Shown here: in pieces, positions 1 through 64,000 of the stretch | Position numbering within the stretch: position 1 is the stretch's first letter | How the letters are laid out: each line of letters begins with the position of its first letter | NCBI GenBank assembly: GCA_963747695.1 | Contig: CAVVFV010000010.1 | Coordinates: 164,451-228,450 of the forward strand | Source of the DNA: Candidatus Falkowbacteria bacterium | Lineage (GTDB): Bacteria > Patescibacteriota > Patescibacteriia > Patescibacteriales > WJLG01 | DNA: 64,000 nucleotides | Direction: 5' to 3' | Made by a program: the position numbers and the translations under genes | Notes under the pieces: model-generated | Told to the model about the DNA's origin: nothing | Databases searched by the model: none | Seen by the model: only the letters and a program-made list of their open reading frames with translations

Positions 1-285
1 ATCCGGAGTGACGCCGTAATTTTTCAGCAAGTCGGACAAAGATTCACTGTCTTCCTTTTGGACGATCTTCACCGACTTGTCATTAAGCGTCTCGGTCACT
101 TTTGTTCCCTCGACGACGATAGAAGCCACATTGCCGTTATTAATATCCTGCACCAGAGCGCCAATATTTGAATCAGTGCTCGTCGGCTTGCTCATCAGGT
201 TACCGCCGCCAAACAAACTGAAAATACCGGCCAAAACGAGGAACACGGCAAAAAAGATAATAAAATTTTTAATTAAATTTTTCAT
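1..285 (-). CDS. ftsH: ATP-dependent zinc metalloprotease FtsH, N-terminal fragment (runs off window start)
   Basis: Own translation of minus strand from ATG at 283-285: MKNLIKNFIIFFAVFLVLAGIFSLFGG...IGALVQDINNGNVASIVVEGTKVTE = TM helix plus the N-terminal extracytoplasmic domain typical of FtsH. No stop before position 1. Confidence 0.5.
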   Translation of the reverse strand, partial: MKNLIKNFIIFFAVFLVLAGIFSLFGGGNLMSKPTSTDSNIGALVQDINNGNVASIVVEGTKVTETLNDKSVKIVQKEDSESLSDLLKNYGVTPD

Positions 286-293
286 ATTTATTA

Positions 294-384
294 TATGGCT
301 ATATTGCTATATTGTTATATTGTTAAGCGATTTAAATCGTTGCGTAACAATATGACAATATGACAATATAACAATTTTATGTAA
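294..384. repeat. AT-rich palindromic element (ATATTGTT arms), family copy 1
   Basis: ctatattgctatattgttatattgttaagcgatttaaatcgttgcgtaacaatatgacaatatgacaatataacaat, immediately upstream of the ftsH start. Confidence 0.6.
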
Positions 385-471
385 CGCCCATATCATAACA
401 AAAATAAGGGTTTTGTCAAAAAAAAGAGCCGCCGGTTTTGATTCCGACGGTTCAGCTTAAAAGTTTAGTCA

Positions 472-753
472 CTATTTTGTCTGCAGGGAGATTTTCCTGC
501 TGAACGAATTGCCGCTGGCAATTATGGTGACGGGGTTATGATTCTTATCAACGGCTTTGATTTCGAAGGCCACTTCGTCGGTCTCCGAGCAGCCGTAGAG
601 ATCACCAACAAACAAAACGTGTTTGTTGATAATCTTGACATCGCTATATCCTTCTTCAACGGCCCGGATAACGTTGTCAGACCGAACGTTTATGCCACAG
701 CTTGAAAAAAACAAGCTGCAGAAAATAACCGTCAAAAGAACTGCGTACTTCAT
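472..753 (-). CDS. small lipoprotein (hypothetical)
   Basis: ORF 472..789 trimmed to the internal Met MKYAVLLTVIFCSLFFSSCG (signal peptide plus lipobox). GGGAGG RBS lies 5 nt upstream of the ATG at 753. Confidence 0.55.
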   Translation of the reverse strand: MKYAVLLTVIFCSLFFSSCGINVRSDNVIRAVEEGYSDVKIINKHVLFVGDLYGCSETDEVAFEIKAVDKNHNPVTIIASGNSFSRKISLQTK

Positions 754-809
754 GCTGCCTCCCAGAAGGTTGAATGGATTATAGAGCAATATCTTAATAT
801 TTGTCTAAG

Positions 810-830
810 GCTAATTATATCATAATTAGC
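810..830 (-). promoter_or_regulatory. perfect palindrome GCTAATTAT-ATC-ATAATTAGC containing an extended -10 (TGATATAAT on the minus strand)
   Basis: Seen in sequence ~55 nt upstream of the lipoprotein start. Same TATATCATAATTAG 14-mer recurs at the PGI/PMI start (53199). Confidence 0.3.
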
Positions 831-861
831 TAACTTTGTCAATATTGGCAATAGGCAAGAA

Positions 862-888
862 AACCCGGCTTAAGGCCAGGTTTTCCTT
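862..888 (-). terminator. hairpin downstream of rpsA (putative terminator)
   Basis: gaaaacccggcttaaggccaggttttc imperfect stem-loop immediately after the rpsA stop. Confidence 0.3.
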
Positions 889-907
889 GCTTTATATTGA
901 GCGATGA

Positions 908-2173
908 TTATTCTTTTTCTTCTTTCTTAGCCTTCTTGGCCTTTTTCGGCTTGTCCTCTGAAGCTTTAGCGGAGGAGGATTTTTCTTCCTTAGCCTCTTC
1001 TTTCTTCTCGGATTTTTCTTCAGCCTTTTCGATCTTTTCCTCTTTTATCTCTTCTTTCTTCTCTGTTTTTTTCTTGCCGCCTTCTTTGACGACTTGCAAG
1101 CCCAGGCGATGTTCTTTGGGTTCGATGGAAGTGATCTCAAAATCCATCACCGTGCCGGCCTTGTAAAGTTCTTCGATCTTCTGACCAGCCAACAAACCCA
1201 ATTGTGAGATATGAGCCAAGCCATGGATGAGCTCGTCGAGTTCGACGAACAAACCGAACGGATTGACTTTGAGGATTTTGCCGTTCACCACCTGGCCGAC
1301 TTTGTATTTTTCAGCCACGCCAGCCCACGGATCAGTCATCAATTTCTTGGCCGATAAGAAAATCTTCGAGCCGTTGATGTTGATGATTTCCGCCTTGATC
1401 GGATCGCCGACCTTATACAAATCTCCCGGATTGTCGATTCTCTTCCAGGCCAATTCGGAAATATGGATCAAACCTTCCATGTTCTCGCCGAAGGAAACGA
1501 AGACGCCGAAATCGGTGACGGCAGTAACTTCGCCTTCCACAACCGCGCCGACCTGGTACTTACTGATAACATCTTTTTGATTTTCGCTCCAGGCTTCTTT
1601 TTCACTGAAGATGATCTTATTCTCATTCTCGTCCAAAGTCATCACCTTGGTTTCCATATCCATACCGACAAACGATTTCAATTTTTCCAAAATCTTGGAT
1701 TTGTCGCCGCCTGAAACGCGGGGATAATTTTCCGGCGCCAATTGGGAAACCGGCAAGAAACCGGAAATCTGGCGGAAGCGGACCAACAGGCCGCCTTTGT
1801 TGCCGTCGATAACTTTGACTTTGACATTGGTCTTGTCCTTGTACGCTTCGCGCAGAGTGTCCCAGGCTTTTTCCTGACCGGCAATGCGGAAAGACAATTC
1901 CAATTCACCGTGTTCATTTTCCAGATCGACCACCGTGGCGTCGACTTCGTCGCCCGGTTTCAAGTTGGCGTATTCATCGGCTTCGCCGTAAAGCTCCGGA
2001 CCGCGAACCACGCCGACCAAAATGCCATTGATGTCCAAACGGACTTCCGCTTTCGAGGCAGCCAAAACCGTGCCCCTAACTGCTTCGCCGACAGCCGGAA
2101 CGACCAATTTATCTTTCTCCAAGAGCTTGGCAAATGCCTCCTGCTCCGGAGTTAAATTCTTCTTCTCTTCCAT
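908..2173 (-). CDS. rpsA: 30S ribosomal protein S1 (4 S1 domains, Lys/Glu-rich tail)
   Basis: 421-aa ORF with repeated S1 motifs (GTVLAASKAEV..., VKVKVIDGNKGGLLV..., GAVVEGEVTAVTDFGVFV..., GQVVNGKILKVNPFGLFVEL) and a KEEKEE C-terminal tail. Confidence 0.8.
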   Translation of the reverse strand: MEEKKNLTPEQEAFAKLLEKDKLVVPAVGEAVRGTVLAASKAEVRLDINGILVGVVRGPELYGEADEYANLKPGDEVDATVVDLENEHGELELSFRIAGQEKAWDTLREAYKDKTNVKVKVIDGNKGGLLVRFRQISGFLPVSQLAPENYPRVSGGDKSKILEKLKSFVGMDMETKVMTLDENENKIIFSEKEAWSENQKDVISKYQVGAVVEGEVTAVTDFGVFVSFGENMEGLIHISELAWKRIDNPGDLYKVGDPIKAEIININGSKIFLSAKKLMTDPWAGVAEKYKVGQVVNGKILKVNPFGLFVELDELIHGLAHISQLGLLAGQKIEELYKAGTVMDFEITSIEPKEHRLGLQVVKEGGKKKTEKKEEIKEEKIEKAEEKSEKKEEAKEEKSSSAKASEDKPKKAKKAKKEEKE

Positions 2174-2382
2174 AAAATTATAATGCTAATTTTCGAATGA
2201 TGCGAATCTACGAATATAGATTCTATTTAATCCAACAAAAAAAGCATTTTAACCCGCGCATTCTTTAGTTAGAATACCGAGTCCCCCGACCACCTTAAAT
2301 CAAGGGTTTTGTTATAGGTGATAATGATTATAAATGACTGATGATATATTAGTATAAACCACAAAAAATTGCAAGAGCGGAC

Positions 2383-3561
2383 CTATTTGATAAACATCGC
2401 GTCGCCATAACTGTAAAACCGATATTTTTTCTTAATCGCCTCTCGATAGGCGCGATCGATATTTTTCTTGCCGGCCAAAGCGGAAACTAACATCAATAAA
2501 GTCGATTTGGGCAGATGGAAATTGGTGATCATAGCATCGACGATCTTGAATTTATATCCCGGATAAATAAAAATATCCACCCAATCCTTGAAGCCGCGTA
2601 GGCCCGCAATACTTTGCGGGCAGGCTTTTTCCTGCCAGCAGGCTTCCAAACTTCTCGCGCTTGTCGTTCCCACGGCGATTATCCGTGACCGCGGAACGCA
2701 AGGTATTGCGTTCCTACGATTTATTTCCGCGATAACCTTACCAACTATCTCTACCCACTCGGAATGCATTTTATGTTCCAAGATATTTTCCGTCTTCACC
2801 GGCGCGAAAGTTCCCATTCCGACATAAAGCGTAATTTCCAAAATCTTCACGCCTTTTTTCTTAATCTTCTTCAAAAGCTCCGGCGTAAAATGCAACCCAG
2901 CCGTCGGCGCCGCCACGCTGCCGGCCTTATTATTAGCAGCATATACGGTTTGGTATTCTTGTTTGTCTTTTTCAATGATTCTCTCTTCTCTCTTATCTTT
3001 TCTCTGATTCTCTATATACGGCGGCAGCGGCACTTCGCCGATCTTTTCAATCGCTTTCATCAGCGCCGCGCCGGATTTATTGAATTGCAAATCCCAAGTA
3101 CCATCATGATTATTCTTTAAAATGACGGCTGTCATCCTGAGCGGAGCGTCAGCGGAGTCGAAGGACCCCTTCGAAATTTTAGAAACTTTAAGTGGTTCCT
3201 CGACTTCGGCCGTGGCGGCCTTCGCTCGGAATGACAGATGTAAATTTTCGCTCACCCGGCCACCCAGTAAACACTGCCAAGTATTCGCGCTCAATTTTTT
3301 ATGCAATAAAACTTCAACTTTCCCGCCGGTTTCTTTTTTCTTCGCCCACAGCCGCGCCGGAATGACTTTGGAATTATTCAATACCAAAATATCGCCCGGA
3401 TTCAAATAATCGATGATATCAAAAAAATGCTTATGTTCGATCTTGCCCGTCTTCTTGTCCAGCACTAAAAGCCGCGAACTGTCTCGCGGCTCAGCCGGAT
3501 GCGTGGCGATCAATCCATCCGGCAAATTAAAGTCGTAATCACTCAACTTCACGTAACGCAT
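2383..3561 (-). CDS. queA: S-adenosylmethionine:tRNA ribosyltransferase-isomerase QueA, carrying two in-frame repeat-element insertions
   Basis: MRYVKLSDYDFNLPDGLIATHPAEPRDSSRLLVL...VIPARLWAKKKETGGKVEVL...PLPPYI...IIAVGTTSARSLE...YRFYSYGDAMFI. It is ~40 aa longer than typical QueA because of the insertions at 2693-2714 and 3129-3237. Confidence 0.85.
   Translation of the reverse strand: MRYVKLSDYDFNLPDGLIATHPAEPRDSSRLLVLDKKTGKIEHKHFFDIIDYLNPGDILVLNNSKVIPARLWAKKKETGGKVEVLLHKKLSANTWQCLLGGRVSENLHLSFRAKAATAEVEEPLKVSKISKGSFDSADAPLRMTAVILKNNHDGTWDLQFNKSGAALMKAIEKIGEVPLPPYIENQRKDKREERIIEKDKQEYQTVYAANNKAGSVAAPTAGLHFTPELLKKIKKKGVKILEITLYVGMGTFAPVKTENILEHKMHSEWVEIVGKVIAEINRRNAIPCVPRSRIIAVGTTSARSLEACWQEKACPQSIAGLRGFKDWVDIFIYPGYKFKIVDAMITNFHLPKSTLLMLVSALAGKKNIDRAYREAIKKKYRFYSYGDAMFIK
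2693..2714. repeat. small palindrome GGAACGCAAGGTATTGCGTTCC inside queA (encodes NAIPCVP)
   Basis: 9-bp stem with 4-nt loop. Same family in the helicase and tsaD. Confidence 0.7.
3129..3237. repeat. PE-1 palindromic element copy 1 (TGTCATCCTGAGCG...CGCTCGGAATGACAG), in frame inside queA
   Basis: 109-bp imperfect palindrome. Near-identical copies lie at 24927-25038 and 25579-25692 (both intergenic). Confidence 0.75.
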
Positions 3562-3592
3562 AACTCGTAACTCATAACACTTTTTTTAAAAA

Positions 3593-3675
3593 TCCCCTCT
3601 TGCCTGCCCCGCAAAGCGGAAGTGTGCGTGGGGGAGGGGTGACTCGCGCCGCGAGACGGGGAGGGTCTATTCCCG
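3593..3675. repeat. GC-rich palindromic repeat (CCCCTCT...GGGGAGGGG family)
   Basis: cccctcttgcctgccccgcaaagcggaagtgtgcgtgggggaggggtgactcgcgccgcgagacggggaggg, between the queA start and the nuclease gene end. It stands out in an otherwise AT-leaning sequence. Confidence 0.6.
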
Positions 3676-3682
3676 ACATTGG

Positions 3683-4795
3683 CTATGCAGCAGTCTCGCA
3701 TAGGACCGCAGCACCACCCGACGTCCAATAATTATCAGCAACCCTACTTATAGCCTCTATCATACCGTCCACCTTACAATTCCAACCATCTATTCCAAAA
3801 ACAGTTCTATTTGTGCCCTTCTCAACATGGATTCCAACTTTAGCAATTAGCGGTTCTAACTCTGCTATCCTAGAAATTTGTTCCGCTGAGGCCCCCTTTT
3901 TTGGATAATCAAAAGAAATTCTTAAAACTCCACCTGATTCCAAAACAAATAATGGTTTTGTGCCGAGCGAATCAAACATTGCCGAAAAAGAACTGCGAAT
4001 TGCCCCGGTGCCCCAGATTATTTTAGATTTTTGTTTTGCAAAATCATATAATTTTTTAACAGCGACAATTTTTTCGCTATCCAAATTTTTTCGCACATCT
4101 TCAAAAAAACTTTGTTCATCCCATTTCATCCGAGGGCTCTCCGATGAATTAGCAGAAACATTTTTCTTTGCCTCGATACCGAATAATTTTGGGATCATTA
4201 TTTTATATTTTTCGAACTCATAATACTCCATCTGAACAGCGTAAATATCAAATTGGCTATTTCGATTAACGTAAACGATTAAATCCCTTAATCTATCGTC
4301 AATCGAATCCATTAAAATAACAAATTTAATATTGCCGCTTTGAAGATTTCGTTTAACAGCCTCAATCAATATGCCAAATTGATCATCATCAATTTTAAAA
4401 GAAGACACAACCTTTTCCTTAAAACTAACTTTAAATTTTTCACGAATTTTATCACCAATTTTTACTATAAATTCATCAAAGTCGCTATGTCGCCACAGCG
4501 AAGCCCCATAATCCAATGCTTGGGCAACGACCTTTCTTCTGTCTGGGTTTACCTCCCTCTTAGTTTCAACGACATAAATATCGCCGTCCTTATCAATAGC
4601 CAAAGCATCGATTGGACCCGATTCAGTCGCAAATTCTCTAGCTAGCACTAATAGCTCTTTATCTTCCTCTATTTCGTAAACGGGAATTGATTCCGGATTT
4701 TCATGAATATATTCTTGTAAATACCCTTCCTTCTCGATTTCCATCTTGTTAACCCTCTTTACCTTTTGACCATCTTCTAAAACCATTAATGGCAT
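3683..4795 (-). CDS. PD-(D/E)xK (NucS/RecB-like) nuclease-domain protein with ~280-aa C-terminal region of unknown function
   Basis: N-terminal EYIHENPESIP...ELLVLAREFATESGPIDALAIDKDGDIYVVETKRE matches the D...(D/E)xK restriction-endonuclease-like motif arrangement seen in the NucS C-terminal domain and DUF4263. The remainder has no motif I recognise. Confidence 0.55.
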   Translation of the reverse strand: MPLMVLEDGQKVKRVNKMEIEKEGYLQEYIHENPESIPVYEIEEDKELLVLAREFATESGPIDALAIDKDGDIYVVETKREVNPDRRKVVAQALDYGASLWRHSDFDEFIVKIGDKIREKFKVSFKEKVVSSFKIDDDQFGILIEAVKRNLQSGNIKFVILMDSIDDRLRDLIVYVNRNSQFDIYAVQMEYYEFEKYKIMIPKLFGIEAKKNVSANSSESPRMKWDEQSFFEDVRKNLDSEKIVAVKKLYDFAKQKSKIIWGTGAIRSSFSAMFDSLGTKPLFVLESGGVLRISFDYPKKGASAEQISRIAELEPLIAKVGIHVEKGTNRTVFGIDGWNCKVDGMIEAISRVADNYWTSGGAAVLCETAA

Positions 4796-4804
4796 ATTAT
4801 TAAT

Positions 4805-5839
4805 TTAAAATAGTTTTTTATCTCTTCTCTCTTCTTTTTTATCTTTCTTCAAATGCTCATACGCGTGCGGCGTCGCGATGCGGCCGCGAGGGGAACGATC
4901 TAAAAAGCCGAGGCGGATGAGATAGGGCTCATAGACATCTTCAATCGTTTCCATTTCTTCGCCCGTGGCGGCGGCGATAGTATTGAGACCAACCGGTCCG
5001 CCGGCGAATTTATCAATAATGGTTGTTAATATTTTGCGATCCACCCAATCCAGACCGAGCTCGTCGATTTCCAGCATGCCAAAAGCGTCGCGGCAAGTGT
5101 TGTCCGATAAGCAGCCATCGCCTTTGACGGCGGAATAATCGCGGACACGTTTTAGTAAGCGATTGGCAACTCTGGGCGTGCGGCGAGCGCGAGAAGCGAT
5201 CGCTTTCAAAGCGGCCGGATCAATCTCTACGCCTAAAATCTTGGCCGAGCGTTCGACTATTTTTTCAATATCTTTATCTTCGTAAAAATCCAAATGGTGA
5301 TGATGGCCAAAGCGGTCGCGCAACGGCGCGGAAAGCATGCTGACTTTGGTGGTCGCGCCGATCAAGGTGAATCTAGGCAGATCAATGCGCACCGTGCGGG
5401 CGGCCGGACCTTTACCTAAAATAATATCCAGAGCATAATCTTCCATCGCCGGATACAAAATTTCTTCCACGGTTTTGTTCAAGCGATGGATTTCGTCGAT
5501 GAACAGCACATCGCCTTCTTCCAAGTTTGATAGGATCGCCGCCAGGTCGCCGGATTTCTCAATCGCCGGGCCGGTGGTGACGCGGATGTTGGCACCCATC
5601 TCTTTCGCAATCAAATGCGCCAGCGTGGTTTTGCCTAAACCCGGCGCGCCATATAACAAAACATGCTCGATCGATTCCTTTCTCCCTTTCGCCGCCTGAA
5701 TGGTAATTTCCAAACTATCCTTAACTTTATTCTGCCCGATATAGTCGGCAAATTTCTGCGGCCGCAAAGTCAAATCTAAAGAGTTGTCTTCTTTCTCCTC
5801 TTTTGGATTAATTATTCTATTAATCGATTCTTCTGGCAT
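4805..5839 (-). CDS. ruvB: Holliday junction branch-migration helicase RuvB
   Basis: [43 protein letters not shown]...[10 protein letters not shown] (Walker A/B, sensor motifs). 344 aa. Confidence 0.9.
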
Positions 5840-5847
5840 GTTTCGTT

Positions 5848-5928
5848 AATGTTATATTGTTATATTGCTATATTGTTGCGCAACGAATTAAATAGTTTAA
5901 CAATATAGCAATATAACAATTTAGCAAT
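5848..5928. repeat. AT-rich palindromic element (ATATTGTT tandem arms), family copy 2
   Basis: atattgttatattgctatattgttgcgcaacgaattaaatagtttaacaatatagcaatataacaat. Sits immediately upstream of the ruvB start. Related copies at 294-384 and 14866-14958. Confidence 0.6.
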
Positions 5929-6274
5929 TTTCCAATATCCAACTCATTATTATATCAATAATATACCTATTTTCCTCATCGTTCAAGGCTCGGCCTTTTG
6001 GTATCTGGTGCCATTTTTCCAAACAGCCGCGGCAGCAGGTGGCCGTCGCATGTTGTCCGACGAAGACCGGATGGCCGTGGAACGGAGTCTGCTTTCCGTC
6101 GTTTTTCGGTTCCGCTGGCACCAATCGTTCTTTAATAAATTCTTCCGCGTGCATTTTTATTTCTTCAATCCCTTTCTTGTTGATATATTCCAAATTTTTC
6201 AGCTTCAACTTAAAACTTGAGCGAAACTTCGACTTGGCCAATCTGATTTTCAATTCTTCCCAACTTTTAAACAT
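5921..6274 (-). CDS. DUF4186-family protein (conserved TATCCRGCLEKWH motif)
   Basis: 117 aa with ...GKQTPFHGHPVFVGQHATATCCRGCLEKWHQIPKGRAL..., matching my recollection of DUF4186. Confidence 0.55.
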   Translation of the reverse strand: MFKSWEELKIRLAKSKFRSSFKLKLKNLEYINKKGIEEIKMHAEEFIKERLVPAEPKNDGKQTPFHGHPVFVGQHATATCCRGCLEKWHQIPKGRALNDEENRYIIDIIMSWILENC

Positions 6275-6284
6275 AGCCTAGCTT

Positions 6285-6926
6285 TCAAATAATTTTCGGC
6301 AGCCAATCCTTTCTAACGCCCTCAATCACCTTGAGATCGAATAAATCATTAATCAATGACATTTTTCTTTTATCCTGCTCGAGCTCGGCGACATTTTTAA
6401 AAATATTTTTTGTTAATTTACTCAGAATTTTTTCTTCATAAAACATCGTTTTATAATATTCGGGACGTAAATCTTGATGCTCATAAAGCTTTTGCATCGC
6501 CGCAAGATGTTTTTCAATCAATTCCTTATCCTCGCTATTCGGATTGCCCATCGCGCCGATCAGCGGCAGATATTTACCTATCTCTATTTCCGCCGCGTTC
6601 CGAATATCGCCGATAACCTTGATGGCGGTATTTAACGCCAACCATTTTTCTTCCAGTTCGTTTAATTCTCCTAAAAATAATGGTTTCACCTCCCGATAAT
6701 AAGCCTTGTCCGAAATAAGATGGGCGATCCAGCCCTTACGGAAATCATCACCACCGATAAAATTTTTATCAATCAGATCTTTACCATGCGTCAGCGAACG
6801 GTCGATCTTGGTAAAATACCGGCTGTCCGGGTAAACGGCGCCGGTTAGATATTTGCCCAAATCTCTGACTTGCAAATCGTCCTTTATTTCCAAAGCAAAT
6901 TTAATGTGGCTGGCTTGCAGTGGCAT
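6285..6926 (-). CDS. hypothetical protein (possible zinc-dependent phospholipase C-like metal hydrolase fold)
   Basis: 213-aa ORF. N-terminal SHIKFALEI ... GAVYPDSRY ... AHLISDKAY spacing resembles the His/Asp ligand pattern of that fold. Weak call. Confidence 0.35.
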   Translation of the reverse strand: MPLQASHIKFALEIKDDLQVRDLGKYLTGAVYPDSRYFTKIDRSLTHGKDLIDKNFIGGDDFRKGWIAHLISDKAYYREVKPLFLGELNELEEKWLALNTAIKVIGDIRNAAEIEIGKYLPLIGAMGNPNSEDKELIEKHLAAMQKLYEHQDLRPEYYKTMFYEEKILSKLTKNIFKNVAELEQDKRKMSLINDLFDLKVIEGVRKDWLPKII

Positions 6927-6934
6927 AGTTATGA

Positions 6935-9900
6935 TTATAATTTCCTAAATTCGCAAATGCCGTTGTAGTCGCAGAATTTGCATTGCTGGCCGGGGGTCGC
7001 CGGAAATTCTCCCTTGCGGATCGCGCGGATAGTTTCAGAAATCTTTTCATCAAGCTTGGCGAAATCTTTTTCCTTGCCTAAAAATTCTATCTCGCTATTA
7101 TCATTCAAATAGCGATAACAAAGCGCGCCGACTTCCTGACGGAATAATTCTTTCACGGCTTGCTGGTAAATCAATAATTGCGCTTTTTCATTGAATTCCA
7201 ATTTCTCTTTGGGCTTGCCGGTTTTGTAATCAACAATCTTCAGCCTGCCATCGGGCATTTCGTCGATGCGGTCTATTTTTCCGGCGATGGTGATCCCCTC
7301 GCCATCGATCTTCATTCGCAGGGCGAAAGCTTTTTCCAGAAACAGGACTTTCGGCCAATTATTTTTATATTCTTCATAAAAAGCCTTGGTCATCTCTCTG
7401 CCTTTCTCGTGATATTTTTTCTTGTTGGCTTCGGTTTCATACCATTCGTCGATCCACGATTCTTCATAAATTTTCAGGCAATCTTCCAGAGAAAGTAACA
7501 CACCCCGGCCTTCGGCCACCACTCTTGATAGAGGGGAATTTTCTTTTTTATCAGCCGGAGAGACAAATAAACTATCCTGCTTTTTTTCGCCGGCTTCTTT
7601 TACGGTTTGAAGGATTTTCTGCAAAGTTGAATGCATGGTCTTGCCGAAGGACATCTGGAAATTGCCGCGTTTGGGAACTCTTAAGATATTATCAAACCGA
7701 TATTGATACGGGCAGCGTTCGTAAGCTTCAAATTGGGAATAGGAAAATCTTTCCGGCGCTTGAGGTACCCAACTCCGCTCCGTGGCGGAGCTTCGCTGGG
7801 CAAGTCCGGCAATTTTTAATTTCTTTCCGCGCAACATTGAATTCTTATCTTCCAGCGGTTCGACCGCTTTTTCATCGGCATTGCTGATATCCAAATCTTC
7901 GGCTAATTTAGTTTCGACTAAAAATCTTGAAGCGCGTCGTTCGCGTTTCCCGCCGGCATCCGACGACCAGGAAAAATAAATCCCTTTTTTGGCACGAGTA
8001 ATCGCCACGTAAAACAACCGCCGTTCTTCTTCCAAGTGATGGTCGCCAGCGGGGATTATCTCGTCGAGCAAAGCATCAGGAATCTTGATTGACTCAGAAC
8101 GCTCAATCGATGGAAATCGCTTATCGATTAAATTTATGACAAAAACGTATTTGAATTCCAAACCTTTGGCGGCGTGCACGGTCATGATTTTGATCATCGC
8201 CGGGTCTTCTTCGTCGCTCAAAGGCAATGTCCCCTGCTCGCCGGCTTCCATCTCGACCGCTAGTCCGGCCAAAAATTCCCGCACTGATTTATCGGTCGAG
8301 CTGGTCTCAAATTCCTTGATCCGCTTCATGAATTGATTAAGCTGGTTAGTCGCCAAAATCTGCTGCCGCTCCGGCTGGGCATATAGATATTTCAAATACC
8401 CGGTGTCTTCGAGAAAATCCGAAAATATTTCCGAGGCCGGTTTATAGCGCGCATCCGCGGCGTGCTTGCGGAAAATTGCCAAAAATTTGTTGATCTTTTC
8501 CAAGGTTGCGCTGCCCAAACCCAGCGCTGAAGCTTCATTCAAGACTTTATAGAGCGACATGGCTTTGCGCGAAACGATATAATTCATCGCCGCCAATTCT
8601 TCGGCGGTAAAATTGAAAACCGGCAAAGTCAAAACTTTATACAAAGCCACGCCGTCATATTGGTCGGCCACGGCAGTCAGATAACTGATTGAATTGATAA
8701 TCGGTATTGCCGCGTAAAGTCCGCGAGAAGAAAATAATTTATAAGGAAACTGCGCCTCGTCCAGATAGACGCAAATTTCCTTGCCCGCGTCATTAGATCT
8801 AGCCATAATCGCAAAGTCTCCCCAATTCGCCTCTTTGTCCTCAGTTTTTAGTTCGGCAATTTTCTTGACCACCCGAACCATCTCATCGGCGGTATCGGCG
8901 CCGCGAATCACTTCAATCGAACCAGCATCTTTAAAATTCGCTTTTAATTTCTTAGATAATTTATCACCGTCGTTCTTCAATTGCTCCTCTAGGCGGTTGG
9001 GATTATTCAATTTGATAAAATCATAGGCCAGATCCAAAATATTCTGCCGGTTGCGGTAATTCTCAATCAAAAAAACCTGTTTGGCGTCAGGGTAATCTTT
9101 TTTGAATTCCAAAATATTGGCCATGGCCGCGCCGCGGAAGCGGTAGATCGCCTGGTCATCGTCGCCGACGACCGTAATATTATTTTGCGGGGCAGCCAAT
9201 AATTTCACCAGTTCATATTGCGCCCAATTCGTATCCTGGAATTCATCGACTAGAATATATTTGAACCTGGTTTGATAGCGCGCCAACACATTCGGCCGCT
9301 CGCGGAAAAGCTTAAGGCAATAATTGATCAGATCGCCAAAGTCCAGCGCATTATTTTCCAACAATAAATTTTGGTAGATATGAAAAGCATTGGCCACTTC
9401 CTCAATCTTTTTAACTTCGAATTCCGCCACTTCCTGATCGAATTCACCTTTGGCATTAAGAAAATCTGCCGTAGGCGCGCAATGCTTCGTGGGTCCGCAA
9501 TGCTTTGCGTACCGGTCTTCTTCACTGCTTTTCGGAACGCAAGGTATTGCGTTTCTACGTCCGCTTAGCATCCCGTCCAGATTCTGCCGCAGCTCTTCGG
9601 CATATTCCAAATATTTCAACGGCGTGATGTCTTCGTCTTTGCAACGGGAAAAATGCTTGAGCAAGTCGCGGATGAATTTGGTCGGGTTGCCCATCGGCCG
9701 ATAATAATCCAGGCCGAACCGGTCCAGATGTTTCTTGAACAAAGCATACTGCTGATATTCGTCGAGCAATTTATAATCGGTCGGCAAACCGATATCTAAA
9801 CCGGCTTCAGTCAAAACATCCTGGCAGAAAGAATGGAAAGTGGAAATCGACAAATCAAAAAAAGCGCCATAAGGCAACAGCCGATCAACGCGTTCCTCCA

Positions 9901-10102
9901 TTTCGCCGGCCGCTTTTTCGGTAAACGTCAACGCTAAAATCTCTTCGGACTTGGCTTTGCCCGAGTCGATCAAACCGACGATCCTCTCTGAGATTACGCT
10001 GGTCTTGCCTGTGCCAGCGCCGGCCACGATCAATAATGGCCCTTCACCAAACTGAACCGCTTCGGCTTGCTCTTTATTTAATTGGTTTTTCTTCATTTCC
10101 AT
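6935..10102 (-). CDS. UvrD/PcrA-family ATP-dependent helicase fused to C-terminal RecB/Cas4-type 4-Cys PD-(D/E)xK nuclease (AddA-like)
   Basis: N-terminus LIVAGAGTGKTSVISERI (Walker A), helicase motifs throughout. C-terminus CPYQYRF...KIDRIDEMPDGRLKIVDYKTGKP...CKFCDYNGICEF. Carries an in-frame hairpin insertion (RRNAIPCVPKSSEEDRYAKHCGPTKHCAPT). Confidence 0.85.
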   Translation of the reverse strand: MEMKKNQLNKEQAEAVQFGEGPLLIVAGAGTGKTSVISERIVGLIDSGKAKSEEILALTFTEKAAGEMEERVDRLLPYGAFFDLSISTFHSFCQDVLTEAGLDIGLPTDYKLLDEYQQYALFKKHLDRFGLDYYRPMGNPTKFIRDLLKHFSRCKDEDITPLKYLEYAEELRQNLDGMLSGRRNAIPCVPKSSEEDRYAKHCGPTKHCAPTADFLNAKGEFDQEVAEFEVKKIEEVANAFHIYQNLLLENNALDFGDLINYCLKLFRERPNVLARYQTRFKYILVDEFQDTNWAQYELVKLLAAPQNNITVVGDDDQAIYRFRGAAMANILEFKKDYPDAKQVFLIENYRNRQNILDLAYDFIKLNNPNRLEEQLKNDGDKLSKKLKANFKDAGSIEVIRGADTADEMVRVVKKIAELKTEDKEANWGDFAIMARSNDAGKEICVYLDEAQFPYKLFSSRGLYAAIPIINSISYLTAVADQYDGVALYKVLTLPVFNFTAEELAAMNYIVSRKAMSLYKVLNEASALGLGSATLEKINKFLAIFRKHAADARYKPASEIFSDFLEDTGYLKYLYAQPERQQILATNQLNQFMKRIKEFETSSTDKSVREFLAGLAVEMEAGEQGTLPLSDEEDPAMIKIMTVHAAKGLEFKYVFVINLIDKRFPSIERSESIKIPDALLDEIIPAGDHHLEEERRLFYVAITRAKKGIYFSWSSDAGGKRERRASRFLVETKLAEDLDISNADEKAVEPLEDKNSMLRGKKLKIAGLAQRSSATERSWVPQAPERFSYSQFEAYERCPYQYRFDNILRVPKRGNFQMSFGKTMHSTLQKILQTVKEAGEKKQDSLFVSPADKKENSPLSRVVAEGRGVLLSLEDCLKIYEESWIDEWYETEANKKKYHEKGREMTKAFYEEYKNNWPKVLFLEKAFALRMKIDGEGITIAGKIDRIDEMPDGRLKIVDYKTGKPKEKLEFNEKAQLLIYQQAVKELFRQEVGALCYRYLNDNSEIEFLGKEKDFAKLDEKISETIRAIRKGEFPATPGQQCKFCDYNGICEFRKL
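9476..9555. repeat. intragenic small palindromic hairpins (GGAACGCAAGGTATTGCGTTTC plus CGCAATGC repeats) inside the helicase gene
   Basis: Same hairpin family as queA 2693-2714 and tsaD 45004-45051. Translated in frame. Confidence 0.7.
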
Positions 10103-10226
10103 ATCTTCATATTATATTACAATTTTCTTTTTAACACTATTGACAAACGCTGTAAAATATGATAAAATTTCAATATTCGTTCTGTAAAATAAAATATCAA
10201 TAAACCTCATCAATCCGGGAGGATTC

Positions 10227-10724
10227 ATGAAAAAGTTCGAAGTATTAGGAATCGTTTCTCTGGTCGTCTTCTTTGCCATGCAGGCCGTCCCGCACAACGC
10301 CGCGAAAATCGCTTCCTGCCTCATCCCTAGCATTGTCTTCCTTTCACTCGCCTTCCTGTCGGCTGGCATTGCCTGGAGTTCCAAAAGCTCCGGGTGGACA
10401 GCGATGACAGCAGGAATGGTGCTGATGGCGGCTAGCACGCTGATTTTTTCCGCCATCGATGCTAATATCTGCCTGACCAAACTGGTTTTTGCCGCTATCT
10501 GTCTGGCGTTCATGGTTATGGTGATAATGATCGTCGCTCTGATGGGGGCCGGTTCTGATAATAACGGAACTTTGATCTTATCGATAATTGCCGGCACGAT
10601 TATCATTATCTCACTCGGCCTGATATCAGGCTTGGCGCCGGCGCTCTGCCTGGCAGCAGCCAATGCGTGCTTTTTTTCCGCCCCTCCGATCTTTAGGCAG
10701 AAAAAAATTATTATTGTCAATTAA
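10227..10724 (+). CDS. multi-pass membrane protein (hypothetical)
   Basis: GGGAGG RBS 4 nt upstream of the ATG. Hydrophobic 165-aa product. The antisense ORF 10112..10720 is rejected. Confidence 0.6.
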   Translation: MKKFEVLGIVSLVVFFAMQAVPHNAAKIASCLIPSIVFLSLAFLSAGIAWSSKSSGWTAMTAGMVLMAASTLIFSAIDANICLTKLVFAAICLAFMVMVIMIVALMGAGSDNNGTLILSIIAGTIIIISLGLISGLAPALCLAAANACFFSAPPIFRQKKIIIVN

Positions 10725-10725
10725 A

Positions 10726-10775
10726 AAGATCTGCTGCGGCTTTCGGAATAATCTTCTGCAGGCCGCTTTTTTATT
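10726..10775 (+). terminator. putative intrinsic terminator
   Basis: GC stem (gcggc...gccgc) followed by ttttttatt, right after the membrane-protein stop. Confidence 0.4.
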
Positions 10776-10826
10776 GTTTTATTATTGTAAGTTGATTTTT
10801 CAAGAGCTAAAGACTAATATTGAAAT

Positions 10827-12161
10827 ATGAATCTAAAAAAAGTCAAAGAATTGAATATCCCGACCAGACCAGGCTCTTATCAATATTATGATAAGTCTGG
10901 AAAAATAATCTATGTCGGGAAAGCCGCGAATTTAAGGTCGCGGGTGCTTTCGTATTGGCGGGAAAGTTCCGTGCTGGCACCCGATAAACAGCTGATGCTC
11001 AGTGAAATCAAAGAGATCAAATGGATTGAAACCGACACCGAAATCGAAGCTTTGTTATTGGAAGCTAATTTGGTTAAGCGTTATCAGCCGGAATATAATA
11101 TTATGCTCCGCGATGATAAACGCTATGCTTATATAAAAATCTCTATTGAGGATCAATGGCCAAGAGTTTTCTTAACGCGGGAAATCGCTAAGCAGGGAAA
11201 GTATTTCGGTCCGTTCTTAAGTGCCGAATCAGTCAAGGAAGTTTTAAAGATCATCCGCTACATCTGGCCGTTCCGCTCTTGCGCGACTATGCCGAAGCGC
11301 GCCTGCTTATATTATCGGATCGGCAAATGCCCGGGCATGTGCGAATTTCCAGTATCACGCGAAGAATATTTAAAAACGATTAACGAGATCGATAAATTTC
11401 TACAAGGAAAAAGAAAAGAAGTCGAAAAAAATCTTCAATCTTCGATTATCAATCTTCAATCGCAAATTAATAAACTATCAGGAGGTGAAACAAGACAAAA
11501 ACTCGAGGAAAGGTTGCAAGCGTATCAATACCGTTTATTTAACTTAGAAAAAGTTCTGGCAAATTCCCGGATTTTGACCGTTGGCGAAAAATACGCCGCC
11601 GATGTGATTGAATTGGCCAAGACTTTGAATCTCCCAAAAATCCCTGCCCGCATCGAAGGTTATGATATTTCCAATATTTTCGGCAAAGAAGCGGTCGGCT
11701 CAATGGTGGTTTTCGCCGAAGGCGAGCCGGATAAGAATGAATACCGCAAATTTACCATCCGCGGCGTGGCCGGCGCACAGAGCAAGGGCGACGATACCGG
11801 GATGCTCAAAGAAGTTTTGGAACGGAGATTTCATAATCGACCCACGCCGGAAAACGGCGGGGCAGGTTGGCCGATGCCGGATTTGATTATTATTGACGGC
11901 GGAAAAGGCCAGCTTAACGCCGGTTTAGTAATTTTGAAAAAATTTAAATTTAATATTCCGATCATCGCCATTTCCAAAGGCGAAGGTCTGCGCTCGGCGC
12001 ATGCGCCGGACAAGATATTTTTTCCGGGTATGAAAACTCCGTTGCTTTTGCCGCTCGCTTCGCCTTCTCTTCACGTCATCAAGCGCGTTCGGGATGAGGC
12101 GCATCGTTTTGCGATCAGCTTCCACCGGCAGCGGCGCTCAAAAAATTGGTTAAGCCATTAA
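10827..12161 (+). CDS. uvrC: excinuclease ABC subunit C, short form lacking the C-terminal (HhH)2 domain
   Basis: GIY-YIG N-terminus (YQYYDKSGKIIYVGKAANLRSRVLSY), Cys cluster RSCATMPKRACLYYRIGKCPGMC, endonuclease V-like domain IEGYDISNIFGKEAVGSMVVF...DEAHRFAISFHRQRRSK. 444 aa versus ~600 typical. Confidence 0.85.
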   Translation: MNLKKVKELNIPTRPGSYQYYDKSGKIIYVGKAANLRSRVLSYWRESSVLAPDKQLMLSEIKEIKWIETDTEIEALLLEANLVKRYQPEYNIMLRDDKRYAYIKISIEDQWPRVFLTREIAKQGKYFGPFLSAESVKEVLKIIRYIWPFRSCATMPKRACLYYRIGKCPGMCEFPVSREEYLKTINEIDKFLQGKRKEVEKNLQSSIINLQSQINKLSGGETRQKLEERLQAYQYRLFNLEKVLANSRILTVGEKYAADVIELAKTLNLPKIPARIEGYDISNIFGKEAVGSMVVFAEGEPDKNEYRKFTIRGVAGAQSKGDDTGMLKEVLERRFHNRPTPENGGAGWPMPDLIIIDGGKGQLNAGLVILKKFKFNIPIIAISKGEGLRSAHAPDKIFFPGMKTPLLLPLASPSLHVIKRVRDEAHRFAISFHRQRRSKNWLSH

Positions 12162-12165
12162 AAAA

Positions 12166-12190
12166 CCTGACAAAATGTCAGGCTTTTTTT
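12166..12190 (+). terminator. rho-independent terminator of uvrC
   Basis: cctgaca-aaa-tgtcagg perfect 7-bp stem followed by cttttttt. Confidence 0.75.
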
Positions 12191-12227
12191 ATATCAAGCT
12201 AAAAAAATAGCTACTAAGAGAATATCT

Positions 12228-12298
12228 TCTTACTTCTTACTTCTTACTTCTTACTTCTTACTTCTTACTTCTTACTTCTTACTTCTTACTTCTTACTT
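12228..12298. repeat. tandem heptanucleotide repeat (TTCTTAC)x10
   Basis: Seen directly. Ten perfect 7-bp units between convergent uvrC and the DUF4340 gene. The last unit overlaps the TAA stop of the minus-strand gene. Confidence 0.9.
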
Positions 12299-13201
12299 CA
12301 AATCCGTCATCTTCTTATCCAGCGCGTCGCGATCGGTTTTGGAAATCAAGTAAATGTCGTCGTTAGCCGCTGACTTGGCGTAGCAGAGATTGTCTTTGGT
12401 ACAGTCGCCGATCATGATCGTATCGTCAAAATCTCCGCCTGTAACCTGGACGATGATGCTATGCTTTTCCAAACCGGTGTTGGTAAAAGTCTGGGCGGGA
12501 ATCTTCACCGCCGTCAAATTTTGCAATACGCTTAACACCGCGTCAATCTTGGTCGCATCGACGTCGAATTTCTTCGGCTGGGTGCCAGTCCACTGGTTGG
12601 CGATCTGTTCGACGGTAAATTGCCGGTCAGGATATTGGAAGCGGATCTTCTCGCTGCGTTCCTTCATAAAAGAAAAGATGGTCAGGCTGCGCCAATCGCT
12701 GCGGCCGAAAATGCTGTTCAAATCCAAAGCGATCGAAAAAGTCTTGCTGGAATCCGGCTCGGCGATGTAGGTGCCGGAGTAATCGGGCGTCGTGGTGCCG
12801 ACCACAAAATCAAAAGTCTGCCGGCCTTGTTCGATCTCGACCTTAATTCCCTGACCATCGGTACCGAAAGAACTTTTTTTATCAGCGTTGGTGCTGACCG
12901 TTTCGATCGGCAAAACGCCGATTTCATTCAGCGCCGAGTCCAAGGCGCCGGCGGCGGTATTGTCCACGCTGAAATTTTTCACGCCGGCGATCGCCCAACC
13001 ATCGGCGGTTTTGTCCAATTCGGTTTTCTGCCCGTTATTATCGATCGAGATCTTTTTAATTTGCGCCAAAGAGACGGCGGCCAGAAAATTCTTTTCCTGC
13101 CCTTTGGTTTTTTTCCAGTCAGCCAGCGGTCCGCTCCAGATCCAAGCAAAAGCGACCAGTAATATCAAAATTCCTCCCAGGATTAAATTCTTTTTAGACA
13201 T
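12293..13201 (-). CDS. DUF4340-like secreted/anchored protein (final gene of GldG-type ABC accessory cluster)
   Basis: N-terminal TM helix, 302 aa. Genomic context downstream of the GldG-like gene as commonly seen. Confidence 0.5.
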   Translation of the reverse strand: MSKKNLILGGILILLVAFAWIWSGPLADWKKTKGQEKNFLAAVSLAQIKKISIDNNGQKTELDKTADGWAIAGVKNFSVDNTAAGALDSALNEIGVLPIETVSTNADKKSSFGTDGQGIKVEIEQGRQTFDFVVGTTTPDYSGTYIAEPDSSKTFSIALDLNSIFGRSDWRSLTIFSFMKERSEKIRFQYPDRQFTVEQIANQWTGTQPKKFDVDATKIDAVLSVLQNLTAVKIPAQTFTNTGLEKHSIIVQVTGGDFDDTIMIGDCTKDNLCYAKSAANDDIYLISKTDRDALDKKMTDLK

Positions 13202-13245
13202 ATATTTCGCATAACTCGTAACGCGTAACGCGCAACGATTTTATT

Positions 13246-14847
13246 TTATACTGTTGTCAAATTAACCGCGGCCGGCGCGGTTTTCTTGTCCCGGCGGCGC
13301 AGGAAATACCGGGCAACGCCGAACACGAGGACGATTACGGTAACGCCAAAGATGTTCAGATAGCGCATCGTTTCTTTGGCCGCGGTGGACGGCAAAGTTA
13401 TCGGCCGTTCCGTCGCGGTCTTGGCGCGGATATTGATCAAATCGGAATCCAAAGACAAGCCGTCGACCAGGTTCTGGAAGAAAAGCATATTGTCCGAACC
13501 GTCACCCGTGAACATATCGGTGGCAAAATCGGAGTCGCCCACCAAAACAATCCTGGCTTTATCCGTTGATCCGGCGCCGAAAGCGCTGGTCACTTTGCCC
13601 GAAACATATACCGCCAGATCATATTGGCCGGATTTGCCGCTGGCATTCGCGGCGGCTTGCGGATCAAGGACGAAACTATCCGTTTCGGCCAAGCTGTCAC
13701 TAGTAGATTTGGCCAGGTAAACGACGTTTTCGCCGGCCTTCGGCGTTACGTCAATACTTGATACCCAAGGAAAAATTATGCTCTGCAGATTGGCGACGAT
13801 CACATTGGATTTATCCATATTGTTCGGCAAAATTTTCGGCCAAAGCGGATAATTTATCATATACGTCATGCTGTAACCGCCGCTCGTGGAAGAAAAAGAC
13901 GCCCGGCCGTTGGAAGAAGCATCGGCGATCAAATCATTATTAAGCTGCAAACCGTAAGCGGATAATAATTTACTCAAGCCCAGATCATTTTTCGTCGCCC
14001 CCATTCCCTTGGCCACTGTCACGCCATCAGCCAGAAGGATCAGCGACTTGCCTTTCATCACGAACGCATCGATCTTTTTCAATTCATCGTCGGTGAATTT
14101 ATCCTGCGGACCGACGATCAGCAATGTGCTGACATCATCGGTGATCTGATCTTTAGCCAGATCGATATTCTTGACCTCGTAAAGGTCGCTGAGTTTGGCA
14201 TAAGCCTGCGTCATCAAGGTGTCGCCCGAGTTCGGATCGCCGGTGGTCGGCACAGTCTTGTTGCTGGTCACCAGGCCGATGACCGGCAAATTTTTTCCGG
14301 CTAATTTTTTGATATCGGAAGTGACCTGATATTCCAGATTCGAGGTATCGCTCACCACCGGGATGACTTCGGTCTTGCCGCCATACTGCAAAACGATCCC
14401 CAGATAGCCGTTGACGACCTGGTAAGAATCATTGCGCATCACATTGAACTGCAAAGTCGGAATGCCCTTGGCCGCCAATTCGTTGGAGGCGTCTTTCAAG
14501 GTAGCCGGATCAATCATTTGCACTTTTATTTTCCCGTTGGAATAGCTGGAGTATTCAGCCAACAGATCACTGACTTGCTGCTGCAAATCCAAATATTGCG
14601 CGGGCAGATTCTTGCTGAAATAAGCCTTAATATTGACAACATCGTCAAGATTGGCGGCGGTTTTTTTGCTGGCGGTCGACAAAGAGTAATCACCGTTGGC
14701 AGTCAGATCCCAGCGGAAATGTAACTGGCTGAAAATAAAATTAATAACAAGCAAGAGACCGATAATAATAACAATTGTAATAAAATTATCACCTTGCTTT
14801 GGCAGCTTCCACGCCCTGATCCGTTTCGTTATATCGAAAAATTTCAT
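13246..14847 (-). CDS. GldG-like ABC-transporter auxiliary component (TM helix at both ends)
   Basis: N-terminus ...IVIIIGLLLVINFIFSQLHFRWDLTANGDYSLSTASKKTAANLDDVVNIKAYFS... matches the GldG N-terminus. C-terminal TM VTVIVLVFGVARYF. 533 aa. Confidence 0.7.
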   Translation of the reverse strand: MKFFDITKRIRAWKLPKQGDNFITIVIIIGLLLVINFIFSQLHFRWDLTANGDYSLSTASKKTAANLDDVVNIKAYFSKNLPAQYLDLQQQVSDLLAEYSSYSNGKIKVQMIDPATLKDASNELAAKGIPTLQFNVMRNDSYQVVNGYLGIVLQYGGKTEVIPVVSDTSNLEYQVTSDIKKLAGKNLPVIGLVTSNKTVPTTGDPNSGDTLMTQAYAKLSDLYEVKNIDLAKDQITDDVSTLLIVGPQDKFTDDELKKIDAFVMKGKSLILLADGVTVAKGMGATKNDLGLSKLLSAYGLQLNNDLIADASSNGRASFSSTSGGYSMTYMINYPLWPKILPNNMDKSNVIVANLQSIIFPWVSSIDVTPKAGENVVYLAKSTSDSLAETDSFVLDPQAAANASGKSGQYDLAVYVSGKVTSAFGAGSTDKARIVLVGDSDFATDMFTGDGSDNMLFFQNLVDGLSLDSDLINIRAKTATERPITLPSTAAKETMRYLNIFGVTVIVLVFGVARYFLRRRDKKTAPAAVNLTTV

Positions 14848-14865
14848 ATTTTTAAATTATTAAAT

Positions 14866-14958
14866 GTTATATTGTTATATTGTTACTCAACGAATTTGAT
14901 TACTCGGCGCATTTTTTTCACAACGCAACAATATGACAATATATCAATATGGCAATTT
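14866..14958. repeat. AT-rich palindromic element (ATATTGTT arms), family copy 3
   Basis: gttatattgttatattgttactcaacgaatttgattactcggcgcatttttttcacaacgcaacaatatgacaatatatcaatatggcaat, immediately upstream of the GldG-like start. Confidence 0.6.
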
Positions 14959-14962
14959 TATA

Positions 14963-15697
14963 CTATCGCCACGCCCGTTTCTGAATAACCTGCGCGTTGA
15001 GCCAGAGGAATAAGAAAATAAAAGTCAGGTAATAAACGATATCTTGAGAATCGATCACGCCGCGGGCAATACTGTCAAAATGCGTGCCCAATCCCAGAAA
15101 GGCGAAGACGGGGGCGATAGCGGGCGGCGCTACCTGGAGGACAAAGCTGGAACCGACGATCAGCGCCGCGAAACAAGCGACTAAGCCGAGTACGAAAGCG
15201 ATGATCTGATTGCGGGTCAGCGCCGACAGGAAAAGCCCAAGCGACAAATAAGCGCCGGCCAAGAAGATCGATCCCAGATAACTGCCGATCAGCGGACCGA
15301 AATCCAGCCGGCCCAGGAAAGAAATGGAAACCGGAATGGTAAAAGTCAAAGCCAGGGCGATGATCATAAAACATAAAGCGCCCAAAAATTTAGCCAGCAC
15401 GGCTTGCCAGGTGGTGATCGGCAAGGTCAGCAGAAATTCGATCGTGCCGGATTTTTTTTCTTCCGCCCAAAGCCGCATTGTTACGGCCGGCGAGAGAAAT
15501 AAGAAAATCCAGGGCAGCAGCGCGAAATATTCGCGCATGCTCGCTTCCTGATAAATGAAAAAATTCTGGAAGAAAAGCCAGTTGCCGGCCACCAAAAACA
15601 CCGCAATGAATATGTAGGCGATCGGGGAATTGAAATAGGACATCAGCTCCTTCTTAAATAAAGTCCAGATTATTTTGAAATATTGTTTATTATTCAT
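14963..15697 (-). CDS. ABC-2 family transporter permease (GldF-like)
   Basis: 244 aa, six predicted TM segments. Adjacent to the ABC ATPase. Confidence 0.7.
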   Translation of the reverse strand: MNNKQYFKIIWTLFKKELMSYFNSPIAYIFIAVFLVAGNWLFFQNFFIYQEASMREYFALLPWIFLFLSPAVTMRLWAEEKKSGTIEFLLTLPITTWQAVLAKFLGALCFMIIALALTFTIPVSISFLGRLDFGPLIGSYLGSIFLAGAYLSLGLFLSALTRNQIIAFVLGLVACFAALIVGSSFVLQVAPPAIAPVFAFLGLGTHFDSIARGVIDSQDIVYYLTFIFLFLWLNAQVIQKRAWR

Positions 15698-15847
15698 AAT
15701 TATATCAATTTTTGAATTTTTAATTTTGTAATTTTTAAATAAGTCTTAATTTTTAATTATTAAACTTTGAAATTACCGCTGGTTTAAAAATTAATAATTT
15801 GACCTTAAAAATTATTTAGAAATTAAAAATTATAAAAATTTAAAAAT

Positions 15848-16774
15848 TTATTTTGTCAGTTCCCTAAACGCGTCTTCCAGCGACGCCTGATACTTGGCAA
15901 TCTCCAAAACATTGAACCCGCCGATGATCAGCGCCTTGTTGATCGCGGCCCGGGCATCGCGGCCCGCTTCAGTTTCCACCTCATATAAGATGGCGCTGCC
16001 TTCCTGCCCGACCGGCACAACTTTAGTCACTCCCGGGGTTTTGCCCAACAGCGCCAAAACTTTTTCCTTGGCGCCTTCAACTTTTATCTTTACCATCTCC
16101 CTGGATTTGGTCTGCTTGATCAATTCGGCCGGACTGCCTTCGCCGACGATTTTTCCGTTATTGATGATAATCACCCGGTCGCAAACCGCGCTCACCTCGC
16201 CCAGAATATGCGTGGAAAAAATCACGGTTTTTTCTTTGCCGATCTTCTTGATCAACTCGCGGATCTCCATTATCTGATTCGGGTCCAAGCCGGTAGTCGG
16301 TTCATCCAAAATCAAAACATCTGGATTGCCCATGATCGCCTGCGCCAATCCCACTCTTTGCCGATAGCCTTTGGATAATTCGTCGATCAATTTATTCATC
16401 ACTCCGGAAACGCCGCAAGCCGCCGCCACTTCCGCCAGCCGCGACTTCAGTTTTTCACCCGACAAGCCGCGCATTTCCGCCACGAATTTCAGATACTCTC
16501 TGACTTTCAGATCTTCGTAAAGCGGCACGGTTTCCGGCAGATAGCCGATCTTGGCCCGAGTCGCGAGAGAATTATTGACTGCATCGATACCGTCGATCGT
16601 AATCGAACCGGAAGTCGGAGTCCAAAAAGAAGTGAGGATCTTCATCGTCGAAGTCTTGCCCGCGCCGTTCGGGCCCAAAAAACCGAGGATCTCCCCGGTC
16701 TTAACCGAGAAGGAAATATCGTTCAAAATCTGGGTATTACCGATCTTTTTGGTGAGATTTTTGATTTCGATCAT
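15848..16774 (-). CDS. ABC transporter ATP-binding protein (GldA-like)
   Basis: GPNGAGKTST (Walker A), LSKGYRQRVGLAQA (signature), ILILDEPTTGLD (Walker B). Confidence 0.9.
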   Translation of the reverse strand: MIEIKNLTKKIGNTQILNDISFSVKTGEILGFLGPNGAGKTSTMKILTSFWTPTSGSITIDGIDAVNNSLATRAKIGYLPETVPLYEDLKVREYLKFVAEMRGLSGEKLKSRLAEVAAACGVSGVMNKLIDELSKGYRQRVGLAQAIMGNPDVLILDEPTTGLDPNQIMEIRELIKKIGKEKTVIFSTHILGEVSAVCDRVIIINNGKIVGEGSPAELIKQTKSREMVKIKVEGAKEKVLALLGKTPGVTKVVPVGQEGSAILYEVETEAGRDARAAINKALIIGGFNVLEIAKYQASLEDAFRELTK

Positions 16775-16883
16775 ATTTAAAAAAAATTATTATCTTAGAA
16801 TTTCCGCCGAACGGACTATTAATACTAATACGACAAAACTATATTTTTGTGACATCTAATGTGTAATCTTACCAAATAAAAAA

Positions 16884-16910
16884 GCCTGGCGTCAATCTTG
16901 CGCGCCAGGC
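16884..16910 (-). terminator. bidirectional hairpin terminator (gcctggcg...cgccaggc flanked by A/T runs)
   Basis: Perfect 8-bp GC stem with A7 on the plus strand and T run on the minus strand. Downstream of the Cys-rich gene on the minus strand. Confidence 0.6.
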
Positions 16911-16955
16911 AAAAAAATGTCGTTATAAAAAACAGGTTTTGAAAATCCGCCCAGC

Positions 16956-17276
16956 TCACTTATCATCAAATTTTCGTCCGCACAAGGAGCAGTCATAAAT
17001 GTCCTGATTGTCAGGACTGGCTCCGCCACCCATATTGCACGTTTTCCATGAACATAGTCTCTCTTCTTTGCAATCGGGATTAAGACAAATGTGCCGGCTA
17101 GTATTGTAGATCACGTCTGGATTATCATTCAGATCAATGACACATACAATCGGAGCGCCGCAAACGCATTTTTGGTCGATTACCTTTGTGCTGACATCAA
17201 GACCAAGATCTTTGATCTTCAGCTTGATCGTCTCTTCAGGAGTGAGTAATTTTTCGGACTTCTTACTTTCATCCAT
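16956..17276 (-). CDS. Cys-rich small protein (putative zinc-ribbon), hypothetical
   Basis: 106 aa with CVCG...C...CLNPDC...C...CSLCG pattern. Downstream of dnaJ. Confidence 0.5.
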   Translation of the reverse strand: MDESKKSEKLLTPEETIKLKIKDLGLDVSTKVIDQKCVCGAPIVCVIDLNDNPDVIYNTSRHICLNPDCKEERLCSWKTCNMGGGASPDNQDIYDCSLCGRKFDDK

Positions 17277-17325
17277 AATCCCTCCTTTTTAAAGATCAGC
17301 ATGATTGAACTTATTCTAAAAAAAA

Positions 17326-18432
17326 TTATATGTCCAATTCTTTTAAAGCCTCTTTTTGTTTCTTGTTCAAATTTTTCGGCGTCCTGATGATTACTGTTAC
17401 CAGATGATCCCCTTTCGTGCGCCCATCTTGATATTGCACGCCCTTATTTTTCAATTTAAAGACCGTGCTCGATTGCGTGCCTTCGGGGATTTTCAATTCG
17501 ACCGGCCCGTAAACCGTTTCAATCTCAACCTTGGCGCCCAAAGCCGCTTGGGAAAAATTAATTTCTTTTTTAGTTAAGATATCATAATCATCGCGCGCGA
17601 ATTTGTCACTCGGCTTCACTCTGATTTCCAAATACAGATCGCCGGCGCTGGCGCCTTTTTCGCCAGCCTCGCCATATCCGGGAATCCGGATGCGGCCGCC
17701 ATTGTCCACGCCGGCCGGAATCTTCACTTTGAATTTTACCGTATCGTAAACCGTTCCCGCGCCGCGGCAAGCTTCGCATTTCTGGGAAACGGTTTTGCCT
17801 TCGCCGCCGCAATTCGGGCAGGAGGTTTCGGTCTGGATATTTCCTAAAATCGTTTGTTGAACTCGGCGGACGCGGCCGTGCCCTTTGCAAGTCGGACATT
17901 CTTCAACCTTCGCATTCGGGTGAGCGCCGGAACCATTACATTCTTTACAGACGACCTTTTTCTTCAGCGTGACTTCTTTCTCGACGCCGAAAATGGCTTC
18001 CATAAAATCAACCGTCATTTGCGCTTCGATATCCTGGCCGCGCTGCGTCCGCCCTCGTCCGCCTCTGGCGGAGCGGGATGAACCAAAACCAAATATATCT
18101 CCTAGTCCGCCGAACATTTCGCCCAGATCGCCCAAGTCATCCATATTGATATTCATTCCGCCATTCTGAAAACCGCCGAAGCCTCCATAACCTCCCTGAC
18201 CAGGATTAAACCCTCCGGCGCCGTTGAAATTCGCACCGAATTGATCGAATTGTTTTCTCTTTTCCGGATTCCCCAAAACCTGATAAGCTTCATTGATCTC
18301 CTTGAACTTATCGTCTTTGCCCGCGTTCTTGTCCGGATGATATTGATGCGCCAATTTCAAAAACGCCTTCTTGATCTCGTCGGCGGAGGCCGTTTTTTCT
18401 ACACCTAAAATCTTATAATAATCTTTAGACAT
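17326..18432 (-). CDS. dnaJ: molecular chaperone DnaJ
   Basis: J domain [35 protein letters not shown] region, four CxxCxGxG zinc-finger repeats. Confidence 0.95.
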
Positions 18433-18446
18433 GTTTATTTAAAAAT

Positions 18447-18520
18447 GATAGATGATAAATGATAGATGATAAATTTCTTAACATTATTTATCACTTATCA
18501 TTTATTATTAATCATTGATA
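18447..18520. promoter_or_regulatory. direct and inverted repeats of GATAGATGATAAAT upstream of dnaJ (candidate operator)
   Basis: aaatgatagatgataaatgatagatgataaat ... atttatcacttatcatttat. Lies in the divergent region between dnaJ (-) and the small membrane gene (+). Confidence 0.35.
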
Positions 18521-18614
18521 CAACCTATTGCTTTTTTTATTAATTTATGTTATACTATTTAGACGTTCATTTGAAATTAATTAGCCATAAAATCCAATCA
18601 ACGAAAGGATTGCC

Positions 18615-18875
18615 ATGTACCCAGCACCCCTGACAAAAGAAGAATCTGCGGAGAATATCAAGGTGATGTTCAGATGGTTCAAGGTCATGATCATTTTGGC
18701 CAATCTCGCGGCCATCGCCATCGCCATTACCGACAACCAGGATCTTCCTGAACTCAGCTCCAAAATATTTTGCTGCATCCTCGGCGTCGGTATCCCGTGG
18801 CTTGCCTTCATGGTCTGCAAATTCATGATCGACAACCAGACCGAACAAGAGCAAACAGGAACCAAACAATCCTAA
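18615..18875 (+). CDS. small membrane protein (hypothetical)
   Basis: AAAGGA RBS upstream of ATG. 86 aa with two hydrophobic helices. Followed by a clear terminator. Minus-strand ORFs overlapping it are rejected. Confidence 0.55.
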   Translation: MYPAPLTKEESAENIKVMFRWFKVMIILANLAAIAIAITDNQDLPELSSKIFCCILGVGIPWLAFMVCKFMIDNQTEQEQTGTKQS

Positions 18876-18896
18876 CAAACATTTTTTCGATCACCA

Positions 18897-18930
18897 GAGC
18901 GCCTCTAAGGAAAAGAGGCGTTTTTATTTT
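18897..18930 (+). terminator. rho-independent terminator
   Basis: gcgcctct-aaggaaa-agaggcg followed by tttttatttt. Confidence 0.7.
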
Positions 18931-18932
18931 GC

Positions 18933-19220
18933 TTAGGCTTTGAATCCGATCTCCTTATTCAATTCTTCCGCTTCCTTGATCTTGCCGAATTTGGCTTCAT
19001 AATCTTTCAACGCTTTTTCCATCACCGCGATCATCCGTTTATAATGTCCGGGGTTGGAAATTATCTTCGCGACCACGCGGCCGTTCTGCCCGACCAGATT
19101 GAAAAACGGCAAAGTGAATTCATCCTTATTAAAGACGACTTGCATCGCGTTGGTATACTCCCCGCCCGGAATGTTGTCGGCGATCTTAATTTCCACCGGC
19201 TTAGTTTGATTGGGTCCCAT
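18933..19220 (-). CDS. DUF3467-family protein
   Basis: ...IKIADNIPGGEYTNAMQVVFNKDEFTLPFFNLVGQ...AKIISNPGHYKRMIAVMEKALKDYEAKFGKI matches the DUF3467 pattern as I recall it. Confidence 0.55.
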   Translation of the reverse strand: MGPNQTKPVEIKIADNIPGGEYTNAMQVVFNKDEFTLPFFNLVGQNGRVVAKIISNPGHYKRMIAVMEKALKDYEAKFGKIKEAEELNKEIGFKA

Positions 19221-19245
19221 AGTATTAAGAATTATAAATTATAAA

Positions 19246-19818
19246 TTACAAATTATAAATTTTTAATCGATTCTTAAATTCTTTCAAACTTTTCACCCCG
19301 CCCTTTAAAACCGCTTCGTATATTTTAAAGCCGGCGATTATAATCTTGTTATCATTCCTGAATTTTTTTAACGCGAGAATCAGCTCTCTCTGCCGATCGG
19401 AAATTTTTTTCCAGAAAACGATGCTGGCTTTCGTCCTTCTGGCAAATTCCTTTTCGTCCATGAACCAAACATCGATCGTCCAGGTTTCGCCGGCGAATCT
19501 GGTTTTCATGCCGAGATAATGGCCATTAGGAAATTCTTTGCCCATTCTGGGATCATCCCATTTACCGCCGATAAAATAACTCTTGAATTTATTCTGCCAA
19601 TAAAGCCGGTTGAATATCCGTAAAACTTCCTGCCTGGAATATTTTTTTGCTCTCGTCACCTCCAGATCAATATCGCCGTGCATCATCAAACCAAGCGAAT
19701 AGGCGCCGACCAAATGCACCTGGCCGAATTTTGCCAAATCCTTGATCAGTCCGGTCTTGGTCAGTAAATTATCGGCTTGATTTTTATATTTTCGGCTGAT
19801 TCGGGTAAGTTTTGACAT
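19246..19818 (-). CDS. nucleotidyltransferase-fold protein (hypothetical)
   Basis: GAYSLGLMMHGDIDLEV = GS-x9-DxD NTase motif. 190 aa. Confidence 0.5.
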   Translation of the reverse strand: MSKLTRISRKYKNQADNLLTKTGLIKDLAKFGQVHLVGAYSLGLMMHGDIDLEVTRAKKYSRQEVLRIFNRLYWQNKFKSYFIGGKWDDPRMGKEFPNGHYLGMKTRFAGETWTIDVWFMDEKEFARRTKASIVFWKKISDRQRELILALKKFRNDNKIIIAGFKIYEAVLKGGVKSLKEFKNRLKIYNL

Positions 19819-19830
19819 AGATATTTAATT

Positions 19831-19872
19831 CCCCTCTTGGGAGGGGTGTCTGCCCCGCACGGACGGGGTGGG
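19831..19872. repeat. GC-rich palindromic repeat (CCCCTCTTGGGAGGGG core)
   Basis: cccctcttgggaggggtgtctgccccgcacggacggggtggg. Confidence 0.6.
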
Positions 19873-19886
19873 TTTATTGTCTTTCA

Positions 19887-20636
19887 TTATTTAAAAAACT
19901 TTTTTATCTTCCGCCAGAATTGCGGCTTGATCGAGTTGCGAGCGGAAAGATGACCGCCCTTCTTTAAATATAGGTGTTGGCAGCCAAGGTCTTTAACGAA
20001 CTTTTTCACTGATGGCGTACTGATAAGCTTATCGTCATTAGCTTGAATTATGAAAATATTTTTGGCGTTCAATTTTTTTACGACCGAAGCCGGATTATAT
20101 ATTTTACCTTCTTCTAATTTTTTCCAATCGCGGTGATCAAACCGGTATCCTTCGCCGAAGGCCGCACGGGTGAATTTTTCCAGCCAAGGCATCGGTTCGA
20201 TTTTACTATGCACTTCTTCGCGCCAATCAACCACAGGCGAAAACGCCACGGCCTTTTTAACTTTCGGACTCTGCGAGGCCAAGATGACCGCCGGTCCGCC
20301 GAAACTTGAACCGATCAAATAAACCTGCGGCTTCTTTATCTGCAAAACTTTGCCGCTCCACAAATCCTTAAAACCTTTCGGCAGTTCTTCAATAATATCC
20401 AAGATATCCTGATGCGGTGACACTCGCAAAAACTTTCCGCCGCTCTCCCAGGTCCCGCGATATCTCGGCAAGAACGCCCAATAGGCTCGCTTAGCCAGCC
20501 AAAAAAGCATTTCATCACTTCTGCCCGGATAGCCAGGCATGCCGCCGCAAACAATCACCACCTTATTCGATCTCTTCTTAGGAGCAACAAACTCGCAGAT
20601 AATATCTTTCTTAATTCTAGTTCTCAATGTATACAT
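19887..20636 (-). CDS. alpha/beta-hydrolase (esterase/dienelactone-hydrolase-like)
   Basis: GxSxG nucleophile elbow LIGSSFGGPAV. Start trimmed to MYTLRT... because the longer ORF N-terminus is only the translated GC repeat. Confidence 0.6.
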   Translation of the reverse strand: MYTLRTRIKKDIICEFVAPKKRSNKVVIVCGGMPGYPGRSDEMLFWLAKRAYWAFLPRYRGTWESGGKFLRVSPHQDILDIIEELPKGFKDLWSGKVLQIKKPQVYLIGSSFGGPAVILASQSPKVKKAVAFSPVVDWREEVHSKIEPMPWLEKFTRAAFGEGYRFDHRDWKKLEEGKIYNPASVVKKLNAKNIFIIQANDDKLISTPSVKKFVKDLGCQHLYLKKGGHLSARNSIKPQFWRKIKKFFK

Positions 20637-20646
20637 AAATTTAAGT

Positions 20647-20687
20647 CCCCTCTTGAGAGGGGTGGCCGAAGGCCGGGGTGTGTGAAG
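20647..20687. repeat. GC-rich palindromic repeat (CCCCTCTTGAGAGGGG ... CGGGGTGTGTGAAG)
   Basis: Seen in sequence between hydrolase and DUF559 genes. Confidence 0.65.
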
Positions 20688-20691
20688 ATTT

Positions 20692-21054
20692 TCAAAGGCG
20701 CGGACTATTTTTACCCATCCAATCCTTAATCTCCTCGACAATCGCCCAACGGGCATTTTTAACATTGCTATCTGTAAACCGCAAGAATCTTATTCCCAAT
20801 TTTTCCAATTCCCTCTGGCGAATTTCATCTTCAATTTCTTTATATCCGTGCGAATCACCATCGATCTCGATCGCCAGCCGCAATTCGTCGCAGAAAAAAT
20901 CGACAATATAATTTCCCATTGGCTTCTGCCGGTGAAAATTATAACCGCGGATTTTTCTCTGTTTCAACTCCTGCCAAAGCAGTATTTCGGCCAAGGTGCT
21001 ATGTTTTCTCAAATTACGCGCCAGCTGTTTCAATTTTGGATCGTATTTGATCAA
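20692..21054 (-). CDS. DUF559 (very-short-patch-repair-endonuclease-like) domain protein
   Basis: ...LARNLRKHSTLAEILLWQELKQRKIRGYNFHRQKPMGNYIVDFFCDELRLAIEIDGDSHGYKEIEDEIRQRELEKLGIRFLRF... is a near-textbook DUF559 match. Start is uncertain (TTG at 21054 or upstream). Confidence 0.7.
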   Translation of the reverse strand: MIKYDPKLKQLARNLRKHSTLAEILLWQELKQRKIRGYNFHRQKPMGNYIVDFFCDELRLAIEIDGDSHGYKEIEDEIRQRELEKLGIRFLRFTDSNVKNARWAIVEEIKDWMGKNSPRL

Positions 21055-21115
21055 TAATTTTGTTTTTCTTATCCCCCTCCTTATTAATAAATTATATTTC
21101 CCGCCGCTTCCCAAT

Positions 21116-21247
21116 CTTCACACACCCCGTCAGTCCGCGGCGGACTGCCACCCCTCTCTAGAGGGGACTTTTTCCGACGCCGGTTTCTTCGTTGCGAAGT
21201 CCCCTCTGGAGAGGGGTGCCGAGCCCGGCGAGGCGGGGTGTGTGAAG
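21116..21247. repeat. compound GC-rich palindromic element: outer CTTCACACACCCCG/CGGGGTGTGTGAAG arms enclosing two CCCCTCT..GAGAGGGG hairpins
   Basis: Seen directly. 14-bp perfect outer inverted repeat. Inner cccctctctagagggg and cccctctggagagggg. Confidence 0.7.
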
Positions 21248-21272
21248 ATGTTATTTGCGACAAAATGATTTT

Positions 21273-23180
21273 TTACTTCTTTTCTTGGTATTCTCCTTCA
21301 ACCGGACCCTGTTCATCTTTCTTCGCTTCTCCGGCGTTAGGTTGTTCGGCACCCGGAGCTCCGGCACCCGGCTGACCCGCTTGTGATTGGTACATCTTCG
21401 CGCCGATCGATTGCGCGAGCTGATTCATTTCTTCCAATTTTTTCTTGATCGCCTCGGTATCCGTGCCGTCCTTGATCTTTTTCAGATCTTCGACATGATC
21501 GGTTAAAGTCTTGATATCTTCCGGCGACATTTTGGCGCCCATATCTTTGATCAATTTTTCCGTCTGGAAAATCACACCCTCGGCTTGATTTTTCAGATCA
21601 ATGCTTTCCTTTTTCTTCTTGTCATCCTCGGCATGCAGTTCGGCTTCTTTCTTCATCTTCTCCACTTCTTCCTTGGATAAACCAGAGGAAGCAGTGATGG
21701 TGATCTTCTGCTGTTTATTGGAAGCTTTGTCGGTCGCGGAAACATTCAAGATGCCGTTGGCGTCGATATCAAATTTAACTTCAACTTGCGGGACACCGCG
21801 AGGAGCCGGCGGAATGCCGTCGAGCATAAATCTGCCCAAAGTTTTATTATCAGTCGCCATTGGCCGTTCGCCTTGGAGAATATGGATTTCGACGGAAGTC
21901 TGGCCATCAGCCGCGGTCGAGAAGACCTGGGATTTCTGTGTCGGGATGGTGGTGTTGCGTTCGATCAATGGAGTGGACACGCCGCCCAAAGTCTCAATGC
22001 CCAAAGTCAAAGGCGTCACATCAAGCAACAAGATATCTTTCACTTCGCCTCTTAAAATACCGCCTTGCACGCCGGCGCCAGCCGCCACGACTTCATCCGG
22101 ATTGACTGACATATTCGGGTCTTTCTTGAAAAAATCTTTAACCAGGGCTTGCACCATCGGCATGCGAGTCTGGCCGCCGACCAAAACGACTTCTTGCAGA
22201 TCTTCAACTTTCATTCCCGCGTCAGCCAAAGCTTTTTTGCAAGGCTCGATAGTTTTCTGCACCAAATCGCCCACCAATTCTTCCAATTTCGCGCGAGTCA
22301 TTTTTTTCACCAAATGCTTCGGACCTTCCGCGCCGACAGTAATGAAAGGCTGATTGATTTCGGTTTCCATCGCGCTCGACAATTCGATCTTGGCTTTTTC
22401 GGCCGCTTCCTTGATGCGCTGCAAAGCCAGCGGATCTTTGGACAAGTCCACGCCGTTCTCGCGCTTGAAATCATCCAAAATCCAATTGATGATGCGCTGA
22501 TCAAAATCCGCGCCGCCCAAATGCGTATCGCCGTTGGTGGCTTTCACCATCACGCTGTCGCCGGAAACATCCAAAATGGAAACATCGAAAGTTCCGCCGC
22601 CCAAATCGTAGACCACGATCTGATGGCCTTGCTTCTTGTCCATACCGTAAGCCAAAGCGGCCGCGGTCGGTTCGTTGATAATTCTTTTCACATCTAGCCC
22701 AGCTATCTGGCCGGCATCTTTGGTCGCCTGTCTTTGCGAATCGTTGAAGTAAGCCGGCACGGTGATGATCGCTTCGGTGATGGTTTCGCCCAAACGCGCT
22801 TCGGCATCAGCTTTTAATTTTGACAAGATCTTGGCGGAAATTTCCTGCGGAGTATATTCTTTGCCGGAAATGATGATCTTCACGCCTTCGCCGGCCTGCA
22901 CGATCTTGAACGGCATATTCTTGAGGTCGCGCTGAACTTCGGCATCATTGAAATGACGGCCGATCAAACGCTTAACTTCAAAAATCGTGTTCTCCGGATT
23001 AGTGACGGCTTGCCGTTTCGCTGAAGCGCCCACCAGCCATTCGCCGGATTTGGAAATCGCGACGATGGACGGAGTAGTTCTCATGCCTTCCGAATTTTCT
23101 AAAATTTTCGGCTGCCCGCCTTCGACGATCGCCATCGCGGAGTTAGTTGTTCCTAAGTCGATTCCTAGTATTTTACTCAT
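21273..23180 (-). CDS. dnaK: molecular chaperone DnaK (Hsp70)
   Basis: [10 protein letters not shown]..., [20 protein letters not shown]-terminal lid. 635 aa. Confidence 0.97.
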
Positions 23181-23211
23181 AGATTTTTTTATTAAATTAA
23201 TTTTTATAAAA

Positions 23212-23451
23212 CTAAATTTTACCCTGTTTTATATTCATCTTCTCCCTTGCAGTTAAAGTTTTTGAATCCGGACATTTATCTTTTAAAATTTTCATTATTC
23301 CTTTTAATTCATCAATGACTTCCTTAGAAAGACAGGCTTCGGATTGAATATTTTCGTTTGAATTTAAATTTTGAATCCTTGAATGAATTCCTGCTTTAAG
23401 CTCGCGATATTTTTTTATTAATTTTTCACAATCATTATTTTGATTTTCCAT
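23212..23451 (-). CDS. hypothetical small protein
   Basis: 79-aa ORF between dnaK and the membrane protein. No motif recognised. Confidence 0.35.
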
Positions 23452-23454
23452 AAT

Positions 23455-24228
23455 TTATTTTTTAGCTCTGGCAGAGTCTTGCCCTAAGGACTCCGACGAG
23501 GCCAATTTTTTAGATTCTTCCCACGTTTTATTAATTTCTTTTTGGCGTAATTTCTTTAATTCCGCGGAATCGCAATAATCACCGCCAAGCTGATCTTTAA
23601 AACGTTTTTCTATTTCTTCCATTCTTATATATAACTTTTCTCTTGCGTAAAGGTGCTCTTGTCCATCCTCTCTAGATAAATAATTTAATATTTCCATCTC
23701 GTGAACAACATCTCCTAATACATCCATGTAGTCAGTCCAGTCTTTAACCACCCTATCAAGCAATGTTTTATCATGTTTAAAGCGTTCGCTAAGGCGAATA
23801 AAGTTTTTTTTACCACAATCAAACGAAGCAATCTCTATTCCGTTTTGTTCACCATCTTTCAAATCCCTTGTTTTTATTTTATTTAAAAGAAAACTTTCCT
23901 TTTGTTCAATTTCGGCTCGTACATCTTCGTTAGCTCCGTCAGAGGCTTCCTCCACAGACCCCGATGATATCAAACGCTGCTTAATTTTTCCTTTTTTACC
24001 ATACACTAGTAATTTATAAATTTTATATGTCAGAAAAGCTGAGCCAAAAGCCCCAATTAAAATTGCTGCCGAATTTACATCAGAATATACTCTGGCATTT
24101 TCCGAAATATGTATTCCAATCATATTTAATACTAAAGTCGTGATCAATGCCACGATAAATTTAATCACTTGGTAAAAAATTATTAATGTAAAAAAACCAA
24201 TTACAAATCCTAAAATTTTTTTTCCCAT
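23455..24228 (-). CDS. membrane-anchored hypothetical protein (2 N-terminal TM helices, charged coiled C-terminal region)
   Basis: 257-aa ORF with hydrophobic N-terminus. Confidence 0.45.
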   Translation of the reverse strand: MGKKILGFVIGFFTLIIFYQVIKFIVALITTLVLNMIGIHISENARVYSDVNSAAILIGAFGSAFLTYKIYKLLVYGKKGKIKQRLISSGSVEEASDGANEDVRAEIEQKESFLLNKIKTRDLKDGEQNGIEIASFDCGKKNFIRLSERFKHDKTLLDRVVKDWTDYMDVLGDVVHEMEILNYLSREDGQEHLYAREKLYIRMEEIEKRFKDQLGGDYCDSAELKKLRQKEINKTWEESKKLASSESLGQDSARAKK

Positions 24229-24299
24229 AGTTGTTAGTTCAAATTAATTAATTTTGGCTCTGACAGAGTCTCGCGGCTGCAGACTCTGCCAAGGCTGAT

Positions 24300-24346
24300 C
24301 TTCACACACCCCGTCCGCGCGGCGCGGCCACCCCTCTCAAGAGGGG
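24300..24346. repeat. GC-rich palindromic repeat (CTTCACACACCCCG ... CCCCTCTCAAGAGGGG)
   Basis: Seen in sequence. Followed at 24360-24470 by a further GC-rich palindromic stretch (gtcattgcgagcgcctcgcgaagc...). Confidence 0.6.
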
Positions 24347-24481
24347 AATTTTACTTGTCATTGCGAGCGCCTCGCGAAGCAGTCTCGCCCTGACTGCGTC
24401 TGCTCTTGGGCAGGACATATTAGCCGCGAGGCGCGGGTTTGCTTCGTCGCTAATCGCTCCTCGCATATGTGTTATGTTTTT

Positions 24482-24916
24482 TTATTTCTTCTCAATCTTA
24501 ATATTTTTTACGACCTGTTCGGTTCCCGCTTCGGAATACTGAATTTTCAAGATGCCGGACTCGGAAATGGCCGAGGCTCTGTCGCCGTCCACATGAGCCG
24601 GTAACGGAATGGAACGGAAGAATGAGCCGCGGCGGATTTCTTTGCGGTAATAATCTTTATCTTCCACCTCGCTTTTCTTTTCGCTTTCGCCCTTGATCGT
24701 CAACACATCATTTTCGATGGCGATGGAAACTTTTTCCGGATCGATTCCGGCTAATTGCGTTTCGACAATTAAATTACCGCCATCCTCATATATATCCACG
24801 GCTGGGACAAAGCCGGCGGAATCGGTGCGGCGCACCATCGGCACGAATTCAGAGAACATCTTGTCCGTATCATCGAACCCGTCGAAGAACGGACTCCACT
24901 TGATTAAATTGCTCAT
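24482..24916 (-). CDS. Hsp20/alpha-crystallin family small heat-shock protein
   Basis: ...PAVDIYEDGGNLIVETQLAGIDPEKVSIAIENDVLTIKGE... alpha-crystallin domain pattern. Confidence 0.85.
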   Translation of the reverse strand: MSNLIKWSPFFDGFDDTDKMFSEFVPMVRRTDSAGFVPAVDIYEDGGNLIVETQLAGIDPEKVSIAIENDVLTIKGESEKKSEVEDKDYYRKEIRRGSFFRSIPLPAHVDGDRASAISESGILKIQYSEAGTEQVVKNIKIEKK

Positions 24917-24926
24917 ATTTTTTTAC

Positions 24927-25038
24927 ATTGTCATTCCGACCGAGCACGCCGCGTGCGAGCGGAGGAACCGCTTCGAGTTATTTAAAACTTTAAGGGGTCC
25001 TTCGACTGCGGCCGAGGCGGCCTTCGCTCAGGATGACA
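24927..25038. repeat. PE-1 palindromic element copy 2 (intergenic hsp20/grpE)
   Basis: ttgtcattccgaccgagcacgccgcgtgcgagcggaggaaccgcttcgag...aaggggtccttcgactgcggccgaggcggccttcgctcaggatgacaa. Confidence 0.75.
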
Positions 25039-25052
25039 AAAAAAATAAATTA

Positions 25053-25568
25053 TTACTCTAGAACTACGCGGGCGGCACGGATTACTTTGCCGTTTAATTT
25101 ATAGCCGGTCATAATCTCTTTCGCGACTTTTTCGCCGGTGCCTTCGACCGCTTCCATTTCGGCCGGATTGAATTTCTCGCCGATCGTTTTTATCTCATCA
25201 ACGCCATTCACGCTCAGTAAATCTTTAAATTGCTTCACGGTATATTCCACGCCCTTCACCCAGGCGCTGGCCTTTTCAGCTTCCGGCAAAGATATGATGG
25301 ATAATTTCAAATGATCGTAGACCATCAAAAATTCCGATAGAACTTCCTGATTGGCATATTTCACGAATTCATCCTTTTCGATCGATTGCCGTTTGATCAG
25401 ATTCTGTTCTTCCGCCAGCACGCGCAAATACTTATCATTGGCGTCTTTCAATTCGGTTTCCAAACGCAGAATTTTTTCATCAGCAGTTTCTTCCTGCGGT
25501 GCAATTTCTTCATTATTTTTTCCCTTGTCCTCCGTATCTTTAGCGGAGGAGGATTTTTCTTCTGACAT
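25053..25568 (-). CDS. grpE: nucleotide exchange factor GrpE
   Basis: Coiled N-terminus then ...YLRVLAEEQNLIKRQSIEKDEFVKYANQEVLSEFLMVYDHLKLS... GrpE pattern. Confidence 0.85.
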   Translation of the reverse strand: MSEEKSSSAKDTEDKGKNNEEIAPQEETADEKILRLETELKDANDKYLRVLAEEQNLIKRQSIEKDEFVKYANQEVLSEFLMVYDHLKLSIISLPEAEKASAWVKGVEYTVKQFKDLLSVNGVDEIKTIGEKFNPAEMEAVEGTGEKVAKEIMTGYKLNGKVIRAARVVLE

Positions 25569-25578
25569 ATTTAATCTT

Positions 25579-25692
25579 CTGTCATTCCGACCGAACGCGC
25601 CGCGCGTGAGCGGAGGAACCGCTTCGAGTTTTTTAAAAACTTTAAGGGGTCCTTCGACTGCGGCCGCGGCGGCCTTCGCTCAGGATGACAAA
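25579..25692. repeat. PE-1 palindromic element copy 3 (intergenic grpE/hrcA)
   Basis: ctgtcattccgaccgaacgcgccgcgcgtgagcggaggaaccgcttcgag...ggccttcgctcaggatgacaa. Confidence 0.75.
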
Positions 25693-25699
25693 ATAATTT

Positions 25700-26398
25700 T
25701 TAACTTTTAACTTTTAACTTATTTAAAATATACTCAACTAGCGACAGATTCCGTTCGTAGTCCATCCGCATCGGGCCGAGGATGCCGAACAAGCCGGATT
25801 GATTGCCGCGTTTGTATTTGGCAAGGATCGCGCCGCAGAAATTGCCGAACGGATTTTCTTCGCCGATCATAATTTGCGCTTCGGTGCCGGTCTTTTCAAA
25901 AATATTATCGATAATCTCGTCCATCCGGTCGATCACGGCGGATACATTATATACCAAGCCGCTGTTCAAGAATTCCGGCTGCTGAAAAAGATTGGATAAT
26001 CCAGTGTAATAAAGATTATTTTTGTGGAAAGCCCAGAACACAGCGGAATCGGTCAGCGCCGCCAAAGTCTTGGCCGTGTCGCGCATCGCTCCCTCGTCCG
26101 AATCACCCAAAGCAATATCTAATTCCTGCAAATCTTTATCTTTGATTTTCTTCGCTTTTTTCTTGCCGATCACTTCCGCTAAATATAATTTATAGGCGGC
26201 TTCGGTGGGAACGCGGCCGGCGGAAGTGTGAGGCTGGCGGATAAATCCTTCCTCTTCCAGTTCCGCCATAATATTGCGCACGGTCGCCGAAGAGCAATCC
26301 AGTTTATATTTCTCCACCAAATTCGAAGACCCGACCGGTGCGCCGGTCGAAATATGTTCTTTAATGATGGCTTCAAGAATTTGTTTTTTCCGATCCAT
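25700..26398 (-). CDS. hrcA: heat-inducible transcription repressor HrcA (short form)
   Basis: N-terminal winged helix ILEAIIKEHISTGAPVGSSNLVEKYKLDCSSATVRNIMAELEEEGFIRQPHTSAGRVPT. A CIRCE operator lies upstream. Confidence 0.85.
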   Translation of the reverse strand: MDRKKQILEAIIKEHISTGAPVGSSNLVEKYKLDCSSATVRNIMAELEEEGFIRQPHTSAGRVPTEAAYKLYLAEVIGKKKAKKIKDKDLQELDIALGDSDEGAMRDTAKTLAALTDSAVFWAFHKNNLYYTGLSNLFQQPEFLNSGLVYNVSAVIDRMDEIIDNIFEKTGTEAQIMIGEENPFGNFCGAILAKYKRGNQSGLFGILGPMRMDYERNLSLVEYILNKLKVKS

Positions 26399-26545
26399 AG
26401 TTTTTCGCTTCGCTCGGCCGCACTACTGATGCGGCGCATACGAATATTACGTAATGTTGATCTACGAATGCATCCAAATCACTAAATTAATGTTCGAGTC
26501 ATTCAGCTTCGCTCGTAGATTGGAATTATTATCATAATACTTTAT

Positions 26546-26572
26546 TTAGCACTCAGGTGTCAAGAGTGCTAA
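26546..26572. promoter_or_regulatory. CIRCE operator (TTAGCACTC-N9-GAGTGCTAA), HrcA binding site
   Basis: Perfect consensus inverted repeat ttagcactc aggtgtcaa gagtgctaa, ~150 nt upstream of hrcA. Confidence 0.9.
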
Positions 26573-26692
26573 ATAATCAGCAATTAACCATTCCCGCTCT
26601 TGACTATTTTAATTTTTTATGCCAAATTATAATCGGTTCGTTTACAATCAATTCTTGTCCGATATTTTTCAAATCCCAAAAAGGAGAAACGT

Positions 26693-28048
26693 ATGGAAGG
26701 TAAATTTTTTAAAGGCTCAGTAAGCGGCTTTCCGCTTCGCGGTAGGCTGATAAATTTCGGCAGCGGCGACGCCGGCAAAACGCTTTCGGCCGCCACGAAA
26801 GTGGCCAAGGGCGCGTTGGTAGTCGGCGGCGGCCTGGCTGTCGCCAGCGGCATTATCAACCTGTTCAAATTCGGGGGTAGCTTATTAACAGCTGCTTTTG
26901 AGTCGTATGAGAGTGAAGAAGAGAAAAAAGAAAGAATCAGAAGGGAAGAAGAAATAGCCAGGGAATTGGCAAAGCAGCGGAGCAGACAGGCCTTAGAAAA
27001 ATTCAAAAATGGACTTCCCGAAATGCTGACGATCGATCTCTTGTGCATGGCCAAAACTGAGGACCAATTATTTTATGGCATTTGCGCCAGTGATAATCTG
27101 GATATCTTTTGTGAACATGAACCGTTTTCAATCCCGATTAAATTAATCAAGTTGATTACCCAGATTGAAAACCGGGGAACCCTGCTGAATGCGGTCGTCC
27201 TGCTTGACGGTTCAACTTTCGTCGTTAACGATTATTTGGACGAATTACCGACTTTGAATTTCTGGACTGTCGCCGGACTGCACAAGATTCCTCTTGGTTC
27301 AGATCTCCAGTTTGTCAGCGGAATGATGCCCAAAGATAAAGAGCAACTTGCTCAAAACTTGAGAACCTTCATGGCCCAAAAGGAAGATGATATAATTTCC
27401 CTGCTCGGCGAAGAGGGGCTGATGAAAATATTGACCGAATGCGGTATTAACCCGGTGCCAAGGCGATTAGCTGGCCTGACTCCGGCCGCCAATTGCGAAA
27501 AACAAAAAGCCGAACCGCCGCACGAGGGGGAAAGCCCCGCTACTGCAACAGAAAAAACTCCGCTGGCGGATTCAGACTCAACTTCCCGCAAAGAAGAAAC
27601 AGCTGTTCCGGATACCCAGCCCAGCGAACAGCTGAAAAGAGCGGCGATCTATGCCAAGCTGGATGAAGTCGACCGCCAAAAACTGATGACCAATTTTGAA
27701 CGGGCGGAAGAAACTGTTCCGTCAGAAAAAGCAATGCTGCTCGAAACGGAGCGACTAATCAAGAAGGTCAAATTCCATATAAAAGAGCTCGAATTTAGGA
27801 TTCGCCGGCTGTCCAATGAATTCAAATTTGACCGGAAGACACTCAAATCCAACAAAAATATCGTCAAGATTTTCAAAAACAACAAGGAGCAATATGAGGA
27901 GAACTTGCTCGAACTGGAAACTAACGCCAAAGACCTGCGACTGCAGCTAAGTAAGTGGGCGGAATATAAGAAAATAATATTCACCAGCGATGCCGACGGA
28001 TTAGATTCACTGGGCGAAGAGCTTCGGCGCGCGACTTTGGTGCAATGA
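26693..28048 (+). CDS. hypothetical protein (451 aa, Gly-rich N-terminus, charged coiled C-terminal half)
   Basis: AAAGGAG RBS 7 nt upstream of ATG. No recognisable domain. Antisense ORF 26617..27054 rejected. Confidence 0.6.
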   Translation: MEGKFFKGSVSGFPLRGRLINFGSGDAGKTLSAATKVAKGALVVGGGLAVASGIINLFKFGGSLLTAAFESYESEEEKKERIRREEEIARELAKQRSRQALEKFKNGLPEMLTIDLLCMAKTEDQLFYGICASDNLDIFCEHEPFSIPIKLIKLITQIENRGTLLNAVVLLDGSTFVVNDYLDELPTLNFWTVAGLHKIPLGSDLQFVSGMMPKDKEQLAQNLRTFMAQKEDDIISLLGEEGLMKILTECGINPVPRRLAGLTPAANCEKQKAEPPHEGESPATATEKTPLADSDSTSRKEETAVPDTQPSEQLKRAAIYAKLDEVDRQKLMTNFERAEETVPSEKAMLLETERLIKKVKFHIKELEFRIRRLSNEFKFDRKTLKSNKNIVKIFKNNKEQYEENLLELETNAKDLRLQLSKWAEYKKIIFTSDADGLDSLGEELRRATLVQ

Positions 28049-28104
28049 ATGCCAAAATTCGCCAACGGTAGTTGTCGGCAAACTTCTCAACCAGTTTTCA
28101 ATCA

Positions 28105-28138
28105 GCGCGCGTCCATTCCTCTGGACGCGCTTTTTTTA
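28105..28138 (+). terminator. rho-independent terminator
   Basis: agcgcgcgtccattcctctggacgcgc followed by tttttttag. Confidence 0.65.
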
Positions 28139-28192
28139 GCTTCTTCGAACCATTTTTTCAACAAAAAAAAGCAACCCAAGGGGGTTGCAGTT

Positions 28193-28759
28193 CTACTTGG
28201 CAGCAAACGCTAAATCGTTGCTGCTGAACATTTGCTTTTGCATCGCATCGTGCAGACAATGGAATGCCTCGGCCTTGCTGTTCCGCTGAACTTCGGCGAC
28301 TCGCAGCCGCGCCGCTTTGATCCGTTCAAACGAATCTTTCTCCTCTTTTTTCAAGCCGGCTGCCGTCCCCAGCGACAATTCATCGAGCAGCGATAGTGCC
28401 CGGTCCCAATCACCCAAATTGCTGTAAAGGCCGGATTGAAAGAACATCACGTATCGGCTTTTTTTGCCCGGTCGGCTTTGACCATTTTCCGGTTCAAAAG
28501 CATCGAGCTGCTCAGCGGAATCAGACGGATTGAGCGTTGCATACAGATCGGCGGCATGGTTCAAGAGAATTTCGGCCGACTTGAGCCATCCCAAGCGCCG
28601 ACAAGTTTCGCCCAGATAATAATAGACTGTGTGGCTGTTCGGGTTATTTTTCCGCGCCTGGCGAAAATGTATTAACGCCTCGTCCAGATTATTTTCTTCC
28701 AGACTCAATATTCCAAGATTGCAGCGAGCTTCAAACCCCAGTTTTTTAGCCATAGCCAT
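28193..28759 (-). CDS. TPR-repeat protein
   Basis: Repeated A/L/Y-rich 34-residue-like units (…EALIHFRQARKNNPNSHTVYYYLGETCRRLGWLKSAEILLNHAADLY…). Confidence 0.55.
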   Translation of the reverse strand: MAMAKKLGFEARCNLGILSLEENNLDEALIHFRQARKNNPNSHTVYYYLGETCRRLGWLKSAEILLNHAADLYATLNPSDSAEQLDAFEPENGQSRPGKKSRYVMFFQSGLYSNLGDWDRALSLLDELSLGTAAGLKKEEKDSFERIKAARLRVAEVQRNSKAEAFHCLHDAMQKQMFSSNDLAFAAK

Positions 28760-28953
28760 CCTCCTTATTATGAAGGAACAAAGCGTCTTCCTGCCTTTAA
28801 TATTAGGCCGTTGGCTGGCTTTGTCAATCCAAAATTCGGCTAAAATTATCGTGCTCTTGACATTTTTACTAATTTATGATAAGATTCCCTGATTTTAGAA
28901 GAACTTTCTAAAATATTAAAAGATCGCTATTTCACAATTAAAAGGGAGGTTTT

Positions 28954-30525
28954 ATGTTCTCTGTCGTCCTCATCACCGGTTTGTTTCTGGTTGCCGTGTG
29001 TTGGTTGGTCCACTTTGTCGCGTGGGTCAACTCAAAAATGCTCGCGCCCGACGGATCAGTCGAGTGGCTAAAAGTGAACGGCAAGGAAGACCGCGCCCAG
29101 ATCGCGCTGAAGTTTTACTTCGGCGACAATTTTGGGTGGACGATCAGCGTCCTGCGTTCCGTCTTCCGCGTCCTGATCAAGGTCGCCGCGACACTCTGGC
29201 GTTTCACCGCTCCGGCCATCGTCAGAGCCGCCAAAAAAATTCAGTTGTCGCTTTCCATAGCGCGGCTGAAAATTTTGAAAGCGCGCGCTGAAAAGAAAGC
29301 CAAGGCGGCGCGGAAAATCGTGCCGGTCATTCCCAAAGCGCGGCAGGTCAAAGCTGACAAGAAAAAGGAATTCGTCCCGATTCGGATCGAAGAACCAAAA
29401 ACGGAACTGCTCGCAACAGCAAAGCTTGCGGCGGCGGAACCGGTGGCGGAAAAAGACGAGGAGCTGACGCTGAAAGAAAAACTGGCGGCGCTCTTTGCCA
29501 AATTACTTCCCGCGAAGCCGGTGAAGAAACCCGTGCCGGTGAAAAAACCGACCGATCGGGACTTGCTTGACCAGTATCATCGCGATGCTGAAAAAACCGT
29601 CGACTACCGAACGCAAATGCATTACCTCGAACTCGCCAAAACGCAAATTCCCTTGGACATCTTTATCAGAATGCCTGGTGGAGCCGAAATTCTGGATAAA
29701 TATCTGGAAAGTAATCTTTGGGTCAGGCGGCGCTGGGAATCAGTTTGCCAATATTATTTCAGTCTGCCGTTTGAAGAACTCAATGACGAATCGTGGGTTC
29801 GGCATTGGCATTATACGGTCTGCCTGGAATCCATCCTCAAAACCGCCATCGTTCTTCCTTCCGAAGAAAAACCGGCCGATCCGATAGTCCAGCACTTCCA
29901 AACGTCGCTGCCTGAACAACAAAGCGGCGTCACGCTGGCCAATTCGAACGGAGTTTCGTTCGCTACGCTTTTTGACAAGACGGTGGGCAAAATTGTCCAT
30001 GAGGATAACGAATCCCTGCCCGCCTTAGTCGAAAAACCGAACACGGAAGCGAATGACGCCTCACGAACATCCGCTACGGCAAATCCGCCGGCGGCTGCGA
30101 CCAAAGAAAAAACTTCCGAACCGGAAATCAAAATCGCCAAAGTCGAGGCGGTCGTCACGGGTAAGGAAGACAAAGAAAAAGTAAGCGTACTGATCAAACA
30201 GGTTGATCGCACGAAGGAAGTCCAAACTCGCCAAACAAATCCGCAATCGGAAGGAGAGAGTATGAAATTCTGGGAAGATCTGAAAAATGTGTTGGGCCTG
30301 ATCCCACGCCTGAAAGGACGGTCAAAGGACGTCAAAAAAGCGCACGACGAGCTGATCGTAGCCGCCCTTAAAAAACAGGTTGCGGATACGAACAGCGATG
30401 TGCTGGTCGCCGACAAAGCCAACATGGAATTGCGCAGAGCAATTTCTCAACGAGAAAAAGAATCTGCTTCCTTTGGAACAGGAAGTCAGCGAATCATGGT
30501 TGTTGCACTACATAGAGCTCGATGA
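28954..30525 (+). CDS. membrane-anchored hypothetical protein. A probable frameshift near 30440 would extend it to 30643.
   Basis: N-terminal TM, Lys/Ala/Pro-rich linker, then globular region. ORF 30380..30643 in the +1 frame continues with protein-like sequence (…LEQEVSESWLLHYIELDEAKKAHEQGKTIEE…) after an A5 run at ~30450. Confidence 0.55.
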   Translation: MFSVVLITGLFLVAVCWLVHFVAWVNSKMLAPDGSVEWLKVNGKEDRAQIALKFYFGDNFGWTISVLRSVFRVLIKVAATLWRFTAPAIVRAAKKIQLSLSIARLKILKARAEKKAKAARKIVPVIPKARQVKADKKKEFVPIRIEEPKTELLATAKLAAAEPVAEKDEELTLKEKLAALFAKLLPAKPVKKPVPVKKPTDRDLLDQYHRDAEKTVDYRTQMHYLELAKTQIPLDIFIRMPGGAEILDKYLESNLWVRRRWESVCQYYFSLPFEELNDESWVRHWHYTVCLESILKTAIVLPSEEKPADPIVQHFQTSLPEQQSGVTLANSNGVSFATLFDKTVGKIVHEDNESLPALVEKPNTEANDASRTSATANPPAAATKEKTSEPEIKIAKVEAVVTGKEDKEKVSVLIKQVDRTKEVQTRQTNPQSEGESMKFWEDLKNVLGLIPRLKGRSKDVKKAHDELIVAALKKQVADTNSDVLVADKANMELRRAISQREKESASFGTGSQRIMVVALHRAR

Positions 30526-30666
30526 AGCCAAGAAAGCCCACGAGCAAGGCAAAACCATCGAAGAAATCAAGCTCAAACTCAGTTCGCCCAAGGATGGCGA
30601 ACCGGAAACTATGCCCAAAGCGGCTCAAGAACAGCTGGCCTAAGGCGAGCAAGCATCAAATGTATC

Positions 30667-30703
30667 GACCCTGACTGTCTTATTCAGTCGGGGTCTTTTT
30701 TTA
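30667..30703 (+). terminator. rho-independent terminator
   Basis: cgaccctgactg...cagtcggggtc followed by tttttttatt. Confidence 0.6.
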
Positions 30704-30804
30704 TTCATTATCTAAAAAATATAGCTAAAACCTCTTAATTTTCCCGATAAATTATCTCTAATATTAAATGATTTACCGCCATTTTCATCTTTCCCCTAAA
30801 ACCA

Positions 30805-30834
30805 TTGACTTTTCATGCTATTTTATGCTATACT
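30805..30834 (+). promoter_or_regulatory. sigma70-like promoter (TTGACT - 18 nt - TGcTATACT extended -10)
   Basis: Seen in sequence upstream of the long structured leader and the SPFH gene. Confidence 0.5.
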
Positions 30835-30870
30835 AAAATGATTTGGAATAAGGCAAATTCTGCCAAGGGG

Positions 30871-31026
30871 ACTGTCATCGAATGCTCATTTAGTCATAAA
30901 TTTTCAAATTTTGAGGAAATTTTTTTCAAAAATTTTTGAAGCGATATGACCATATCGTTGAAAAGATTTTTGAAAAAATTTACCGAAATTTGAAGATTTA
31001 GGGCAAATACGGCATTCGATGACAGT
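30871..31026 (+). other. long stem-loop: 15-bp perfect inverted repeat (ACTGTCATCGAATGC / GCATTCGATGACAGT) enclosing ~125 nt of AT-rich TTTCAAA(A)TTTTTGA(A)G repeats, in the 5' leader of the SPFH gene
   Basis: Seen directly. Ends ~90 nt before the SPFH start codon. Confidence 0.6.
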
Positions 31027-31114
31027 TCCCGAATCTGAATCAAATGTCCCTTACAATTTTTTGTAAGTAACATCAAAACAATCCATTCTGAAACCTTAAT
31101 CAAAGGAGTCCTGT

Positions 31115-32887
31115 ATGATGAACGCGCTTATCGTTGTCGCGATTGTGTTGGCTGTCTATCTTCTCGCCCGGTTCTGGATCTTCCGGAACTGGTTCGCGAA
31201 GAGAAAGACGGAGACCGAGTATGAGAAACGATTGTCGGAAATCCGCGCGACCGAAGAAGGAAGAAGGGTCGCCGACGAAATCCGCCTAACTGAGCTGGAC
31301 CTCGAAAGAACGAAGAAGCAAACCTTGACCGAACAGGAAAAGATCAACCTCATCCAGTTGCGCAAAACTCATCTCGAGTTGAAGCGGTCATTGCTCAAAT
31401 CCTTGAAGGATGAAGAGCCGACTGCCGGCGCAACGGACTCCGGAGTCGAAGATTCCCAAAACAAGCGAAGCCGTCGCGGGAAAAAAGGCTGGTCAGTAAT
31501 GATCAGTTTAGTTTCGCTGGCCGCAATCGTCATTTGGGCCGGAATGAGTTTTCTCAATCACTGGGAATGGCCCGCCACCTATCTGCCGATCATCGGTATG
31601 ATCGCGGCCGCCGTGCTCATCATCAGGAGACTTAATTCGAACAAAAAAAACAAGGTCAACCAGACAGGAAACAAGACGGGCAGGAAGTCCAAACCAGGCA
31701 AAAAAAAGAGCAAAGAAATTACTCAATTATTTTACCCTCACTGGTTATGGATTTCGTTTCTGGCAATGATAAGTCTTATTCCTATTACCGTTTTGATTCT
31801 GAATCTTTCTTGGCAGTACAGTCAGAAACATCCGGCAATTTTTTATCTCAGCATTGTCATTTCCCTGCTCATCGCGGCTTATTATCTGGTGCGTACGGTC
31901 AAAGGCGCAAACAATCCGTTGCCGGAAAAAGATGAGTTTGCCGTAACTATTTTTAAAAAATATTGCGGCACAAGGAAAACCCCCGGGCTATTCTTTGCCT
32001 TTCCCCTTTTCGGCTGGGTCGAACTTCTGGGCATAAGCACGGAAGACGATCAAGAGCAATTATTCCAAGTGGTCGATAAAGAAGGAAAAGTGAGCACGGC
32101 GCGGTTTGACCTCGACGATGCGAGCGTTCCCCTGCTGGCCGACGTCTTCTTCCGAATCGTCGATGCGTATAAATTCCTTTTCGGCAATGAAGATAGCGTC
32201 CAGTCCATGGTCGAATATGTCGAAGCCTATCTGCGGCGAGTCTTTATAGTGCCAGCGGATGCGGCAAGCGGAAAATCAGAACGAGTCATGAATTTGGAAG
32301 AAGCCTTACTGTTCAAAGCCAAAGACATGATCACCCGCTTTAATACCGAGAATAACGAAAACGGAGAAGTTCATCGTGATTTCGTTAAGTCTCATTGGGG
32401 AATAGAAGTTTTTCGGATCCAGATCAGGGACTTTGACCTAAATGAAGAACAGCGCAAAGCGTTAAATATGAAACTTGAAGCGAAAAAAAGAAAAGAAGCG
32501 GCCCGGGAAGATGCCGATGCCGAAGCTGTGCGAGCTGACGGCAAAGCGCGCGGAATCGAAAGGCTGGCTAAAGCAAGCCGGGTGGAATTTGCGGAAAATG
32601 CCGCAGGATATTCGGATGCCGTAAACTCGTTCGCGGGCAAAGTCGAACCCGACGAAGTTCTTTTTCACATTAGGGAAATGAGAAAATTCGGTATGCCTAA
32701 TGCCACCCTCGTCATCAGCGACGGAGGCGGCAATGCGGCATTTGGCGCCCAATTCGAAGCGGGCCGCCAAGCTTACAACAGAAACAACGAAAGGAAAGAA
32801 CCAAATGCTGAAACCATATTACCCAAGAAACGGCCGGACGGTTCAAAGGAAGGAACAGGGTCTTCCGACAAAAAACCCAACGGCTGA
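31115..32887 (+). CDS. SPFH/band-7 (stomatin/flotillin/HflK-like) domain membrane protein with extended multi-TM N-terminus
   Basis: Central region ...FFAFPLFGWVELLGISTEDDQEQLFQVVDKEGKVSTARFDLDDASV...DSVQSMVEYVEAYLRRVF...FRIQIRDFDLNEEQRKALNMKLEAKKRKEAAREDADAEAVRADGKARG fits the SPFH domain plus coiled-coil. Several N-terminal TM helices. Confidence 0.6.
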   Translation: MMNALIVVAIVLAVYLLARFWIFRNWFAKRKTETEYEKRLSEIRATEEGRRVADEIRLTELDLERTKKQTLTEQEKINLIQLRKTHLELKRSLLKSLKDEEPTAGATDSGVEDSQNKRSRRGKKGWSVMISLVSLAAIVIWAGMSFLNHWEWPATYLPIIGMIAAAVLIIRRLNSNKKNKVNQTGNKTGRKSKPGKKKSKEITQLFYPHWLWISFLAMISLIPITVLILNLSWQYSQKHPAIFYLSIVISLLIAAYYLVRTVKGANNPLPEKDEFAVTIFKKYCGTRKTPGLFFAFPLFGWVELLGISTEDDQEQLFQVVDKEGKVSTARFDLDDASVPLLADVFFRIVDAYKFLFGNEDSVQSMVEYVEAYLRRVFIVPADAASGKSERVMNLEEALLFKAKDMITRFNTENNENGEVHRDFVKSHWGIEVFRIQIRDFDLNEEQRKALNMKLEAKKRKEAAREDADAEAVRADGKARGIERLAKASRVEFAENAAGYSDAVNSFAGKVEPDEVLFHIREMRKFGMPNATLVISDGGGNAAFGAQFEAGRQAYNRNNERKEPNAETILPKKRPDGSKEGTGSSDKKPNG

Positions 32888-33443
32888 AAAGGAAAACACA
32901 AATGGTGAATCGGGAACTCCGGAAAAATGCCAACCAACGGGCAGGCCGGCGGTGAGCAATGAAACACTGTCAATTCTTTTCGTGATCGGAGTATTCGTAG
33001 TCGGGACAATTCTTCTGGCATATCTCCAGAACTTGAAAAACCCTGCCGCGACCATCACGGACATCGTGTTCAGCAATAATTTCTGGTTGTTTACCGTAGC
33101 CTGCGTTTTAAGCTGGATCTACGGCGTGATCAAGAAAAAAAGCTTGCTGCACGTTGTCAACCGAATTCTTCTCCTGGAAATAGCGGTCTTAGCGATAATA
33201 CTGCTGTTGCCGGTGGTATTTGTTAAAAAACCAGTTGTCGCGGAAAGCTACGCCATGAACCGACCGACGGCCTACACAGCACCGTTGGCGAATGTCGCGG
33301 GGAAATATGTATTTTCCCTTGACTCGCTCGGTCAAGGAAGGAACGTTCTGATTTTCTGCCCGGACGGCCAGTCCATTGGGCGGTCGGCACCGACAAGTGC
33401 CAAAACAACGCCCTGCTCTCTGTCAGGGGCAACGATACATTGA
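32805..33443 (+). CDS. membrane protein overlapping the SPFH gene end (possibly NfeD-like partner)
   Basis: AAAGGAAAG RBS ~10 nt upstream of ATG at 32805. Three TM helices then a ~70-aa C-terminal domain. SPFH genes are commonly paired with NfeD (established knowledge). The NfeD assignment itself is only inference. Confidence 0.45.
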   Translation: MLKPYYPRNGRTVQRKEQGLPTKNPTAEKENTNGESGTPEKCQPTGRPAVSNETLSILFVIGVFVVGTILLAYLQNLKNPAATITDIVFSNNFWLFTVACVLSWIYGVIKKKSLLHVVNRILLLEIAVLAIILLLPVVFVKKPVVAESYAMNRPTAYTAPLANVAGKYVFSLDSLGQGRNVLIFCPDGQSIGRSAPTSAKTTPCSLSGATIH

Positions 33444-33835
33444 GAAGCTGGCTGACAGACCAACATTCGGAGGGCCTGCAGAAAGACTTCGTAATGATCG
33501 CGATTGCCCCGATGGAAGTATCGAATTCACGGAAAAGTCGGGATGATCTATGACCCCGCCTGATTGCCAAAGCAAAAAGGAGCGTAAAAACACAACCTAA
33601 GGGAAGCGCACAATGTCTTCCCTTTTTTATTTTGCCTAAATGAGATATAATAATACTGATGGTTTACAATAACCTTCAAAAAAGCCCTTATGAAAAATAT
33701 TATTAAAATTTTCCCTTGTTTTATCGATAATTTCACATTCGCGATCACGGCAAAATTAGTTTTGGCCGATGACAATATCACGGCACTTGTACTTGCGATC
33801 GTATCGGCCAAGATGCTTACGCCGAAGATGCGCCA

Positions 33836-34315
33836 ATGGGTTGGGTAGCGGATGAAACCGGCGAAACAGGCATTGACTTGCACGACAGTATCGCCCAAGA
33901 TGCTTGTGCAAATACGGTTCCGAATGTGGCCGGCAGCGATGCCAGCGGCTGGCGAACAAACTGGACCGGATTGGGCGGTAGCGGCCGACCGGTTCCGGAT
34001 GAGCGACTCCGGATCAACGCCCGTCCGGATACCGGTACCGTCCCGGCCGTCAATTTGAATAATCCTTTAGGCAATACCGTTACCGTTCCCGGACTGGTTC
34101 ACAATATTATCAATGCCGCGCTCGGCGTGGTCGGATCATTGGCTTTGGTGATGTTCATCTATGGCGGCTTCACTTGGATGCTTGCCGCCGGCAACGAACA
34201 AGCTGTGGAGAAGGGCCGCAACATTTTGGTCTGGGCGGCGGTCGGCCTGGTCGTCATCTTCGCTTCTTATTCTTTCGTCAACTTCGTCATCAGCGCCATC
34301 ACCAGCAGCGGCTAG
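33836..34315 (+). CDS. TrbC/VirB2-like T4SS pilin. Apparent signal peptide sits in a different frame (33690..33845).
   Basis: C-terminal ...GLVHNIINAALGVVGSLALVMFIYGGFTWMLAAGNEQAVEKGRNILVWAAVGLVVIFASYSFVNFVI = two TM helices around a short loop, the VirB2/TrbC hallmark. Upstream frame-0 ORF MKNIIKIFPCFIDNFTFAITAKLVLADD... looks like its signal peptide, separated by a -1 shift near 33775-33790. Confidence 0.6.
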   Translation: MGWVADETGETGIDLHDSIAQDACANTVPNVAGSDASGWRTNWTGLGGSGRPVPDERLRINARPDTGTVPAVNLNNPLGNTVTVPGLVHNIINAALGVVGSLALVMFIYGGFTWMLAAGNEQAVEKGRNILVWAAVGLVVIFASYSFVNFVISAITSSG

Positions 34316-34394
34316 GATCAATTAAAATTAAAAATGAAAAATTAACAATTTCTCTAAAAAAACGCCGGATAATTTCCGATGTTTTTTAAATGAT

Positions 34395-34640
34395 AAAAAT
34401 TACTCATTATAGCGCGCATTGGAAAATTTTCCGTAATCACGCAGCGTATCATTCCCGCTGGCGGGAAAGGAAGCCGTGCAAAATTGCGTTGTCCGAAGCC
34501 CCGCTTCATTTATTAGGATTTTATAAAGGAAAGCGGGGCAAGTATAGCAATTTTGCTAGGCTTCATAGCGAAGTGATAGGAAATTTGTCCAGCGCGCGAT
34601 TTTTTGCGCCACTTTTTTTAAAAAAAGTGGCAAAGATGTT
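34395..34640 (+). ncRNA. conserved structured non-coding element, copy 1 (homolog at 61945-62172). Class unknown.
   Basis: Shared blocks gcgcgcattggaaaatttt / cgcagcgtatca / cgctggcggga / ccgtgcaaaattgcgttg / agcaattttgctagg / ttcatagcg / aatttgtccagc / gcgccactttttttaaaaaagtggcaaa. A variable hairpin sits between the blocks. Frame is not conserved between copies, so the tracker ORF 34390..34794 is rejected. Confidence 0.5.
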
Positions 34641-34672
34641 GATTTGTTCATTAGTAATAATGTCGGTAATAG

Positions 34673-34738
34673 ACCCTCCCCGTCTCGCCCACGCCCAAGG
34701 GGACACGGCGGGCTCGGCACCCCTGCCGTGGAGGGGAC
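34673..34738. repeat. GC-rich palindromic repeat (…GGCTCGGCACCCCTGCCGTGGAGGGG)
   Basis: Same family as 37563-37606 (gggctcggcacccctcccaagagggg). Sits just after the tyrS stop. Confidence 0.6.
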
Positions 34739-34749
34739 TTTTTTTACTT

Positions 34750-35970
34750 CTAACTTCTTACTTTGACAAATCCCCGTTTACCTTTCTGAATTAAGACTTC
34801 TTTGTCCGCCACCGCCATTTCCGCTTCCCGGTCGCTGACAGTTTGATTATCAACCTTCACGCCGCCCTGTTCGATCAATCGGCCGGCCTCGCTTTTGGAT
34901 TTGGCCAAGCCGGCTTCAACCAGAAATCAGTTAATTGATAATTTCCGGCTGACATTTTGAAGACTGGGATATCAGCCGGTACTTCTTTATTCTGCACCGT
35001 GGCTTCAAAACCGCGCTGGGCTTTTACCGCTTCATCTTCGCCGCGGACGTTTTGACGATTTCGAAAGCCATCATTTTTTTATACTCCATCGGATTGACCC
35101 CTTTGGCCATCTCGCTTTTGATTTCTTTGATCGCTTCCAGCGGAACCTCGGTCAATAATTCCAAACCCATCGCGATATGATCATCGGAATAAGACATCGC
35201 TTTGCCGTACATATCAGCGGAAGAATCGACAAATTTATGCCATTGCCCTTAGTCTTGGACATGGTCCGGCCGTCGGGCGCGTCCATCATCTTGTTGGCGC
35301 GGACAAATCTTTCTTTGCCCAAATAAGCCTTGGATAATTCACGCCCGGCCAGCATATTGAAAGTCTGGTCAGCGCCGGCAATTTCCATATCGACGTTCAT
35401 CGCCACGCCGTCATAACCTTGCATCAAGGGATAAATAAACTCGTGCAAGCCGATCGGATCGCCGGCCGCCAGACGGCGATCGAACATATCGCGATCAAGC
35501 ATCTGCTGCACGGTCATATGCGACATCAATTTGATCACTTCGTCCAGCTTTAATTGCGAAAGCCATTCATGGTTGCGTTTGAATTGGACGGGATTATCGC
35601 CGCCGAAATCAATCAGCTGCGCGGCTTGTTCTTTCCAACCCTGTAAATTTTCTTCGATCTCGGCAACGGAAAGCATCTTCCGGCCGGATTCCTTATCCGG
35701 GTCGCCAACGCGGGCGGTGTAATCACCGACCAGAAAAATCACTTCATGGCCGAGCTGTTGCAGAATGCGCATCGCCCGGATACCCATCGCGTGCCCGACG
35801 TGCAAAAATTTACCGGTCGGATCATAACCTTGGTAAATGCGCAGCCGCTCGCCCGAATACAATTTTTCCCGGAAGCCGTCAACGGAGGGATAAATCGCCT
35901 CGACGCCGCGGGTTAAGAACTTTTCAATCAATTCTTTGTCGACAATCACTTTGGACATATTTTTTATCAA
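34750..35970 (-). pseudogene. tyrS: tyrosyl-tRNA synthetase broken by three 1-nt frameshifts (or local sequencing errors)
   Basis: N-terminal part 35152..35970 (HIGH-like HVGHAMG, KMSKS-like TMSKTKGN), middle part 35024..35212 (MYGKAMSYSDDH...), C-terminal S4 domain in a third and fourth frame (...NYQLTD / FLVEAGLAKSKSEAGRLIEQGGVKVDNQTV...KGKRGFVKV). Shifts map to AAA/AAAA, TTT/TTTT and GCGG(G)CG sites. Confidence 0.75.
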
Positions 35971-35984
35971 AATTATATTTAGCT

Positions 35985-36752
35985 TTAGTTATTATGGCCG
36001 TTCCGCCTGAACAGGAAAGGCAGCTGGCCGAATATTTCCCGCCAGACCTGGCAATAGAGCCAGAAAATATTTTGCCGGTATTCATCAGGCTGATAGCGAT
36101 AGCATTTCGCCGTCTTGACCATTTCCCCTTCCGCGTCAGCCTGTCTGCCCTCGATCGCGGCCAGCGAGCAGGAACCGGTATTGAAATAATTGATCGCTTT
36201 GAAGCACCAAATCTTACCGGCTTGCCGCTGCAGGATGACGGCCGGTAATGCCGAAAGGAGAACCGTGGCCGGAAGCAGAAAACAAGCTAATTTTTCCGAA
36301 AAGCCCGGACGGCCAACCTTGATCTCCCTGGAAAAATCATGCCCGTAAAGCAGGCGATGATTTTTCTTGATCTCAAAAAGGAATAGATTCCGGCCGACCA
36401 ATTTGGTCATCAATCTGAGCCGGAAGCTGACCGGCTGGAAAGATTCATTCAATTCATCGCGTCCGATAACGATCAGATGAATTCCGCCGAAGCTGTTACT
36501 GGCCAAGAAGATCCGCTGGATAAAGGCATTGAGCCGAGTCGGATGGATGCCGAAAATTTTCTCTTGCGCTCTTACGGCGGCGGCGAAAACTTTTTTGGTA
36601 TCCCGCTTGCCGGGACAAATGATCAAAAGATCGATATCGGAAATGGCCAGATCTTTTTCGCCGACTCCGGACCCTAAAACTTCTACAGAAATGATCTTGT
36701 CTTTCTGATCTCTGACTAACTCTTCAACAAAAAGTTGTGTTCTGTTTTCCAT
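35985..36752 (-). CDS. nucleotidyltransferase-fold protein (hypothetical)
   Basis: VEVLGSGVGEKDLAISDIDLLII = GS...DxD motif. Start trimmed to MENRTQ... because the longer ORF runs across tRNA-Leu. Confidence 0.5.
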   Translation of the reverse strand: MENRTQLFVEELVRDQKDKIISVEVLGSGVGEKDLAISDIDLLIICPGKRDTKKVFAAAVRAQEKIFGIHPTRLNAFIQRIFLASNSFGGIHLIVIGRDELNESFQPVSFRLRLMTKLVGRNLFLFEIKKNHRLLYGHDFSREIKVGRPGFSEKLACFLLPATVLLSALPAVILQRQAGKIWCFKAINYFNTGSCSLAAIEGRQADAEGEMVKTAKCYRYQPDEYRQNIFWLYCQVWREIFGQLPFLFRRNGHNN

Positions 36753-36862
36753 TATTTTATCTGACGGTGCGGATGGAGAGATTTGTCCGCTACGTCGGCC
36801 TTTGACCGCGAGCGGATCCGCGCGCGCCGCATCGCGGCGACGTCGCGGAAACCCGTCTTGTT

Positions 36863-36947
36863 TGGTGCAGACGGTGGGACTTGAACCCACATGAATTGCT
36901 TCACAAGCTCCTAAGGCTTGCGCGTATACCAGTTCCGCCACGTCTGC
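36863..36947 (-). tRNA. tRNA-Leu (anticodon TAG), class II with long variable arm, CCA encoded
   Basis: Minus-strand read GCAGACGTGGCGGAACTGGTATACGCGCAAGCCTTAGGAGCTTGTGAAGCAATTCATGTGGGTTCAAGTCCCACCGTCTGCACCA. Acceptor GCAGACG/CGTCTGC, anticodon loop CTTAGGA, T-arm GTGGGTTCAAGTCCCAC. Confidence 0.85.
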
Positions 36948-37166
36948 GAATTTACTAATCGTTTATCGGTATTAATTACCTTATTTTTAAGCAAAAAACG
37001 ACTTCTGTCAATGTTGTTATAAATTAGAAATTGGAAATTTGAGATTAGCCCTCAAAACCAAATATCAAATTTCCAATTTCCAATTTCAATCTTCATTATA
37101 TCATATATTTATGTTATAATAACACCATAGACCTAATAATTTATTAATCCACTAATTATCAATTTT

Positions 37167-37529
37167 ATGGACGAACAAAACCAAAATCCGACGCCGCAAA
37201 CGCCACCGGCCGCCAATCCCGGCTCGGCCGACGACCGCGATGCGCAAGAAAATAAGTATGTCGCTCTTTTCTCTTACATCTATATCCTCTTCTTGATCCC
37301 GCTCTTGGCCAAGCGCGATTCTAAATTCTGCCAATTCCATGCCAAGCAAGGCCTGGTGCTTTTCGTCATCGACATCATCGCCAGCCTGTTTATGTGGATC
37401 CCGCTGGTCGGCCAATTACTGATGCTGGCCTTGGCCGTGATCTCGATCATCGGCATCGTCAAAGTCTTGAACGGCGAATACTGGAAGATCCCCTACATTT
37501 ATGATTGGTCGGAAAAAATTAAAATCTAA
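37167..37529 (+). CDS. DUF4870-family small membrane protein
   Basis: ...KYVALFSYIYILFLIPLLAKRDSKFCQFHAKQGLVLFVIDII... matches the family as I recall it. Pro/Gln-rich N-terminus. Confidence 0.55.
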   Translation: MDEQNQNPTPQTPPAANPGSADDRDAQENKYVALFSYIYILFLIPLLAKRDSKFCQFHAKQGLVLFVIDIIASLFMWIPLVGQLLMLALAVISIIGIVKVLNGEYWKIPYIYDWSEKIKI

Positions 37530-37535
37530 TGCTAA

Positions 37536-37655
37536 TTTGCGAATGATGCGAATCTACGAATAACCCACCCCGCCTCGCCGGGCTCGGCACCCCTCCCAAG
37601 AGGGGAATTCGCGCAATTCGCATCATTAGCGAAATTAGCATTATCATTAATTAGC
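37536..37655. mobile_element. MITE-like composite: AT-rich terminal inverted repeats (TGCTAATTTGCGAATGATGCGAAT / ATTCGCATCATTAGCGAAATTAGCA) flanking a GC-rich CCCCTCCCAAGAGGGG core
   Basis: Seen directly. A solo copy of the AT-rich arm (aatgctaattttcgaatgatgcgaatctacgaata) occurs at 2186-2222 upstream of rpsA. Confidence 0.5.
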
Positions 37656-37664
37656 ATTTAAACT

Positions 37665-40040
37665 ATGTCAAAGTTTGTCAAATTTTTCAGCGAGCTGCGC
37701 ATCAAAGACGTGCCGCAGGTAGGCGGCAAGAACGCCTCGCTCGGCGAAATGTACTCCAAGCTGACCCGCAAAAAAATCCGCGTGCCCAACGGCTTCGCGC
37801 TGACGGCCGACGCTTACCGGTATTTTATGGATGAAACCGGATTAAAAAAGCATATCAAGGAAATCCTCAAAGATCTGGACACCAAAAGCGTCACCAATCT
37901 GATGGCGCACGGCAAAGCGGTGCGCGATGCGATTATGCGCGCCGAGCTGCCGGAAGCTTTGGACCGCGAGATCTTCAGCGCTTATCACAAACTTTGTAAG
38001 TCCGAAGGTCGCCCGGTTTTGGATGTCGCCGTCCGTTCCTCGGCCACGGCCGAAGACCTGCCCGACGCCTCCTTCGCCGGTCAGCAGGAATCGTTCTTGA
38101 ATATCCGCGGCGAACAGCATCTGCTTTTAGCCGTCAAAGAATGCATCGCTTCGCTCTTCACCAACCGCGCCATCTCCTATCGCCATGACAAAGGCTTTGA
38201 TCATTTCAAAGTCGCCTTGTCGGTCGGCGTGCAAAGGATGATCCGATCCGATATCGGCTCAAGCGGTGTGATGTTCACCATCGACACCGAATCCGGCTTC
38301 AAAAATACCGTTTTGATCCATTCCATCTATGGCTTGGGCGAAAATATCGTCCAGGGCCGCGTCAATCCCGACGAATTCTACGTCTTCAAGCCGAGCGGCG
38401 CGATCATTTCCCGCGCGCTGGGCAAAAAGGATCTCCGCTTGATCTATGATGTCGACCGCAACCATCCCACCAAAAATATTTCCGTGCCGGCGTCTGACCG
38501 CAATAAATTTTCTCTCGATGATGCCAACGTGAAATTACTCGCCCGCTGGGGGATGGAGATTGAAAAACATTATAACAAGCCGATGGATATCGAGTGGGCG
38601 TTCGACGGCCGCGAAAAAAGACTTTACATCATTCAGGCCCGGCCGGAAACCGTGGAGAGCGTCAAGGATCCCAACCTCATCGAAAAATACCAACTGGTCA
38701 AGGACGGCGAAATCTTGGTGCAAGGGCAATCAGTCGGCTCGAAGATCGGCGCCGGAGTGGTTAACCGCATCTTGGACGTTTCCGGCATCAAGACTTTCAA
38801 GCCCGGACAGGTTTTGGTGACTGATATGACTGATCCGGATTGGGAACCGATCATGAAGATCGCTTCGGCGATCGTCACCGACAAAGGCGGACGCACTTGC
38901 CATGCCGCGATCGTTTCCCGCGAGCTGGGAATTCCTTGCGTCGTCGGCACCAACAATGCGACGCGCAAATTAGCCACCGGCATGAAAATTACCGTTAATT
39001 GCGCCGAAGGCGAACATGGTTATGTCTATAAAGGTATTTTGCCGTTCAAGGTAACTCGGCGCAACGTCAAGAATCTCAAGCGGCCGAAAACCAAAATAAT
39101 GATGAACGTCGGCGAACCGGACCTGGCTTTCCAAACTTCGTTCATCCCCAATGACGGCATCGGCCTCGCCCGCTTGGAATTCATCATTAACAACTCCCTT
39201 AAAATTCATCCGCTGGCTTTGCTGAATTTCAACCAGCAAACGCCGGAAGTCAAAGCGCAAATCGAAAAGATCACCTTCCCTTACAAGGATAAACGGCAAT
39301 TCTTCATCGATAAGATGGCTGAAGGCGTGGCGACGATCGCCGCATCGGTCTATCCCAAAGATTGCATCATCCGCTTGTCGGATTTCAAAACCAACGAATA
39401 CGCCAACCTGATCGGCGGCAAAAATTACGAACCGGTGGAATCCAATCCGATGATCGGCTGGCGCGGCGCCAACCGTTATTATACGCCGCGCTTCGTTCCG
39501 GCTTTCGATATGGAATGCGAAGCGATGAAAAAAGTCCGCGACGGCATGGGACTCACCAACTTGAAGATTATGATCCCGTTCTGCCGCACGATCGAAGAAG
39601 GCCAGCGCGTCAAAGGGATCATGGCCCGCCACGGTTTGATCCAAGGCAAAAACGGTTTGCAGATTTATGTGATGGCGGAAATTCCGGCTAATATAATTCT
39701 CGCGGAAAAATTCGCCCGCGAATTCGACGGCTTTTCCATCGGCTCCAACGATCTCACTCAATTGACGCTAGGAATCGACCGCGATTCCGGCTCGATGCTC
39801 GGCGTTGCCGGCGTCTCTAATGAAAAGAACGAAGCGGTAAAAATATTAATCAAGCGTTTGATCGAAGTCGGCCATAAAACTAAGACCAAGGTCGGCATCT
39901 GCGGCCAGGCGCCGTCCGATTTCCCGGACTTCGTTGAATTCCTGGTCAAACTCGGCATCGATTCAATCTCCTTGATCCCCGACACAGTGATCGACACGAC
40001 GATCAATGTTTTGAAAGTTGAAAAGAAAATTCGAAGATAA
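37665..40040 (+). CDS. ppsA: phosphoenolpyruvate synthase (pyruvate, water dikinase)
   Basis: N-terminal ...VGGKNASLGEMYSKL...VPNGFALTADAYRYF, phospho-His domain GGRTCHAAIVSRELGIPCVVG, C-terminal PEP-utilising domain. 791 aa. Confidence 0.85.
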   Translation: MSKFVKFFSELRIKDVPQVGGKNASLGEMYSKLTRKKIRVPNGFALTADAYRYFMDETGLKKHIKEILKDLDTKSVTNLMAHGKAVRDAIMRAELPEALDREIFSAYHKLCKSEGRPVLDVAVRSSATAEDLPDASFAGQQESFLNIRGEQHLLLAVKECIASLFTNRAISYRHDKGFDHFKVALSVGVQRMIRSDIGSSGVMFTIDTESGFKNTVLIHSIYGLGENIVQGRVNPDEFYVFKPSGAIISRALGKKDLRLIYDVDRNHPTKNISVPASDRNKFSLDDANVKLLARWGMEIEKHYNKPMDIEWAFDGREKRLYIIQARPETVESVKDPNLIEKYQLVKDGEILVQGQSVGSKIGAGVVNRILDVSGIKTFKPGQVLVTDMTDPDWEPIMKIASAIVTDKGGRTCHAAIVSRELGIPCVVGTNNATRKLATGMKITVNCAEGEHGYVYKGILPFKVTRRNVKNLKRPKTKIMMNVGEPDLAFQTSFIPNDGIGLARLEFIINNSLKIHPLALLNFNQQTPEVKAQIEKITFPYKDKRQFFIDKMAEGVATIAASVYPKDCIIRLSDFKTNEYANLIGGKNYEPVESNPMIGWRGANRYYTPRFVPAFDMECEAMKKVRDGMGLTNLKIMIPFCRTIEEGQRVKGIMARHGLIQGKNGLQIYVMAEIPANIILAEKFAREFDGFSIGSNDLTQLTLGIDRDSGSMLGVAGVSNEKNEAVKILIKRLIEVGHKTKTKVGICGQAPSDFPDFVEFLVKLGIDSISLIPDTVIDTTINVLKVEKKIRR

Positions 40041-40052
40041 ATAAAATAAAAA

Positions 40053-40080
40053 ACACCCGGCTAGAACCGGGTGTTTTTTA
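40053..40080. terminator. bidirectional rho-independent terminator between convergent genes
   Basis: acacccgg-ctagaa-ccgggtgt with tttttta 3' and aaaaa 5'. Confidence 0.8.
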
Positions 40081-40083
40081 TTT

Positions 40084-41439
40084 CTATTCCTTTAAACGGC
40101 TTAATTTATCTTCCGCCTCTTTTATCTGTTCATCCTTGACTCTGGTGGCTAATTTATTATCAGCTATTTCCTTCTCGTTATTAACTATATCTCCTGACTC
40201 GTAAATAGTCAGCAAACGGCTTTTGAGGATATTTCTTTCGTCCTTCAAGGCGTCAAGCTCTTTCATAATGGCGGTTATTTTTTTCTCTTCATCCAATTCC
40301 CGAATGGCGTCGGCTGATTCTTCGCCCATATTCTGGATGCTGGCGATAAATCTGTCATTCGGATCTTTGCTCGTGGCCAAGCCATTCTTATCTTTTCCTT
40401 TCTTTTTTTTCATCCTCAAGTTGCCGCCATCGAGCCACGCGCCCATTATCTTATCCGAAGCCGTATCAAAATCGTCATCGTCATTAATCTTATTTTTTTC
40501 CGAAATATCCCCCATCAAAGCTTCATAAAGAGTACAGACGGCACCGCTCATCCAAGCATGGAAAACCGGCGTGATATTATTTTTTGAACATTCAGCGATC
40601 GCCTGGCGCATCGGCTTGGTTAAATGCGCTTTAACCACGGCATCTTCAATATTTATAATTTCTTTGGCTTTTTCATCGCGAAAAATCTTGTCATGAACCA
40701 CCTCCAATACCTGATTGATTCCTTTTACCCCATCAGTTTCTCCCTCGATTATAGTTTGCGACTCGCCAGGGCAACCGAACTCATCGCCGGACTCGTGGAT
40801 CATCGTCGCATCAAGGCCGAATTTCTTGGCCAGCGCCCCTACCGCCGGATCTTTCAAGACTCTGACCGGAATCTTAATATATTCATCGCCTTGCTCATGC
40901 TTGCCGCCATTCAGATTATTAGTACCTCTTAAAGCGTTCAAGTCCCAACTGATATAAAAAAATTTTTTTAGATCACTGATCGATGGTTTGCTTTTAAAAA
41001 GCTTTCTGATCATATCCTTGATGATCATTTTTTCAAAAGCCTTATTAGGCATCTTAAAATTATCAAGATAGGCATCATGAACCTCCTTGGCTTCCGCCTC
41101 GGCTTCATTCTTCAAATCCGTCTCAGAAAGCCCCTTTGCTTTCAATCGATCGATCTTTTGCTGTACTTTTTCCTTAAGCTTTGACGGCAGATGGGCGCAA
41201 TACTTTTCTACATAGTCATCAAGGTTCATTTCGCGCTTATCTTTCTCTCTTTGGCCGTCATCGGCTATTCTCTTTTCGTAGATCAAATCAATCCGCTCTT
41301 GCAGTTTTTTTTCTTTTTCTAAGATGCTTTCTGCGGATTCCGCCTTAGCTTCATTATCATTGTTTTCTAACATATATTTAAAAAATAAAAGGCAATACGG
41401 ATTAACTCCGATTGCCTGATCTTCATTTAGCCTTTTCAA
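40084..41439 (-). CDS. hypothetical protein (451 aa, charged/coiled, no recognised domain)
   Basis: Long ORF with good coding-like composition. Confidence 0.5.
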   Translation of the reverse strand: MKRLNEDQAIGVNPYCLLFFKYMLENNDNEAKAESAESILEKEKKLQERIDLIYEKRIADDGQREKDKREMNLDDYVEKYCAHLPSKLKEKVQQKIDRLKAKGLSETDLKNEAEAEAKEVHDAYLDNFKMPNKAFEKMIIKDMIRKLFKSKPSISDLKKFFYISWDLNALRGTNNLNGGKHEQGDEYIKIPVRVLKDPAVGALAKKFGLDATMIHESGDEFGCPGESQTIIEGETDGVKGINQVLEVVHDKIFRDEKAKEIINIEDAVVKAHLTKPMRQAIAECSKNNITPVFHAWMSGAVCTLYEALMGDISEKNKINDDDDFDTASDKIMGAWLDGGNLRMKKKKGKDKNGLATSKDPNDRFIASIQNMGEESADAIRELDEEKKITAIMKELDALKDERNILKSRLLTIYESGDIVNNEKEIADNKLATRVKDEQIKEAEDKLSRLKE

Positions 41440-41677
41440 TTTTGGCGAAAAGTTCGCTAAAGACTTTTTCTTCCTGTTCCTTAGTGTAGGTTTTGGGGAT
41501 ATAGCTGGGACGATACCCGGCCGAAAATGATCGAAGACCCAGGTTCCGATCTTTCATTTTGGCAACGCGGGAGCTTGACGCTGCCGCACCGTTTTTTAAA
41601 CCTTGCTTGCTTTTCACGGCCGAGCCTCCTTTCATTTTCTTTTTTTTGGGTTTATTTTTCATTTTAGCTTTGGCCAT
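41423..41677 (-). CDS. small highly basic protein (hypothetical)
   Basis: MAKAKMKNKPKKKKMKGGSAVKSKQGLKNG... 84 aa. Overlaps the downstream gene by 17 nt. Confidence 0.4.
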   Translation of the reverse strand: MAKAKMKNKPKKKKMKGGSAVKSKQGLKNGAAASSSRVAKMKDRNLGLRSFSAGYRPSYIPKTYTKEQEEKVFSELFAKIEKAK

Positions 41678-41930
41678 AGGTTTGGTGATTGGTTAAGGGG
41701 TGGTTTACTTAAATTATAAGCAAATAACGAGTTAAGGTCAAAGTTAGAAAAAAATGCGATTTTTGAAAAAGATCATTTGTTTTATGGGCATCTTCTTTGA
41801 GATGGGGCTGTCTTGAAACTACAATGATTACATAATTATGTCAATCTTGACAAATTATAATAATTATGATAGCGTTTAAACAGTTATTTTTCGTTTGCAT
41901 TCTTACCAACTTAACCGAAAGGAGATAGGT

Positions 41931-42464
41931 ATGATCAGGGTTACGGGTTTCCGGAACAGTGAATCGGGAATACATCATTTCCCGACACAAGTCGTCTCAC
42001 CAGACGATGCCTTGGCAGATCTGGCGAGTAATGAGCTGGGGTTCGGCGGCACCATCAGCGCGATCACGCCGCGGCGGGTGACGGTCACGACGCCGATACC
42101 GATGCGGTACGGAATGATTGACACGGTCAATTTCAGCGGCGGTCAGCGGGAGATGCGGAACATTATCCGGTTCTGCAGTTTCTTCCTGCTAGCCGTTGCG
42201 GAACACGATGAGCTGGCGATCGCCGGGGCGGTAACAGCGGGTGAACATCTTACCGGCGACAATACCGGGATTTTTACCTTAGCGGCGCACGTTCTGGTCG
42301 GAGGCAGCCGGGTGAATCTGGCACTGCTCTTGAACCGGGGAATTTCTGAAACGGAAATTCTAACTGCGGGTGCGGCGATCGCGACACCAGATCTGTTGGC
42401 GGCCATCCAGTTGGCTGAAGAAATGAACCTTCCCATCATGCAAGCAATCGAGCTTGCCCACTAA
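41931..42464 (+). CDS. hypothetical protein (noticeably GC-richer than neighbours)
   Basis: AAAGGAG RBS 7 nt upstream of ATG at 41931. 177 aa, Ala/Gly-rich. Confidence 0.5.
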   Translation: MIRVTGFRNSESGIHHFPTQVVSPDDALADLASNELGFGGTISAITPRRVTVTTPIPMRYGMIDTVNFSGGQREMRNIIRFCSFFLLAVAEHDELAIAGAVTAGEHLTGDNTGIFTLAAHVLVGGSRVNLALLLNRGISETEILTAGAAIATPDLLAAIQLAEEMNLPIMQAIELAH

Positions 42465-42478
42465 AAAAGGAGAACCAA

Positions 42479-42751
42479 ATGAAAGCGAAAATTTTGAGAA
42501 CTCCGCAAGGCGACCGAGTCGGATTTTGGCAGCGGCGACACCATGAAATCATGCGCGCCAAAAAAGGCAAAGGCGCTTATCGGCGTCAAAAAGAAAAAAG
42601 AGCTTACTTCGAAATGAATGTAAGCTCTTCTGTTTTTAAGCGCCATCAGTCCGATCAGGCACCCGGTAACTTCTTACGAAAAGTGTCAACAAATCTTTTG
42701 ATTACCGAATTCTCCACCGAATCGGACACAAAGGGCAGCCAGCAAGGATAA
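42479..42751 (+). CDS. small basic hypothetical protein (convergently overlaps the TolB-like gene end)
   Basis: AAAAAGGAG RBS directly upstream. 90 aa. Overlaps the minus-strand gene by ~97 nt, which lowers confidence. Confidence 0.3.
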   Translation: MKAKILRTPQGDRVGFWQRRHHEIMRAKKGKGAYRRQKEKRAYFEMNVSSSVFKRHQSDQAPGNFLRKVSTNLLITEFSTESDTKGSQQG

Positions 42752-43758
42752 TAATTATCAAGCACGAACCGGTCAATCAAGGGCTTGGGCGAAGGCGGAA
42801 GATCAGGGTTGAATTCAACCACGAAAACATCATAGTAATCGCGGACAAAAACACCAATTTTTTTTCTGACCTTCATTTGGAAAACGATCGCCTTGCCGTC
42901 CGGAGTCCAGGTCGGATTGAGGCATTCCCCGGCCACGCCGTTGACTATCAAGACGCTTTTGATGACTTGCTTCTTGCTATTCAGCAATGCAGCGCCGATG
43001 CCGACCGTACCGGCATAGTTTACTTGATAAGCAACCCAATTATTCGTCGGCGAACAGGCCGGCCGCTGGTAATTGCCGTTGGCTCCGCCCTGCATAATCC
43101 AGCGCGGATTTTTTCCGTCGCGGTCCATGATCCAAAGATCGACCACGCCGGCATGGGTGCAATCATAAACGATCTGCTGATCATCATTCGTATAGCTGGG
43201 ACTGCCGCAAAAAGTCAAATTATTGGTCAGGAGCCTCGGCTTCGGGTTTGCGCTGTCCAAGTCGGCGCAGAAAATGTCCCGGTAGCTGCCCGAACCGGTC
43301 AGATTAGCTTCAAAAAGTATATGCCGTCCGTCATGCGAACAAGCCGGATTGATATACAGCGAATCCGCGGTAATGAACATCAGGTCGGACATCGTCTTTA
43401 AGTTAAAGCGGTGGGTACGCAAATCGATCTTATTGAGATAATAGATCATTCCTTCGGAAGAAACTGCAATTCGACTGTCCAGTTTTCCGGCATAGAGAGC
43501 GATCGGCAGAATGATTTTTCGGCCAATGCCGCAAGTATCGCCGATCATCACTTCGCGGCGGACGAAACCGGCGGGAGGGAAGGTCGTACTGTCGTAATAG
43601 ATATTATCGGCGGCAAAAACGACATACGGCTGGAACGTCATCTTCGGCTTGAATATTTCCGCCAAGCGAGGGCGGTACCAATCCCAGCCGAAAATCAAAA
43701 AAACTACTAATATCACGCCGCCGACCCAGCCCAAAATTTTCCCGAGCTTCTTCATCAC
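42655..43758 (-). CDS. TolB-like beta-propeller (PD40 repeat) protein with N-terminal TM anchor
   Basis: Repeated ...SHDGRHILFEA..., ...DRDGKNPRWI..., ...TPDGKAIVFQ... PD40-like blades. 367 aa. Confidence 0.55.
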   Translation of the reverse strand: MMKKLGKILGWVGGVILVVFLIFGWDWYRPRLAEIFKPKMTFQPYVVFAADNIYYDSTTFPPAGFVRREVMIGDTCGIGRKIILPIALYAGKLDSRIAVSSEGMIYYLNKIDLRTHRFNLKTMSDLMFITADSLYINPACSHDGRHILFEANLTGSGSYRDIFCADLDSANPKPRLLTNNLTFCGSPSYTNDDQQIVYDCTHAGVVDLWIMDRDGKNPRWIMQGGANGNYQRPACSPTNNWVAYQVNYAGTVGIGAALLNSKKQVIKSVLIVNGVAGECLNPTWTPDGKAIVFQMKVRKKIGVFVRDYYDVFVVEFNPDLPPSPKPLIDRFVLDNYYPCWLPFVSDSVENSVIKRFVDTFRKKLPGA

Positions 43759-43857
43759 TCCTCCTTGTTTGGGTTTAAGAAAAAAAGAGCCGTCAATTTT
43801 TTACCGAGCTTATAGTAAAACTTATACTACTGGAAAATAATTTAGTCAACGGATAAA

Positions 43858-43884
43858 AAAACTTGCGTCAGGCGACGCAAGCTG
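43858..43884 (-). terminator. rho-independent terminator (minus strand) after the tsaD/small-gene unit
   Basis: cttgcgtc-aggc-gacgcaag. On the minus strand followed by ttttttt. Confidence 0.7.
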
Positions 43885-43886
43885 GT

Positions 43887-44108
43887 TTAACCGGAAACAT
43901 CAATCTTTCCACCCGCCTGGCCGAAAGGGTCGGGCGGCGGCGCATTCTTTTTTTTCTCAGGCGTTTCCTGCGTTTTTTCCTTTTCGCCGGCTTTCCGGCG
44001 GTCTTTTTCCGGAAGCTCGCGGCGGATTTTTTGCTTCTCCTCGATCGGCTCGGTCTTCTCGTTCTCGGGAAAAGCGTCAGGAATAACAAAAGGCGGATCA
44101 GTTCGCAT
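43887..44108 (-). CDS. small charged hypothetical protein
   Basis: AGGAGGT RBS 7 nt upstream. 73 aa, low complexity (E/K/P-rich). Confidence 0.45.
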   Translation of the reverse strand: MRTDPPFVIPDAFPENEKTEPIEEKQKIRRELPEKDRRKAGEKEKTQETPEKKKNAPPPDPFGQAGGKIDVSG

Positions 44109-44120
44109 ATATTTTACCTC

Positions 44121-45254
44121 CTATTTAAATTCTAAATTTGAATCAGCTTTTAATTTGTTCCAAGGCGTGAAAGCTTTTTTCCGGGCCCGGAAATATCCGG
44201 CCGCGGCGATCATCGCCGCGTTATCAGTAGTATACTCCAAAGGCGGGATATGACAAGCCAGGCCCAGTTTGGCCGCCGCATTCTGGAACTCTTCGCGCAA
44301 AACCAGATTGGCGGAAACTCCGCCGGCCAACATCATTGTTTTAATTTTGAATTTTTTGGCCGCCTTAACCGCTTTGCCGACCAGTGTTTCTACCACGGCT
44401 CGTTCAAATTCATGGCAATACTCCGGAACTTTATTTTTCCAATCCTGATCTTTTTGAATTTTATAAAGCAAGGCGGTCTTCAATCCGGAAAAAGAAAAAT
44501 CAAAATTCGGATCATTCAACATCGGACGAGGTAGAATTATCCCCCTCCCGGGGAAGGGTGGCCGCGCCGCGCGGACGGCTTGCCCCGAGCCCTGTCGAGG
44601 GGGGTGTGTGACGGCGTAATCAGCATAGACATTTTTAAATTCTGCCGCTAACTTCGCCACAGCCGGTCCGCCCGGATAGCCAATACCGAGAAGTTTGGCC
44701 GCTTTATCAAATGCTTCGCCAGCCGCGTCATCCCTGGTTTCGCCGATCGTCTGGAATTTGCCATGGCTTTTCATTAATATAAGCATGGTGTGTCCTCCGG
44801 AAACAGTCAGAATCAGCGCCGGGAATTTTATTTTTTCGTTGCCGATAAAATTTGCATAAATATGCCCTTCAATATGATTAACGGCCACCGCCGGAATTTT
44901 CCAGGCATAAGCCAAAGTTCGCGCCGTTTCCACGCCGACCAAAAGCGAAGTAATCAATCCTGGGCCGACCGTTACCGCCAGCGCATCAATTGCCGGCTTC
45001 GTAGGAACGCAATATTTTGCGTTCTTTTTTTGAGCGCAAGATATTGCGCTCCTACCGATCGCCTCGTTAATCACCGGCAAAATATTCAAAATATGCTCCC
45101 GGGCCGCGATTTCCGGGACGACGCCATTATATTTCCGGTGAATTTCGATCTGCGAAGAAACAACATTCGACAAAACCTTGACGGCATCTCCTTTGCCTTC
45201 AATCACGCTGGCAGCGGTCTCATCACAGCTGGTTTCGATGCCCAAAATTATCAT
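44121..45254 (-). CDS. tsaD: tRNA N6-adenosine threonylcarbamoyltransferase TsaD with two in-frame repeat insertions
   Basis: MIILGIETSCDETAASV...GVVPEIAAREH...VTVGPGLITSLLVG...FDFSFSGLKTAL. Extra segments SAISCAQKKNAKYCVPTKP (45004-45051 hairpins) and ADYAVTHPPRQGSGQAVRAARPPFPGRGII (44538-44612 GC-rich repeat) relative to canonical TsaD. Confidence 0.85.
   Translation of the reverse strand: MIILGIETSCDETAASVIEGKGDAVKVLSNVVSSQIEIHRKYNGVVPEIAAREHILNILPVINEAIGRSAISCAQKKNAKYCVPTKPAIDALAVTVGPGLITSLLVGVETARTLAYAWKIPAVAVNHIEGHIYANFIGNEKIKFPALILTVSGGHTMLILMKSHGKFQTIGETRDDAAGEAFDKAAKLLGIGYPGGPAVAKLAAEFKNVYADYAVTHPPRQGSGQAVRAARPPFPGRGIILPRPMLNDPNFDFSFSGLKTALLYKIQKDQDWKNKVPEYCHEFERAVVETLVGKAVKAAKKFKIKTMMLAGGVSANLVLREEFQNAAAKLGLACHIPPLEYTTDNAAMIAAAGYFRARKKAFTPWNKLKADSNLEFK
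44538..44612. repeat. GC-rich palindromic repeat inserted in frame within tsaD
   Basis: ccccctcccggggaagggtggccgcgccgcgcggacggcttgccccgagccctgtcgaggggggtgtgtgac. Same family as the intergenic copies. Confidence 0.7.
45001..45056. repeat. compound small palindrome (GTAGGAACGCAATATTTTGCGTTC...GAGCGCAAGATATTGCGCTCCTAC) inside tsaD
   Basis: Two tandem hairpins inside an outer GTAGGA/TCCTAC inverted repeat. Confidence 0.7.
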
Positions 45255-45382
45255 CTTGACTTTTTTATAATTATTATCTATATTATTACTAACATAAGTT
45301 AAGGAAAAAATCCAGCAATCAGCGGATTTTTATTTTTAAAAATAATTTGTAATTTATAATTTTTAATTTATAATTGATATAT

Positions 45383-45454
45383 GGTCCCTTCGTCTATCGG
45401 TTAGGACACCAGGTTTTCATCCTGGTAAGAGGGGTTCGACTCCCCTAGGGACTA
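45383..45454 (+). tRNA. tRNA-Glu (anticodon TTC), no encoded CCA
   Basis: GGTCCCTTCGTCTATCGGTTAGGACACCAGGTTTTCATCCTGGTAAGAGGGGTTCGACTCCCCTAGGGACTA. Acceptor GGTCCCT/AGGGACT (one GU), anticodon loop TTTTCAT, T-arm GGGGTTCGACTCCCC. Confidence 0.85.
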
Positions 45455-45668
45455 CGTAAAAGAAAACACTCGACCTCAGTCGAGTGTTTTCTTTTACGTA
45501 ATTTCGGGAGTCGAACTGGTTGCGAGCGAGCTATGAGCCGCGAGGGAACGAGCGGCGAATAAGCAAGCGACGCCAGACGCGACCAACGGGAGCGTTTGGC
45601 GGCAACCCCGGACAAAGGAGCGAAGCGCAATCCGGCGCCGAGCGACTGCGACGACTCCCCTAGGGACT
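45455..45668 (+). other. 214-bp GC-rich structured element X, copy 1: 21-bp perfect hairpin plus GC-rich core, ending in a 17-bp copy of the tRNA-Glu 3' end (CGACTCCCCTAGGGACT)
   Basis: Seen directly. ~96% identical to copy 2 (47420-47633). Copy differences include a compensatory hairpin change (gcgcaatccggcgc vs ggcggtttccgcc). Confidence 0.8.
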
Positions 45669-45680
45669 TCGGATAAATAA

Positions 45681-45710
45681 AAAATACTGACTTAACGCCA
45701 GTATTTTTTA
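45681..45710. terminator. bidirectional hairpin terminator (aatactgacttaacgccagtatt with flanking A/T runs)
   Basis: Downstream of cassette gene A1 on the minus strand. Confidence 0.6.
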
Positions 45711-45729
45711 TTTATCCGAATTTTTAAAA

Positions 45730-46392
45730 CTATTTTGCAAATCTAAAAGTTTCCACTATGGCTTTCATCATCGCATCCTCATTGAGTATATTAGATCCCA
45801 TTCCCGCCGTCATTGGATCAAATTCATAAATCAAGTTTCCTTTTTTAACAAAGTAGGAATAAGACCTCCCGTAAATAGAATCTTGGGAATAAAATGACAT
45901 AGCCTCATCGCTTGTAGGAATATCAACTTTGTTTAAATTTTCTGCTTTAGCCCCCTGACTAGAATATGCTTTTATAATCCAATCTTCAAGTGACAGATTA
46001 CTTACATTTTCGGATGCCGATATATTTACTGGGATATCAAAATCTCCACTAGACTTGGGGAAAATTTGCATGGAACCGCCATTTTGCAAAGATTTATCGC
46101 TTGATGTAAACGATACTATCCAATCCTTAGGAGCACTTATTTTATAACCATACTGTTTGTTTTCGTATGTTTGCCAATCGTTTTTATCGATTTTTACCGC
46201 ATCGATTTCAACTACGGTTGGGTGCTGTGAAATCGTCGAGGAAGCGATTGCAGACACCGGAGTAGAAGTGCTTATAGTTTCCTTTTTAACTTCTGGAACA
46301 GCTGAATGAGATTGATATTTAACAAAAATGATCAAACCCGCGACGATAATCAAAACAATGCCTACGCAAATAAAAATAATGTTTTTTTTCAT
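45730..46392 (-). CDS. cassette gene A1: N-terminally membrane-anchored extracytoplasmic protein, paralog of A2
   Basis: 220 aa. TM then Ser/Thr-rich linker. C-terminal ...AMMKAIVETFRFAK shared with A2 (...AMMKAIIETFRFTK). Confidence 0.6.
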   Translation of the reverse strand: MKKNIIFICVGIVLIIVAGLIIFVKYQSHSAVPEVKKETISTSTPVSAIASSTISQHPTVVEIDAVKIDKNDWQTYENKQYGYKISAPKDWIVSFTSSDKSLQNGGSMQIFPKSSGDFDIPVNISASENVSNLSLEDWIIKAYSSQGAKAENLNKVDIPTSDEAMSFYSQDSIYGRSYSYFVKKGNLIYEFDPMTAGMGSNILNEDAMMKAIVETFRFAK

Positions 46393-46481
46393 AGAATGAA
46401 ACTTTTTATTATGATAAATTTATAAATAATTAAAATAGGGGGCGGTGTTTTCTTGAACACCGCCCGATTAATAACCGATCA

Positions 46482-47138
46482 CTATTGGATGTGATAAACA
46501 TTGTAGCCCAGTTTTTGGTTAGCCGACGTAGGCCTGGTAAATGCGTAAAAGTCGGAATACGACACGAAGTGGGTAGAGATATAATTTTCTTTTGGCGGAT
46601 TGTTTGCCGGTGCCGCGACAAAATTACAATCCAGCATGTAAAAACCTTTCACGCCGCCCACTGTTACGTTTCCGTTTAGAAAAAAAGAAGTGTGCTGAGT
46701 AGGGTGATAGGTACCGTCAGCCCAGCGAACATTCCAATACATTTGGATAATGTCAGCTGGGACGCAATATTCGACCATTGTGCTTCTGCCTTGGATCGGC
46801 ATACATGGGGCATCCTGCCACATGCTCATGTTATTCGGATAATATGCCGGAATCTGGACGGCTTGTCCGCTTGCCGTCAAAACGACATGAGACACCCAAC
46901 CCCAACACTGCCCCGTGTTGTGGCCACCAATTTCGGAATTTGCTTTGGCAAGAATCTTACTGTCCCTAGTCGCTTGCGGCAATGCTTCCCACGTCTTCAT
47001 TGCCGTTGATTGCGTGCAACCAGAAGAAAGTGCTGCTATGGGTTGTGCGGATTGTTCTTTACTGCTATTTACGGGATTATTACTGCATCCCAAAACAACA
47101 AACAGAAAAGCAAGTGAAACAAATAGATTGGTTTTCAT
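46482..47138 (-). CDS. cassette gene B1: CHAP-domain (Cys/His amidohydrolase-peptidase-like) lipoprotein
   Basis: Signal plus lipobox ...VLGCSNNPVNSSKEQ. GQCWGWVSHVV (CHAP Cys motif) and ...TQHTSFFLNG (His). Paralog of B2. Confidence 0.6.
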   Translation of the reverse strand: MKTNLFVSLAFLFVVLGCSNNPVNSSKEQSAQPIAALSSGCTQSTAMKTWEALPQATRDSKILAKANSEIGGHNTGQCWGWVSHVVLTASGQAVQIPAYYPNNMSMWQDAPCMPIQGRSTMVEYCVPADIIQMYWNVRWADGTYHPTQHTSFFLNGNVTVGGVKGFYMLDCNFVAAPANNPPKENYISTHFVSYSDFYAFTRPTSANQKLGYNVYHIQ

Positions 47139-47419
47139 GCCAATCCTCCTTTGGTTTAGAATGGTTTAGTTTCCTGACAATAGTAATCAATTTTGAAAAG
47201 AACGAGCGTAAAAGAACCGGAACTAACTGGTATTCGCTTTCATCTCAATCTCCTTGTTAAGATTATACGATTTATTAACTATAATTAATAGGTTAGCAAA
47301 AAAAAAATGGCCTTTGTCAAATTTTTCAATAATTTAAGCCTAAAATTTTACTGGCACCAACCTTTTCCATTTCCGAATATCCTGGATGATGGGGTGTAAA
47401 TTCTCAATACAGTAGTCTA

Positions 47420-47633
47420 CGTAAAAGAAAACACTCGACCTCGGTCGAGTGTTTTCTTTTACGTAATTTCGGGAGTCGAACTGGTTGCGAGCGAGCTATG
47501 AGCCGCGAGGGAACGAGCGGCGAATAAGCGAGCGACGCCAGACGCAACCAACGGGAGCGTTTGGCGGCAACCCCGGACAAAGGAGCGAGGCGGTTTCCGC
47601 CGCCGAGCGACTGCGACGACTCCCCTAGGGACT
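47420..47633 (+). other. structured element X, copy 2
   Basis: cgtaaaagaaaacactcgacctcggtcgagtgttttcttttacgtaatttcgggagtcgaactggttgcgagcg...cgactgcgacgactcccctagggact. Confidence 0.8.
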
Positions 47634-47696
47634 ACGGATATAAAAAAGACTGATACTATCAGTCTTTTTTATTTGAATCGTTCCAATTTGTTCGAA

Positions 47697-48371
47697 CTAT
47701 TTTGTAAACCTAAAAGTTTCAATTATTGCCTTCATCATTGCATACTGATCAAGTAAATCACTATTCAAATCCATGGCACCAAAACCGAAAACATCATCGC
47801 CCTTTTTAACATAAGCACCATAAATCCCGTGTGACAATCCAACAAATGCTCCGTCGCTCGACGGAATGTTTATCTCCATTATTTGCGCGGGGTTATCCTT
47901 CGCTTCCTGGCGATATTTTTTAAGCCAAACTTCTGGTGATGAAGTGTCATGAATAATGCCAATTGCTGTAGGAGCATTAAATTTTTCATCGCTATTTGGC
48001 ATTATCAATAACTCGGTGCCATTTAAAAGATCGAGTTTCCCCGTAAAATTCCATCCCGCCGGAGCACTAATTTCAAAACCATACTTTTCATCCTTGTAAA
48101 TTTGCCAATTATTTTTATCTATTTTCACAGCGTTTATTTCTGCAAAGGTTGGATATGCTAAATTTGGAGATGAAGATGCTATCGTCCCCAAATTTGAGCT
48201 GCTAGCAACATTGTTCTGCTGGTTAATTAAAGAACTCGAAGAAGCAATTTTATTGACCTGATTTGCCCTATTCTTTTGATAACTTTTTTTCAATGGATAC
48301 TCTTTTAAAACAACAACTCCGACTACAAGTAAAATAACTGCCAGCCAAATTAAGATTGTTTTTTTCTTCAT
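47697..48371 (-). CDS. cassette gene A2 (paralog of A1)
   Basis: 224 aa, same architecture and conserved C-terminus. Confidence 0.6.
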   Translation of the reverse strand: MKKKTILIWLAVILLVVGVVVLKEYPLKKSYQKNRANQVNKIASSSSLINQQNNVASSSNLGTIASSSPNLAYPTFAEINAVKIDKNNWQIYKDEKYGFEISAPAGWNFTGKLDLLNGTELLIMPNSDEKFNAPTAIGIIHDTSSPEVWLKKYRQEAKDNPAQIMEINIPSSDGAFVGLSHGIYGAYVKKGDDVFGFGAMDLNSDLLDQYAMMKAIIETFRFTK

Positions 48372-48452
48372 ATAAATATAAAAATTATTTAAATTTAAAA
48401 ATTGGAATGGTGTATTCTGCTAAACACCATTCCAGCTAACTAATTGCTATTG

Positions 48453-49136
48453 TCACTGAATCTGATATACCGAAAAACCCAAAAGTGGATTATTCACGGT
48501 GGCGGTGGTAAATAATTTGAAATCCGCGTAGGTCACTTTATGAACACTAACCGTGTACTTCGGGCTAAAATTACAATCAATCCACATCATGCAATTTTTA
48601 GTGTCGTCCGTATAGCCACTTGTATTACTTACAACAATTGCAGTGTGTGGGCCTTGGGGACCCAAAGATCCGTTGGCTAACCTTGGTGTCCACCAAAGCT
48701 GAAATATTTGGCCAGGCGCAACCCAAGGAAGTGATGAAGCATTGCTATAAAGCTTTACGACTTGGCTGTTAAAGCAATCTGCACTTAACCATGAATAATA
48801 GTTGGGGGTGCCGCCATGATCACAAGTATTGGCACCGATCGTGATGCCGCTAACCGGCAAAACAACATACGATTGCACCCAAGGCTTACACTCAACGGGC
48901 GGAATGTAGTTACTATAGTTGTTACCATTCATTGCTTGCGCAAAGGCCAAAAGCTTCGCATTTTTTTGCGGTTGCGACAGTAAATTCCAGGCCTGCAAGG
49001 TAGGCGTTATCGTACAAGTGGTGGCTACTGCTGCAAGTGGTTGAACCAACTGTTCTTTACTGCTATTCACGGGATTATTACTGCATCCCAAAATTGCAGC
49101 TGACAAGACAAGAGCAAAACAAAGATATTTTTTCAT
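48453..49136 (-). CDS. cassette gene B2: CHAP-domain lipoprotein (paralog of B1)
   Basis: Identical lipobox region ILGCSNNPVNSSKEQ. CKPWVQSYVV and GPHTAIVVSN motifs. Confidence 0.6.
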   Translation of the reverse strand: MKKYLCFALVLSAAILGCSNNPVNSSKEQLVQPLAAVATTCTITPTLQAWNLLSQPQKNAKLLAFAQAMNGNNYSNYIPPVECKPWVQSYVVLPVSGITIGANTCDHGGTPNYYSWLSADCFNSQVVKLYSNASSLPWVAPGQIFQLWWTPRLANGSLGPQGPHTAIVVSNTSGYTDDTKNCMMWIDCNFSPKYTVSVHKVTYADFKLFTTATVNNPLLGFSVYQIQ

Positions 49137-49476
49137 ATCCAGCCCTTTGGTTGCTGAGTTGATGGTTTAATGATCTGACAATAGTAATCAATTTTTAAAA
49201 GAACAAATACTGAAAGAACATTAGCTTGAATCCATTTTTTCGCCTCCCTGTTAGAATTATACGGTTTATTAATGACTATTAACAGAGTAGCAAAAAAAAA
49301 ATGACATTCGTCAAATTTTTCAATAATTTAAGCCTAAAATTTCACTTATATAAATATCATCCATTTCTTAATATCCGCGATAATAGGATGTAAATTCTCA
49401 ATACAGTAGTCTACTGAAAATAAAATACCGCCACGCAAATTCGCGGGCGGTATAAATTATTCTGCTAAAAAAGAGC

Positions 49477-49866
49477 TTAGGCTTTACTCCGGATACCTCT
49501 GACAGCGCCGCTTTCGATGAGCGCGTCCACCAAACACAACGGCATTCGGATCTCCTGCATCCCCACATCTATTCCGCAGTTGACGGCTTTGACGTAGATT
49601 TCTTTTTGAAAATCATAGCCGGCTTTGGATATCGTGGCATGGAGAGCTTCCGAACACACGCGTGAAATCCTTTGCGTAAAATAGTCCGAGACATCGTAAG
49701 CAAAGGCCAAGGCCAGCTCCCTGGTCAAGGGCGCGGAAAGATCAGTCTCGGCCGTTTCTCCGCCTGAGAGCGAATCCCATTCGGCAAAAAAGGACTGTGC
49801 TTCAGAAACATTTGATTTTCTTACCAGCTCAAGGAAATCACCGTAAGTCTTATTTTCTCTGGACAT
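49477..49866 (-). CDS. hypothetical protein
   Basis: AAGGAGG RBS 7 nt upstream of MSRENKTYGDF... (start trimmed from the longer ORF). Own hairpin terminator at ~49440-49476. Confidence 0.5.
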   Translation of the reverse strand: MSRENKTYGDFLELVRKSNVSEAQSFFAEWDSLSGGETAETDLSAPLTRELALAFAYDVSDYFTQRISRVCSEALHATISKAGYDFQKEIYVKAVNCGIDVGMQEIRMPLCLVDALIESGAVRGIRSKA

Positions 49867-49979
49867 TCTTATCCTCCTTTGGGGTTTATTTCTCCCCAGC
49901 TTAACAAAATTGGGCATCGATGTCAAAATACAAAAAATCCGACCTGCAGCCGGATTTTTTATTTGAATTTTTTGAAAAT

Positions 49980-50588
49980 TCACCCCATCGCTTCTTCGAA
50001 TTTTTTATTCAAGACATCCCAATTCAGATTCTTGAAGAAGTCATTGATATACGATTTGCGATCCGAGCCGTAATCGATGAAATAGGCATGCTCATAGCAA
50101 TCGCAGACCAAGATCGGTTCAGCTCCCCAAACCGCGCCCTGATTGTGCACGTCGCACATATAGATTTTGATCTTTTCCGCCTGGCAATCATAGGATAAGA
50201 CGAGCCAGCCGCGGGTGGCCAGGCACGAAGCTTTGAAATAGCGTTCAAAGTTCTCGTAGCTGTCCCATTTTTCTTCGATCGCTTTTTTCAACTTTCCGCC
50301 CGGAACGCCGTCGCCGCTCAGAGCGTCAAAATAATGCTCATGGAGATAAACCGCATTGACCGCGAAAGTTTCAGCATCACGCAAAGACCGGAGATCATGG
50401 AAAGTCGGATTGACAGTTTCCACGTCGCCGCCGCCTTCGCCGTAAACGTGCAATTTGTCGTGGATCTCGTTGGCTTTGCTGACATAGCCTTTGTAAAGCT
50501 TGTTGTAATGAATGTCTAAGGTTTTTTGGGAAATTCCCGATACCTTGGAAAAATCATAAGTTTTGGCTTCTAATTTTGTCCCTTGCAT
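49980..50588 (-). CDS. Fe/Mn superoxide dismutase
   Basis: ...LDIHYNKLYKGYV...HDLRSL...AVNAVYLHEHYF...WGAEPILVCDCYEHAYFIDYGSDRKSYI... Confidence 0.9.
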   Translation of the reverse strand: MQGTKLEAKTYDFSKVSGISQKTLDIHYNKLYKGYVSKANEIHDKLHVYGEGGGDVETVNPTFHDLRSLRDAETFAVNAVYLHEHYFDALSGDGVPGGKLKKAIEEKWDSYENFERYFKASCLATRGWLVLSYDCQAEKIKIYMCDVHNQGAVWGAEPILVCDCYEHAYFIDYGSDRKSYINDFFKNLNWDVLNKKFEEAMG

Positions 50589-50732
50589 AAATTTTTCAAC
50601 GCCGATTAATTTTAAAAAACCGTCGGCGCCCCCTGCTTAAAAATTATATTTAAATACTTTGTTTATGATAATTTAATCGAGGGATCCCTCGACAGGGCTC
50701 GGGATGACAATGTTTCTAAAATCGAAACATTG

Positions 50733-51263
50733 TCATTTTTCAAATTTTTTCTTCATCTCCTCGTCCAAAGCGATATGGTCTTTTTCCACATTCATGATCG
50801 CTTCAAAAACTTCGCGGACTCTAGCTTCGGTCGCTTCGGCCAATGCCCGGGAATAAAATTCTACTGCGTGATTTTCCCGGCGATAGGAATCTTCGATGCA
50901 ATCGGCCGGATCGGCCGGACAGTCTTCTTTGACTTCCGGAGTCGTTGCCAATTTTAATAATTTCCGGAAAACCGAGGCATGTTCCCGCTCCACCTTGGCC
51001 AGGCCTTTGAACATCTTGGCCGCTTCCTTATTAGTCAGCTTGTCAGCCGCGCAGAAATAAAAAGCGGTGTTGGATAATTCCAGCTGCAAAGCATCTTCCA
51101 GATTCTTCCGGCTTTTCTCGCTTACCGCCACGCCGATATTCTCATCTTCCCAATCGTGGGCGAATTTCAATTGCTCGGCCGCCACGCCGCAGAACGGACA
51201 AGAAGCCGGTTTCTCTTTTCCCAGATAAACTTCCCCGCAAATGTTACAGACAAAAATTTTCAT
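50733..51263 (-). CDS. rbr: reverse rubrerythrin (N-terminal rubredoxin-like CxxC...CxxC, C-terminal ferritin-like)
   Basis: MKIFVCNICGEVYLGKEKPASCPFCG then E..H di-iron motifs (...VEREHASVF..., ...NVEKDHIALDEE...). Confidence 0.8.
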   Translation of the reverse strand: MKIFVCNICGEVYLGKEKPASCPFCGVAAEQLKFAHDWEDENIGVAVSEKSRKNLEDALQLELSNTAFYFCAADKLTNKEAAKMFKGLAKVEREHASVFRKLLKLATTPEVKEDCPADPADCIEDSYRRENHAVEFYSRALAEATEARVREVFEAIMNVEKDHIALDEEMKKKFEK

Positions 51264-51378
51264 AAAAATCGGCTTAATTATTGCTAATGATATTTTAGCA
51301 CAAAATCAAAAGCTATCAAATCCAATTTATACTAACTAACAAGCTGACGCGGAATTAATGGATAAAAAATCGCCTACC

Positions 51379-51996
51379 CTAAGGTAAGCGATCAAACTTG
51401 GCTTTCATTTTGTCAAGAAAGAACGGATAGAGATAGGCGTCATACATCGCCCGGCAGGAAGCGATCAGAATATTGCTATGGGCGCCCAGCGTTTTCCACT
51501 CGATCTCGCCGTTGGAAAAGTATACCGAAACCTGCATTCGCGCTCCCGACCCATTTTTTTTGTCCAGATCGACTGTTTCGTAATCGACTAGCTTAATCGG
51601 TTCGACGATGTGACCGAGGTCAGGAAACAAATCTTCCAGCCCTTTCGCAAAGCACCTGTCCAGGGCATTGACCGGACCATTGCCTTCGGAAACATAGAGC
51701 TCGGTTTTTCCCGCGACGGAAAGCTTAATGTTCACTTCGCACGATTCCCGGTTCCGATCGTCAACGCCGGCCAAAGAATGCCACGAAACGACCCTGAAGG
51801 TGGGATTGAACAGTCCCAGTCGGAACGACAGCCAAAGCTGCAAGGAAGCCTGCGCGTTCGCCGCCATAAAATCCATTCCTTGTTTTTCATTGGCCCGGAA
51901 CGCCGCGGCAAATTCGCCGTTGCGGGATTCAGGAATCATCGCGATCAGCTCGTGCGTCAGATAATTGAGCCGGCTGGCATTTCTAAGTTTTTTCAT
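51379..51996 (-). CDS. hypothetical protein resembling the LeuA C-terminal allosteric/dimerisation domain
   Basis: ...GNGPVNALDRCFAKGLEDLFPDLGHIVEPIKLVDYETVDLDKKNGSGARMQVSVYFSNGEIEWKTLGAHSNILIASCRAMYDAYLY... Weak recollection-based call. Confidence 0.35.
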   Translation of the reverse strand: MKKLRNASRLNYLTHELIAMIPESRNGEFAAAFRANEKQGMDFMAANAQASLQLWLSFRLGLFNPTFRVVSWHSLAGVDDRNRESCEVNIKLSVAGKTELYVSEGNGPVNALDRCFAKGLEDLFPDLGHIVEPIKLVDYETVDLDKKNGSGARMQVSVYFSNGEIEWKTLGAHSNILIASCRAMYDAYLYPFFLDKMKAKFDRLP

Positions 51997-52122
51997 CCTT
52001 AATCCTTTCGTTGCTAAAGTGCGAAAGATCGTCCCGCAGCGAGACGATCTTTTTTATGTCATTGCTTGGCAATTTGCCTCTGTCAGCATTTTAACCAAAA
52101 AAAATTATTCCTGTCAAGCCGG

Positions 52123-53196
52123 CTAACCTAATTTTTTCTTAAACCAATTTACCGACTGGATCGAGATGGGATCGACTTTGTTCAGCCCGGCCAAATAAAA
52201 GGTTATCCAGGAACCGAGCTGTAAAAGTTCGGCCGCCGCTCCCAGCTTGGTTTTACTCTGCAATCTAAGTTCGATGCTATCGATCCGGTTTTTTTGGATG
52301 ATCTCCCGCGTCAGGCGGCTGCGTTTCTTTATTCGCGGATGATCGAGATCGCTTTTCACAAAAATAAAAATCAAATTTTTCTTATTGGTCGGCGGATTGG
52401 TTAATCCTTCCAGGGCATAATGATTCAGATCGGGCAGCACCAGATAATCGGCGAAATTCTTGCTCGTTTCGCAAAACATATTGCGCCAGGCGTGCAAATT
52501 CCCCTCGATAAATTCCGCGCCGACCAGGATAATTTCCCGGCCGTAAATCTTTTGCGCCGCCAAGCGGGCCGGATTACGGCGCGGGTCAGCCGATAAAATC
52601 AACTGGGAATTATTTTTTTCCAAAGCCGAAACGATCCGCGCAATTTCTTTTTGGTCGATCTTGATTACTCCGGCTCGGCCAAGCAACGCCAATAAAGCGA
52701 AGACGGCATAGCCCAAACCCAGCCGCGGTTGGCGGGAAGGATTTTTTGTCGTACTAAAGATAAATCCTGGCAAATTTTCTTTCTTAAGCAAAGCCGCCAA
52801 TTTATTATCAGTTCCTTGCTCAGTCAAACCAGCGATCTTAGCTCCGCTTTTTTTGGCAGCCGCAAAAGCGCTCAAGGGCTCCTCGGTATTGCCGGAATAG
52901 GAAGAAATCAGATAAAGAGTCTCTCGATCGACATACCCGGGCACTTGATAGCCGGGTTCAATCAAGATCGGAACTTTGAGTTTATCCTTGAAAACCGCGG
53001 CGACGATGCGCGCGCCCAGATTCGAACCGCCCATCCCGTTCACTACCACGCGATTTATTTTTTTATAGGCCGGGGGCAATTTTAATTCCGCCGCCTGCTT
53101 CATTATATCGGCAATCTGCGCCGGCAAGGAAGCAATCGAATCAGCGACTTTTTCTTCATTTATTTTTTTAGTATTCTTGAGATTCATATATTTCAT
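52123..53196 (-). CDS. bifunctional phosphoglucose/phosphomannose isomerase (archaeal-type SIS-domain PGI/PMI)
   Basis: ...RVVVNGMGGSNLGARIVAAV...LYLISSYSGNTEE...AKIAGLT... SIS domain plus C-terminal PGI/PMI region. Start may be the second Met (53187). Confidence 0.7.
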   Translation of the reverse strand: MKYMNLKNTKKINEEKVADSIASLPAQIADIMKQAAELKLPPAYKKINRVVVNGMGGSNLGARIVAAVFKDKLKVPILIEPGYQVPGYVDRETLYLISSYSGNTEEPLSAFAAAKKSGAKIAGLTEQGTDNKLAALLKKENLPGFIFSTTKNPSRQPRLGLGYAVFALLALLGRAGVIKIDQKEIARIVSALEKNNSQLILSADPRRNPARLAAQKIYGREIILVGAEFIEGNLHAWRNMFCETSKNFADYLVLPDLNHYALEGLTNPPTNKKNLIFIFVKSDLDHPRIKKRSRLTREIIQKNRIDSIELRLQSKTKLGAAAELLQLGSWITFYLAGLNKVDPISIQSVNWFKKKLG

Positions 53197-53355
53197 TATA
53201 TCATAATTAGTTAATTAGTTAATTAGCCGATCAGTTGATTGAAAAATAAGTCCGAAAACTAATTAGCCAATCGACCAATCGGCTAATTTCCAATATTGAC
53301 TTCCCACTGATAAAAGGCCAATATATAAGTAGTAAATAACTAATTATAAAAAAAT

Positions 53356-54177
53356 ATGTTCAACTTCCTCCACACCTTCTCGCCCACGCCGATTCTCGTT
53401 TCATTCGGCCCGCTGCGGGTTTACTGGTACGGTTTATTCGTGGTTTTAGGCATCCTGACCGCGCTGACCGTCTCTTTGAAACTGGCCAAGAAATTCGGAC
53501 TTTCGCCGAACAAAATCTTTGATCTGTCTTTCTGGATGATCGTGGCCGGCATCATCGGCGCCCGGATTTATCATGTCCTTTTGGAATGGAACTATTACAG
53601 CCAGGATTATTGGAGCATCTTGAAAGTCTGGCAGGGAGGAATGGCGATCCACGGCGGCTTGATCGCCGGCGCGCTGGTCTTGATCTATTTTTGTTGGAAA
53701 GAAAAAGTTAATTTCTGGCTGCTGGCGGCGGTCTTCGCGCCCGGCGTCGCTTTGGGACAAGCAATCGGCCGCTGGGGAAATTATTTCAACCAGGAACTTT
53801 TCGGCACGCCGACCAATCTGCCCTGGGGAATTCCGATCGACTTTATGAACCGCCCCGACCGCTATCTGTCGGCCGATTATTTTCATCCCACTTTCCTTTA
53901 CGAATCGCTCGGCGATCTGCTGATCTTCGCCGTCCTGATGCTGATCGTCGTCCAATTCCTCAAGAAAAAATGGACGAACTACAAAATTATTTTCCTCACC
54001 TATCTTATTTTATATTCGGCTTTAAGATTCAGTACGGAATTTTTGCGCACCGATACGACCGCCTATTTTTTCGGTTACCGCTGGCCGCAGGTAATCAGCC
54101 TGCTGATCATTGCCGTATCGCTGATCCTCTTATTCTTTCCCCGAAAGAAAAGGGTCGAGTTGGATATATCAAAATAA
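53356..54177 (+). CDS. lgt: prolipoprotein diacylglyceryl transferase
   Basis: ...YGLFVVLGILTALTVSL...IGARIYHVL...WQGGMAIHGGLIAGAL...GRWGNYFNQELFG... Lgt signature region. Confidence 0.9.
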   Translation: MFNFLHTFSPTPILVSFGPLRVYWYGLFVVLGILTALTVSLKLAKKFGLSPNKIFDLSFWMIVAGIIGARIYHVLLEWNYYSQDYWSILKVWQGGMAIHGGLIAGALVLIYFCWKEKVNFWLLAAVFAPGVALGQAIGRWGNYFNQELFGTPTNLPWGIPIDFMNRPDRYLSADYFHPTFLYESLGDLLIFAVLMLIVVQFLKKKWTNYKIIFLTYLILYSALRFSTEFLRTDTTAYFFGYRWPQVISLLIIAVSLILLFFPRKKRVELDISK

Positions 54178-54822
54178 TTTGAGGCTGGCTTTTCATCCCG
54201 CCCCAGTTTTTATATAAAATAATTTCACTATCCGCTATAATTATTTTTTGATAATTTATCGTCTACCCCGTTTACCAACAAAACTGGCGGCGGGATTATA
54301 CGATCCCTTTCTCGCCTTCCCTCGCCCCTAGCGAGGGGCGAGGTCGGCTCAAAGGGCTTGCGTATAAAAAAGGGGAGAAGCCGATCATCGATCAGCCCTC
54401 CCCTGCTCAAAATGCGAAATCCTGAAAAGGAGTTGCGGAGCTCCCCGCGGAAATAAACCACCGTAAAAAGAGGTCTCGAACCTCATCAAGAGTCCGTTAC
54501 CAGACTCAGGGATTCCATGGTGATCCTTCGCATTTTGAAAAAAATATTTTTTCCTCTTTAATATAGAGAGGGAAGTTGTTGTCCTTCCCTCCCTCGCCCT
54601 TTACTGGCAGGAAGCCTGAAACGTACTGAGGAAAAAAATCGTCCCAGGCACTTTTACCCTATCGCAGGAAAAACAAACAGTCAATCCTCTTGTCTTAAAG
54701 ATAAATTATTGATAGATTATATTTTAGGAATTGAATGAAAAAGAGAATATAAAATCTTAGATCGCCTTTGGCGGGCTTTGCCTCGCCGAAGTCCCGCCTT
54801 GGCAGGACGAAGGCGGGTATCG

Positions 54823-54849
54823 TATATCGGTATTACCCCAGCTTTCTCC
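54823..54849 (+). other. partial duplicate of the tRNA-Gly 5' half (GCGGGTATCGTATATCGGTATTACCCC)
   Basis: Compare with the tRNA 5' end GCGGGTATCGTATAGCGGTTATTATGCC, 60 nt downstream. Confidence 0.6.
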
Positions 54850-54907
54850 CCGCTACGCCGCGCGGCGCGGCTTCGGGGGACAAGCAAGCTTACAAAAACA
54901 AATAAAC

Positions 54908-54982
54908 CGCGGGTATCGTATAGCGGTTATTATGCCAGTTTTCCAAACTGGTCATAGGGGTTCGACTCCCCTTACCCGCTCC
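54908..54982 (+). tRNA. tRNA-Gly (anticodon TCC), CCA encoded
   Basis: GCGGGTATCGTATAGCGGTTATTATGCCAGTTTTCCAAACTGGTCATAGGGGTTCGACTCCCCTTACCCGCTCCA. Acceptor GCGGGTA/TACCCGC, anticodon stem CCAGT/ACTGG with loop TTTCCAA. Confidence 0.85.
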
Positions 54983-56469
54983 AAAGAGAAACAAGACCTA
55001 TTTTCCAGAAATTTTTCACGCGCTTCGCGAAGCGAAGCGTAAGGTTTAATGGGCACAAATTGAATTTTTTTATCTTTCAAAAACAGGTTCGAGCCGGAAA
55101 TTTTTACGGCTGAAGATTTTTTATCCAAAAGTGATGATGAAATGGCGTTTTCGCCTATATTTACTGCGTCTTTTATCCATTCCCGCATCGGTTCGAGCCA
55201 AACTATAGACCCTCTCTTAAAATCGACGATTTTCTCCTCCAGCGACTTCTTGCGAGAGAGAAGACTCGCCTTCTCCGTGAGGTATGCCTCGCGCTCTATG
55301 TCTTGGTCTAAATATGCGGTAAGAAGGCGCTGGAGCTTCGCCTCGATAGCTATAACTTCTTCTCTCATCTCATGACTTACAGTTGCTGATAATTGGGCGG
55401 CCTCTTTTGCATCTTTGTCGGTCATTTTCAAGAGTTCTGCCGCCCAATCGGAAGGCATAGCATATTCTTTTAGGACATCAGTCAATTGCGCGATCAATTC
55501 CTTGTCTTTCATGTACGGTTGTGAGCAAGCCCCTTTCTTTTTGGTGCAGTGATAGTAAGTATATTCATGGGTCTTGCCGGATACCTGCCTTTTTATCTTA
55601 TGCTCAGCCGTAATGGAACAGCCGCACTCGCCGCACCTAAATAGCCCGCATAGCGGCTGAGGTTCGTTTTTAATCTTGTCGTGCGGTTTGCCGCGATCGG
55701 CAATCACAGCCTGCACGCGGTCAAATAATTTTTTGGAAATGATTGACTCGTGTGTGCCTTCGTAGACTTCGCCGGCATATTGGAACAGGCCGCAATAAAA
55801 AATGTCGGATAATATGCGCGATATTCTGTCCCGCTTGAATATGCTTCCGGTGTCGGCGCGCACGCCTTTCTCCGCGAAGAACGCGGAGATATCTTCAAGC
55901 CGCGAGTTGCCCTTGGCGTAAAGTTCAAAGGCGGCAATCACCACCTTCGCCGTTTTTCTCTCCACGATAATGCGTTTCGTCCGAACGTCGTTCAAGTATC
56001 CGAGCGGGGCGCGCGAAGGATATTCGCCTCTCTTAACTTTTTCGTGTAGTCCGCGTTTAGTGTTAGTGCTCAAGTCGATGATGAACTGGTTAGCCATGCC
56101 AAACTCCATGCTCATAACCAGCGTGTTGTCGGTCGAGCGATAGCTCCGGTCATGGGTTTGGATATGTTGGATAGTTCCCCGCTGTAAAAACCAGCTGATT
56201 TGTCCGCCGTCGATCGGATTGCGGGCGAGACGATCAAGTTTCCAGCAAACAATGCCTTGCGCCTCGCCTTTTTCAAGGCGCGAAAGCATCTCGCCAAATA
56301 CAGGGCGTCCAGGTCTCTTGGCTGATTGTTTTTCGATAAACTCCTCAACGATATTCAACCCTTCGGTCTTGGCCAGCGCCCGCAAGACGGCCAGCTGATC
56401 GTCAATAGAACGGACTTGCTTGTCTTCAACGTCAGTCGATTTGCGGGCGTAGAGGAAATAATTTGGCAT
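54952..56469 (-). CDS. large serine recombinase (resolvase/invertase N-terminal domain + recombinase domain + zinc-ribbon + coiled-coil)
   Basis: ...FLYARKSTDVEDKQVRSIDDQLAVLRAL (catalytic Ser region), ...GIVCWKLDRLARN, recombinase-domain motifs, CGECGCSITAEHK...YYHCTKK zinc ribbon. C-terminal 58 aa are encoded by IR-L and the last 9 aa by the tRNA-Gly 3' end. Confidence 0.85.
   Translation of the reverse strand: MPNYFLYARKSTDVEDKQVRSIDDQLAVLRALAKTEGLNIVEEFIEKQSAKRPGRPVFGEMLSRLEKGEAQGIVCWKLDRLARNPIDGGQISWFLQRGTIQHIQTHDRSYRSTDNTLVMSMEFGMANQFIIDLSTNTKRGLHEKVKRGEYPSRAPLGYLNDVRTKRIIVERKTAKVVIAAFELYAKGNSRLEDISAFFAEKGVRADTGSIFKRDRISRILSDIFYCGLFQYAGEVYEGTHESIISKKLFDRVQAVIADRGKPHDKIKNEPQPLCGLFRCGECGCSITAEHKIKRQVSGKTHEYTYYHCTKKKGACSQPYMKDKELIAQLTDVLKEYAMPSDWAAELLKMTDKDAKEAAQLSATVSHEMREEVIAIEAKLQRLLTAYLDQDIEREAYLTEKASLLSRKKSLEEKIVDFKRGSIVWLEPMREWIKDAVNIGENAISSSLLDKKSSAVKISGSNLFLKDKKIQFVPIKPYASLREAREKFLENRSCFSLERVRGVEPL
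54978..55152. repeat. IR-L: 175-bp perfect inverted repeat (partner at 56921-57094). Starts within the last 5 nt of tRNA-Gly.
   Basis: Verified by reverse-complementing block by block. Every 10-mer matched. Confidence 0.95.
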
Positions 56470-56571
56470 AAATTTTATATTTCAATATTTTTTAGAAGTG
56501 TTATAATATCTACACAACGATGACACATTTCCATTATAACGCTATTATGAAAAATAGTAAATAACTACTAT

Positions 56572-56778
56572 ATGCCAAAGGGGTCAATTATTTCCGGGAA
56601 TATAAAAAAATACCGAGCCAAACTCGGTATTTCTCAAGACAAGCTGTCGAAAATGTCCGGTGTCGATTACAACACGATCATTAAAATTGAATCGGGCGTG
56701 ACTTACAACCCGCGGGTTGAAACATTGAAGAATATTGCCGATGTTTTTAAAGTCGGCATTGATGATTTGATGAGATAA
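56572..56778 (+). CDS. XRE-family helix-turn-helix transcriptional regulator
   Basis: ...IKKYRAKLGISQDKLSKMSGVDYNTIIKIESGVTYNPRVETLKNIADVFKVGIDDL. Divergent from the recombinase gene. Confidence 0.8.
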   Translation: MPKGSIISGNIKKYRAKLGISQDKLSKMSGVDYNTIIKIESGVTYNPRVETLKNIADVFKVGIDDLMR

Positions 56779-56920
56779 AAATATGCAGACGGATAAAGAA
56801 ACAAATAAAATTTATAAAGTCTTTGAAATAATTTTGGCGGTTGGGAGTTCGCCGTTTTCTCAACTCGGCGAAGATGCATAATGCGCGCACGGGATGGGCG
56901 GGGCAAGCATTATACAATTT

Positions 56921-57094
56921 GAAAACGCCATTTCATCATCACTTTTGGATAAAAAATCTTCAGCCGTAAAAATTTCCGGCTCGAACCTGTTTTTGAAAGA
57001 TAAAAAAATTCAATTTGTGCCCATTAAACCTTACGCTTCGCTTCGCGAAGCGCGTGAAAAATTTCTGGAAAATAGGTCTTGTTTCTCTTTGGAG
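56921..57094. repeat. IR-R: inverted partner of IR-L. Encodes an alternative recombinase C-terminus on the plus strand.
   Basis: Tracker ORF 56894..57139 reproduces ENAISSSLLDKKSSAVKISGSNLFLKDKKIQFVPIKPYASLREAREKFLENRSCFSLE then continues TLRNEIRTIYTQIS. Confidence 0.95.
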
Positions 57095-57257
57095 ACGCTA
57101 AGAAACGAAATCCGAACAATTTATACCCAAATTTCTTGACGCTTTCGCCACCTGTTCAACCCCTTATCTACCCCGTTTGTTAGAACTCATCTTGGCCAAA
57201 ACGGCGGCGATTTACCGTTTCCTCTGGCAACTATTGAAGCTAACCAATAATAAAGAA

Positions 57258-57285
57258 AAAAACAGGCTCCTACCTGTTTTTTCTT
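57258..57285 (+). terminator. hairpin with T-run (aaaaaaacaggctcctacctgtttttt)
   Basis: Seen in sequence ~120 nt right of IR-R. Confidence 0.5.
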
Positions 57286-57724
57286 TTATTGATTGGGGTT
57301 GGGAAAAGTTTAAATCAAATTATCGAAAAAAGTGGGCGTTATGCTTTTTTTTGTTTTCCCAAAAACAAAAGCCTCATCGATGGTGGAAACAAGAATTGAC
57401 AAATACCAATAGGTCTTCTTTCAAGAAACTGCGGACGAACTTTGTTCGCCGGCAATTTCTTGAAAGAAAGTTGCCGCCTGGCGATAGAAAAGAAATTCCT
57501 CGCTACTGTCGGGCGGACAAATTTGCCCTTAAGACTCCTCACCGGGAAACCGCGGCTCCCCGAAATATCGGAATCAATAGAAAAATAATAGTCAAAATCT
57601 TGTTAGTTATCAATGAAGCTTTCTGATTATATTGTAGCAAAAAATTGCCGGTTAATAAATACCAAACCTGACACTAACTTAAGCCAAAATATCCGGCTTG
57701 CCAAAATAAAATTTTGCCCCTATA

Positions 57725-59251
57725 ATGAAACTAAAGCTTAAAAAATTTCGTAAATACCTCATGGATGAACTAAAAAAAGATATTATCGAACCGGCGGTCG
57801 AACCTTCGGCACCGCAAATTAGAAAAACCAAAGCCGGCGGCAGGAAATTATTTTACCAGATTTCCTTTTCCGCGGTTATTTTTTTTGTTGTCGTTTTCCT
57901 GCTTTTTTCCTTCCGCGGGCCGATCTCCGATCAGACCAATTCGATCATCGACAAAATTCCGATCTTCGGCCAGCTTCGGCATCTGGTCAACAGTTCCGAT
58001 CGCCTGCTCAAAGACGAACAGACCGGCCGGATAAATATCCTGCTCTTGGGCATCGGCGGCAAAAATCATGACGGCCCGTATCTGACCGACACGATCATGC
58101 TGGCTTCGCTTGATGTCAAAGATAAAAAAATCGCTTTGCTTTCGATTCCGCGCGATCTTTCCATCCCGGTGGAAAATACCACCGATTGGACGAAAATAAA
58201 TGACATCGACGCTTTCGCCGAAGCCAAAACCCCCGGCTCGGGCGGAGTGGCCGCTTCCGAAGCGGTGGCCGATATCTTGGGCGTGCCGGTCGATTATTAT
58301 GTCCGGGTCGATTTTGACGGTTTCAAGAATGTCATCGATAAGATCGGCGGCATTGACGTTAACGTCGAAAATACCTTGGATGATTACAGCTACCCGGTCG
58401 ACGGTCAGGAAGACAATCCCGATTACAATGCCCGCTATATGCATTTGCACGTCGATAAAGGTTTGCAGCATATGGATGGCACCCTGGCTTTGGAATTTGC
58501 CCGGTCGCGCCACGGCGCCGGAGCCGAAGGTTCGGATTTCGCCCGCGCCCGCCGCCAACAGCTGGTTTTACAGGCAGTCAAAACCAAACTCTTGTCGGTC
58601 AACGTCTTGCTCAATCCGGTTCTGGTCACGCAAATCATCAGCGAACTGACCGATCACATCAGCACCAATCTGCAAGTCTGGGAAATCGTCAAGGCCTGGA
58701 CAATGTTCAAGGATGTCAACCAGAGCGATATCATCACCAAAGTGCTGGATAACAGCGCCGGCGGATTGCTTTATCAAACGATCAACGCTCAAGGCGCTTA
58801 TGTTCTACTTCCGAATAACGGCGACTTTTCCGCCATTCAATATTTAGCGCAAAATATTTTCAGCCAGCCGCCGACGCAAACCAAAGACGACGTAGCTACG
58901 GAAAGCGCTTCGGTTGAAATTTTGAACGGCACCTGGATCAATGGACTCGCCAACAAGAGCGCGACCGATTTGGAAAAATATGACTTTAAAGTGATTGCGG
59001 TCGCCAATTCCAGCCGGCAAAATTTTACCACTTCGGTGATCTATGATCTGACCATGGGACAAAAAATCGATGCCTTGGCCGTCCTCAAAGAAAAAACCGG
59101 CGCCACCGTCACTTTTGATCTGCCCGATTGGCTTAAGGCCGATCTCTCCGCCGAGCTGACTAAAAATCCCGGCGAGGAAAAACCCGACTTCGTCCTGGTG
59201 CTCGGTCAAGACGCGGACAAAACTAACTCGGGAACAGCCAACACACAATAA
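57725..59251 (+). CDS. LytR-CpsA-Psr (LCP) family cell-envelope phosphotransferase
   Basis: N-terminal TM, ...INILLLGIGGKNHDGPYLTDTIMLASLDVKDKKIALLSIPRDL...VDYYVRVDFDGFKNVIDKIGGIDV... LCP domain, C-terminal LytR_C-like region. Confidence 0.85.
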   Translation: MKLKLKKFRKYLMDELKKDIIEPAVEPSAPQIRKTKAGGRKLFYQISFSAVIFFVVVFLLFSFRGPISDQTNSIIDKIPIFGQLRHLVNSSDRLLKDEQTGRINILLLGIGGKNHDGPYLTDTIMLASLDVKDKKIALLSIPRDLSIPVENTTDWTKINDIDAFAEAKTPGSGGVAASEAVADILGVPVDYYVRVDFDGFKNVIDKIGGIDVNVENTLDDYSYPVDGQEDNPDYNARYMHLHVDKGLQHMDGTLALEFARSRHGAGAEGSDFARARRQQLVLQAVKTKLLSVNVLLNPVLVTQIISELTDHISTNLQVWEIVKAWTMFKDVNQSDIITKVLDNSAGGLLYQTINAQGAYVLLPNNGDFSAIQYLAQNIFSQPPTQTKDDVATESASVEILNGTWINGLANKSATDLEKYDFKVIAVANSSRQNFTTSVIYDLTMGQKIDALAVLKEKTGATVTFDLPDWLKADLSAELTKNPGEEKPDFVLVLGQDADKTNSGTANTQ

Positions 59252-59281
59252 ATTAAAAATGAAAAGTTAAAAGTTAAAAAT

Positions 59282-59305
59282 AGGGATTAATTATCCCTTT
59301 TTTTG
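59282..59305 (+). terminator. rho-independent terminator
   Basis: agggat-taatt-atccct followed by ttttttt. Confidence 0.75.
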
Positions 59306-59401
59306 TCTATAAATTTTAAAAATATTTATAATTTTTAACTTTTAATTTTTAATTGTCCCGTCTCTTGCTACATCCAACTTTCTACTCTATACTCTAAATA
59401 T

Positions 59402-60898
59402 ATGCCTAAAACTAAGAAAAAAATGCCTCTGGTCGTCATCTTCGGCCGGACCAATGTCGGTAAATCCACGCTTTTCAATACTTTGGTGGAAAAACACCAG
59501 GCGATCGTCTCCGATATCGCCGGCACGACCCGCGACAGCAACGTCAACATCGTCCGCTGGGGCGGTTTTGCTTTTGAACTGATTGACACCGGCGGCATCA
59601 TCAACCCCGACCAGGACACGCTTTTCAAAAAATCCAAGGGTGGCCAGGAAATTAAAACCGAAGATGAAATAAATATCAAAGTGCAAAAACAAGCGGTGCA
59701 ATATTTAAAGCTGGCCGACCTGGTGCTATTTGTGGTTGATAACAAAACCGGAATATTGCCGGCTGACCGGCAGATGATCAACGTCTTGCGAAAAAATTTG
59801 ACCGGCGCGATCGAGGACAAAATATTATTGGTTGCCAATAAAGTCGATTCGCAGGCGCAGCAAGCCGATGCGGCCGAATTCAACCGGCTCGGCTTGGGCG
59901 AACCGTTTATGATTTCCGCGGTAACCGGTTCGGGCACCGGCGATCTTCTGGATCTGATCGCTAAATTTCTGAAGAAAAGAAAATTATCAGTCAAAGAAAA
60001 AACCGAGGAAGAAGAAAAAATTTCCGTCTGCATGCTCGGCAAACCGAACGTCGGCAAATCATCTTTGTTGAATTCTCTTTTAGGCTATGAAAAAGTGATC
60101 GTCTCGCCCATCCCGCACACGACTCGCGAACCGCAGAACACCGAATTGGAATATCTGGGTAAAAAAATAATCCTGATCGATACGGCCGGAATTTCCCAGC
60201 ACGCTCATCAGGCCGAAGGTTTGGAAAAATACGGCGTGGAAAAATCTCTGGCAACATTGCGCCGCTCGGATATCGTCTTGCTCGTTTTGGATATTAATGA
60301 AGTTCTGACTCATCAAGACGCGAAGTTAGTTGAGGAGATCGTCGAAGCCGGAAATAGTTTGATCATCATTGCCAATAAATGGGATTTGGTCCATCCCCGG
60401 GATACCAAAAAATATACCGCGATCATCCGTGATCATTTTCCTTTTGCCGATTGGGCGCCGATCCAGTTCGTTTCCGCCAAGACCGGAGAAAAAGTGCAAA
60501 AAATATTCGATCTGATCATCGAATTGGAAGCGGCCAGAAAAATCCAGCTTTCCGCTTCGCAATTAGCCCATTTCCTGTCCAAGATCGTCAAAATCCATCG
60601 TCCGGCCAAAGGCAAGGGAACCCGGCCGCCGCATATTTACGAACTCAAGCAGGAAGGCGTTGATCCGCCGGTTTTCGAAGTCCGCATCGGCCCCGACGAC
60701 AATCTGCATTTTTCTTATACCCGTTTCATCATCAATAAGCTGCGCGAACGGTTCGGCTTCAACGGCGTACCAATCAAAATTTACGTGGCGAATAAGCCGA
60801 AAGTTCACGGTCAGATGGGCTTGCCCGGCCGCAAACGCGCCATCCCCGGCCGCCCGCCGGCAATACCTCGGCGTTATCGCGCCGCAAGAAGAAAGTAA
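59402..60898 (+). CDS. der: ribosome-biogenesis GTPase Der (EngA), tandem GTPase domains + KH-like domain, basic C-terminal extension
   Basis: GRTNVGKSTLFN / DTGG and second GKPNVGKSSLLN / DTAG G-domains. C-terminal tail ...GRKRAIPGRPPAIPRRYRAARRK. Confidence 0.9.
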   Translation: MPKTKKKMPLVVIFGRTNVGKSTLFNTLVEKHQAIVSDIAGTTRDSNVNIVRWGGFAFELIDTGGIINPDQDTLFKKSKGGQEIKTEDEINIKVQKQAVQYLKLADLVLFVVDNKTGILPADRQMINVLRKNLTGAIEDKILLVANKVDSQAQQADAAEFNRLGLGEPFMISAVTGSGTGDLLDLIAKFLKKRKLSVKEKTEEEEKISVCMLGKPNVGKSSLLNSLLGYEKVIVSPIPHTTREPQNTELEYLGKKIILIDTAGISQHAHQAEGLEKYGVEKSLATLRRSDIVLLVLDINEVLTHQDAKLVEEIVEAGNSLIIIANKWDLVHPRDTKKYTAIIRDHFPFADWAPIQFVSAKTGEKVQKIFDLIIELEAARKIQLSASQLAHFLSKIVKIHRPAKGKGTRPPHIYELKQEGVDPPVFEVRIGPDDNLHFSYTRFIINKLRERFGFNGVPIKIYVANKPKVHGQMGLPGRKRAIPGRPPAIPRRYRAARRK

Positions 60899-60993
60899 TG
60901 AAAAATGAAAAAGTCAAAATGTAAAATTATTGAGTCCGCCACTGGCGGACGAAATTCATTAATTTTTCATTTTGAGATTTACATTTTAAATTT

Positions 60994-61533
60994 ATGAAGA
61001 TCATCGTCGGCCTGGGAAATCCGGGCCAAGAATTCGAAAACACCAGGCACAATGCCGGCTTTATGCTGGTTGATAAGCTGGCGCACGATGCCGGTGCCAC
61101 TTGGAAATTCAACAAACACTTTAAAGCTGAACTGGCTGAAAGCCGCGGCGTTTTTTTCGTCAAACCGCAAACTTTCATGAACGATTCAGGCGTCGCGGTC
61201 ACCGCCGTATTATCTTATTACAAATTATTGCCCAAAACTCTGGGAATCTTAAAAGCCAAAGGCGCCGACCTTTCCCAAATTCTAACCGTCATCCATGATG
61301 ACCTGGACATTCCGTTCGGCACTTATAAAGTTTCCGTCAATTCCCGCTCGGCCGGCCACAAAGGCGTGCAATCAATCATTAATCACCTTAAGACAAAAAA
61401 TTTCCGCCGCATCCGCCTCGGTATCAAAACTCCCAATCGCGGCCAAATCCCGGCCGACAAATTTGTGCTGATGAAATTCAACGCGGACGAAAAAGAAAAA
61501 CTCAATGCCTTGATTAAGACTATTAAAATTTAA
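60994..61533 (+). CDS. pth: peptidyl-tRNA hydrolase
   Basis: MKIIVGLGNPGQEFENTRHNAGFMLVDKLA...HDDLD... Confidence 0.9.
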   Translation: MKIIVGLGNPGQEFENTRHNAGFMLVDKLAHDAGATWKFNKHFKAELAESRGVFFVKPQTFMNDSGVAVTAVLSYYKLLPKTLGILKAKGADLSQILTVIHDDLDIPFGTYKVSVNSRSAGHKGVQSIINHLKTKNFRRIRLGIKTPNRGQIPADKFVLMKFNADEKEKLNALIKTIKI

Positions 61534-61534
61534 T

Positions 61535-61927
61535 ATGAAGAATTTTAACGGCGTAATAATCGAGGAGAGTCTCGAGGATAAGGATGTTTTGAAAAAAATA
61601 AATATTCTAAAAACTAAGATTGAACAAGTTACCGAGAAACATAAAACTCCCTGGATTAAACAATGGACCTTACATACGGTTGAAGTGTCAGAAAACCGGG
61701 CTGGCGATGTCGCAGAGGAAATTAGTAAATCTCTGGATTCTAAACATAATTGGTACGCTGACTTCAAAAACAATTCTTATCACTATATAATCTTTCACGG
61801 TAAAGTTTTTTTCATCGACAGAAAAAGCAGAGAACAATACGACAAAGCTAAAAAATACGGGATCTCTTTGGGCATTCCCGAATATCAGGTGGACTTCCAC
61901 CCAAACATTAAAGAATGGGAGAGATAA
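61535..61927 (+). CDS. hypothetical protein (130 aa)
   Basis: ORF directly abutting the pth stop. No motif recognised. Confidence 0.45.
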   Translation: MKNFNGVIIEESLEDKDVLKKINILKTKIEQVTEKHKTPWIKQWTLHTVEVSENRAGDVAEEISKSLDSKHNWYADFKNNSYHYIIFHGKVFFIDRKSREQYDKAKKYGISLGIPEYQVDFHPNIKEWER

Positions 61928-61944
61928 ATTAAAACAAAACAACA

Positions 61945-62172
61945 TTGCTGCGCGCATTGGAAAATTTTGGATAAGACGCGCAGCGTATCACCGCCGCTGG
62001 CGGGACAGGGAAACCGTGCAAAATTGCGTTGCTTGAGGAGGCGCCGCGCCGACGAGGTTAGCAATTTTGCTAGGTTTCATAGCGGAGCGTCCCAAAATTT
62101 GTCCAGCTCGCAGTTTTCTTGCCCCGTCATTTTTGCGGGGTTGCGCCACTTTTTCTAAAAAAGTGGCAAAAT
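61945..62172 (+). ncRNA. conserved structured non-coding element, copy 2 (homolog of 34395-34640). Ends in a hairpin just upstream of the Nudix start codon.
   Basis: Block-wise conservation with copy 1 (see that entry). Terminal palindrome gcgccactttttctaaaaaagtggc. Confidence 0.5.
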
Positions 62173-62178
62173 AATTCT

Positions 62179-62574
62179 ATGGTGCGAAACGTAGCCGTAA
62201 TAATTCTCTTCGACGAAGATAAAAAAATATTGCTTCAGCACCGCGCCGATAACGCCTTGAGACTTCCGGGCTATTGGGCATTTTTTGGTGGCGGAATTGA
62301 GCCGGGCGAGACCCCCGAACAGACGGTGAGACGGGAGTCTTTGGAAGAATTAAATTACCCGCTTACCAATCCCAAATTAATAATGAAACAGAATTTTATC
62401 TCGCACGGCGACGATAATGAAAAATATGTTTTTATGGAAGAATATGATCCCAATAAAAAAATCGCTTTGGGCGAGGGACAAGGTTTAGGCTGGTATCATC
62501 TTGCGGAAGCCAGCAAATTAAAAATCTTTGGCCACGATCTTGATGTTCTTGAATATATCGCGGACAAATACTAA
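62179..62574 (+). CDS. NUDIX hydrolase
   Basis: Nudix box GGGIEPGETPEQTVRRESLEELN. Start trimmed to MVRNVAVIILFDED because the upstream part of the ORF is the structured element. Confidence 0.8.
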   Translation: MVRNVAVIILFDEDKKILLQHRADNALRLPGYWAFFGGGIEPGETPEQTVRRESLEELNYPLTNPKLIMKQNFISHGDDNEKYVFMEEYDPNKKIALGEGQGLGWYHLAEASKLKIFGHDLDVLEYIADKY

Positions 62575-62654
62575 ATAAATAAAGTTTACCACATCGCAGT
62601 GCCCGGCGCGGGACTGCGGCGAAACCAACGTTGGCAGCAGCCCGCGGCGAGACT

Positions 62655-62676
62655 GCTGCATGGCTATCAAAAAACC
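62655..62676 (+). terminator. rho-independent terminator (ccggcc-tcaa-gccgg + tttttattt)
   Basis: Seen in sequence. Preceded by two GC-rich hairpins (62590-62650). Confidence 0.65.
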
Positions 62677-63185
62677 GGCCTCAAGCCGGATTTTTATTTA
62701 CAAAAAATATTTTTAATTTTTAACTTTTAATTGATCAGTTCTGACGCACAAAATTCTGCTTAAAAGCAAGGTTGCCCTTTTTAAAACCGAGCCGAATCAA
62801 GGAGGGGCGATTCAACAAGGTTACTTTCAAGCAGAATACTAGGCGCCAGAGCCCCTCCAGGCTGACGTGAATTTATGATACAATGGATAGCGTTCGCTTT
62901 GCCGCTTGCTTTACGGCAGATGAATGAACAAGGAGGAATGCATCCAGCAACCGATAAAACAGGCAGCAAACCAAACGCTAAACAAATTGAGGGGGAAACC
63001 CTTGATAGGGTTTTCCCCTCAAGACTCCCCTTTCCAAAGTGCTCGGGTCGCGGAATGAATCCGCCGACCCTCGCGGTTTTTTTATCTATAAACCTCTTAA
63101 GTGTTGTTTAATATTATCACAGTAAAAAATCCCGTCAAGGGGAAAATATCTATCGTTAAATTAGATTAAATATTAGCCAAAAATA

Positions 63186-64000
63186 TGGAGGGGAACGATA
63201 AAAATTATCTGATCGCTTTGACTTATTTCCGCAAGTTCGGACCGGTCAGTTTGAAAAAATTAAAAAATTATTTTCCCGACTGGAAAAATACCTTTTATGC
63301 GTCGGCCGAGGAAATAGCGCGCGCGGGAATCGATGAAAAAATCGCGAATGAATTCACTGCGGCAAGAATAAATATAGTCCCTGAAAAAATTTCCGCCTAT
63401 TTGACACGTGAAAATATCCAAACTGTTTCGTTGGCAGAAGACGACTACCCGGCCTTGCTCAAGGAAATATTTTATCCGCCGTTTCTCTTGTTTTATCGCG
63501 GTAAGCTCGCCGTTAACGGCTTGAAAACCTTGGCCGTGGTCGGGGCGCGCAAATGCACCTATTACGGCCAGCAAGCGATTGAAAAATTGATTCCGCCGCT
63601 CGTCGAAGCGCGGATTTTAATTATCAGCGGCTTGGCGATCGGCATCGATTCGCTTTCGCAGCAAGCCACGGTCAAGTCCGGCGGCCGGACGATCGCCGTT
63701 CTCGGCTCCGGCATCGACCGGGCAAGCATTTATCCGGCACAGAATCTGGAACTCTCAGAACAGATTATCGCCCAAGGCGGAGCCATCGTTTCCGAATTTC
63801 CGCCCGGCACGCCGCCCCTAAGGCAAAATTTCCCGCAGCGCAACCGGATCATCGCCGGCCTGGCCCAGGCGACGCTGGTCGTCGAGGCCAATCAGAAGTC
63901 CGGATCATTGATCACGGCCCGCTTCGCGCTGGAAGAAGGGCGAGAGGTGATGGCGGTGCCGGGAAATATTTTTTCGCCGGCATCCGAAGGACCGAATAAT
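63186..64000 (+). CDS. dprA: DNA-processing protein DprA/Smf (3'-truncated by window end)
   Basis: Own translation: MEGNDKNYLIALTYFRKFGPVSLKKL...LAVVGARKCTYYGQQAIEKLIPPLVEARILIISGLAIGIDS...TIAVLGSGIDRASIYPAQNLEL...IVSEFPPGTPPLRQNFPQRNRIIAGLAQATLVVEANQKSGSLITARFALEEGREVMAVPGNIFSP. Not in the ORF track because no stop falls inside the window. Confidence 0.85.

Follow-up and report, generated by a model that had tools for sequence, protein, structure and literature searches.

Clustered single-base frameshifts in tyrS and three neighbouring genes of a Patescibacteria contig, probably a local consensus artefact

The tyrS locus and its setting

The window analysed here is a 64,000-nucleotide stretch of a contig from Candidatus Falkowbacteria (CAVVFV010000010.1). 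Its gene order, DnaK-HSP20-GrpE-HrcA-TPR-fast-evolving membrane/charged proteins-pilin-tyrS (on the opposite strand)-tRNA-Leu-MamF-like-PPDK-TsaD, matches that of four related loci (L001, L005, L006 and L007). The tyrosyl-tRNA synthetase (TyrRS) gene, tyrS, sits where its relatives carry it: the locus is conserved and syntenic, only one tyrS occurs in each of the relatives found, and in the syntenic relatives examined this copy lies at the same place.

The proteins encoded between the TPR gene and the pilin gene are hypervariable, reaching at most 30-45% identity even where the flanking genes are 90-97% identical between genomes. The frameshifts described below overlap this strain-variable surface-protein island, which adjoins tyrS; the 3′ half of tyrS itself is conserved, not variable. 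The 434-bp spacer between tyrS and the pilin gene contains repeat and hairpin elements only, and a scan of positions 33400-36000 against Rfam returned chance-level matches only. A GIY-YIG remnant, present between the two genes in L001, was also looked for in this spacer, with zero similarity found.

Within the island, the SPFH/Band-7 gene encodes a protein whose N and C termini resemble those of its syntenic counterparts in L006 and L007 (494-499 aa). The mature domain of the pilin is recognized by PF18895 (E 2.4e-11; 44 bits, gathering cutoff 26.6; residues 86-151 in ORF 33836-34315) and shares 70-85% identity with the pilins of the relatives. The coordinates of these genes, and of the six sites at which their reading frames are shifted, are collected in Table 1.

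Table 1. Features of the tyrS locus, with positions in the window; q, residues of the tblastn query
Feature	Positions	Strand or frame	Description
28954 gene	28954-30643	plus	Fast-evolving protein, TM segment at the N terminus, charged regions; called length 523 aa (28954-30525), true length ~562 aa
Site A (28954 gene)	30455-30459	plus	A5 run, one base in excess; A4 restores the frame; sole insertion-type shift
SPFH/Band-7 membrane protein gene	31115-32887	plus	PF01145; 590 aa; intact despite its position between shifted genes
Small membrane-protein gene	32700-33553	plus	Just 5′ of the pilin gene; probable start ATG 32805; called as 247 aa ending at 33443, true end 33553
Site B (small membrane-protein gene)	33352-33355	plus	T4 run, one base short; T5 restores ...NVLIF-LPGRPVHWAV...
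T4SS-type pilin gene (PF18895)	33690-34315	plus	Signal peptide and mature domain one frame apart; ~208 aa reconstructed
Site C (pilin)	33776-33784	plus	Base missing between ...ADDN and HGTCTC; no run >2 nt
tyrS, tyrosyl-tRNA synthetase gene	35958-34750	minus	ATG 35958, stop at 34750; 403 aa after repair; four frames as deposited
tyrS piece 1	35958-35227	frame -2	q1-244
tyrS piece 2	35227-35048	frame -1	q245-304
tyrS piece 3	35048-34890	frame -3	q305-357
tyrS piece 4	34926-34768	frame -2	q346-398
Site D (tyrS)	34923-34926	minus	Base missing in GATTT_CTG; T3->T4 (F346) or third base lost from a Leu codon (TTR/CTT)
Site E (tyrS)	35047-35053	minus	Base missing in AAAACG_TC; A4->A5 (K-N-V-R) or G->GG (K-T-V-R)
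Site F (tyrS)	35225-35232	minus	Base missing in codon 244, TTG TC_ GAT; outside AAA and TTT runs
tRNA-Leu(TAG)	36863-36947	minus	Intact; conserved upstream boundary of the tyrS locus

Six single-base shifts in four adjacent genes

An earlier note on this DNA had claimed that three 1-nt indels divide tyrS among four frames. This is borne out by tblastn of intact orthologues against the locus, which aligns as four collinear pieces in frames -2, -1, -3 and -2. One base is missing at each frame change, giving three 1-nt deletions in total, all within 310 bp, and the repaired frame is free of stop codons. As deposited, the longest tyrS ORF runs through residue 244 and continues for 24 out-of-frame residues, and the C-terminal domain lies in a different frame from that of the catalytic domain.

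The placement of the three deletions differs from that in the earlier note, which had given positions 35025 and 34830; the actual sites are F, E and D of Table 1. Its AAA/AAAA placement would alter N242-L243, which are invariant in 60/60 homologues. Because N242, L243 and D245 are all invariant in this set, the deletion at site F is assigned to codon 244, where the residue varies (G/A/S/N). A GCGG/GCGGG placement would similarly alter I/V305 and R/K306, and is excluded at site E because these two residues and G307 are conserved. At site D, the consensus at residue 346 is L.

Once repaired, TyrRS matches PF00579 in one stretch (residues 37-321, profile positions 4-290/292, E 7.9e-65), followed by a C-terminal SYY/S4 domain (PF22421, E 2.1e-10; PF01479, E 3.5e-9; residues 328-399). 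Both TyrRS signature motifs are present in columns that are invariant among orthologues, the HIGH motif as HVGH (53-56) and the KMSKS-type motif as TMSKT (232-236). The protein is 84-87% identical to intact orthologues of 403-404 aa, with its best matches in Patescibacteria MAGs, and aligns to them with zero internal gaps; the sole difference in length is one residue at the C-terminal end.

In the pilin gene, the called ORF opens at an internal M (33836) and has no signal peptide. The signal peptide, MKNIIKIF...LADD, begins instead at ATG 33690, in a frame unlike that of the mature domain, as the earlier note had claimed. The L005 pilin aligns collinearly over the two frames, with residues 1-27 at 33690-33770 (frame 1) and residues 29-42 (GNCDCRESLDQDAY) at 33782-33820 (frame 3), and a stop codon of the mature frame at 33773-33775 limits site C. 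A signal peptide contiguous with the mature domain is absent from the deposited sequence and is obtained only when one base is added at 33776-33784. A compensated double shift within the signal peptide (PCFIDNF vs LVLSIIS) was considered as well; it would raise hydropathy from 1.55 to 2.21, but is unneeded and has no support from homology, and was set aside as speculation.

The 28954 gene carries the only insertion, at the A5 run where the earlier note had suspected a shift (~30450), and its called ORF stops 24 codons past this run. Removal of one A yields a product of 562 aa that aligns end-to-end with the 561-aa protein P0122 (42% identity, E 1e-139), which confirms the C-terminus, ...QLA, shared by both. 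The junction at site A is gapless, with QREK|NLLPLEQEV in the window against AQRDLLPLEHEV in the homologue. The small membrane-protein gene likewise yields, after reconstruction, a protein that aligns without gaps over the junction to its syntenic counterparts in L007 (255 aa, E 1e-25) and L006 (246 aa, E 1e-21). None of these homologues of the two genes (P0122 and the L006 and L007 proteins) has the shift.

Altogether, six single-base frameshifts affect four neighbouring genes within a 4.8-kb stretch, and the contig is otherwise clean. Five are single-base deletions within 33352-35232, a density of ~0.26% across 33.35-35.23 kb, and one is a single-base insertion at 30455-30459. The three genes named in the earlier note (tyrS, the pilin gene and the 28954 gene) are all affected as it had claimed; the sixth shift, in the T4 run at 33352-33355, had been overlooked. 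Six shifts fall in ~6 kb of checked coding sequence and zero in ~35 kb elsewhere in the window, a clustering that exceeds chance, since under a uniform rate its probability is (6.0/41.1)^6, or ~1e-5.

The ~35 kb of clean sequence comprises genes outside 28954-35958 that are single ORFs with full-length profile or orthologue matches. They include S1, QueA, RuvB, a 1055-aa UvrD/PD-(D/E)XK helicase-nuclease, a UvrC-like protein, ABC transporter parts, DnaJ, DnaK, HSP20, GrpE, HrcA, PPDK, TsaD, SOD, PGI, Lgt, a serine recombinase, LytR, Der and Pth. ORF tiling of the window revealed no further broken genes. Three suspect pairs of overlapping or adjacent ORFs, at 19887-20765/20692-21114, 61967-62158/62119-62574 and 40084-41439/41423-41677, were considered as additional frameshift candidates, but each consists of genes that are separate or complete.

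The shifts are thus present in the sequence, occur in this record only and lie close together, and their repair yields conserved proteins of full length without other damage. A shared shift was found in none of ~150 related loci (tblastn matches) or 120 listed proteins, and the listed TyrRS homologues are single ORFs of ~400-470 aa, those of close relatives being 403-404 aa. Searches of genome, metagenome and gene-position collections recovered neither the source contig nor an independent copy of the locus. The truncated products P0121 (523 aa) and P0124 (268 aa) and the neighbouring proteins are present in a public protein collection, as singletons at 90% identity that derive from one 453,905-bp contig, so the shifts stand in the public record.

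Sequence context of the shifts and condition of the repaired tyrS

The earlier note had attributed the shifts to miscalled homopolymers, a mechanism that fits poorly. The affected genes contain 16 runs of 6-8 nt, all unshifted, including A7 at 29233 and 33135, and T7 at 35074 within tyrS, between two of its shifts. Also among the 16 are A8 at 31643 and 31700 and A7 at 32483, all in the intact SPFH gene. The runs at the shifts themselves measure just 1-5 nt, and a run of at least 4 is required at no more than two or three of the six. Site F lies outside any run, and the other two tyrS sites are equally placeable off-run. The shifts are not concentrated in long homopolymers, where such miscalls would be expected; randomly placed single-base deletions, from a low-depth single-molecule consensus or mis-polishing, fit better than homopolymer-length miscalls. 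A shared motif at the sites (GATT..CT or GANTC), which might indicate methylation-linked miscalls, was rejected as a cause: noticed post hoc, it is found at 4/6 sites, and ~250 occurrences in the window are expected from base composition, with indels at these sites only.

Two observations run counter to an artefact. Miscalls of the nanopore, 454 or Ion type would not be expected to leave the 16 long runs correct, and the 1.8 kb SPFH gene is unbroken inside the patch.

Short runs beside several of the shifts also raise the question of recoding, in which real shifts would be bridged in translation, by ribosomal frameshifting, or in transcription, by slippage, to produce full-length proteins; the change would be -1 at five sites and +1 at A5. 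Programmed frameshifting of dnaX (-1) and prfB (+1) and poly(A) transcriptional slippage in endosymbionts are known examples. As in those systems, a one-base change of frame would restore the proper protein at full length, and some sites have short runs that look slippery. Formal slippery patterns are found at F (A_AAT_TTG), B and D (T_TTC) and A (A_AAA_G), and slippage there would yield products of exactly orthologue length. However, any indel beside a short run creates the appearance of a slip site, and sites C and E offer no option for re-pairing. In contrast to the known systems, the shifts are conserved in no orthologue, and six events are spread over four unrelated genes in contexts of only 1-5 nt. 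Segments of 75 nt located 3′ of the six sites hold no stimulatory RNA structure beyond shuffled controls (z -1.49 to +1.77), leaving formal patterns at A, B, D and F alone, with neither a conserved shift nor a slippery site paired with structure. Transcriptional slippage needs a run of 8 or more, far above the 3-5 nt of the runs at these sites, and hardly any product would be expected from an essential gene in which three such events must succeed one after another. Recoding of this kind is highly improbable.

Genes that were truly inactivated would be expected to show decay, and repaired tyrS was examined for its signs. At columns invariant in 60 homologues, the repaired TyrRS has 0 changes. 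Compared with the 25 closest sequences it has 11 private residues, all conservative (the range in the others is 0-29), and 3 of the 11 fall within the 102-codon interval from the first shift to the last. On the 3′ side of the first shift, dN/dS is 0.09-0.16, vs 0.075-0.21 in pairs of intact orthologues, and the dN of 0.100 between the tyrS genes of the window and L005 is among the lowest. Excess non-synonymous or private substitutions and stop codons are thus all absent from the repaired gene, although with a nearest relative at dS ~1 neither dN/dS nor the count of private substitutions would readily reveal a very recent inactivation. As judged from these alignments, the damage to tyrS is indel-only, a very recent event lying beyond the power of the tests at this dS.

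It is such an event that a reading of the shifts as genuine would require. tyrS and the three surface or membrane genes would then be young pseudogenes, in a cell with a second TyrRS copy elsewhere or in a dead-end lineage. The ORFs are indeed broken in the public record, an inactivation that came long after the split from the nearest relative (dS ~1) would escape the tests, and loss of the pilin and membrane genes is plausible in a hypervariable island. TyrRS is universally required, however, and the relatives found have one tyrS each. In neutral decay, substitutions outnumber indels. The pattern in tyrS is unlike this: three independent indels within 310 bp are accompanied by no more than 3 private amino-acid changes, and the repaired frame is free of stops. 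Real mutation is also disfavoured by the 6-8-nt runs, all of them unchanged although long runs are where natural slippage tends to produce indels. Damage to four adjacent genes at once, with 35 kb elsewhere clean, would be hard to achieve by selection or drift. Very recent inactivation is considered unlikely.

Reductive or host-dependent bacteria, such as Mycobacterium leprae and recent endosymbionts, carry true pseudogenes. The present case resembles theirs in having several frameshifts per ORF in the small genome of a probably host-associated organism. It differs in the absence of a substitution burden, in-frame stops or relaxed dN/dS, and in affecting an indispensable aminoacyl-tRNA synthetase (aaRS) at its native locus, next to pristine housekeeping genes.

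Origin and meaning of the frameshift cluster

The six shifts are probably local assembly or consensus errors rather than biology. That four unrelated adjacent genes are affected points to a regional process, not a gene-specific one. The earlier note had likewise preferred a local sequencing or assembly error to a true pseudogene, and this part of its proposal is the best supported, on indirect evidence: indel-only damage, no substitution burden in tyrS, and shifts in four adjacent genes, one of them essential and single-copy at its conserved syntenic locus, in an otherwise clean window. The homopolymer mechanism that it attached to the error is poorly supported. Under this explanation, living cells of the Patescibacteria population would have intact, functional versions of the 28954 gene, the small membrane-protein gene, the T4SS pilin gene and tyrS, and the deposited contig would contain a short patch of poor consensus. 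The indels probably arose in assembly or polishing, where read support may have been thin or discordant; as a variant, polishing may have drawn on mis-mapped reads of another strain.

In public assemblies, many of the 'pseudogenes' called from frameshifts have been shown to be artefactual, their occurrence varying with assembler, platform and coverage (PMC11017572). Like the spurious 'pseudogenes' described in public bacterial genomes and MAGs (Cooley and Wright, 2024; PMC11017572), the shifts reported here are indel-only, repair to full length, affect an essential gene, are unique to one assembly and are tightly local. They differ from these in missing the usual bias towards long homopolymers and in being confined to one patch instead of occurring contig-wide.

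One form that the artefact could have taken, offered tentatively and as less likely than not to apply, is a consensus of mixed strains. Two co-assembled strains, strongly divergent over the variable island and the 3′ portion of tyrS, would have produced 1-nt gaps through a per-column consensus or polishing with mis-mapped reads. The patch does coincide with the region that is hypervariable among relatives, and the positions of the shifts are independent of long homopolymers. On the other hand, the 3′ half of tyrS is conserved and shows no visible mosaic substitutions, and in the assembled sequence such a mixture looks the same as a low-depth consensus.

Should the deposited bases be true, the tyrS result would be remarkable. 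The cell would lack an in-frame tyrS and survive through low-level ribosomal slippage at three sites or by means of a host TyrRS or host-charged tRNA-Tyr, and such loss or recoding of tyrS would be unprecedented for a bacterial aminoacyl-tRNA synthetase. This scenario is given very little credence.

With local consensus error as the favoured origin, the cluster illustrates that clustered, indel-only frameshifts without a substitution burden are recognisable as artefactual even without reads. Read literally, the record points to a CPR bacterium that lacks TyrRS and has a pilin devoid of its signal peptide and two truncated membrane proteins. Left uncorrected, it could mislead estimates of genome completeness, claims of aaRS loss in symbionts and analyses of surface proteins. 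The main value of the finding is therefore as a quality flag, and the corrected coordinates let annotators restore four genes to this organism.

The pilin gene and its surface-protein island

The T4SS-type pilin gene is part of a surface- or membrane-protein island whose gene order is kept but whose sequence is hypervariable. Among relatives, identity within the island is no more than 30-45%, compared with 90-97% for the flanking genes. The pilin signal peptide (33690-33770) carries P, D and N within its hydrophobic core, PCFIDNF. Over the same 21 nt, the +1 frame reads LVLSIIS, for which the mean hydropathy is 2.21 against 1.55 for PCFIDNF, and this reading would give a cleaner pilin signal peptide. 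The signal peptide may contain a further compensated indel pair, for which homology across 33690-33770 gives no backing.

Variable surroundings of tyrS

The convergent pilin and tyrS genes are separated by a 434-bp spacer (34316-34749) in which coding signal is absent. A long hairpin (34472-34564) lies within it, as do two sequences repeated elsewhere in the window: 34545-34603 is 81% identical to intergenic 62059-62117, and 34659-34688 is 97% complementary to intergenic 3651-3680. Among relatives' loci with matching gene order around tyrS, the spacer holds a GIY-YIG gene in L001 and spans just 95 bp in L007.

Between tRNA-Leu and tyrS lies an inserted ORF of ~254 aa without a Pfam match (within 35985-36860). 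In another such locus, L005, tRNA-Leu is found 59 bp upstream of tyrS, and in L001 the slot is occupied by an unrelated 255-aa gene. Across the window, L005 and L001, the slot adjoining tRNA-Leu is variable.

GC-rich palindromic elements of one family, each consisting of a CCCCTCT..AGAGGGG core followed by a second GC-rich stem, occupy intergenic positions 3' of genes, with one member immediately past the tyrS stop. These elements resemble REP elements or terminators.

Repeats and a recombinase at tRNA genes

A tandem duplication of ~2 kb (45452-49428) begins immediately after tRNA-Glu (45383-45455). Each unit contains two ORFs of ~220 aa, without Pfam matches, and a 48-nt perfect hairpin (45453-45500 and 47418-47465).

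Coordinates of the island, repeats and recombinase locus in the window
Feature	Position	Strand	Description
Surface-protein island	26693-34315		451-aa protein, TPR protein, TM/charged protein, SPFH protein, small membrane protein, pilin
GC-rich palindromic elements	7498-7534, 19827-19874, 20643-20683, 21124-21249, 24298-24350, 34700-34745, 37562-37612		
CTTCTTA heptamer array	12226-12302		perfect tandem, ~11 copies; intergenic, UvrC-like gene/DUF4340 gene
Duplication boundary pair 1	45452-45682/47417-47647		95% identical
Duplication boundary pair 2	47250-47434/49244-49428		81% identical
tRNA-Gly	54909-54983		directly adjoins serine recombinase gene
Large serine recombinase gene	54952-56469	-	Resolvase, Recombinase and Zn-ribbon domains
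Inverted repeat arms	54971-55152 and 56921-57102		182 nt, 98% complementary

The serine recombinase gene is bracketed by the inverted repeats, the left arm of which starts within the 3' end of tRNA-Gly. The segment at tRNA-Gly may be invertible, or it may be an integrated element.

What the first reader, a model, noticed from the sequence alone, without database searches (positions are those of the whole stretch)
34395..34640. Duplicated ~225-nt conserved non-coding element (34.4 kb and 61.9 kb), variable internal hairpin, not protein-coding
Two copies share eight ordered conserved blocks (for example CGCTGGCGGGA, CCGTGCAAAATTGCGTTG, AGCAATTTTGCTAGG, GCGCCACTTTTT...AAAAAGTGGC). The sequence between blocks differs but is hairpin-forming in both copies. 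The reading frames the ORF tracker proposes are not conserved between copies (1-nt offsets), which argues for an RNA/DNA-level element. Both copies sit just downstream of plus-strand genes. Copy 2 ends 6 nt before the Nudix hydrolase start with a hairpin that would sequester the RBS region. I could not match it to a riboswitch class from memory.
Basis: seen in the sequence. Interest (0 to 1): 0.6.

Follow-up and report, generated by a model that had tools for sequence, protein, structure and literature searches.

The report
Dispersed hairpin repeat in a CPR bacterium
The two look-alike stretches are real, non-coding copies of a young, genus-restricted family of long hairpin-forming intergenic repeats that come and go between close relatives of this tiny (Patescibacteria/CPR) bacterium, so they are not a riboswitch for the Nudix gene.

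Summary
Copies at 34412-34635 and 61950-62171 share ordered blocks. Both fold into the same long imperfect hairpin, and five base pairs differ by compensatory changes. No Rfam family matches, and the reading frames are broken by indels.

Eleven further copies were found in close relatives (13 in all). The P2 hairpin is optional and the tip is freely replaced. A 74-nt version keeps only the stem. Every copy whose 3' flank is held (12 of 13; L023 is cut) is followed by the palindrome GCCAC-Tn-An-GTGGC. Other repeat modules are spliced in.

Positions are not syntenic. The site upstream of der shows a decay series: degenerate copy, then stem-only copy, then a 10-nt remnant in this window, then nothing.

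Eleven of twelve copies point the same way as the upstream gene. Eleven of twelve lack a sigma-70-type promoter. G.U pairs outnumber A.C 22 to 5 on the plus strand.

Best reading: a lineage-specific mosaic extragenic repeat, like REP/BIME or Correia elements. It is probably co-transcribed and folds as an RNA hairpin at the 3' ends of genes. The riboswitch reading is not supported. An independent small RNA or a DNA-level mobilisation site remain possible.

The parts
34388..34411 (+). Copy 1: AT-rich leader (AAATGATAAAAATTACTCATTATA) ending in ATAG just before the stem. Most copies carry a related leader, AAATAAAT..CCTTRTA.
   Evidence: Anchored comparison of the upstream flanks of 13 copies. 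No sigma-70-type promoter match.
34412..34440 (+). Copy 1: 5' arm of the closing stem P1. It reads GCGCGC, AU bulge, UGGA, AAAUUUUCC, GUAA bulge, UCAC (arm type A).
   Evidence: Folds and pair list.
34441..34451 (+). Copy 1: 5' strand of the central internal loop, GCAGCGUAUCA. It is identical in both window copies.
   Evidence: Alignments.
34452..34469 (+). Copy 1: optional P2 hairpin (core CCGCUGGCGGG at 34455-34465). It is absent from 6 full-length copies elsewhere.
34470..34564 (+). Copy 1: apical stem P3. It is made of GAAGCC/GGCUUC and GCAAAAUUGC/GCAAUUUUGC, with a variable hairpin tip at 34488-34546.
   Evidence: Folds. Compensatory changes in P3 across copies.
34565..34572 (+). Copy 1: 3' strand of the central internal loop, AUAGCGAA. 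The core AGCG faces AGCG on the 5' strand.
   Evidence: Alignment.
34573..34597 (+). Copy 1: 3' arm of P1, reading GUGA UA GGAAAUUU G UCCA GCGCGC.
34598..34635 (+). Copy 1: U-run linker GAUUUUUUGC, then the palindrome GCCAC-T7-A7-GTGGC (34608-34631), then AAAG. The palindrome occurs only next to this element.
   Evidence: A terminator-like hairpin GCGCGA-UUUU-UUGCGC followed by CAC-U7 is predicted at 34594-34609.
34655..34745 (+). A separate GC-rich hairpin repeat module joined onto copy 1. It starts AATAATGTCGG and ends in the terminator-like hairpin 34720-34736 plus a T-run. The same family is scattered through the window.
   Evidence: Repeat families D14, I4, I6-I8 and I21. Terminator scan. 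The same module follows the element in L013, L017 and L031.
61950..61979 (+). Copy 2: 5' arm of P1. It reads GCGCGC, AU, UGGA, AAAUUUUGG, AUAA bulge, GACGC (arm type B).
61980..62009 (+). Copy 2: internal-loop strand GCAGCGUAUCA (61980-61990) plus the optional P2 hairpin (core at 61994-62004).
62010..62078 (+). Copy 2: apical stem P3. It is made of GAAACC/GGUUUC and GCAAAAUUGC/GCAAUUUUGC, with a short GC-rich tip at 62028-62060.
62079..62111 (+). Copy 2: 3' internal-loop strand AUAGCGGA (62079-62086) and the 3' arm of P1 (GCGUC CCAAAAUUU G UCCA GCUCGC).
62112..62171 (+). Copy 2: U-rich linker, an inserted hairpin module CCCCGUCAUUUUUGCGGGG (62122-62140, also present in the L013 stem-only copy), the palindrome GCCAC-T5CT-A6-GTGGC (62145-62167), and AAAA. 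The Nudix ATG follows at 62179.
59353..59362 (+). Remnant (TTGTCCCGTC) of a lost third copy upstream of der. At the orthologous site L031 has a 149-nt copy and L013 a 74-nt stem-only copy.
   Evidence: No element at this site in L014 or L029.

Best explanation
These are two copies of a young, narrowly distributed family of dispersed, modular extragenic repeats in one Patescibacteria (CPR) lineage.

The unit is built from these parts, in order:
- an AT-rich leader ending in (G/A)TAG;
- a roughly 24-bp imperfect closing stem with fixed bulges;
- an internal loop with AGCG on both strands;
- an apical stem whose tip and side hairpin are exchangeable modules;
- a U-run;
- the palindrome GCCAC-Tn-An-GTGGC.

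Copies are gained at the 3' side of genes, often next to variable accessory ORFs. They recombine with each other and with other repeat modules, and they decay by deletion.

The hairpin is kept on the strand that matches the upstream gene. The most likely working form is therefore RNA: the element is read through from the upstream gene and folds into a long hairpin at the 3' end of the message. There it would block 3' exonucleases, offer an RNase III site, or help termination. This is how REP/BIME and Correia elements behave.

Shown: the repeat family, the fold, the covariation, the mosaic build, the gain and loss, the orientation bias, and the lack of a promoter.

Inferred: transcription by read-through, the stabiliser or terminator role, and the way copies spread.
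For: - Thirteen copies in the window and close relatives.
- The fold is conserved. 94.7% of cells are paired. 13 pairs carry changes on both sides, against 4.2 +/- 1.5 in shuffles and 0-5 in slid controls.
- Modularity: P2 is absent in 6 full-length copies, the tip is replaced by unrelated hairpins, and a 74-nt version keeps only the stem. Other modules are inserted between the stem and the palindrome.
- The palindrome is found only beside the element.
- Positions are not syntenic. The pth-nudix site is filled here and empty in L013. The ruvB-downstream site is filled in L023 and L025 and empty here.
- The der-upstream site shows a decay series: L031, then L013, then the window remnant, then none in L014 or L029.
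- The element has the same orientation as the upstream gene in 11 of 12 copies.
- 11 of 12 copies have no sigma-70-type promoter within 100 nt upstream. The same rule does find the der and tRNA-Glu promoters.
- G.U pairs outnumber A.C 22 to 5 on the plus strand. The plus strand folds 3-9 kcal/mol better than its complement in 10 of 12 copies.
- The family is narrow. Nothing was found in GTDB representatives with my first pattern. A translated-profile search of 5.8 billion proteins gave only 4 hits. Nothing in phages, plasmids or IMG/VR.
Against: - There are no transcript data, so read-through is assumed.
- About five copies are preceded by a terminator-like hairpin or T-run, which would limit read-through.
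- The L017 copy is antisense to both neighbouring genes.
- Between the two window copies the loops are invariant and the stems covary. That is the signature of a selected RNA rather than a drifting repeat.
- No terminal target duplication and no cognate transposase or recombinase were found, so the means of spread is unknown.
- The copies share ancestry. The covariation reduces to a few events: two arm types plus changes in P3. Two copies (L019b, L028) combine a type-B 5' arm with a different 3' arm and fold poorly.
Confidence: 0.55

Rival explanations
1. It is an independent, trans-acting small RNA gene family. This could be a rod-shaped RNA with a central bubble that binds RNA polymerase like 6S RNA, or another protein-binding RNA. 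It would be transcribed from its own weak or non-canonical promoter in the AT-rich leader and ended by the GC-rich base of P1 plus the U-run.
For: - The shape is a rod about 150-200 nt long: closing stem, central internal loop, apical stem.
- Loops are invariant and stems covary between the two window copies.
- The plus strand shows a G.U excess.
- A U-run follows the stem directly in most copies.
- A TAAATA-like hexamer lies 11-13 nt before the stem in most copies.
- The L017 copy lies antisense to its neighbours and would need its own promoter.
Against: - 11 of 12 copies have no sigma-70-type promoter, although this genome's der and tRNA-Glu promoters are canonical.
- No Rfam 6S or other hit, even at E <= 10.
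- Copies are not syntenic between relatives whose Der proteins are 87-90% identical, and they decay to stem-only or remnant forms.
- The central loop is only 8 x 8 nt and can partly pair.
- An 11-of-12 orientation bias towards the upstream gene is not expected for free-standing genes.
Confidence: 0.2
2. The hairpin works as single-stranded DNA. It would be the recognition structure by which the repeat is mobilised. One option is an HUH (RAYT/IS200-type) enzyme, as for REPs, which carry GTAG just 5' of the hairpin. The other is a site-specific recombinase acting on the palindrome. In that case ORF-plus-element units would be exchanged like cassettes at the stop codons of core genes.
For: - (G/A)TAG sits immediately 5' of the stem in 9 of 13 copies.
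- The bulges are fixed while the terminal structure varies, as in attC sites.
- The palindrome has 12-nt arms and travels only with the element.
- Three cases show a variable ORF that starts 0-1 nt after, or is fused to, the end of a core gene and ends 10-22 nt before the element: pth then the 130-aa ORF, ruvB then a 156-aa ORF, and ruvB then a 145-aa ORF.
- In this window the ruvB site holds a defence-like gene resembling PDC-S11.
Against: - None of the roughly 40 window ORFs scanned is an HUH transposase, and no tyrosine recombinase was seen. The only recombinase is a large serine recombinase 7 kb away, inside its own inverted repeats.
- The attC core sites (RYYYAAC / GTTRRRY) are absent on inspection.
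- No target duplication.
- The G.U over A.C asymmetry fits RNA better than DNA.
- The 130-aa ORF has no element nearby in other lineages.
Confidence: 0.17
3. It is a riboswitch or other cis-regulatory leader that controls the Nudix hydrolase by hiding its ribosome-binding site.
For: - Copy 2 lies directly upstream of Nudix, and its palindrome ends 11 nt before the ATG.
- In P2-bearing copies the fold has a multi-stem junction.
Against: - Copy 1 and four other copies face a convergent gene.
- The downstream genes are unrelated to one another.
- The L013 Nudix orthologue has no element upstream.
- The junction hairpin is optional.
- No Rfam riboswitch hit.
Confidence: 0.03
4. It is a small protein-coding gene, such as the 134-aa ORF 34390-34794 or the 63-aa ORF 61967-62158.
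For: - One frame stays open across the element in several copies.
- Gene callers have annotated such ORFs.
Against: - Indels of 1, 22 and 26 nt and swapped tips change the frame between copies. The translations agree only over short stretches.
- No conserved start codon.
- Only 4 such ORFs among 5.8 billion proteins.
- The substitutions keep base pairs, not codons.
Confidence: 0.01

Closest known systems
REP / BIME elements of enterobacteria (repetitive extragenic palindromes in mosaic arrays)
   Same: - Extragenic imperfect palindromes at the 3' side of genes.
- A bias in orientation.
- Joined to other short motifs in mosaic combinations.
- A (G/A)TAG just 5' of the hairpin in most copies.
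- Presence varies between relatives.
- The presumed role is an RNA hairpin in the 3' UTR.
   Different: - The hairpin is 74-200 nt, not 20-40 nt.
- It has a branched or exchangeable tip and an obligatory second palindrome.
- No RAYT gene was seen in the DNA available.
- Only about 2 copies per 64 kb.
- It occurs in a CPR bacterium, where I found no such family described in the paper library.
Correia elements (NEMIS/CREE) of Neisseria, and similar hairpin MITEs (ERIC, RUP, BOX)
   Same: - 100-200 nt inverted-repeat elements in intergenic DNA.
- Long and short forms that differ by an internal deletion.
- Co-transcribed into hairpins that RNase III can cut.
- Present or absent between strains.
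- Modular build, as in BOX elements.
   Different: - No terminal target-site duplication (TA in Correia) was found.
- The arms carry conserved bulges rather than near-perfect terminal repeats.
- There is an extra palindrome module.
- The host is different.
6S RNA
   Same: - Length of 150-200 nt.
- A closing stem, a central loop (with a small hairpin on the 5' side in some copies) and an apical stem.
- Two copies in one genome, as in Bacillus.
   Different: - No match to the Rfam 6S models.
- A small 8 x 8 loop.
- No promoter.
- Not syntenic, and copies decay.
Integron attC recombination sites
   Same: - Lies downstream of promoter-less ORFs.
- An imperfect hairpin with fixed extrahelical bases and a variable terminal structure.
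   Different: - The core sites RYYYAAC / GTTRRRY are absent.
- No integron integrase and no array.
- Much longer than attC.

Membership tests
Riboswitch / cis-regulatory leader | The same structured element recurs upstream of homologous or functionally linked genes. | tested here: not met
   The 13 copies precede unrelated genes or face convergent genes. The Nudix orthologue in L013 lacks the element.
Riboswitch / cis-regulatory leader | Match to a curated aptamer model. | tested here: not met
   No Rfam hit at the gathering threshold. At E <= 10 there were only chance microRNA or sRNA matches far below their cut-offs.
6S RNA | Match to the Rfam 6S covariance models. | tested here: not met
   Searches list no 6S family, even at E <= 10.
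6S RNA | A housekeeping gene kept at a stable locus with its own promoter. | tested here: not met
   Not syntenic among relatives whose Der proteins are 87-90% identical. The der locus shows a decay series. 11 of 12 copies have no promoter.
6S RNA | Binds sigma-70 holoenzyme and templates product RNA. | not testable with these tools
   Needs biochemistry.
REP/BIME-type extragenic palindromes | A dispersed imperfect palindrome in extragenic DNA, combined in a mosaic with other motifs. | tested here: met
   All 13 copies are intergenic. Hairpin 2, the GC-rich module and terminator modules are spliced in at the linker.
REP/BIME-type extragenic palindromes | A conserved GTAG-type tetranucleotide 5' of the hairpin. 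| tested here: inconclusive
   GTAG or ATAG in 9 of 13 copies. It could be chance or shared ancestry.
REP/BIME-type extragenic palindromes | An associated RAYT (HUH) transposase in the genome. | tested here: inconclusive
   None among about 40 window ORFs scanned with Pfam. The rest of the 454-kb contig was not available.
REP/BIME-type extragenic palindromes | A short unit (20-40 nt) in high copy number. | tested here: not met
   The unit is 74-200 nt, with 2 copies in 64 kb.
MITE (for example Correia) | Terminal inverted repeats. | tested here: met
   The P1 arms are imperfect inverted repeats of about 29 nt at the ends of the core.
MITE (for example Correia) | A target-site duplication flanking the element. 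| tested here: not met
   No direct repeat at either candidate boundary in the aligned flanks.
MITE (for example Correia) | Insertion polymorphism, with long and short forms. | tested here: met
   Filled versus empty sites at pth-nudix, ruvB and der. The 74-nt stem-only form looks like a deletion between two AGCG repeats.
Integron attC | Core sites R'' RYYYAAC and R' GTTRRRY at the base of the hairpin, with an integron integrase nearby. | tested here: not met
   By inspection the stem base is GCGCGC/GCGCGC. No tyrosine integrase appeared in the ORFs scanned.
Intrinsic terminator | A GC-rich stem followed directly by a U-run. | tested here: inconclusive
   The base of P1 (GCGCGC) is followed by U5-6 in 9 of 13 copies, but its 5' arm lies 70-185 nt upstream. 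In copy 1 a local hairpin plus U7 is predicted at 34594-34609. None is predicted for copy 2.

The most novel reading that the evidence does not exclude
The element is a portable structured-RNA or hairpin module that marks the 3' boundary of exchangeable, promoter-less accessory-gene cassettes. These cassettes would be inserted exactly at the stop codons of core genes. Three cases fit: pth then a 130-aa ORF, and ruvB then a 156-aa or a 145-aa ORF, each followed within 10-22 nt by the element and its palindrome. That would be an undescribed cassette-capture system in CPR bacteria. Alternatively, it is a mobile protein-binding rod RNA with a conserved AGCG/AGCG loop.
Probability: 0.1. Interest if true: 0.7.

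Novelty: new member of a known kind. Interest (0 to 1): 0.35.

Why it matters
CPR/Patescibacteria genomes are small and are usually described as streamlined. A family of long, modular hairpin repeats that are gained, shuffled and eroded within one genus shows that these genomes also carry REP/BIME- or Correia-like selfish or regulatory DNA.

These repeats mark hot spots where accessory genes are swapped, including a defence-like gene. They also break metagenome assemblies: two copies sit at contig ends. Gene callers mis-annotate them as hypothetical proteins, for example the 134-aa ORF at 34390-34794.

The practical point is to mask or model the family. For Nudix, the point is that there is no evidence of a riboswitch.

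Tried and rejected
1. Rfam at gathering and at E <= 10 on both copies gave nothing relevant.

2. My single scan of GTDB representative genomes used too strict a pattern (GCAGCGTATCA..GGGA..GGAANCC). It returned 9 chance hits in unrelated phyla. The L013 copy, found later, differs at two of the fixed bases, so absence from GTDB is not shown.

3. Synteny through the 130-aa ORF failed. That protein is a highly conserved, horizontally spread hypothetical found in CPR bacteria and archaea, and it has no element nearby elsewhere.

4. Searches of phage, plasmid and IMG/VR collections found no true match.

5. A translated-profile search for mis-called ORFs gave only 4 hits. Two of them were new copies.

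6. I considered a type I toxin-antitoxin locus. No conserved small ORF exists on either strand, and the ATG in CATAGCG is lost in the CCTAGCG variants.

7. I considered a sigma-54 or sigma-70 promoter inside the palindrome or its flank. By inspection no spacing fits.

8. I considered attC. The core sites are absent.

9. Two look-ups of relatives returned gene lists but no DNA.

Full report
**Observation.** The two stretches exist as described. They align at 82% column identity over a 203-column core. Each copy, folded alone as RNA, gives the same architecture. The energies are far below those of shuffles: -94.5 kcal/mol (z = -7.95) and -101 kcal/mol (z = -5.37). A covariance model built from the pair (R1) finds only these two copies in the window.

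**Anatomy.** The core spans 34412-34597 in copy 1 and 61950-62111 in copy 2. Its parts are:
- A closing stem, P1: GCGCGC, an AU bulge, UGGA, a 9-bp A/U-rich helix, an RUAA bulge, then 4-5 bp.
- An internal loop with GCAGCGUA(UCA) on the 5' side and AUAGCGRA on the 3' side, so AGCG faces AGCG.
- A small side hairpin, P2 (CCGCUGGCGGG).
- An apical stem, P3 (GAARCC/GGYUUC and GCAAAAUUGC/GCAAUUUUGC) with a tip that differs between the copies.

Five of the 42 shared pairs differ on both sides between the two copies and remain paired. After P1 comes a U-run and then the palindrome GCCAC-Tn-An-GTGGC. Copy 2 has one more hairpin (62122-62140) spliced in between.

**Not a known RNA, and not coding.**
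- Rfam 15 gives only tRNAs at the gathering threshold. At E <= 10 it gives only chance matches on either copy.
- The ORFs that span the element (34390-34794 and 61967-62158) do not keep a frame between copies. There are indels of 1, 22 and 26 nt, and the tips are swapped.

**Host.** The neighbouring genes are a T4SS-type pilin, a class I (Trp/Tyr-type) tRNA synthetase, Der, Pth, Nudix and DprA. Their best protein matches place the window in a Patescibacteria (CPR) chromosome, on a 453,905-bp NCBI contig.

**Relatives.**
- My scan of GTDB representative genomes used too strict a pattern and returned only chance hits.
- Fetching the der region of relatives gave L013 (Der 90% identical). It has a full copy downstream of a NERD gene, with a short GC-rich apex, and a 74-nt copy upstream of der that keeps only P1.
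- A looser pattern scanned over JGI metagenomes gave five true loci holding six copies, plus seven chance hits in coding DNA.
- A profile of the spurious translations, searched against 5.8 billion proteins, found only four ORFs. Two of them led to new copies, L027 and L028.
- L031 (Der 87% identical) added one more copy.
- Nothing was found in phages, plasmids or IMG/VR.
- The total is thirteen copies, all from close relatives.

**What the copies show.**
- P2 is optional. Six full-length copies go straight from GCAGCGUA to P3, so the basic form is a rod.
- The apex is exchangeable. It is a short GC hairpin in L013 and an unrelated long palindrome in L019a.
- P1 comes in two arm types, A (UUUUCC-GUAA-UCAC / GUGA-UA-GGAAA) and B (UUUUGG-AUAA-GACGC / GCGUC-CCAAAA). 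Each type is internally complementary.
- Two copies from different samples (L019b, L028) combine a type-B 5' arm with a different 3' arm and fold poorly.
- On the model-fitted alignment 94.7% of cells pair. Thirteen pairs carry changes on both sides, against 4.2 +/- 1.5 in shuffles (0 of 500 as high) and 0-5 in slid controls. The copies share ancestry, so these reduce to a handful of events.
- G.U pairs outnumber A.C 22 to 5 on the plus strand.
- The plus strand folds 3-9 kcal/mol better than its complement in 10 of 12 copies. The two exceptions are the degenerate der-locus copies.

**Genomic behaviour.**
- *Not syntenic.* The pth-nudix site is filled here and empty in L013.
- *A variable site downstream of ruvB.* L025 and L023 each carry a different small ORF followed by the element. 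This window instead has a 370-aa defence-like gene (PDC-S11-like) and a GC-rich hairpin module.
- *A decay series upstream of der.* L031 has a 149-nt degenerate copy, L013 the 74-nt stem-only copy, and this window only TTGTCCCGTC at 59353-59362. L014 and L029 (Der 82-84% identical) have nothing.
- *Orientation.* Eleven of twelve copies point the same way as the upstream gene. L017 is antisense to both of its neighbours.
- *No promoter.* Eleven of twelve have no sigma-70-type promoter within 100 nt upstream. The same rule does recover the der and tRNA-Glu promoters of this genome.
- *Mosaic build.* The palindrome occurs only beside the element. Other repeat modules, namely hairpin 2, the GC-rich terminator module of families D14/I4 and an A7-hairpin-T7 module, are spliced in at the linker or abut the unit.
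- *No transposase seen.* No HUH transposase appears among about 40 window ORFs. The only recombinase is a large serine recombinase inside its own 182-nt inverted repeats.

**Interpretation.** The distribution rules out a riboswitch for Nudix and a housekeeping RNA such as 6S. The best fit is a young, lineage-specific mosaic extragenic repeat. It works like REP/BIME and Correia elements, and I file it under that general kind, not as a REP or a Correia element proper, because each fails a defining test (unit length and copy number; target-site duplication).

Three observations point to an RNA hairpin formed on read-through transcripts at the 3' ends of genes: the hairpin is preserved on the gene-sense strand, G.U pairs are tolerated, and there is no promoter. 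The RNA would act as a stabiliser, a processing site or a terminator aid. That step is inferred, not shown.

Several facts count against this reading. About five copies sit behind a terminator-like hairpin or T-run. The L017 copy is antisense. The two window copies show the pattern of invariant loops with covarying stems that is typical of a selected RNA.

The rivals and my confidence in each:
- An independent small RNA: 0.2.
- A single-stranded-DNA recognition hairpin for mobilisation or cassette exchange: about 0.17.
- A riboswitch: 0.03.
- A protein-coding gene: 0.01.

The DNA-level reading draws on three points: (G/A)TAG lies 5' of the stem in 9 of 13 copies, the palindrome always accompanies the element, and in three cases a variable ORF starts at the stop codon of a core gene and ends 10-22 nt before the element.

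**Novelty.** I found no description of such a family in CPR bacteria in the paper library. The kind is known, so this is a new member of it. Interest is modest. The most novel reading still open is a cassette-boundary module or a mobile protein-binding rod RNA, at a probability of about 0.1.

Noticed in passing
window 61535-61927 (+): The 130-aa ORF just upstream of copy 2 has no Pfam, NCBIfam or PADLOC match. Yet it has more than 3000 homologues at 70-81% identity in CPR bacteria and in archaea labelled Nanoarchaeota and Bathyarchaeia, in unrelated gene contexts. It is a very conserved small protein of unknown function that has spread horizontally. Here it starts 1 nt after the pth stop codon.
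   Followed up: partly
window 7498, 19827, 20643, 21124, 21194, 24304, 37563, 34655-34745, 3600-3680: A second dispersed repeat family. It consists of GC-rich hairpins (ACACACCCCG...CCCCTCT.GAGAGGGG), often opening with AATAATGTCGG and ending in a T-run. They occur in both orientations and look like portable terminator modules. One is joined onto copy 1.
   Followed up: partly
window 54952-56469 (-), with 182-nt inverted repeats at 54971-55152 and 56921-57102, next to tRNA-Gly at 54909-54983: A large serine recombinase gene is bracketed by 98%-complementary 182-nt inverted repeats beside a tRNA gene. This could be an invertible segment or an integrated element.
   Followed up: no
window 3683-4795 (-): The 370-aa gene downstream of ruvB matches the PADLOC candidate defence family PDC-S11 (E = 6e-21) and has a weak NucS-like domain. 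The same site in relatives L023 and L025 holds different small ORFs, so it is an accessory-gene hot spot.
   Followed up: partly
window 45452-49428: A roughly 2-kb tandem duplication (repeat families D2, D3, D8, D17, 70-95% identical). It carries paralogous genes of about 220 aa with no Pfam match, directly after tRNA-Glu.
   Followed up: no
window 287-380, 5838-5933, 14863-14961: Arrays of an 8-nt periodic motif (ATATTGTT / ATATTGCT) lie at three intergenic sites, partly as inverted copies of one another. They resemble iterons or operator arrays.
   Followed up: no
window 12226-12305: A perfect tandem array of a 7-nt unit, (CTTCTTA)n, about 11 units long. A shorter echo lies at 34741-34763, just downstream of copy 1.
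   Followed up: no
window 3155-3236, 24957-25038, 25609-25690: An 82-nt repeat with internal dyad symmetry lies between the hsp20, grpE and hrcA genes, and again near 3.2 kb. It could be a heat-shock operator or another hairpin repeat.
   Followed up: no
L023 1-103 and L010 994-1029: Copies of the element sit at the very ends of metagenome contigs. The repeat appears to break assemblies.
   Followed up: no

Follow-up and report, generated by a model that had tools for sequence, protein, structure and literature searches.

Intrastrand-triplex repeats of the BoxC/PIT/TMECO type have been known since the 1990s, but we know of no account of where they come from or how they spread, nor of any protein that partners them. 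DUF559/YcjD is a very common protein domain to which we know of no assigned function, nor do we know of any activity of a DUF559 protein on DNA of this kind. A different kind of repeat is represented by the Rickettsia palindromic elements (RPEs), which were reportedly described by Ogata and co-workers in 2000 as palindromic repeats of 100-150 bp lying in frame in housekeeping genes. RPEs lengthen the proteins of a reduced genome by peptide segments placed where the protein surface tolerates them, and we are aware of no nuclease or triplex code associated with them. For TMECO, a stable triplex was reported in vitro, with no evidence of a stable triplex in vivo (Holder et al. 2015, PMC4666352), and the repeat is described there as having no association with mobile elements (PMC4666352). 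According to the same paper, PIT elements have no promoter or terminator activity, and purine-motif triplexes, with their antiparallel G.G-C and T.A-T code, do not form in RNA (PMC4666352).

The window analysed here, a stretch of 64 kb taken as a whole, contains ten copies of a repeat that can be compared with these systems, eight of them complete and two degenerate, the latter in frame in tsaD and in an addA-like gene. Leaving aside the role of any enzyme, we estimate a probability of about 65% that these copies belong to a genuine repeat family of the triplex class that is mobile, is physically linked to cassettes carrying a DUF559 gene and has a tolerated in-frame copy in tsaD. The features of the window that bear on this reading are as follows.

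3593-3675, + strand: unit of the same sub-family as 34673-34738, between queA and the gene upstream
7491-7538, - strand: slightly degenerate unit in an addA-like helicase-nuclease gene (E=1.1e-10)
19831-19873, + strand: complete unit with arm GGAGGGG and tail GGGGTGG, between a hydrolase gene and the next gene
20647-20687, + strand: complete unit adjoining the DUF559 stop codon, the downstream 'B' unit of the cassette in the minus-strand reading
20692-21114, - strand: DUF559 / Vsr-like PD-(D/E)XK nuclease gene, between inverted units
21116-21170, - strand: complete unit adjoining the DUF559 gene on the upstream side; its tail GGGGTGTGT points toward the gene
21197-21247, + strand: complete unit forming an inverted doublet with 21116-21170, downstream of dnaK; BIME/REPIN-like
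24300-24346, - strand: complete unit between an hsp20 gene and a 257-aa ORF
34673-34738, - strand: longer unit, of the sub-family whose tail is of the A.A-T type (..CGGGGAGGGT), a short way downstream of tyrS
37527-37553 / 37616-37643, no strand assigned: AT-rich inverted repeat of another family, around unit 37563
37563-37606, - strand: complete unit between a MamF-like gene and the PPDK gene, at the centre of the AT-rich inverted repeat
44121-45254, - strand: tsaD ORF, 377 aa (Pfam TsaD, E=7.7e-81)
44538-44612, + strand: degenerate, expanded unit in tsaD, in the G-rich 'A' form on the + strand

A search profile was built from seven canonical units and matched 24297-24350 (-), 21113-21170 (-), 21197-21249 (+), 20643-20690 (+), 19827-19874 (+), 37561-37609 (-) and 7491-7538 (-), each with E<=1e-10, and it also matched the tsaD copy weakly at 44539-44611 (E=0.027). 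The copies had a GC content of 0.66-0.77, compared with about 0.45 for the window; a sliding scan for GC islands was too unspecific in this genome, which has many GC-rich coding stretches. The original prediction of a dispersed, GC-rich family was confirmed at the places it listed, except that 54310-54340 proved to be an unrelated hairpin. The unit at 7491-7538, which was absent from that list, is in frame and corresponds to residues 855-871 of the addA-like product (NSPLSRVVAEGRGVLLS). Placement at gene boundaries, also predicted, applied to the eight of the ten copies that are intergenic, but not to the two intragenic ones in tsaD and the addA-like gene.

Described on its G-rich strand, the unit is 40-55 nt long and consists of a pyrimidine arm CCCCTCY, a loop of 2-4 nt, a purine arm RGAGGGG and, after a turn, a G/T tail GGGGTGK(GT). 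Within the turn, TG is followed by an optional and variable GC mini-hairpin, closed by a C-GNA-G loop, and then by C; an example of the G-rich strand (37-45 nt) is CCCCTCTTGAGAGGGGTGGCCGAAGGCCGGGGTGTGT. The inner palindrome had been given as CCCCTC(T/C)nnnGAGAGGGG, a string that had no matches even at one mismatch; the true core is CCCCTCY-NN-RGAGGGG, of 16 bp. Likewise, CTTCACACACCCCG and CGGGGTGTGTGAAG had been taken for the two arms of one element, but each unit carries one of them alone, as its 3' tail, and the two are opposed only where units form a doublet or enclose the DUF559 gene. The units at 3593-3675 and 34673-34738 form a related sub-family with a tail of the A.A-T type, and the former has an insertion of about 31 nt nested in the loop of hairpin 1.

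At the variable triplet, the antiparallel purine-motif triplex code (G.G-C, T.A-T) was obeyed in 151 of 152 units: the K of the tail tracked the R of the purine arm and not the Y of the pyrimidine arm, with A accompanied by T 57 times, G accompanied by G 94 times, and one exception. The matrix of arm against tail was diagonal across four arm variants, and when loci were picked via the protein instead of the repeat, about 155 of 161 hairpins were followed by an exact G/T-coded tail (controls gave 7, 0 and 0). In hairpin 1, T.G was tolerated (25 units) and C.A was almost never seen (1/152), which indicates that it is the single strand that is under selection. The middle module formed a hairpin in 73 of 89 distinct variants, compared with 14% of shuffles, and its loops were mostly GAA, GCA, GTA or GGA; C-GNA-G triloops are typical of stable DNA mini-hairpins rather than of RNA. 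A G-quadruplex or i-motif was ruled out, with only two G-runs per strand.

Since the tail follows the purine-motif code, the units fall within an established class, the intrastrand-triplex repeats. Like other members of that class, they have three consecutive blocks on one strand, in which a pyrimidine arm is followed by the purine arm complementary to it and then by a block that matches the purine arm in the antiparallel purine-motif code, as well as many dispersed, near-alike copies that are mostly intergenic and include inverted pairs. Judged from its sequence, the family is a different, hairpin-bearing member of the class to which E. coli BoxC/PIT/TMECO belong. In the proposed fold, an intramolecular purine-motif triplex, the tail would run antiparallel along the purine arm and supply the third strand, with G.G-C plus T.A-T or A.A-T triplets, as has been demonstrated in vitro for the BoxC/PIT/TMECO repeats of E. 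coli; nearest-neighbour folding, which cannot model triplets, leaves the tail unpaired. Judged from covariation alone, an intramolecular triplex is the most likely fold of the unit's single strand, and some of the covariation could instead stem from a small number of ancient sub-families passed on by descent. Covariation of this kind is rare comparative evidence of selection on a DNA triplex fold.

A genome scan with an exact pattern in which about 24 bases were specified gave matches at at least 120 loci in many phyla, a taxonomic breadth to be read qualitatively, and the same sequence of about 40 nt was conserved across phyla. Near-identical copies and common sub-lineages of the middle hairpin were found both within and between genomes, and doublets were present in many other genomes. 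Phage carriage was limited to 7 matches in 2.9 million viral contigs. Syntenic relatives differed in whether an orthologous site had a unit or not: only L002 has one downstream of tsaD, and in the dnaK operon of L213-L216 both units and cassettes occupy differing places. As the positions of units and cassettes differ among close relatives, the repeat is mobile, in agreement with what had been predicted; the alternative of ancient structural motifs, for which no duplications and identical positions in all relatives had been envisaged, does not match these differing positions.

The copy in tsaD is 75 nt long (25 codons), in frame, and encodes residues 215-239 of TsaD, where it reads VTHPPRQGSGQAVRAARPPFPGRGI, confirming the in-frame copy of the original prediction. 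Its middle hairpin TGGCCGCGCCGCGCGGACGG is identical to that of copy 24300, and canonical units were found at the same codon position in orthologues L001 and L004. This position, site 3 of tsaD, is thus occupied in the window and in both L001 and L004 but has no unit in L002, where the comparison does not give a clean insertion, there being an extra difference of 21 nt. As for RPE-like insertions, the repeat is both intergenic and in frame, and there is an orthologue without the insert. In an AlphaFold2 model of TsaD, pLDDT was below 50 at residues 211-236, and values below 50 fell exactly at inserts. Pentapeptides derived from the hairpin were present in 21 of 120 TsaD orthologues, compared with 2.2 in shuffles, and all were located at three loop hot spots. 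The element at 44538-44612 is a copy of the dispersed repeat, old and in part degraded, that inserted in frame into a loop on the surface of TsaD. At 45003-45056, tsaD also contains two 27-nt palindromes in tandem, which belong to another family.

In Patescibacteria, coding copies would persist when their length preserves the reading frame, and their survival would be helped by a GC-rich sequence with few stop codons and by a site in a disordered loop. The ultra-small genomes of Patescibacteria appear to tolerate repeated in-frame invasion of essential genes (tsaD, queA, addA) by several repeat families, and such inserts matter for gene calling, for protein-family alignments and for the origin of extra protein loops. 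A search of the literature for the exact sequence and for in-frame palindromic repeats in Patescibacteria/CPR found no description of this family or of such in-frame insertions.

The gene at 20692-21114 encodes a product that matched Pfam DUF559 (E=8.6e-30), PDB 3hrl (E=3.6e-17) and NCBIfam PRK09767 (YcjD family). Among the matches listed (at least 120 loci), DUF559 was the sole recurrent neighbour of the units, and the gene was always located between inverted units, in a tail-to-tail junction. An identical cassette architecture was found in four phyla, and L024, L033, L112 and L213 all have it; a close relative carried two more cassettes at other sites. Of 80 metagenomic DUF559 homologues, 59 had a strict unit in the expected orientation, and most of the remaining quarter or so had variant units. 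The linkage, seen in Patescibacteria, extends to Verrucomicrobia, Bacteroidota and E. coli K-12, where ycjD adjoins remnants of BoxC: it ends in a BoxC-like hairpin, and TMECO #9 lies 167 nt downstream. DUF559 identity was 0.605 within arm classes and 0.599 between them, a weak co-variation.

It is possible, although we would put it at somewhat less than even odds, that copying of the unit depends on the DUF559 (Vsr-like PD-(D/E)XK) nuclease. The nuclease would drive copying by acting on the folded single strand, and it would fill the part that RAYT transposases play for REP/REPIN. More tentatively still, DUF559/YcjD and the triplex repeats may together constitute an unrecognised, cross-phylum selfish system that parallels RAYT/REPIN but uses a different enzyme and a triplex-folded single strand. 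In such a system the nuclease would recognise the folded unit and drive its copying, BoxC/ycjD would be a member, and essential proteins in Patescibacteria would be reshaped by in-frame insertion at loop hot spots. A consistent link between DUF559 and the repeats would offer a testable explanation of both, and because E. coli K-12 shares the link, a tractable model organism is available. No mention of this link was found in the literature on DUF559 or ycjD with repeats.

A rather unlikely alternative is that DUF559 is a selfish, homing-type gene that targets pre-existing doublets, while the repeats are kept by the host or multiply otherwise, whether by replication slippage or template switching at stalled forks, by recombination, or through an unseen enzyme. 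The occurrence of gene-free doublets of both kinds (A-B and B-A) would be consistent with this, as would the invariable tail-to-tail position of the gene and the presence of ten units for one DUF559 gene in the window. Moreover, a 58-nt duplication of the dnaJ 3' end flanks the cassette of one relative and is more like repair or recombination than transposition, and TMECO has been tied to local instability (Holder et al., PMC4666352). However, the upstream and downstream units agree in arm class in 25 of 26 cassettes, the order B - spacer - A - gene - B is conserved between relatives and fits an entity made of unit plus gene, and there is no other candidate enzyme near the units.

The units had originally been read as intrinsic terminators or attenuators at gene boundaries, which as a general role now appears improbable. 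Beyond the intergenic location of most copies, this reading draws on the C-rich orientation, in which several copies have A(A/C)TTTT directly after hairpin 1, and on terminator-like scan matches at 21151-21166, 24331-24346, 34720-34736 and 20662-20647. Three of these four matches, however, are antisense to the flanking genes, and the orientation of the copies in the sense RNA is mixed, with 4 G-rich (A) and 6 C-rich (B) copies. A terminator would fit 34720-34736 (+) and the unit at 3593 (-); the others are antisense or have no T-run, and two are inside the essential ORFs tsaD and addA. The conserved, covarying tail would have no role in a terminator, and the inactivity of PIT elements as terminators (cited in PMC4666352) also argues against this reading. 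Hairpin 1 was considered separately as a Shine-Dalgarno sequence, GAGGGG being located 10-12 nt before the ATG at 19818 and at 20636, and this was rejected, as L002 has a separate AAGGAGG after the unit.

It is very unlikely that the units are MITEs in the classical sense, that is, deletion derivatives of an IS moved in trans by a DDE transposase via terminal inverted repeats and leaving fixed duplications. The element is small, multicopy and polymorphic, and the doublet at 21116-21247 has the inverted ends ATCTTCACACACCCC / GGGGTGTGTGAAGAT, but the single unit is the commonest form and has no inverted ends. The predicted AT-rich inverted repeat at 37536-37655 does exist (37527-37553 against 37616-37643), but it is a different repeat and does not form the termini of the GC-rich unit; in L002 a lone arm of it precedes tsaD. 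At the eight window copies or cassettes tested, no direct repeat in the flanks was significant, and duplications in relatives were variable (none, 7, about 40 and 58 nt). A scan of 57 ORFs in the window found no DDE or Y1 transposase, and the flanked gene encodes a nuclease, not a transposase. The sequence is also conserved across phyla, unlike lineage-specific MITEs. Having no terminal inverted repeats, no regular target duplication and no transposase gene in the window, the units are not classical MITEs.

A structured RNA (a small RNA or cis-regulatory element) with hairpins acting after transcription is hardly credible, for although the two hairpins show compensatory changes and G.T wobble is tolerated on one strand, the orientation is independent of the direction of transcription, copies lie in ORFs in both orientations, the C-GNA-G triloops are more typical of DNA, the antiparallel code is not formed by RNA (PMC4666352), and an Rfam scan at gathering thresholds found three tRNAs only and no match to the units.

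As a mobile, DUF559-linked repeat of the triplex class, the family can be set beside the three systems closest to it. With RPEs it shares small palindromic repeats in frame in housekeeping genes, but the sequence and host are unrelated. With REP/BIME/REPIN it has in common short, GC-rich hairpin repeats that occur as singlets and as inverted doublets forming a long hairpin; the doublet at 21116-21247 consists of two inverted units with a folding dG of -54 kcal/mol (z = -11). It also shares with REP/REPIN-RAYT a single small enzyme gene flanked by inverted copies, the absence of a regular target duplication, and selection on a folded single strand. The GTAG/CGTC tag of REP/REPIN was not seen at the palindrome end in the flanks of 152 units, which instead had AAAT (39), AATT (17) and others as their left 4 nt and heterogeneous right flanks. 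The enzyme gene differs as well, being a PD-(D/E)XK Vsr-like nuclease here and a Y1 HUH transposase in RAYT, and no Y1_Tnp domain was found in the 57 ORFs scanned in the window, where the flanked gene is DUF559. Furthermore, the fold here includes a third strand, and the family is common to many phyla, while most REPIN-RAYT systems are restricted to one lineage and passed on vertically.

The third system is BoxC/PIT/TMECO (Hoyne & Maher 2000; Holder et al. 2015, PMC4666352), which is of the same class as the family described here. Both have a C-rich arm, a loop, a purine arm, a second loop and a G-rich strand, with the third strand in the antiparallel class II purine-motif register, and both are GC-rich, multicopy, intergenic elements of about 35-55 nt without strand bias, frequently in inverted pairs and polymorphic between strains. 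The arms of TMECO are CCCTCNCCC / GGGNGAGGG / GGGNGAGGG, giving 9 triplets, whereas those of the units here are CCCCTCY / RGAGGGG / GGGGTGK, giving 7. The units accordingly do not match the TMECO consensus CCCTCNCCC N3-6 GGGNGAGGG N3 GGGNGAGGG, as their arms differ (7 nt) and their second loop is 2-40 nt long. Unlike that of TMECO, this loop usually contains a variable GC mini-hairpin of 9-21 nt, and because the ITxF search was limited to loops of 1-6 nt, it would miss hairpin-bearing units. BoxC/PIT/TMECO are known from proteobacteria alone, whereas the family described here extends across many phyla and, unlike TMECO, is also found in frame inside genes and linked to DUF559.

The GC-rich repeats of the window are a real family, with a defined anatomy, polymorphism among relatives and a distribution across phyla. 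Mean GC content of the window is approximately 45%, and the claimed repeat sites are islands of 66-77%. Taken literally, the palindrome pattern of the original prediction has no matches in the window; the real core is a 16-bp palindrome, CCCCTCY-NN-RGAGGGG, with seven occurrences. Alignment of the sites in one orientation gave the unit consensus (A)A(G/T)T-CCCCTCYNNRGAGGGG-TG-[variable GC hairpin]-CGGGGTG(T/G)GT(GAAGAT), in which a pyrimidine arm, loop and purine arm (hairpin 1) are followed by a turn, with an optional middle hairpin, and a G/T tail. A sequence profile built from the seven canonical copies and run on the window recovered all seven (E<=1e-10), one of them a previously unlisted copy at 7491-7538 inside an addA-like gene; copies 3593 and 34673 were marginal and the tsaD copy was a weak match (E=0.027). 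Most of the sites originally listed stood up, the exception being 54310, where the profile search had no match. A generic search of the window for a hairpin plus coded tail found eight complete units, six of them of the T.A-T type, and the middle hairpin marks sub-lineages with at least two window copies each.

Unit types and sub-lineages in the window
3594-3664, complete unit, A.A-T type
34677-34736, complete unit, A.A-T type
copies 20647 and 7498, middle hairpin GCCGAAGGC
copies 21197 and 37563, middle hairpin CCGAGCCCGGCGAGG
copy 24300 and the tsaD copy, middle hairpin GGCCGCGCCGCGCGGA

Extra GC-rich segments of ~30 nt were seen inside the hairpin 1 loop at window positions 3601-3632, at TsaD loop site 1 in L001 (a tsaD-region relative) and at about 6760-6800 in L213 (a dnaK-operon relative); the segment CC(A/G)CGCATCGCT(A/T)CGCTTTGCGGGGCA(A/G)GC, common to L001 and L213, suggests a further small element that may insert into the hairpin loop.

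In a set of 152 units, hairpin 1 has C-G as its top pair in 70, T-A in 56, T.G in 25 and C.A in one, and the tail base K tracked the purine-arm R, not Y (A/T 57, G/G 94, one exception), these figures counting sequences and not independent events. Since T.G is common but C.A occurs once only, one strand is the one selected. An antiparallel tail 5'-GGGGTGK on the arm 5'-RGAGGGG gives G.G-C four times, T.A-T, G.G-C and K.R-Y, which is the purine-motif triplex code, and the units covary according to it. In a test with no bias towards the repeat, since its loci were picked via the DUF559 protein, an exact coded tail lay within 45 nt of 155 of 323 strand-wise hairpins (~161 palindromes), compared with 7 for a pure mirror code and 0 each for an A>C control and the parallel register, and the arm-to-tail matrix was diagonal.

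Purine arms and their tails
AGAGGGG with GGGGTGT, 98
GGAGGGG with GGGGTGG, 20
AAGGGGG with GGGGGTT, 13
AGGGGGG with GGGGGGT, 14

The shortest linkers were TA, GA or TGCA, and the middle hairpin is therefore a turn only. Of the 89 distinct variants of this hairpin 73 pair, versus 14% of shuffles, and GNA triloops make up most of its loops; C-GNA-G loops are a classic kind of DNA mini-hairpin with very high stability. In a folding prediction for DNA, hairpin 1 and the mini-hairpin formed and the tail stayed free. We infer that the G-rich strand, when single-stranded, folds as a DNA triplex.

When all ORFs lying up to 150 nt from a unit were clustered across the 120 loci listed, DUF559 was the sole genuine recurrent neighbour family. 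The cassette has a fixed architecture, identical in the window, Lacunisphaera, Chitinophaga and a further DUF559 locus (L112): a B unit, an A unit (the G-rich reading, B being the opposite orientation) ending GGGGTGTGT, 10-95 nt, the DUF559 ORF, and a B unit beginning ACACACCCC that abuts or overlaps the DUF559 stop codon. The DUF559 proteins of these four cassettes are 51-58% identical. A protein-first search gave 575 metagenomic DUF559 relatives, and among the best 80 of these, which were the closest to the query and not random, 59 carried a strict coded unit positioned and oriented as expected and most of the others had variant units; arm class was the same upstream and downstream in 25 of 26. 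The window protein matched Pfam DUF559 (E=8.6e-30), the 'endonuclease-like protein' PDB 3hrl (E=3.6e-17) and the YcjD model, and proteins of the YcjD type are predicted to be Vsr-like PD-(D/E)XK nucleases (PMC1189080). No Y1- or DDE-type transposase was found among the 57 window ORFs scanned, and the literature searched gave no link of DUF559 or ycjD to these repeats. On our preferred reading the DUF559 nuclease may mobilise the units, or at least move together with them. The main rival explanation makes DUF559 a homing-type passenger, with the repeats spreading by other means; the present data fit both.

The units are mobile, as their positions differ among syntenic relatives in both the tsaD region and the dnaK operon. 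There is a unit 3' of tsaD in L002 only and another 5' of tsaD in L001 only. The syntenic dnaK operon of L213 (DnaK 94% identical) carries two DUF559 cassettes at positions other than in the window, that of L214 has one solo unit, and those of L215 and L216 have none, the unit finder having no match in L216. The outcome named beforehand as speaking against mobile elements, a lack of target duplications with identical positions in all relatives, was not what we found, because unit positions differ between relatives. The proposal that the units are classical MITEs fits the data poorly, as single units lack inverted ends and the window copies have no significant flanking direct repeat. In relatives the flanks vary. 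On either side of the L213 cassette 3' of dnaJ (order A unit, DUF559, B unit), the 3' end of dnaJ recurs as a direct repeat of 58 nt (8838-8895 and 9413-9470; 52/58 identical; score 86 versus a shuffle maximum of 31), longer than is usual for a target duplication. A 40-nt repeat at one solo unit is marginal, and at two others the flanking repeats are no better than chance. Small 'selfish-looking' genes also occupy variable spots in these syntenic regions (a 23S_rRNA_IVP four-helix-bundle gene, PDDEXK_3 and GIY-YIG; L216 4014-4382, L001 9008-9406 and L002 9475-9735), and the L001 PDDEXK_3 gene has AT-rich repeats on its flanks.

Genes near the units are mostly on the minus strand, and the nearest relatives of the window TsaD protein are from Patescibacteria MAGs. 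The earlier suggestion that the units act as terminators, drawn from such gene boundaries, is a poor fit to the data, as is a reading of the hairpins as structured RNA; purine-motif triplexes cannot form in RNA (PMC4666352).

Gene context of the units
queA; addA-like UvrD/PD-(D/E)XK gene
operon hrcA-grpE-hsp20-(257 aa)-dnaK-DUF559-hydrolase-...-dnaJ
tyrS, MamF-like gene, PPDK, tsaD

The proposed in-frame copy in tsaD was borne out, and the insert is also present in independent assemblies. The ORF (44121..45254) is intact (Pfam TsaD, E=7.7e-81), and its residues 215-239 come from a 75-nt element. When its codons were aligned with those of three syntenic relatives, canonical 46-50-nt units of L001 and L004, translated as (V/I)THP...HPS(R/Q)EG, fell at exactly this position; the L002 site is without a unit (GAA TTC AAG GGA ACT GGC GAA ATT ATT CTG CCG). 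Among 120 orthologues TsaD length varies at three sites, after INEAL.KAGI, after HIYANFI and before LPRPM, and hairpin-1 pentapeptides (three frames; PS.EG, P[LP].RG, PL.[RG]G) are confined to these loop hot spots, occurring in 21 of the 120 versus 2.2 in shuffled controls. An AlphaFold2 model was confident overall (mean pLDDT 81.6), with pLDDT <50 exactly at the two inserted segments, residues 70-85 and 211-236. Because of the relatives' units, the pentapeptides at three sites and the low pLDDT at the inserts, the tsaD copy is a genuine in-frame insertion, tolerated in a predicted disordered loop, and the sub-lineage that has filled the site differs between genomes. The hot spots also carry other recurrent inserts, ..SARVRVKSALVCG.. 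and ..IRNPKSETNSKFKIQNSKF... among them (site 1: P0024, P0029, P0036, P0038; site 3: P0024, P0029, P0032, P0043), which point to further repeat families that may invade coding loops in Patescibacteria.

Several other features of the window were recorded. Compared with its L001/L002 orthologues, tyrS lies in four pieces (frames -2, -1, -3, -2), and these three frameshifts in an essential gene reflect indel errors of the assembly or, alternatively, a pseudogene; the window assembly may therefore contain indel errors. A second, 27-nt palindrome (CGGAACGCAAGGTATTGCGTTCCTACG), unrelated to the units, is in frame in three housekeeping genes, with related peptides at the same tsaD site in orthologues P0007 and P0010. 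An 82-nt repeat family (67-79% identity) has two copies in heat-shock operon spacers, between hrcA, grpE and hsp20. The segment 54909-57102 may be invertible or integrated.

Other features of the window
34768-35958, minus strand, tyrS
2692-2718, 27-nt palindrome in queA, RRNAIPCVP
9533-9559, 27-nt palindrome in the addA-like gene, RRNAIPCVP
45003-45056, two tandem 27-nt palindromes in tsaD, GRSAISCAQ and KKNAKYCVP
24957-25038 and 25609-25690, 82-nt repeats in the spacers
3155-3236, 82-nt repeat in frame within queA, 28 extra residues (109-136)
54952..56469, minus strand, large serine recombinase gene, flanked by a 182-nt inverted repeat (98% complementary)
54971-55152 and 56921-57102, arms of that repeat, one overlapping the tRNA gene 54909-54980
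45452-49428, repeats ~2 kb apart (231 nt at 95%, 185 nt at 81%, 125 nt at 70%), each beginning with a palindromic 48-mer TACGTAAAAGAAAACACTCGACC..., with four similar 218-227-aa ORFs lacking a Pfam match; tRNA 45383-45454 adjoins
12226-12302, tandem heptamer (CTTCTTA)n, ~11 copies, just 3' of a 444-aa ORF with a UvrC RNase H domain

Exact matching of the pattern CCCCTCYNNRGAGGGGTGN{9,19}CGGGGTGKGT, with ~24 specified bases, found at least 120 stretches. The matches listed include Opitutales, other Verrucomicrobiota, Binatia, cyanobacteria (among them the isolate Nodosilinea nodulosa PCC 7104), Ignavibacteria, Bacteroidota, Acidobacteria, Nitrospira, Pelosinus and one Nanoarchaeia MAG; several of the genomes are closed chromosomes, and inverted doublets 13-45 nt apart are frequent among these matches. 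Viral contigs gave seven matches only.

Abundant 'intrastrand triplex' repeats in bacteria were described by Holder et al. 2015, following Hoyne and Maher (PMC4666352). In E. coli the BoxC/PIT/TMECO repeat, CCCTCNCCC N3-6 GGGNGAGGG N3 GGGNGAGGG, is intergenic, lacks strand bias, frequently forms inverted pairs and is tied to local genome variability; it was reported to have no promoter or terminator activity, no in vivo folding detected and no association with mobile elements (PMC4666352). In E. coli K-12 (NC_000913.3 1351204-1351760), the ycjD stop codon is within a degenerate BoxC-like hairpin (CCCTCTCCC-TGAAAGAGC-GAGGGGG), and next come a duplicate of the ycjD 3' fragment and, 167 nt downstream, the complete TMECO #9; with 23 TMECOs in 4.64 Mb, we estimate the chance of such proximity at ~0.004. 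Both ycjD and TMECO #9 are found at fabI-sapF in 3,346 of 5,426 E. coli genomes. The ycjD-less genome examined (H23) has an efflux (eef-type) operon there instead. In eef-positive strains eefRABCD is reported to occupy fabI-sapF, and two or more losses of eef, each with ycjD taking over the site, are inferred (PMC12817139); the whole ycjD-TMECO #9 segment alternates with this operon among E. coli lineages. The ITxF search, with loops limited to 1-6 nt, would miss most copies of the window family for that reason. The window family has the same plan as TMECO, but differs in its arms and in mostly carrying a hairpin in the second loop.
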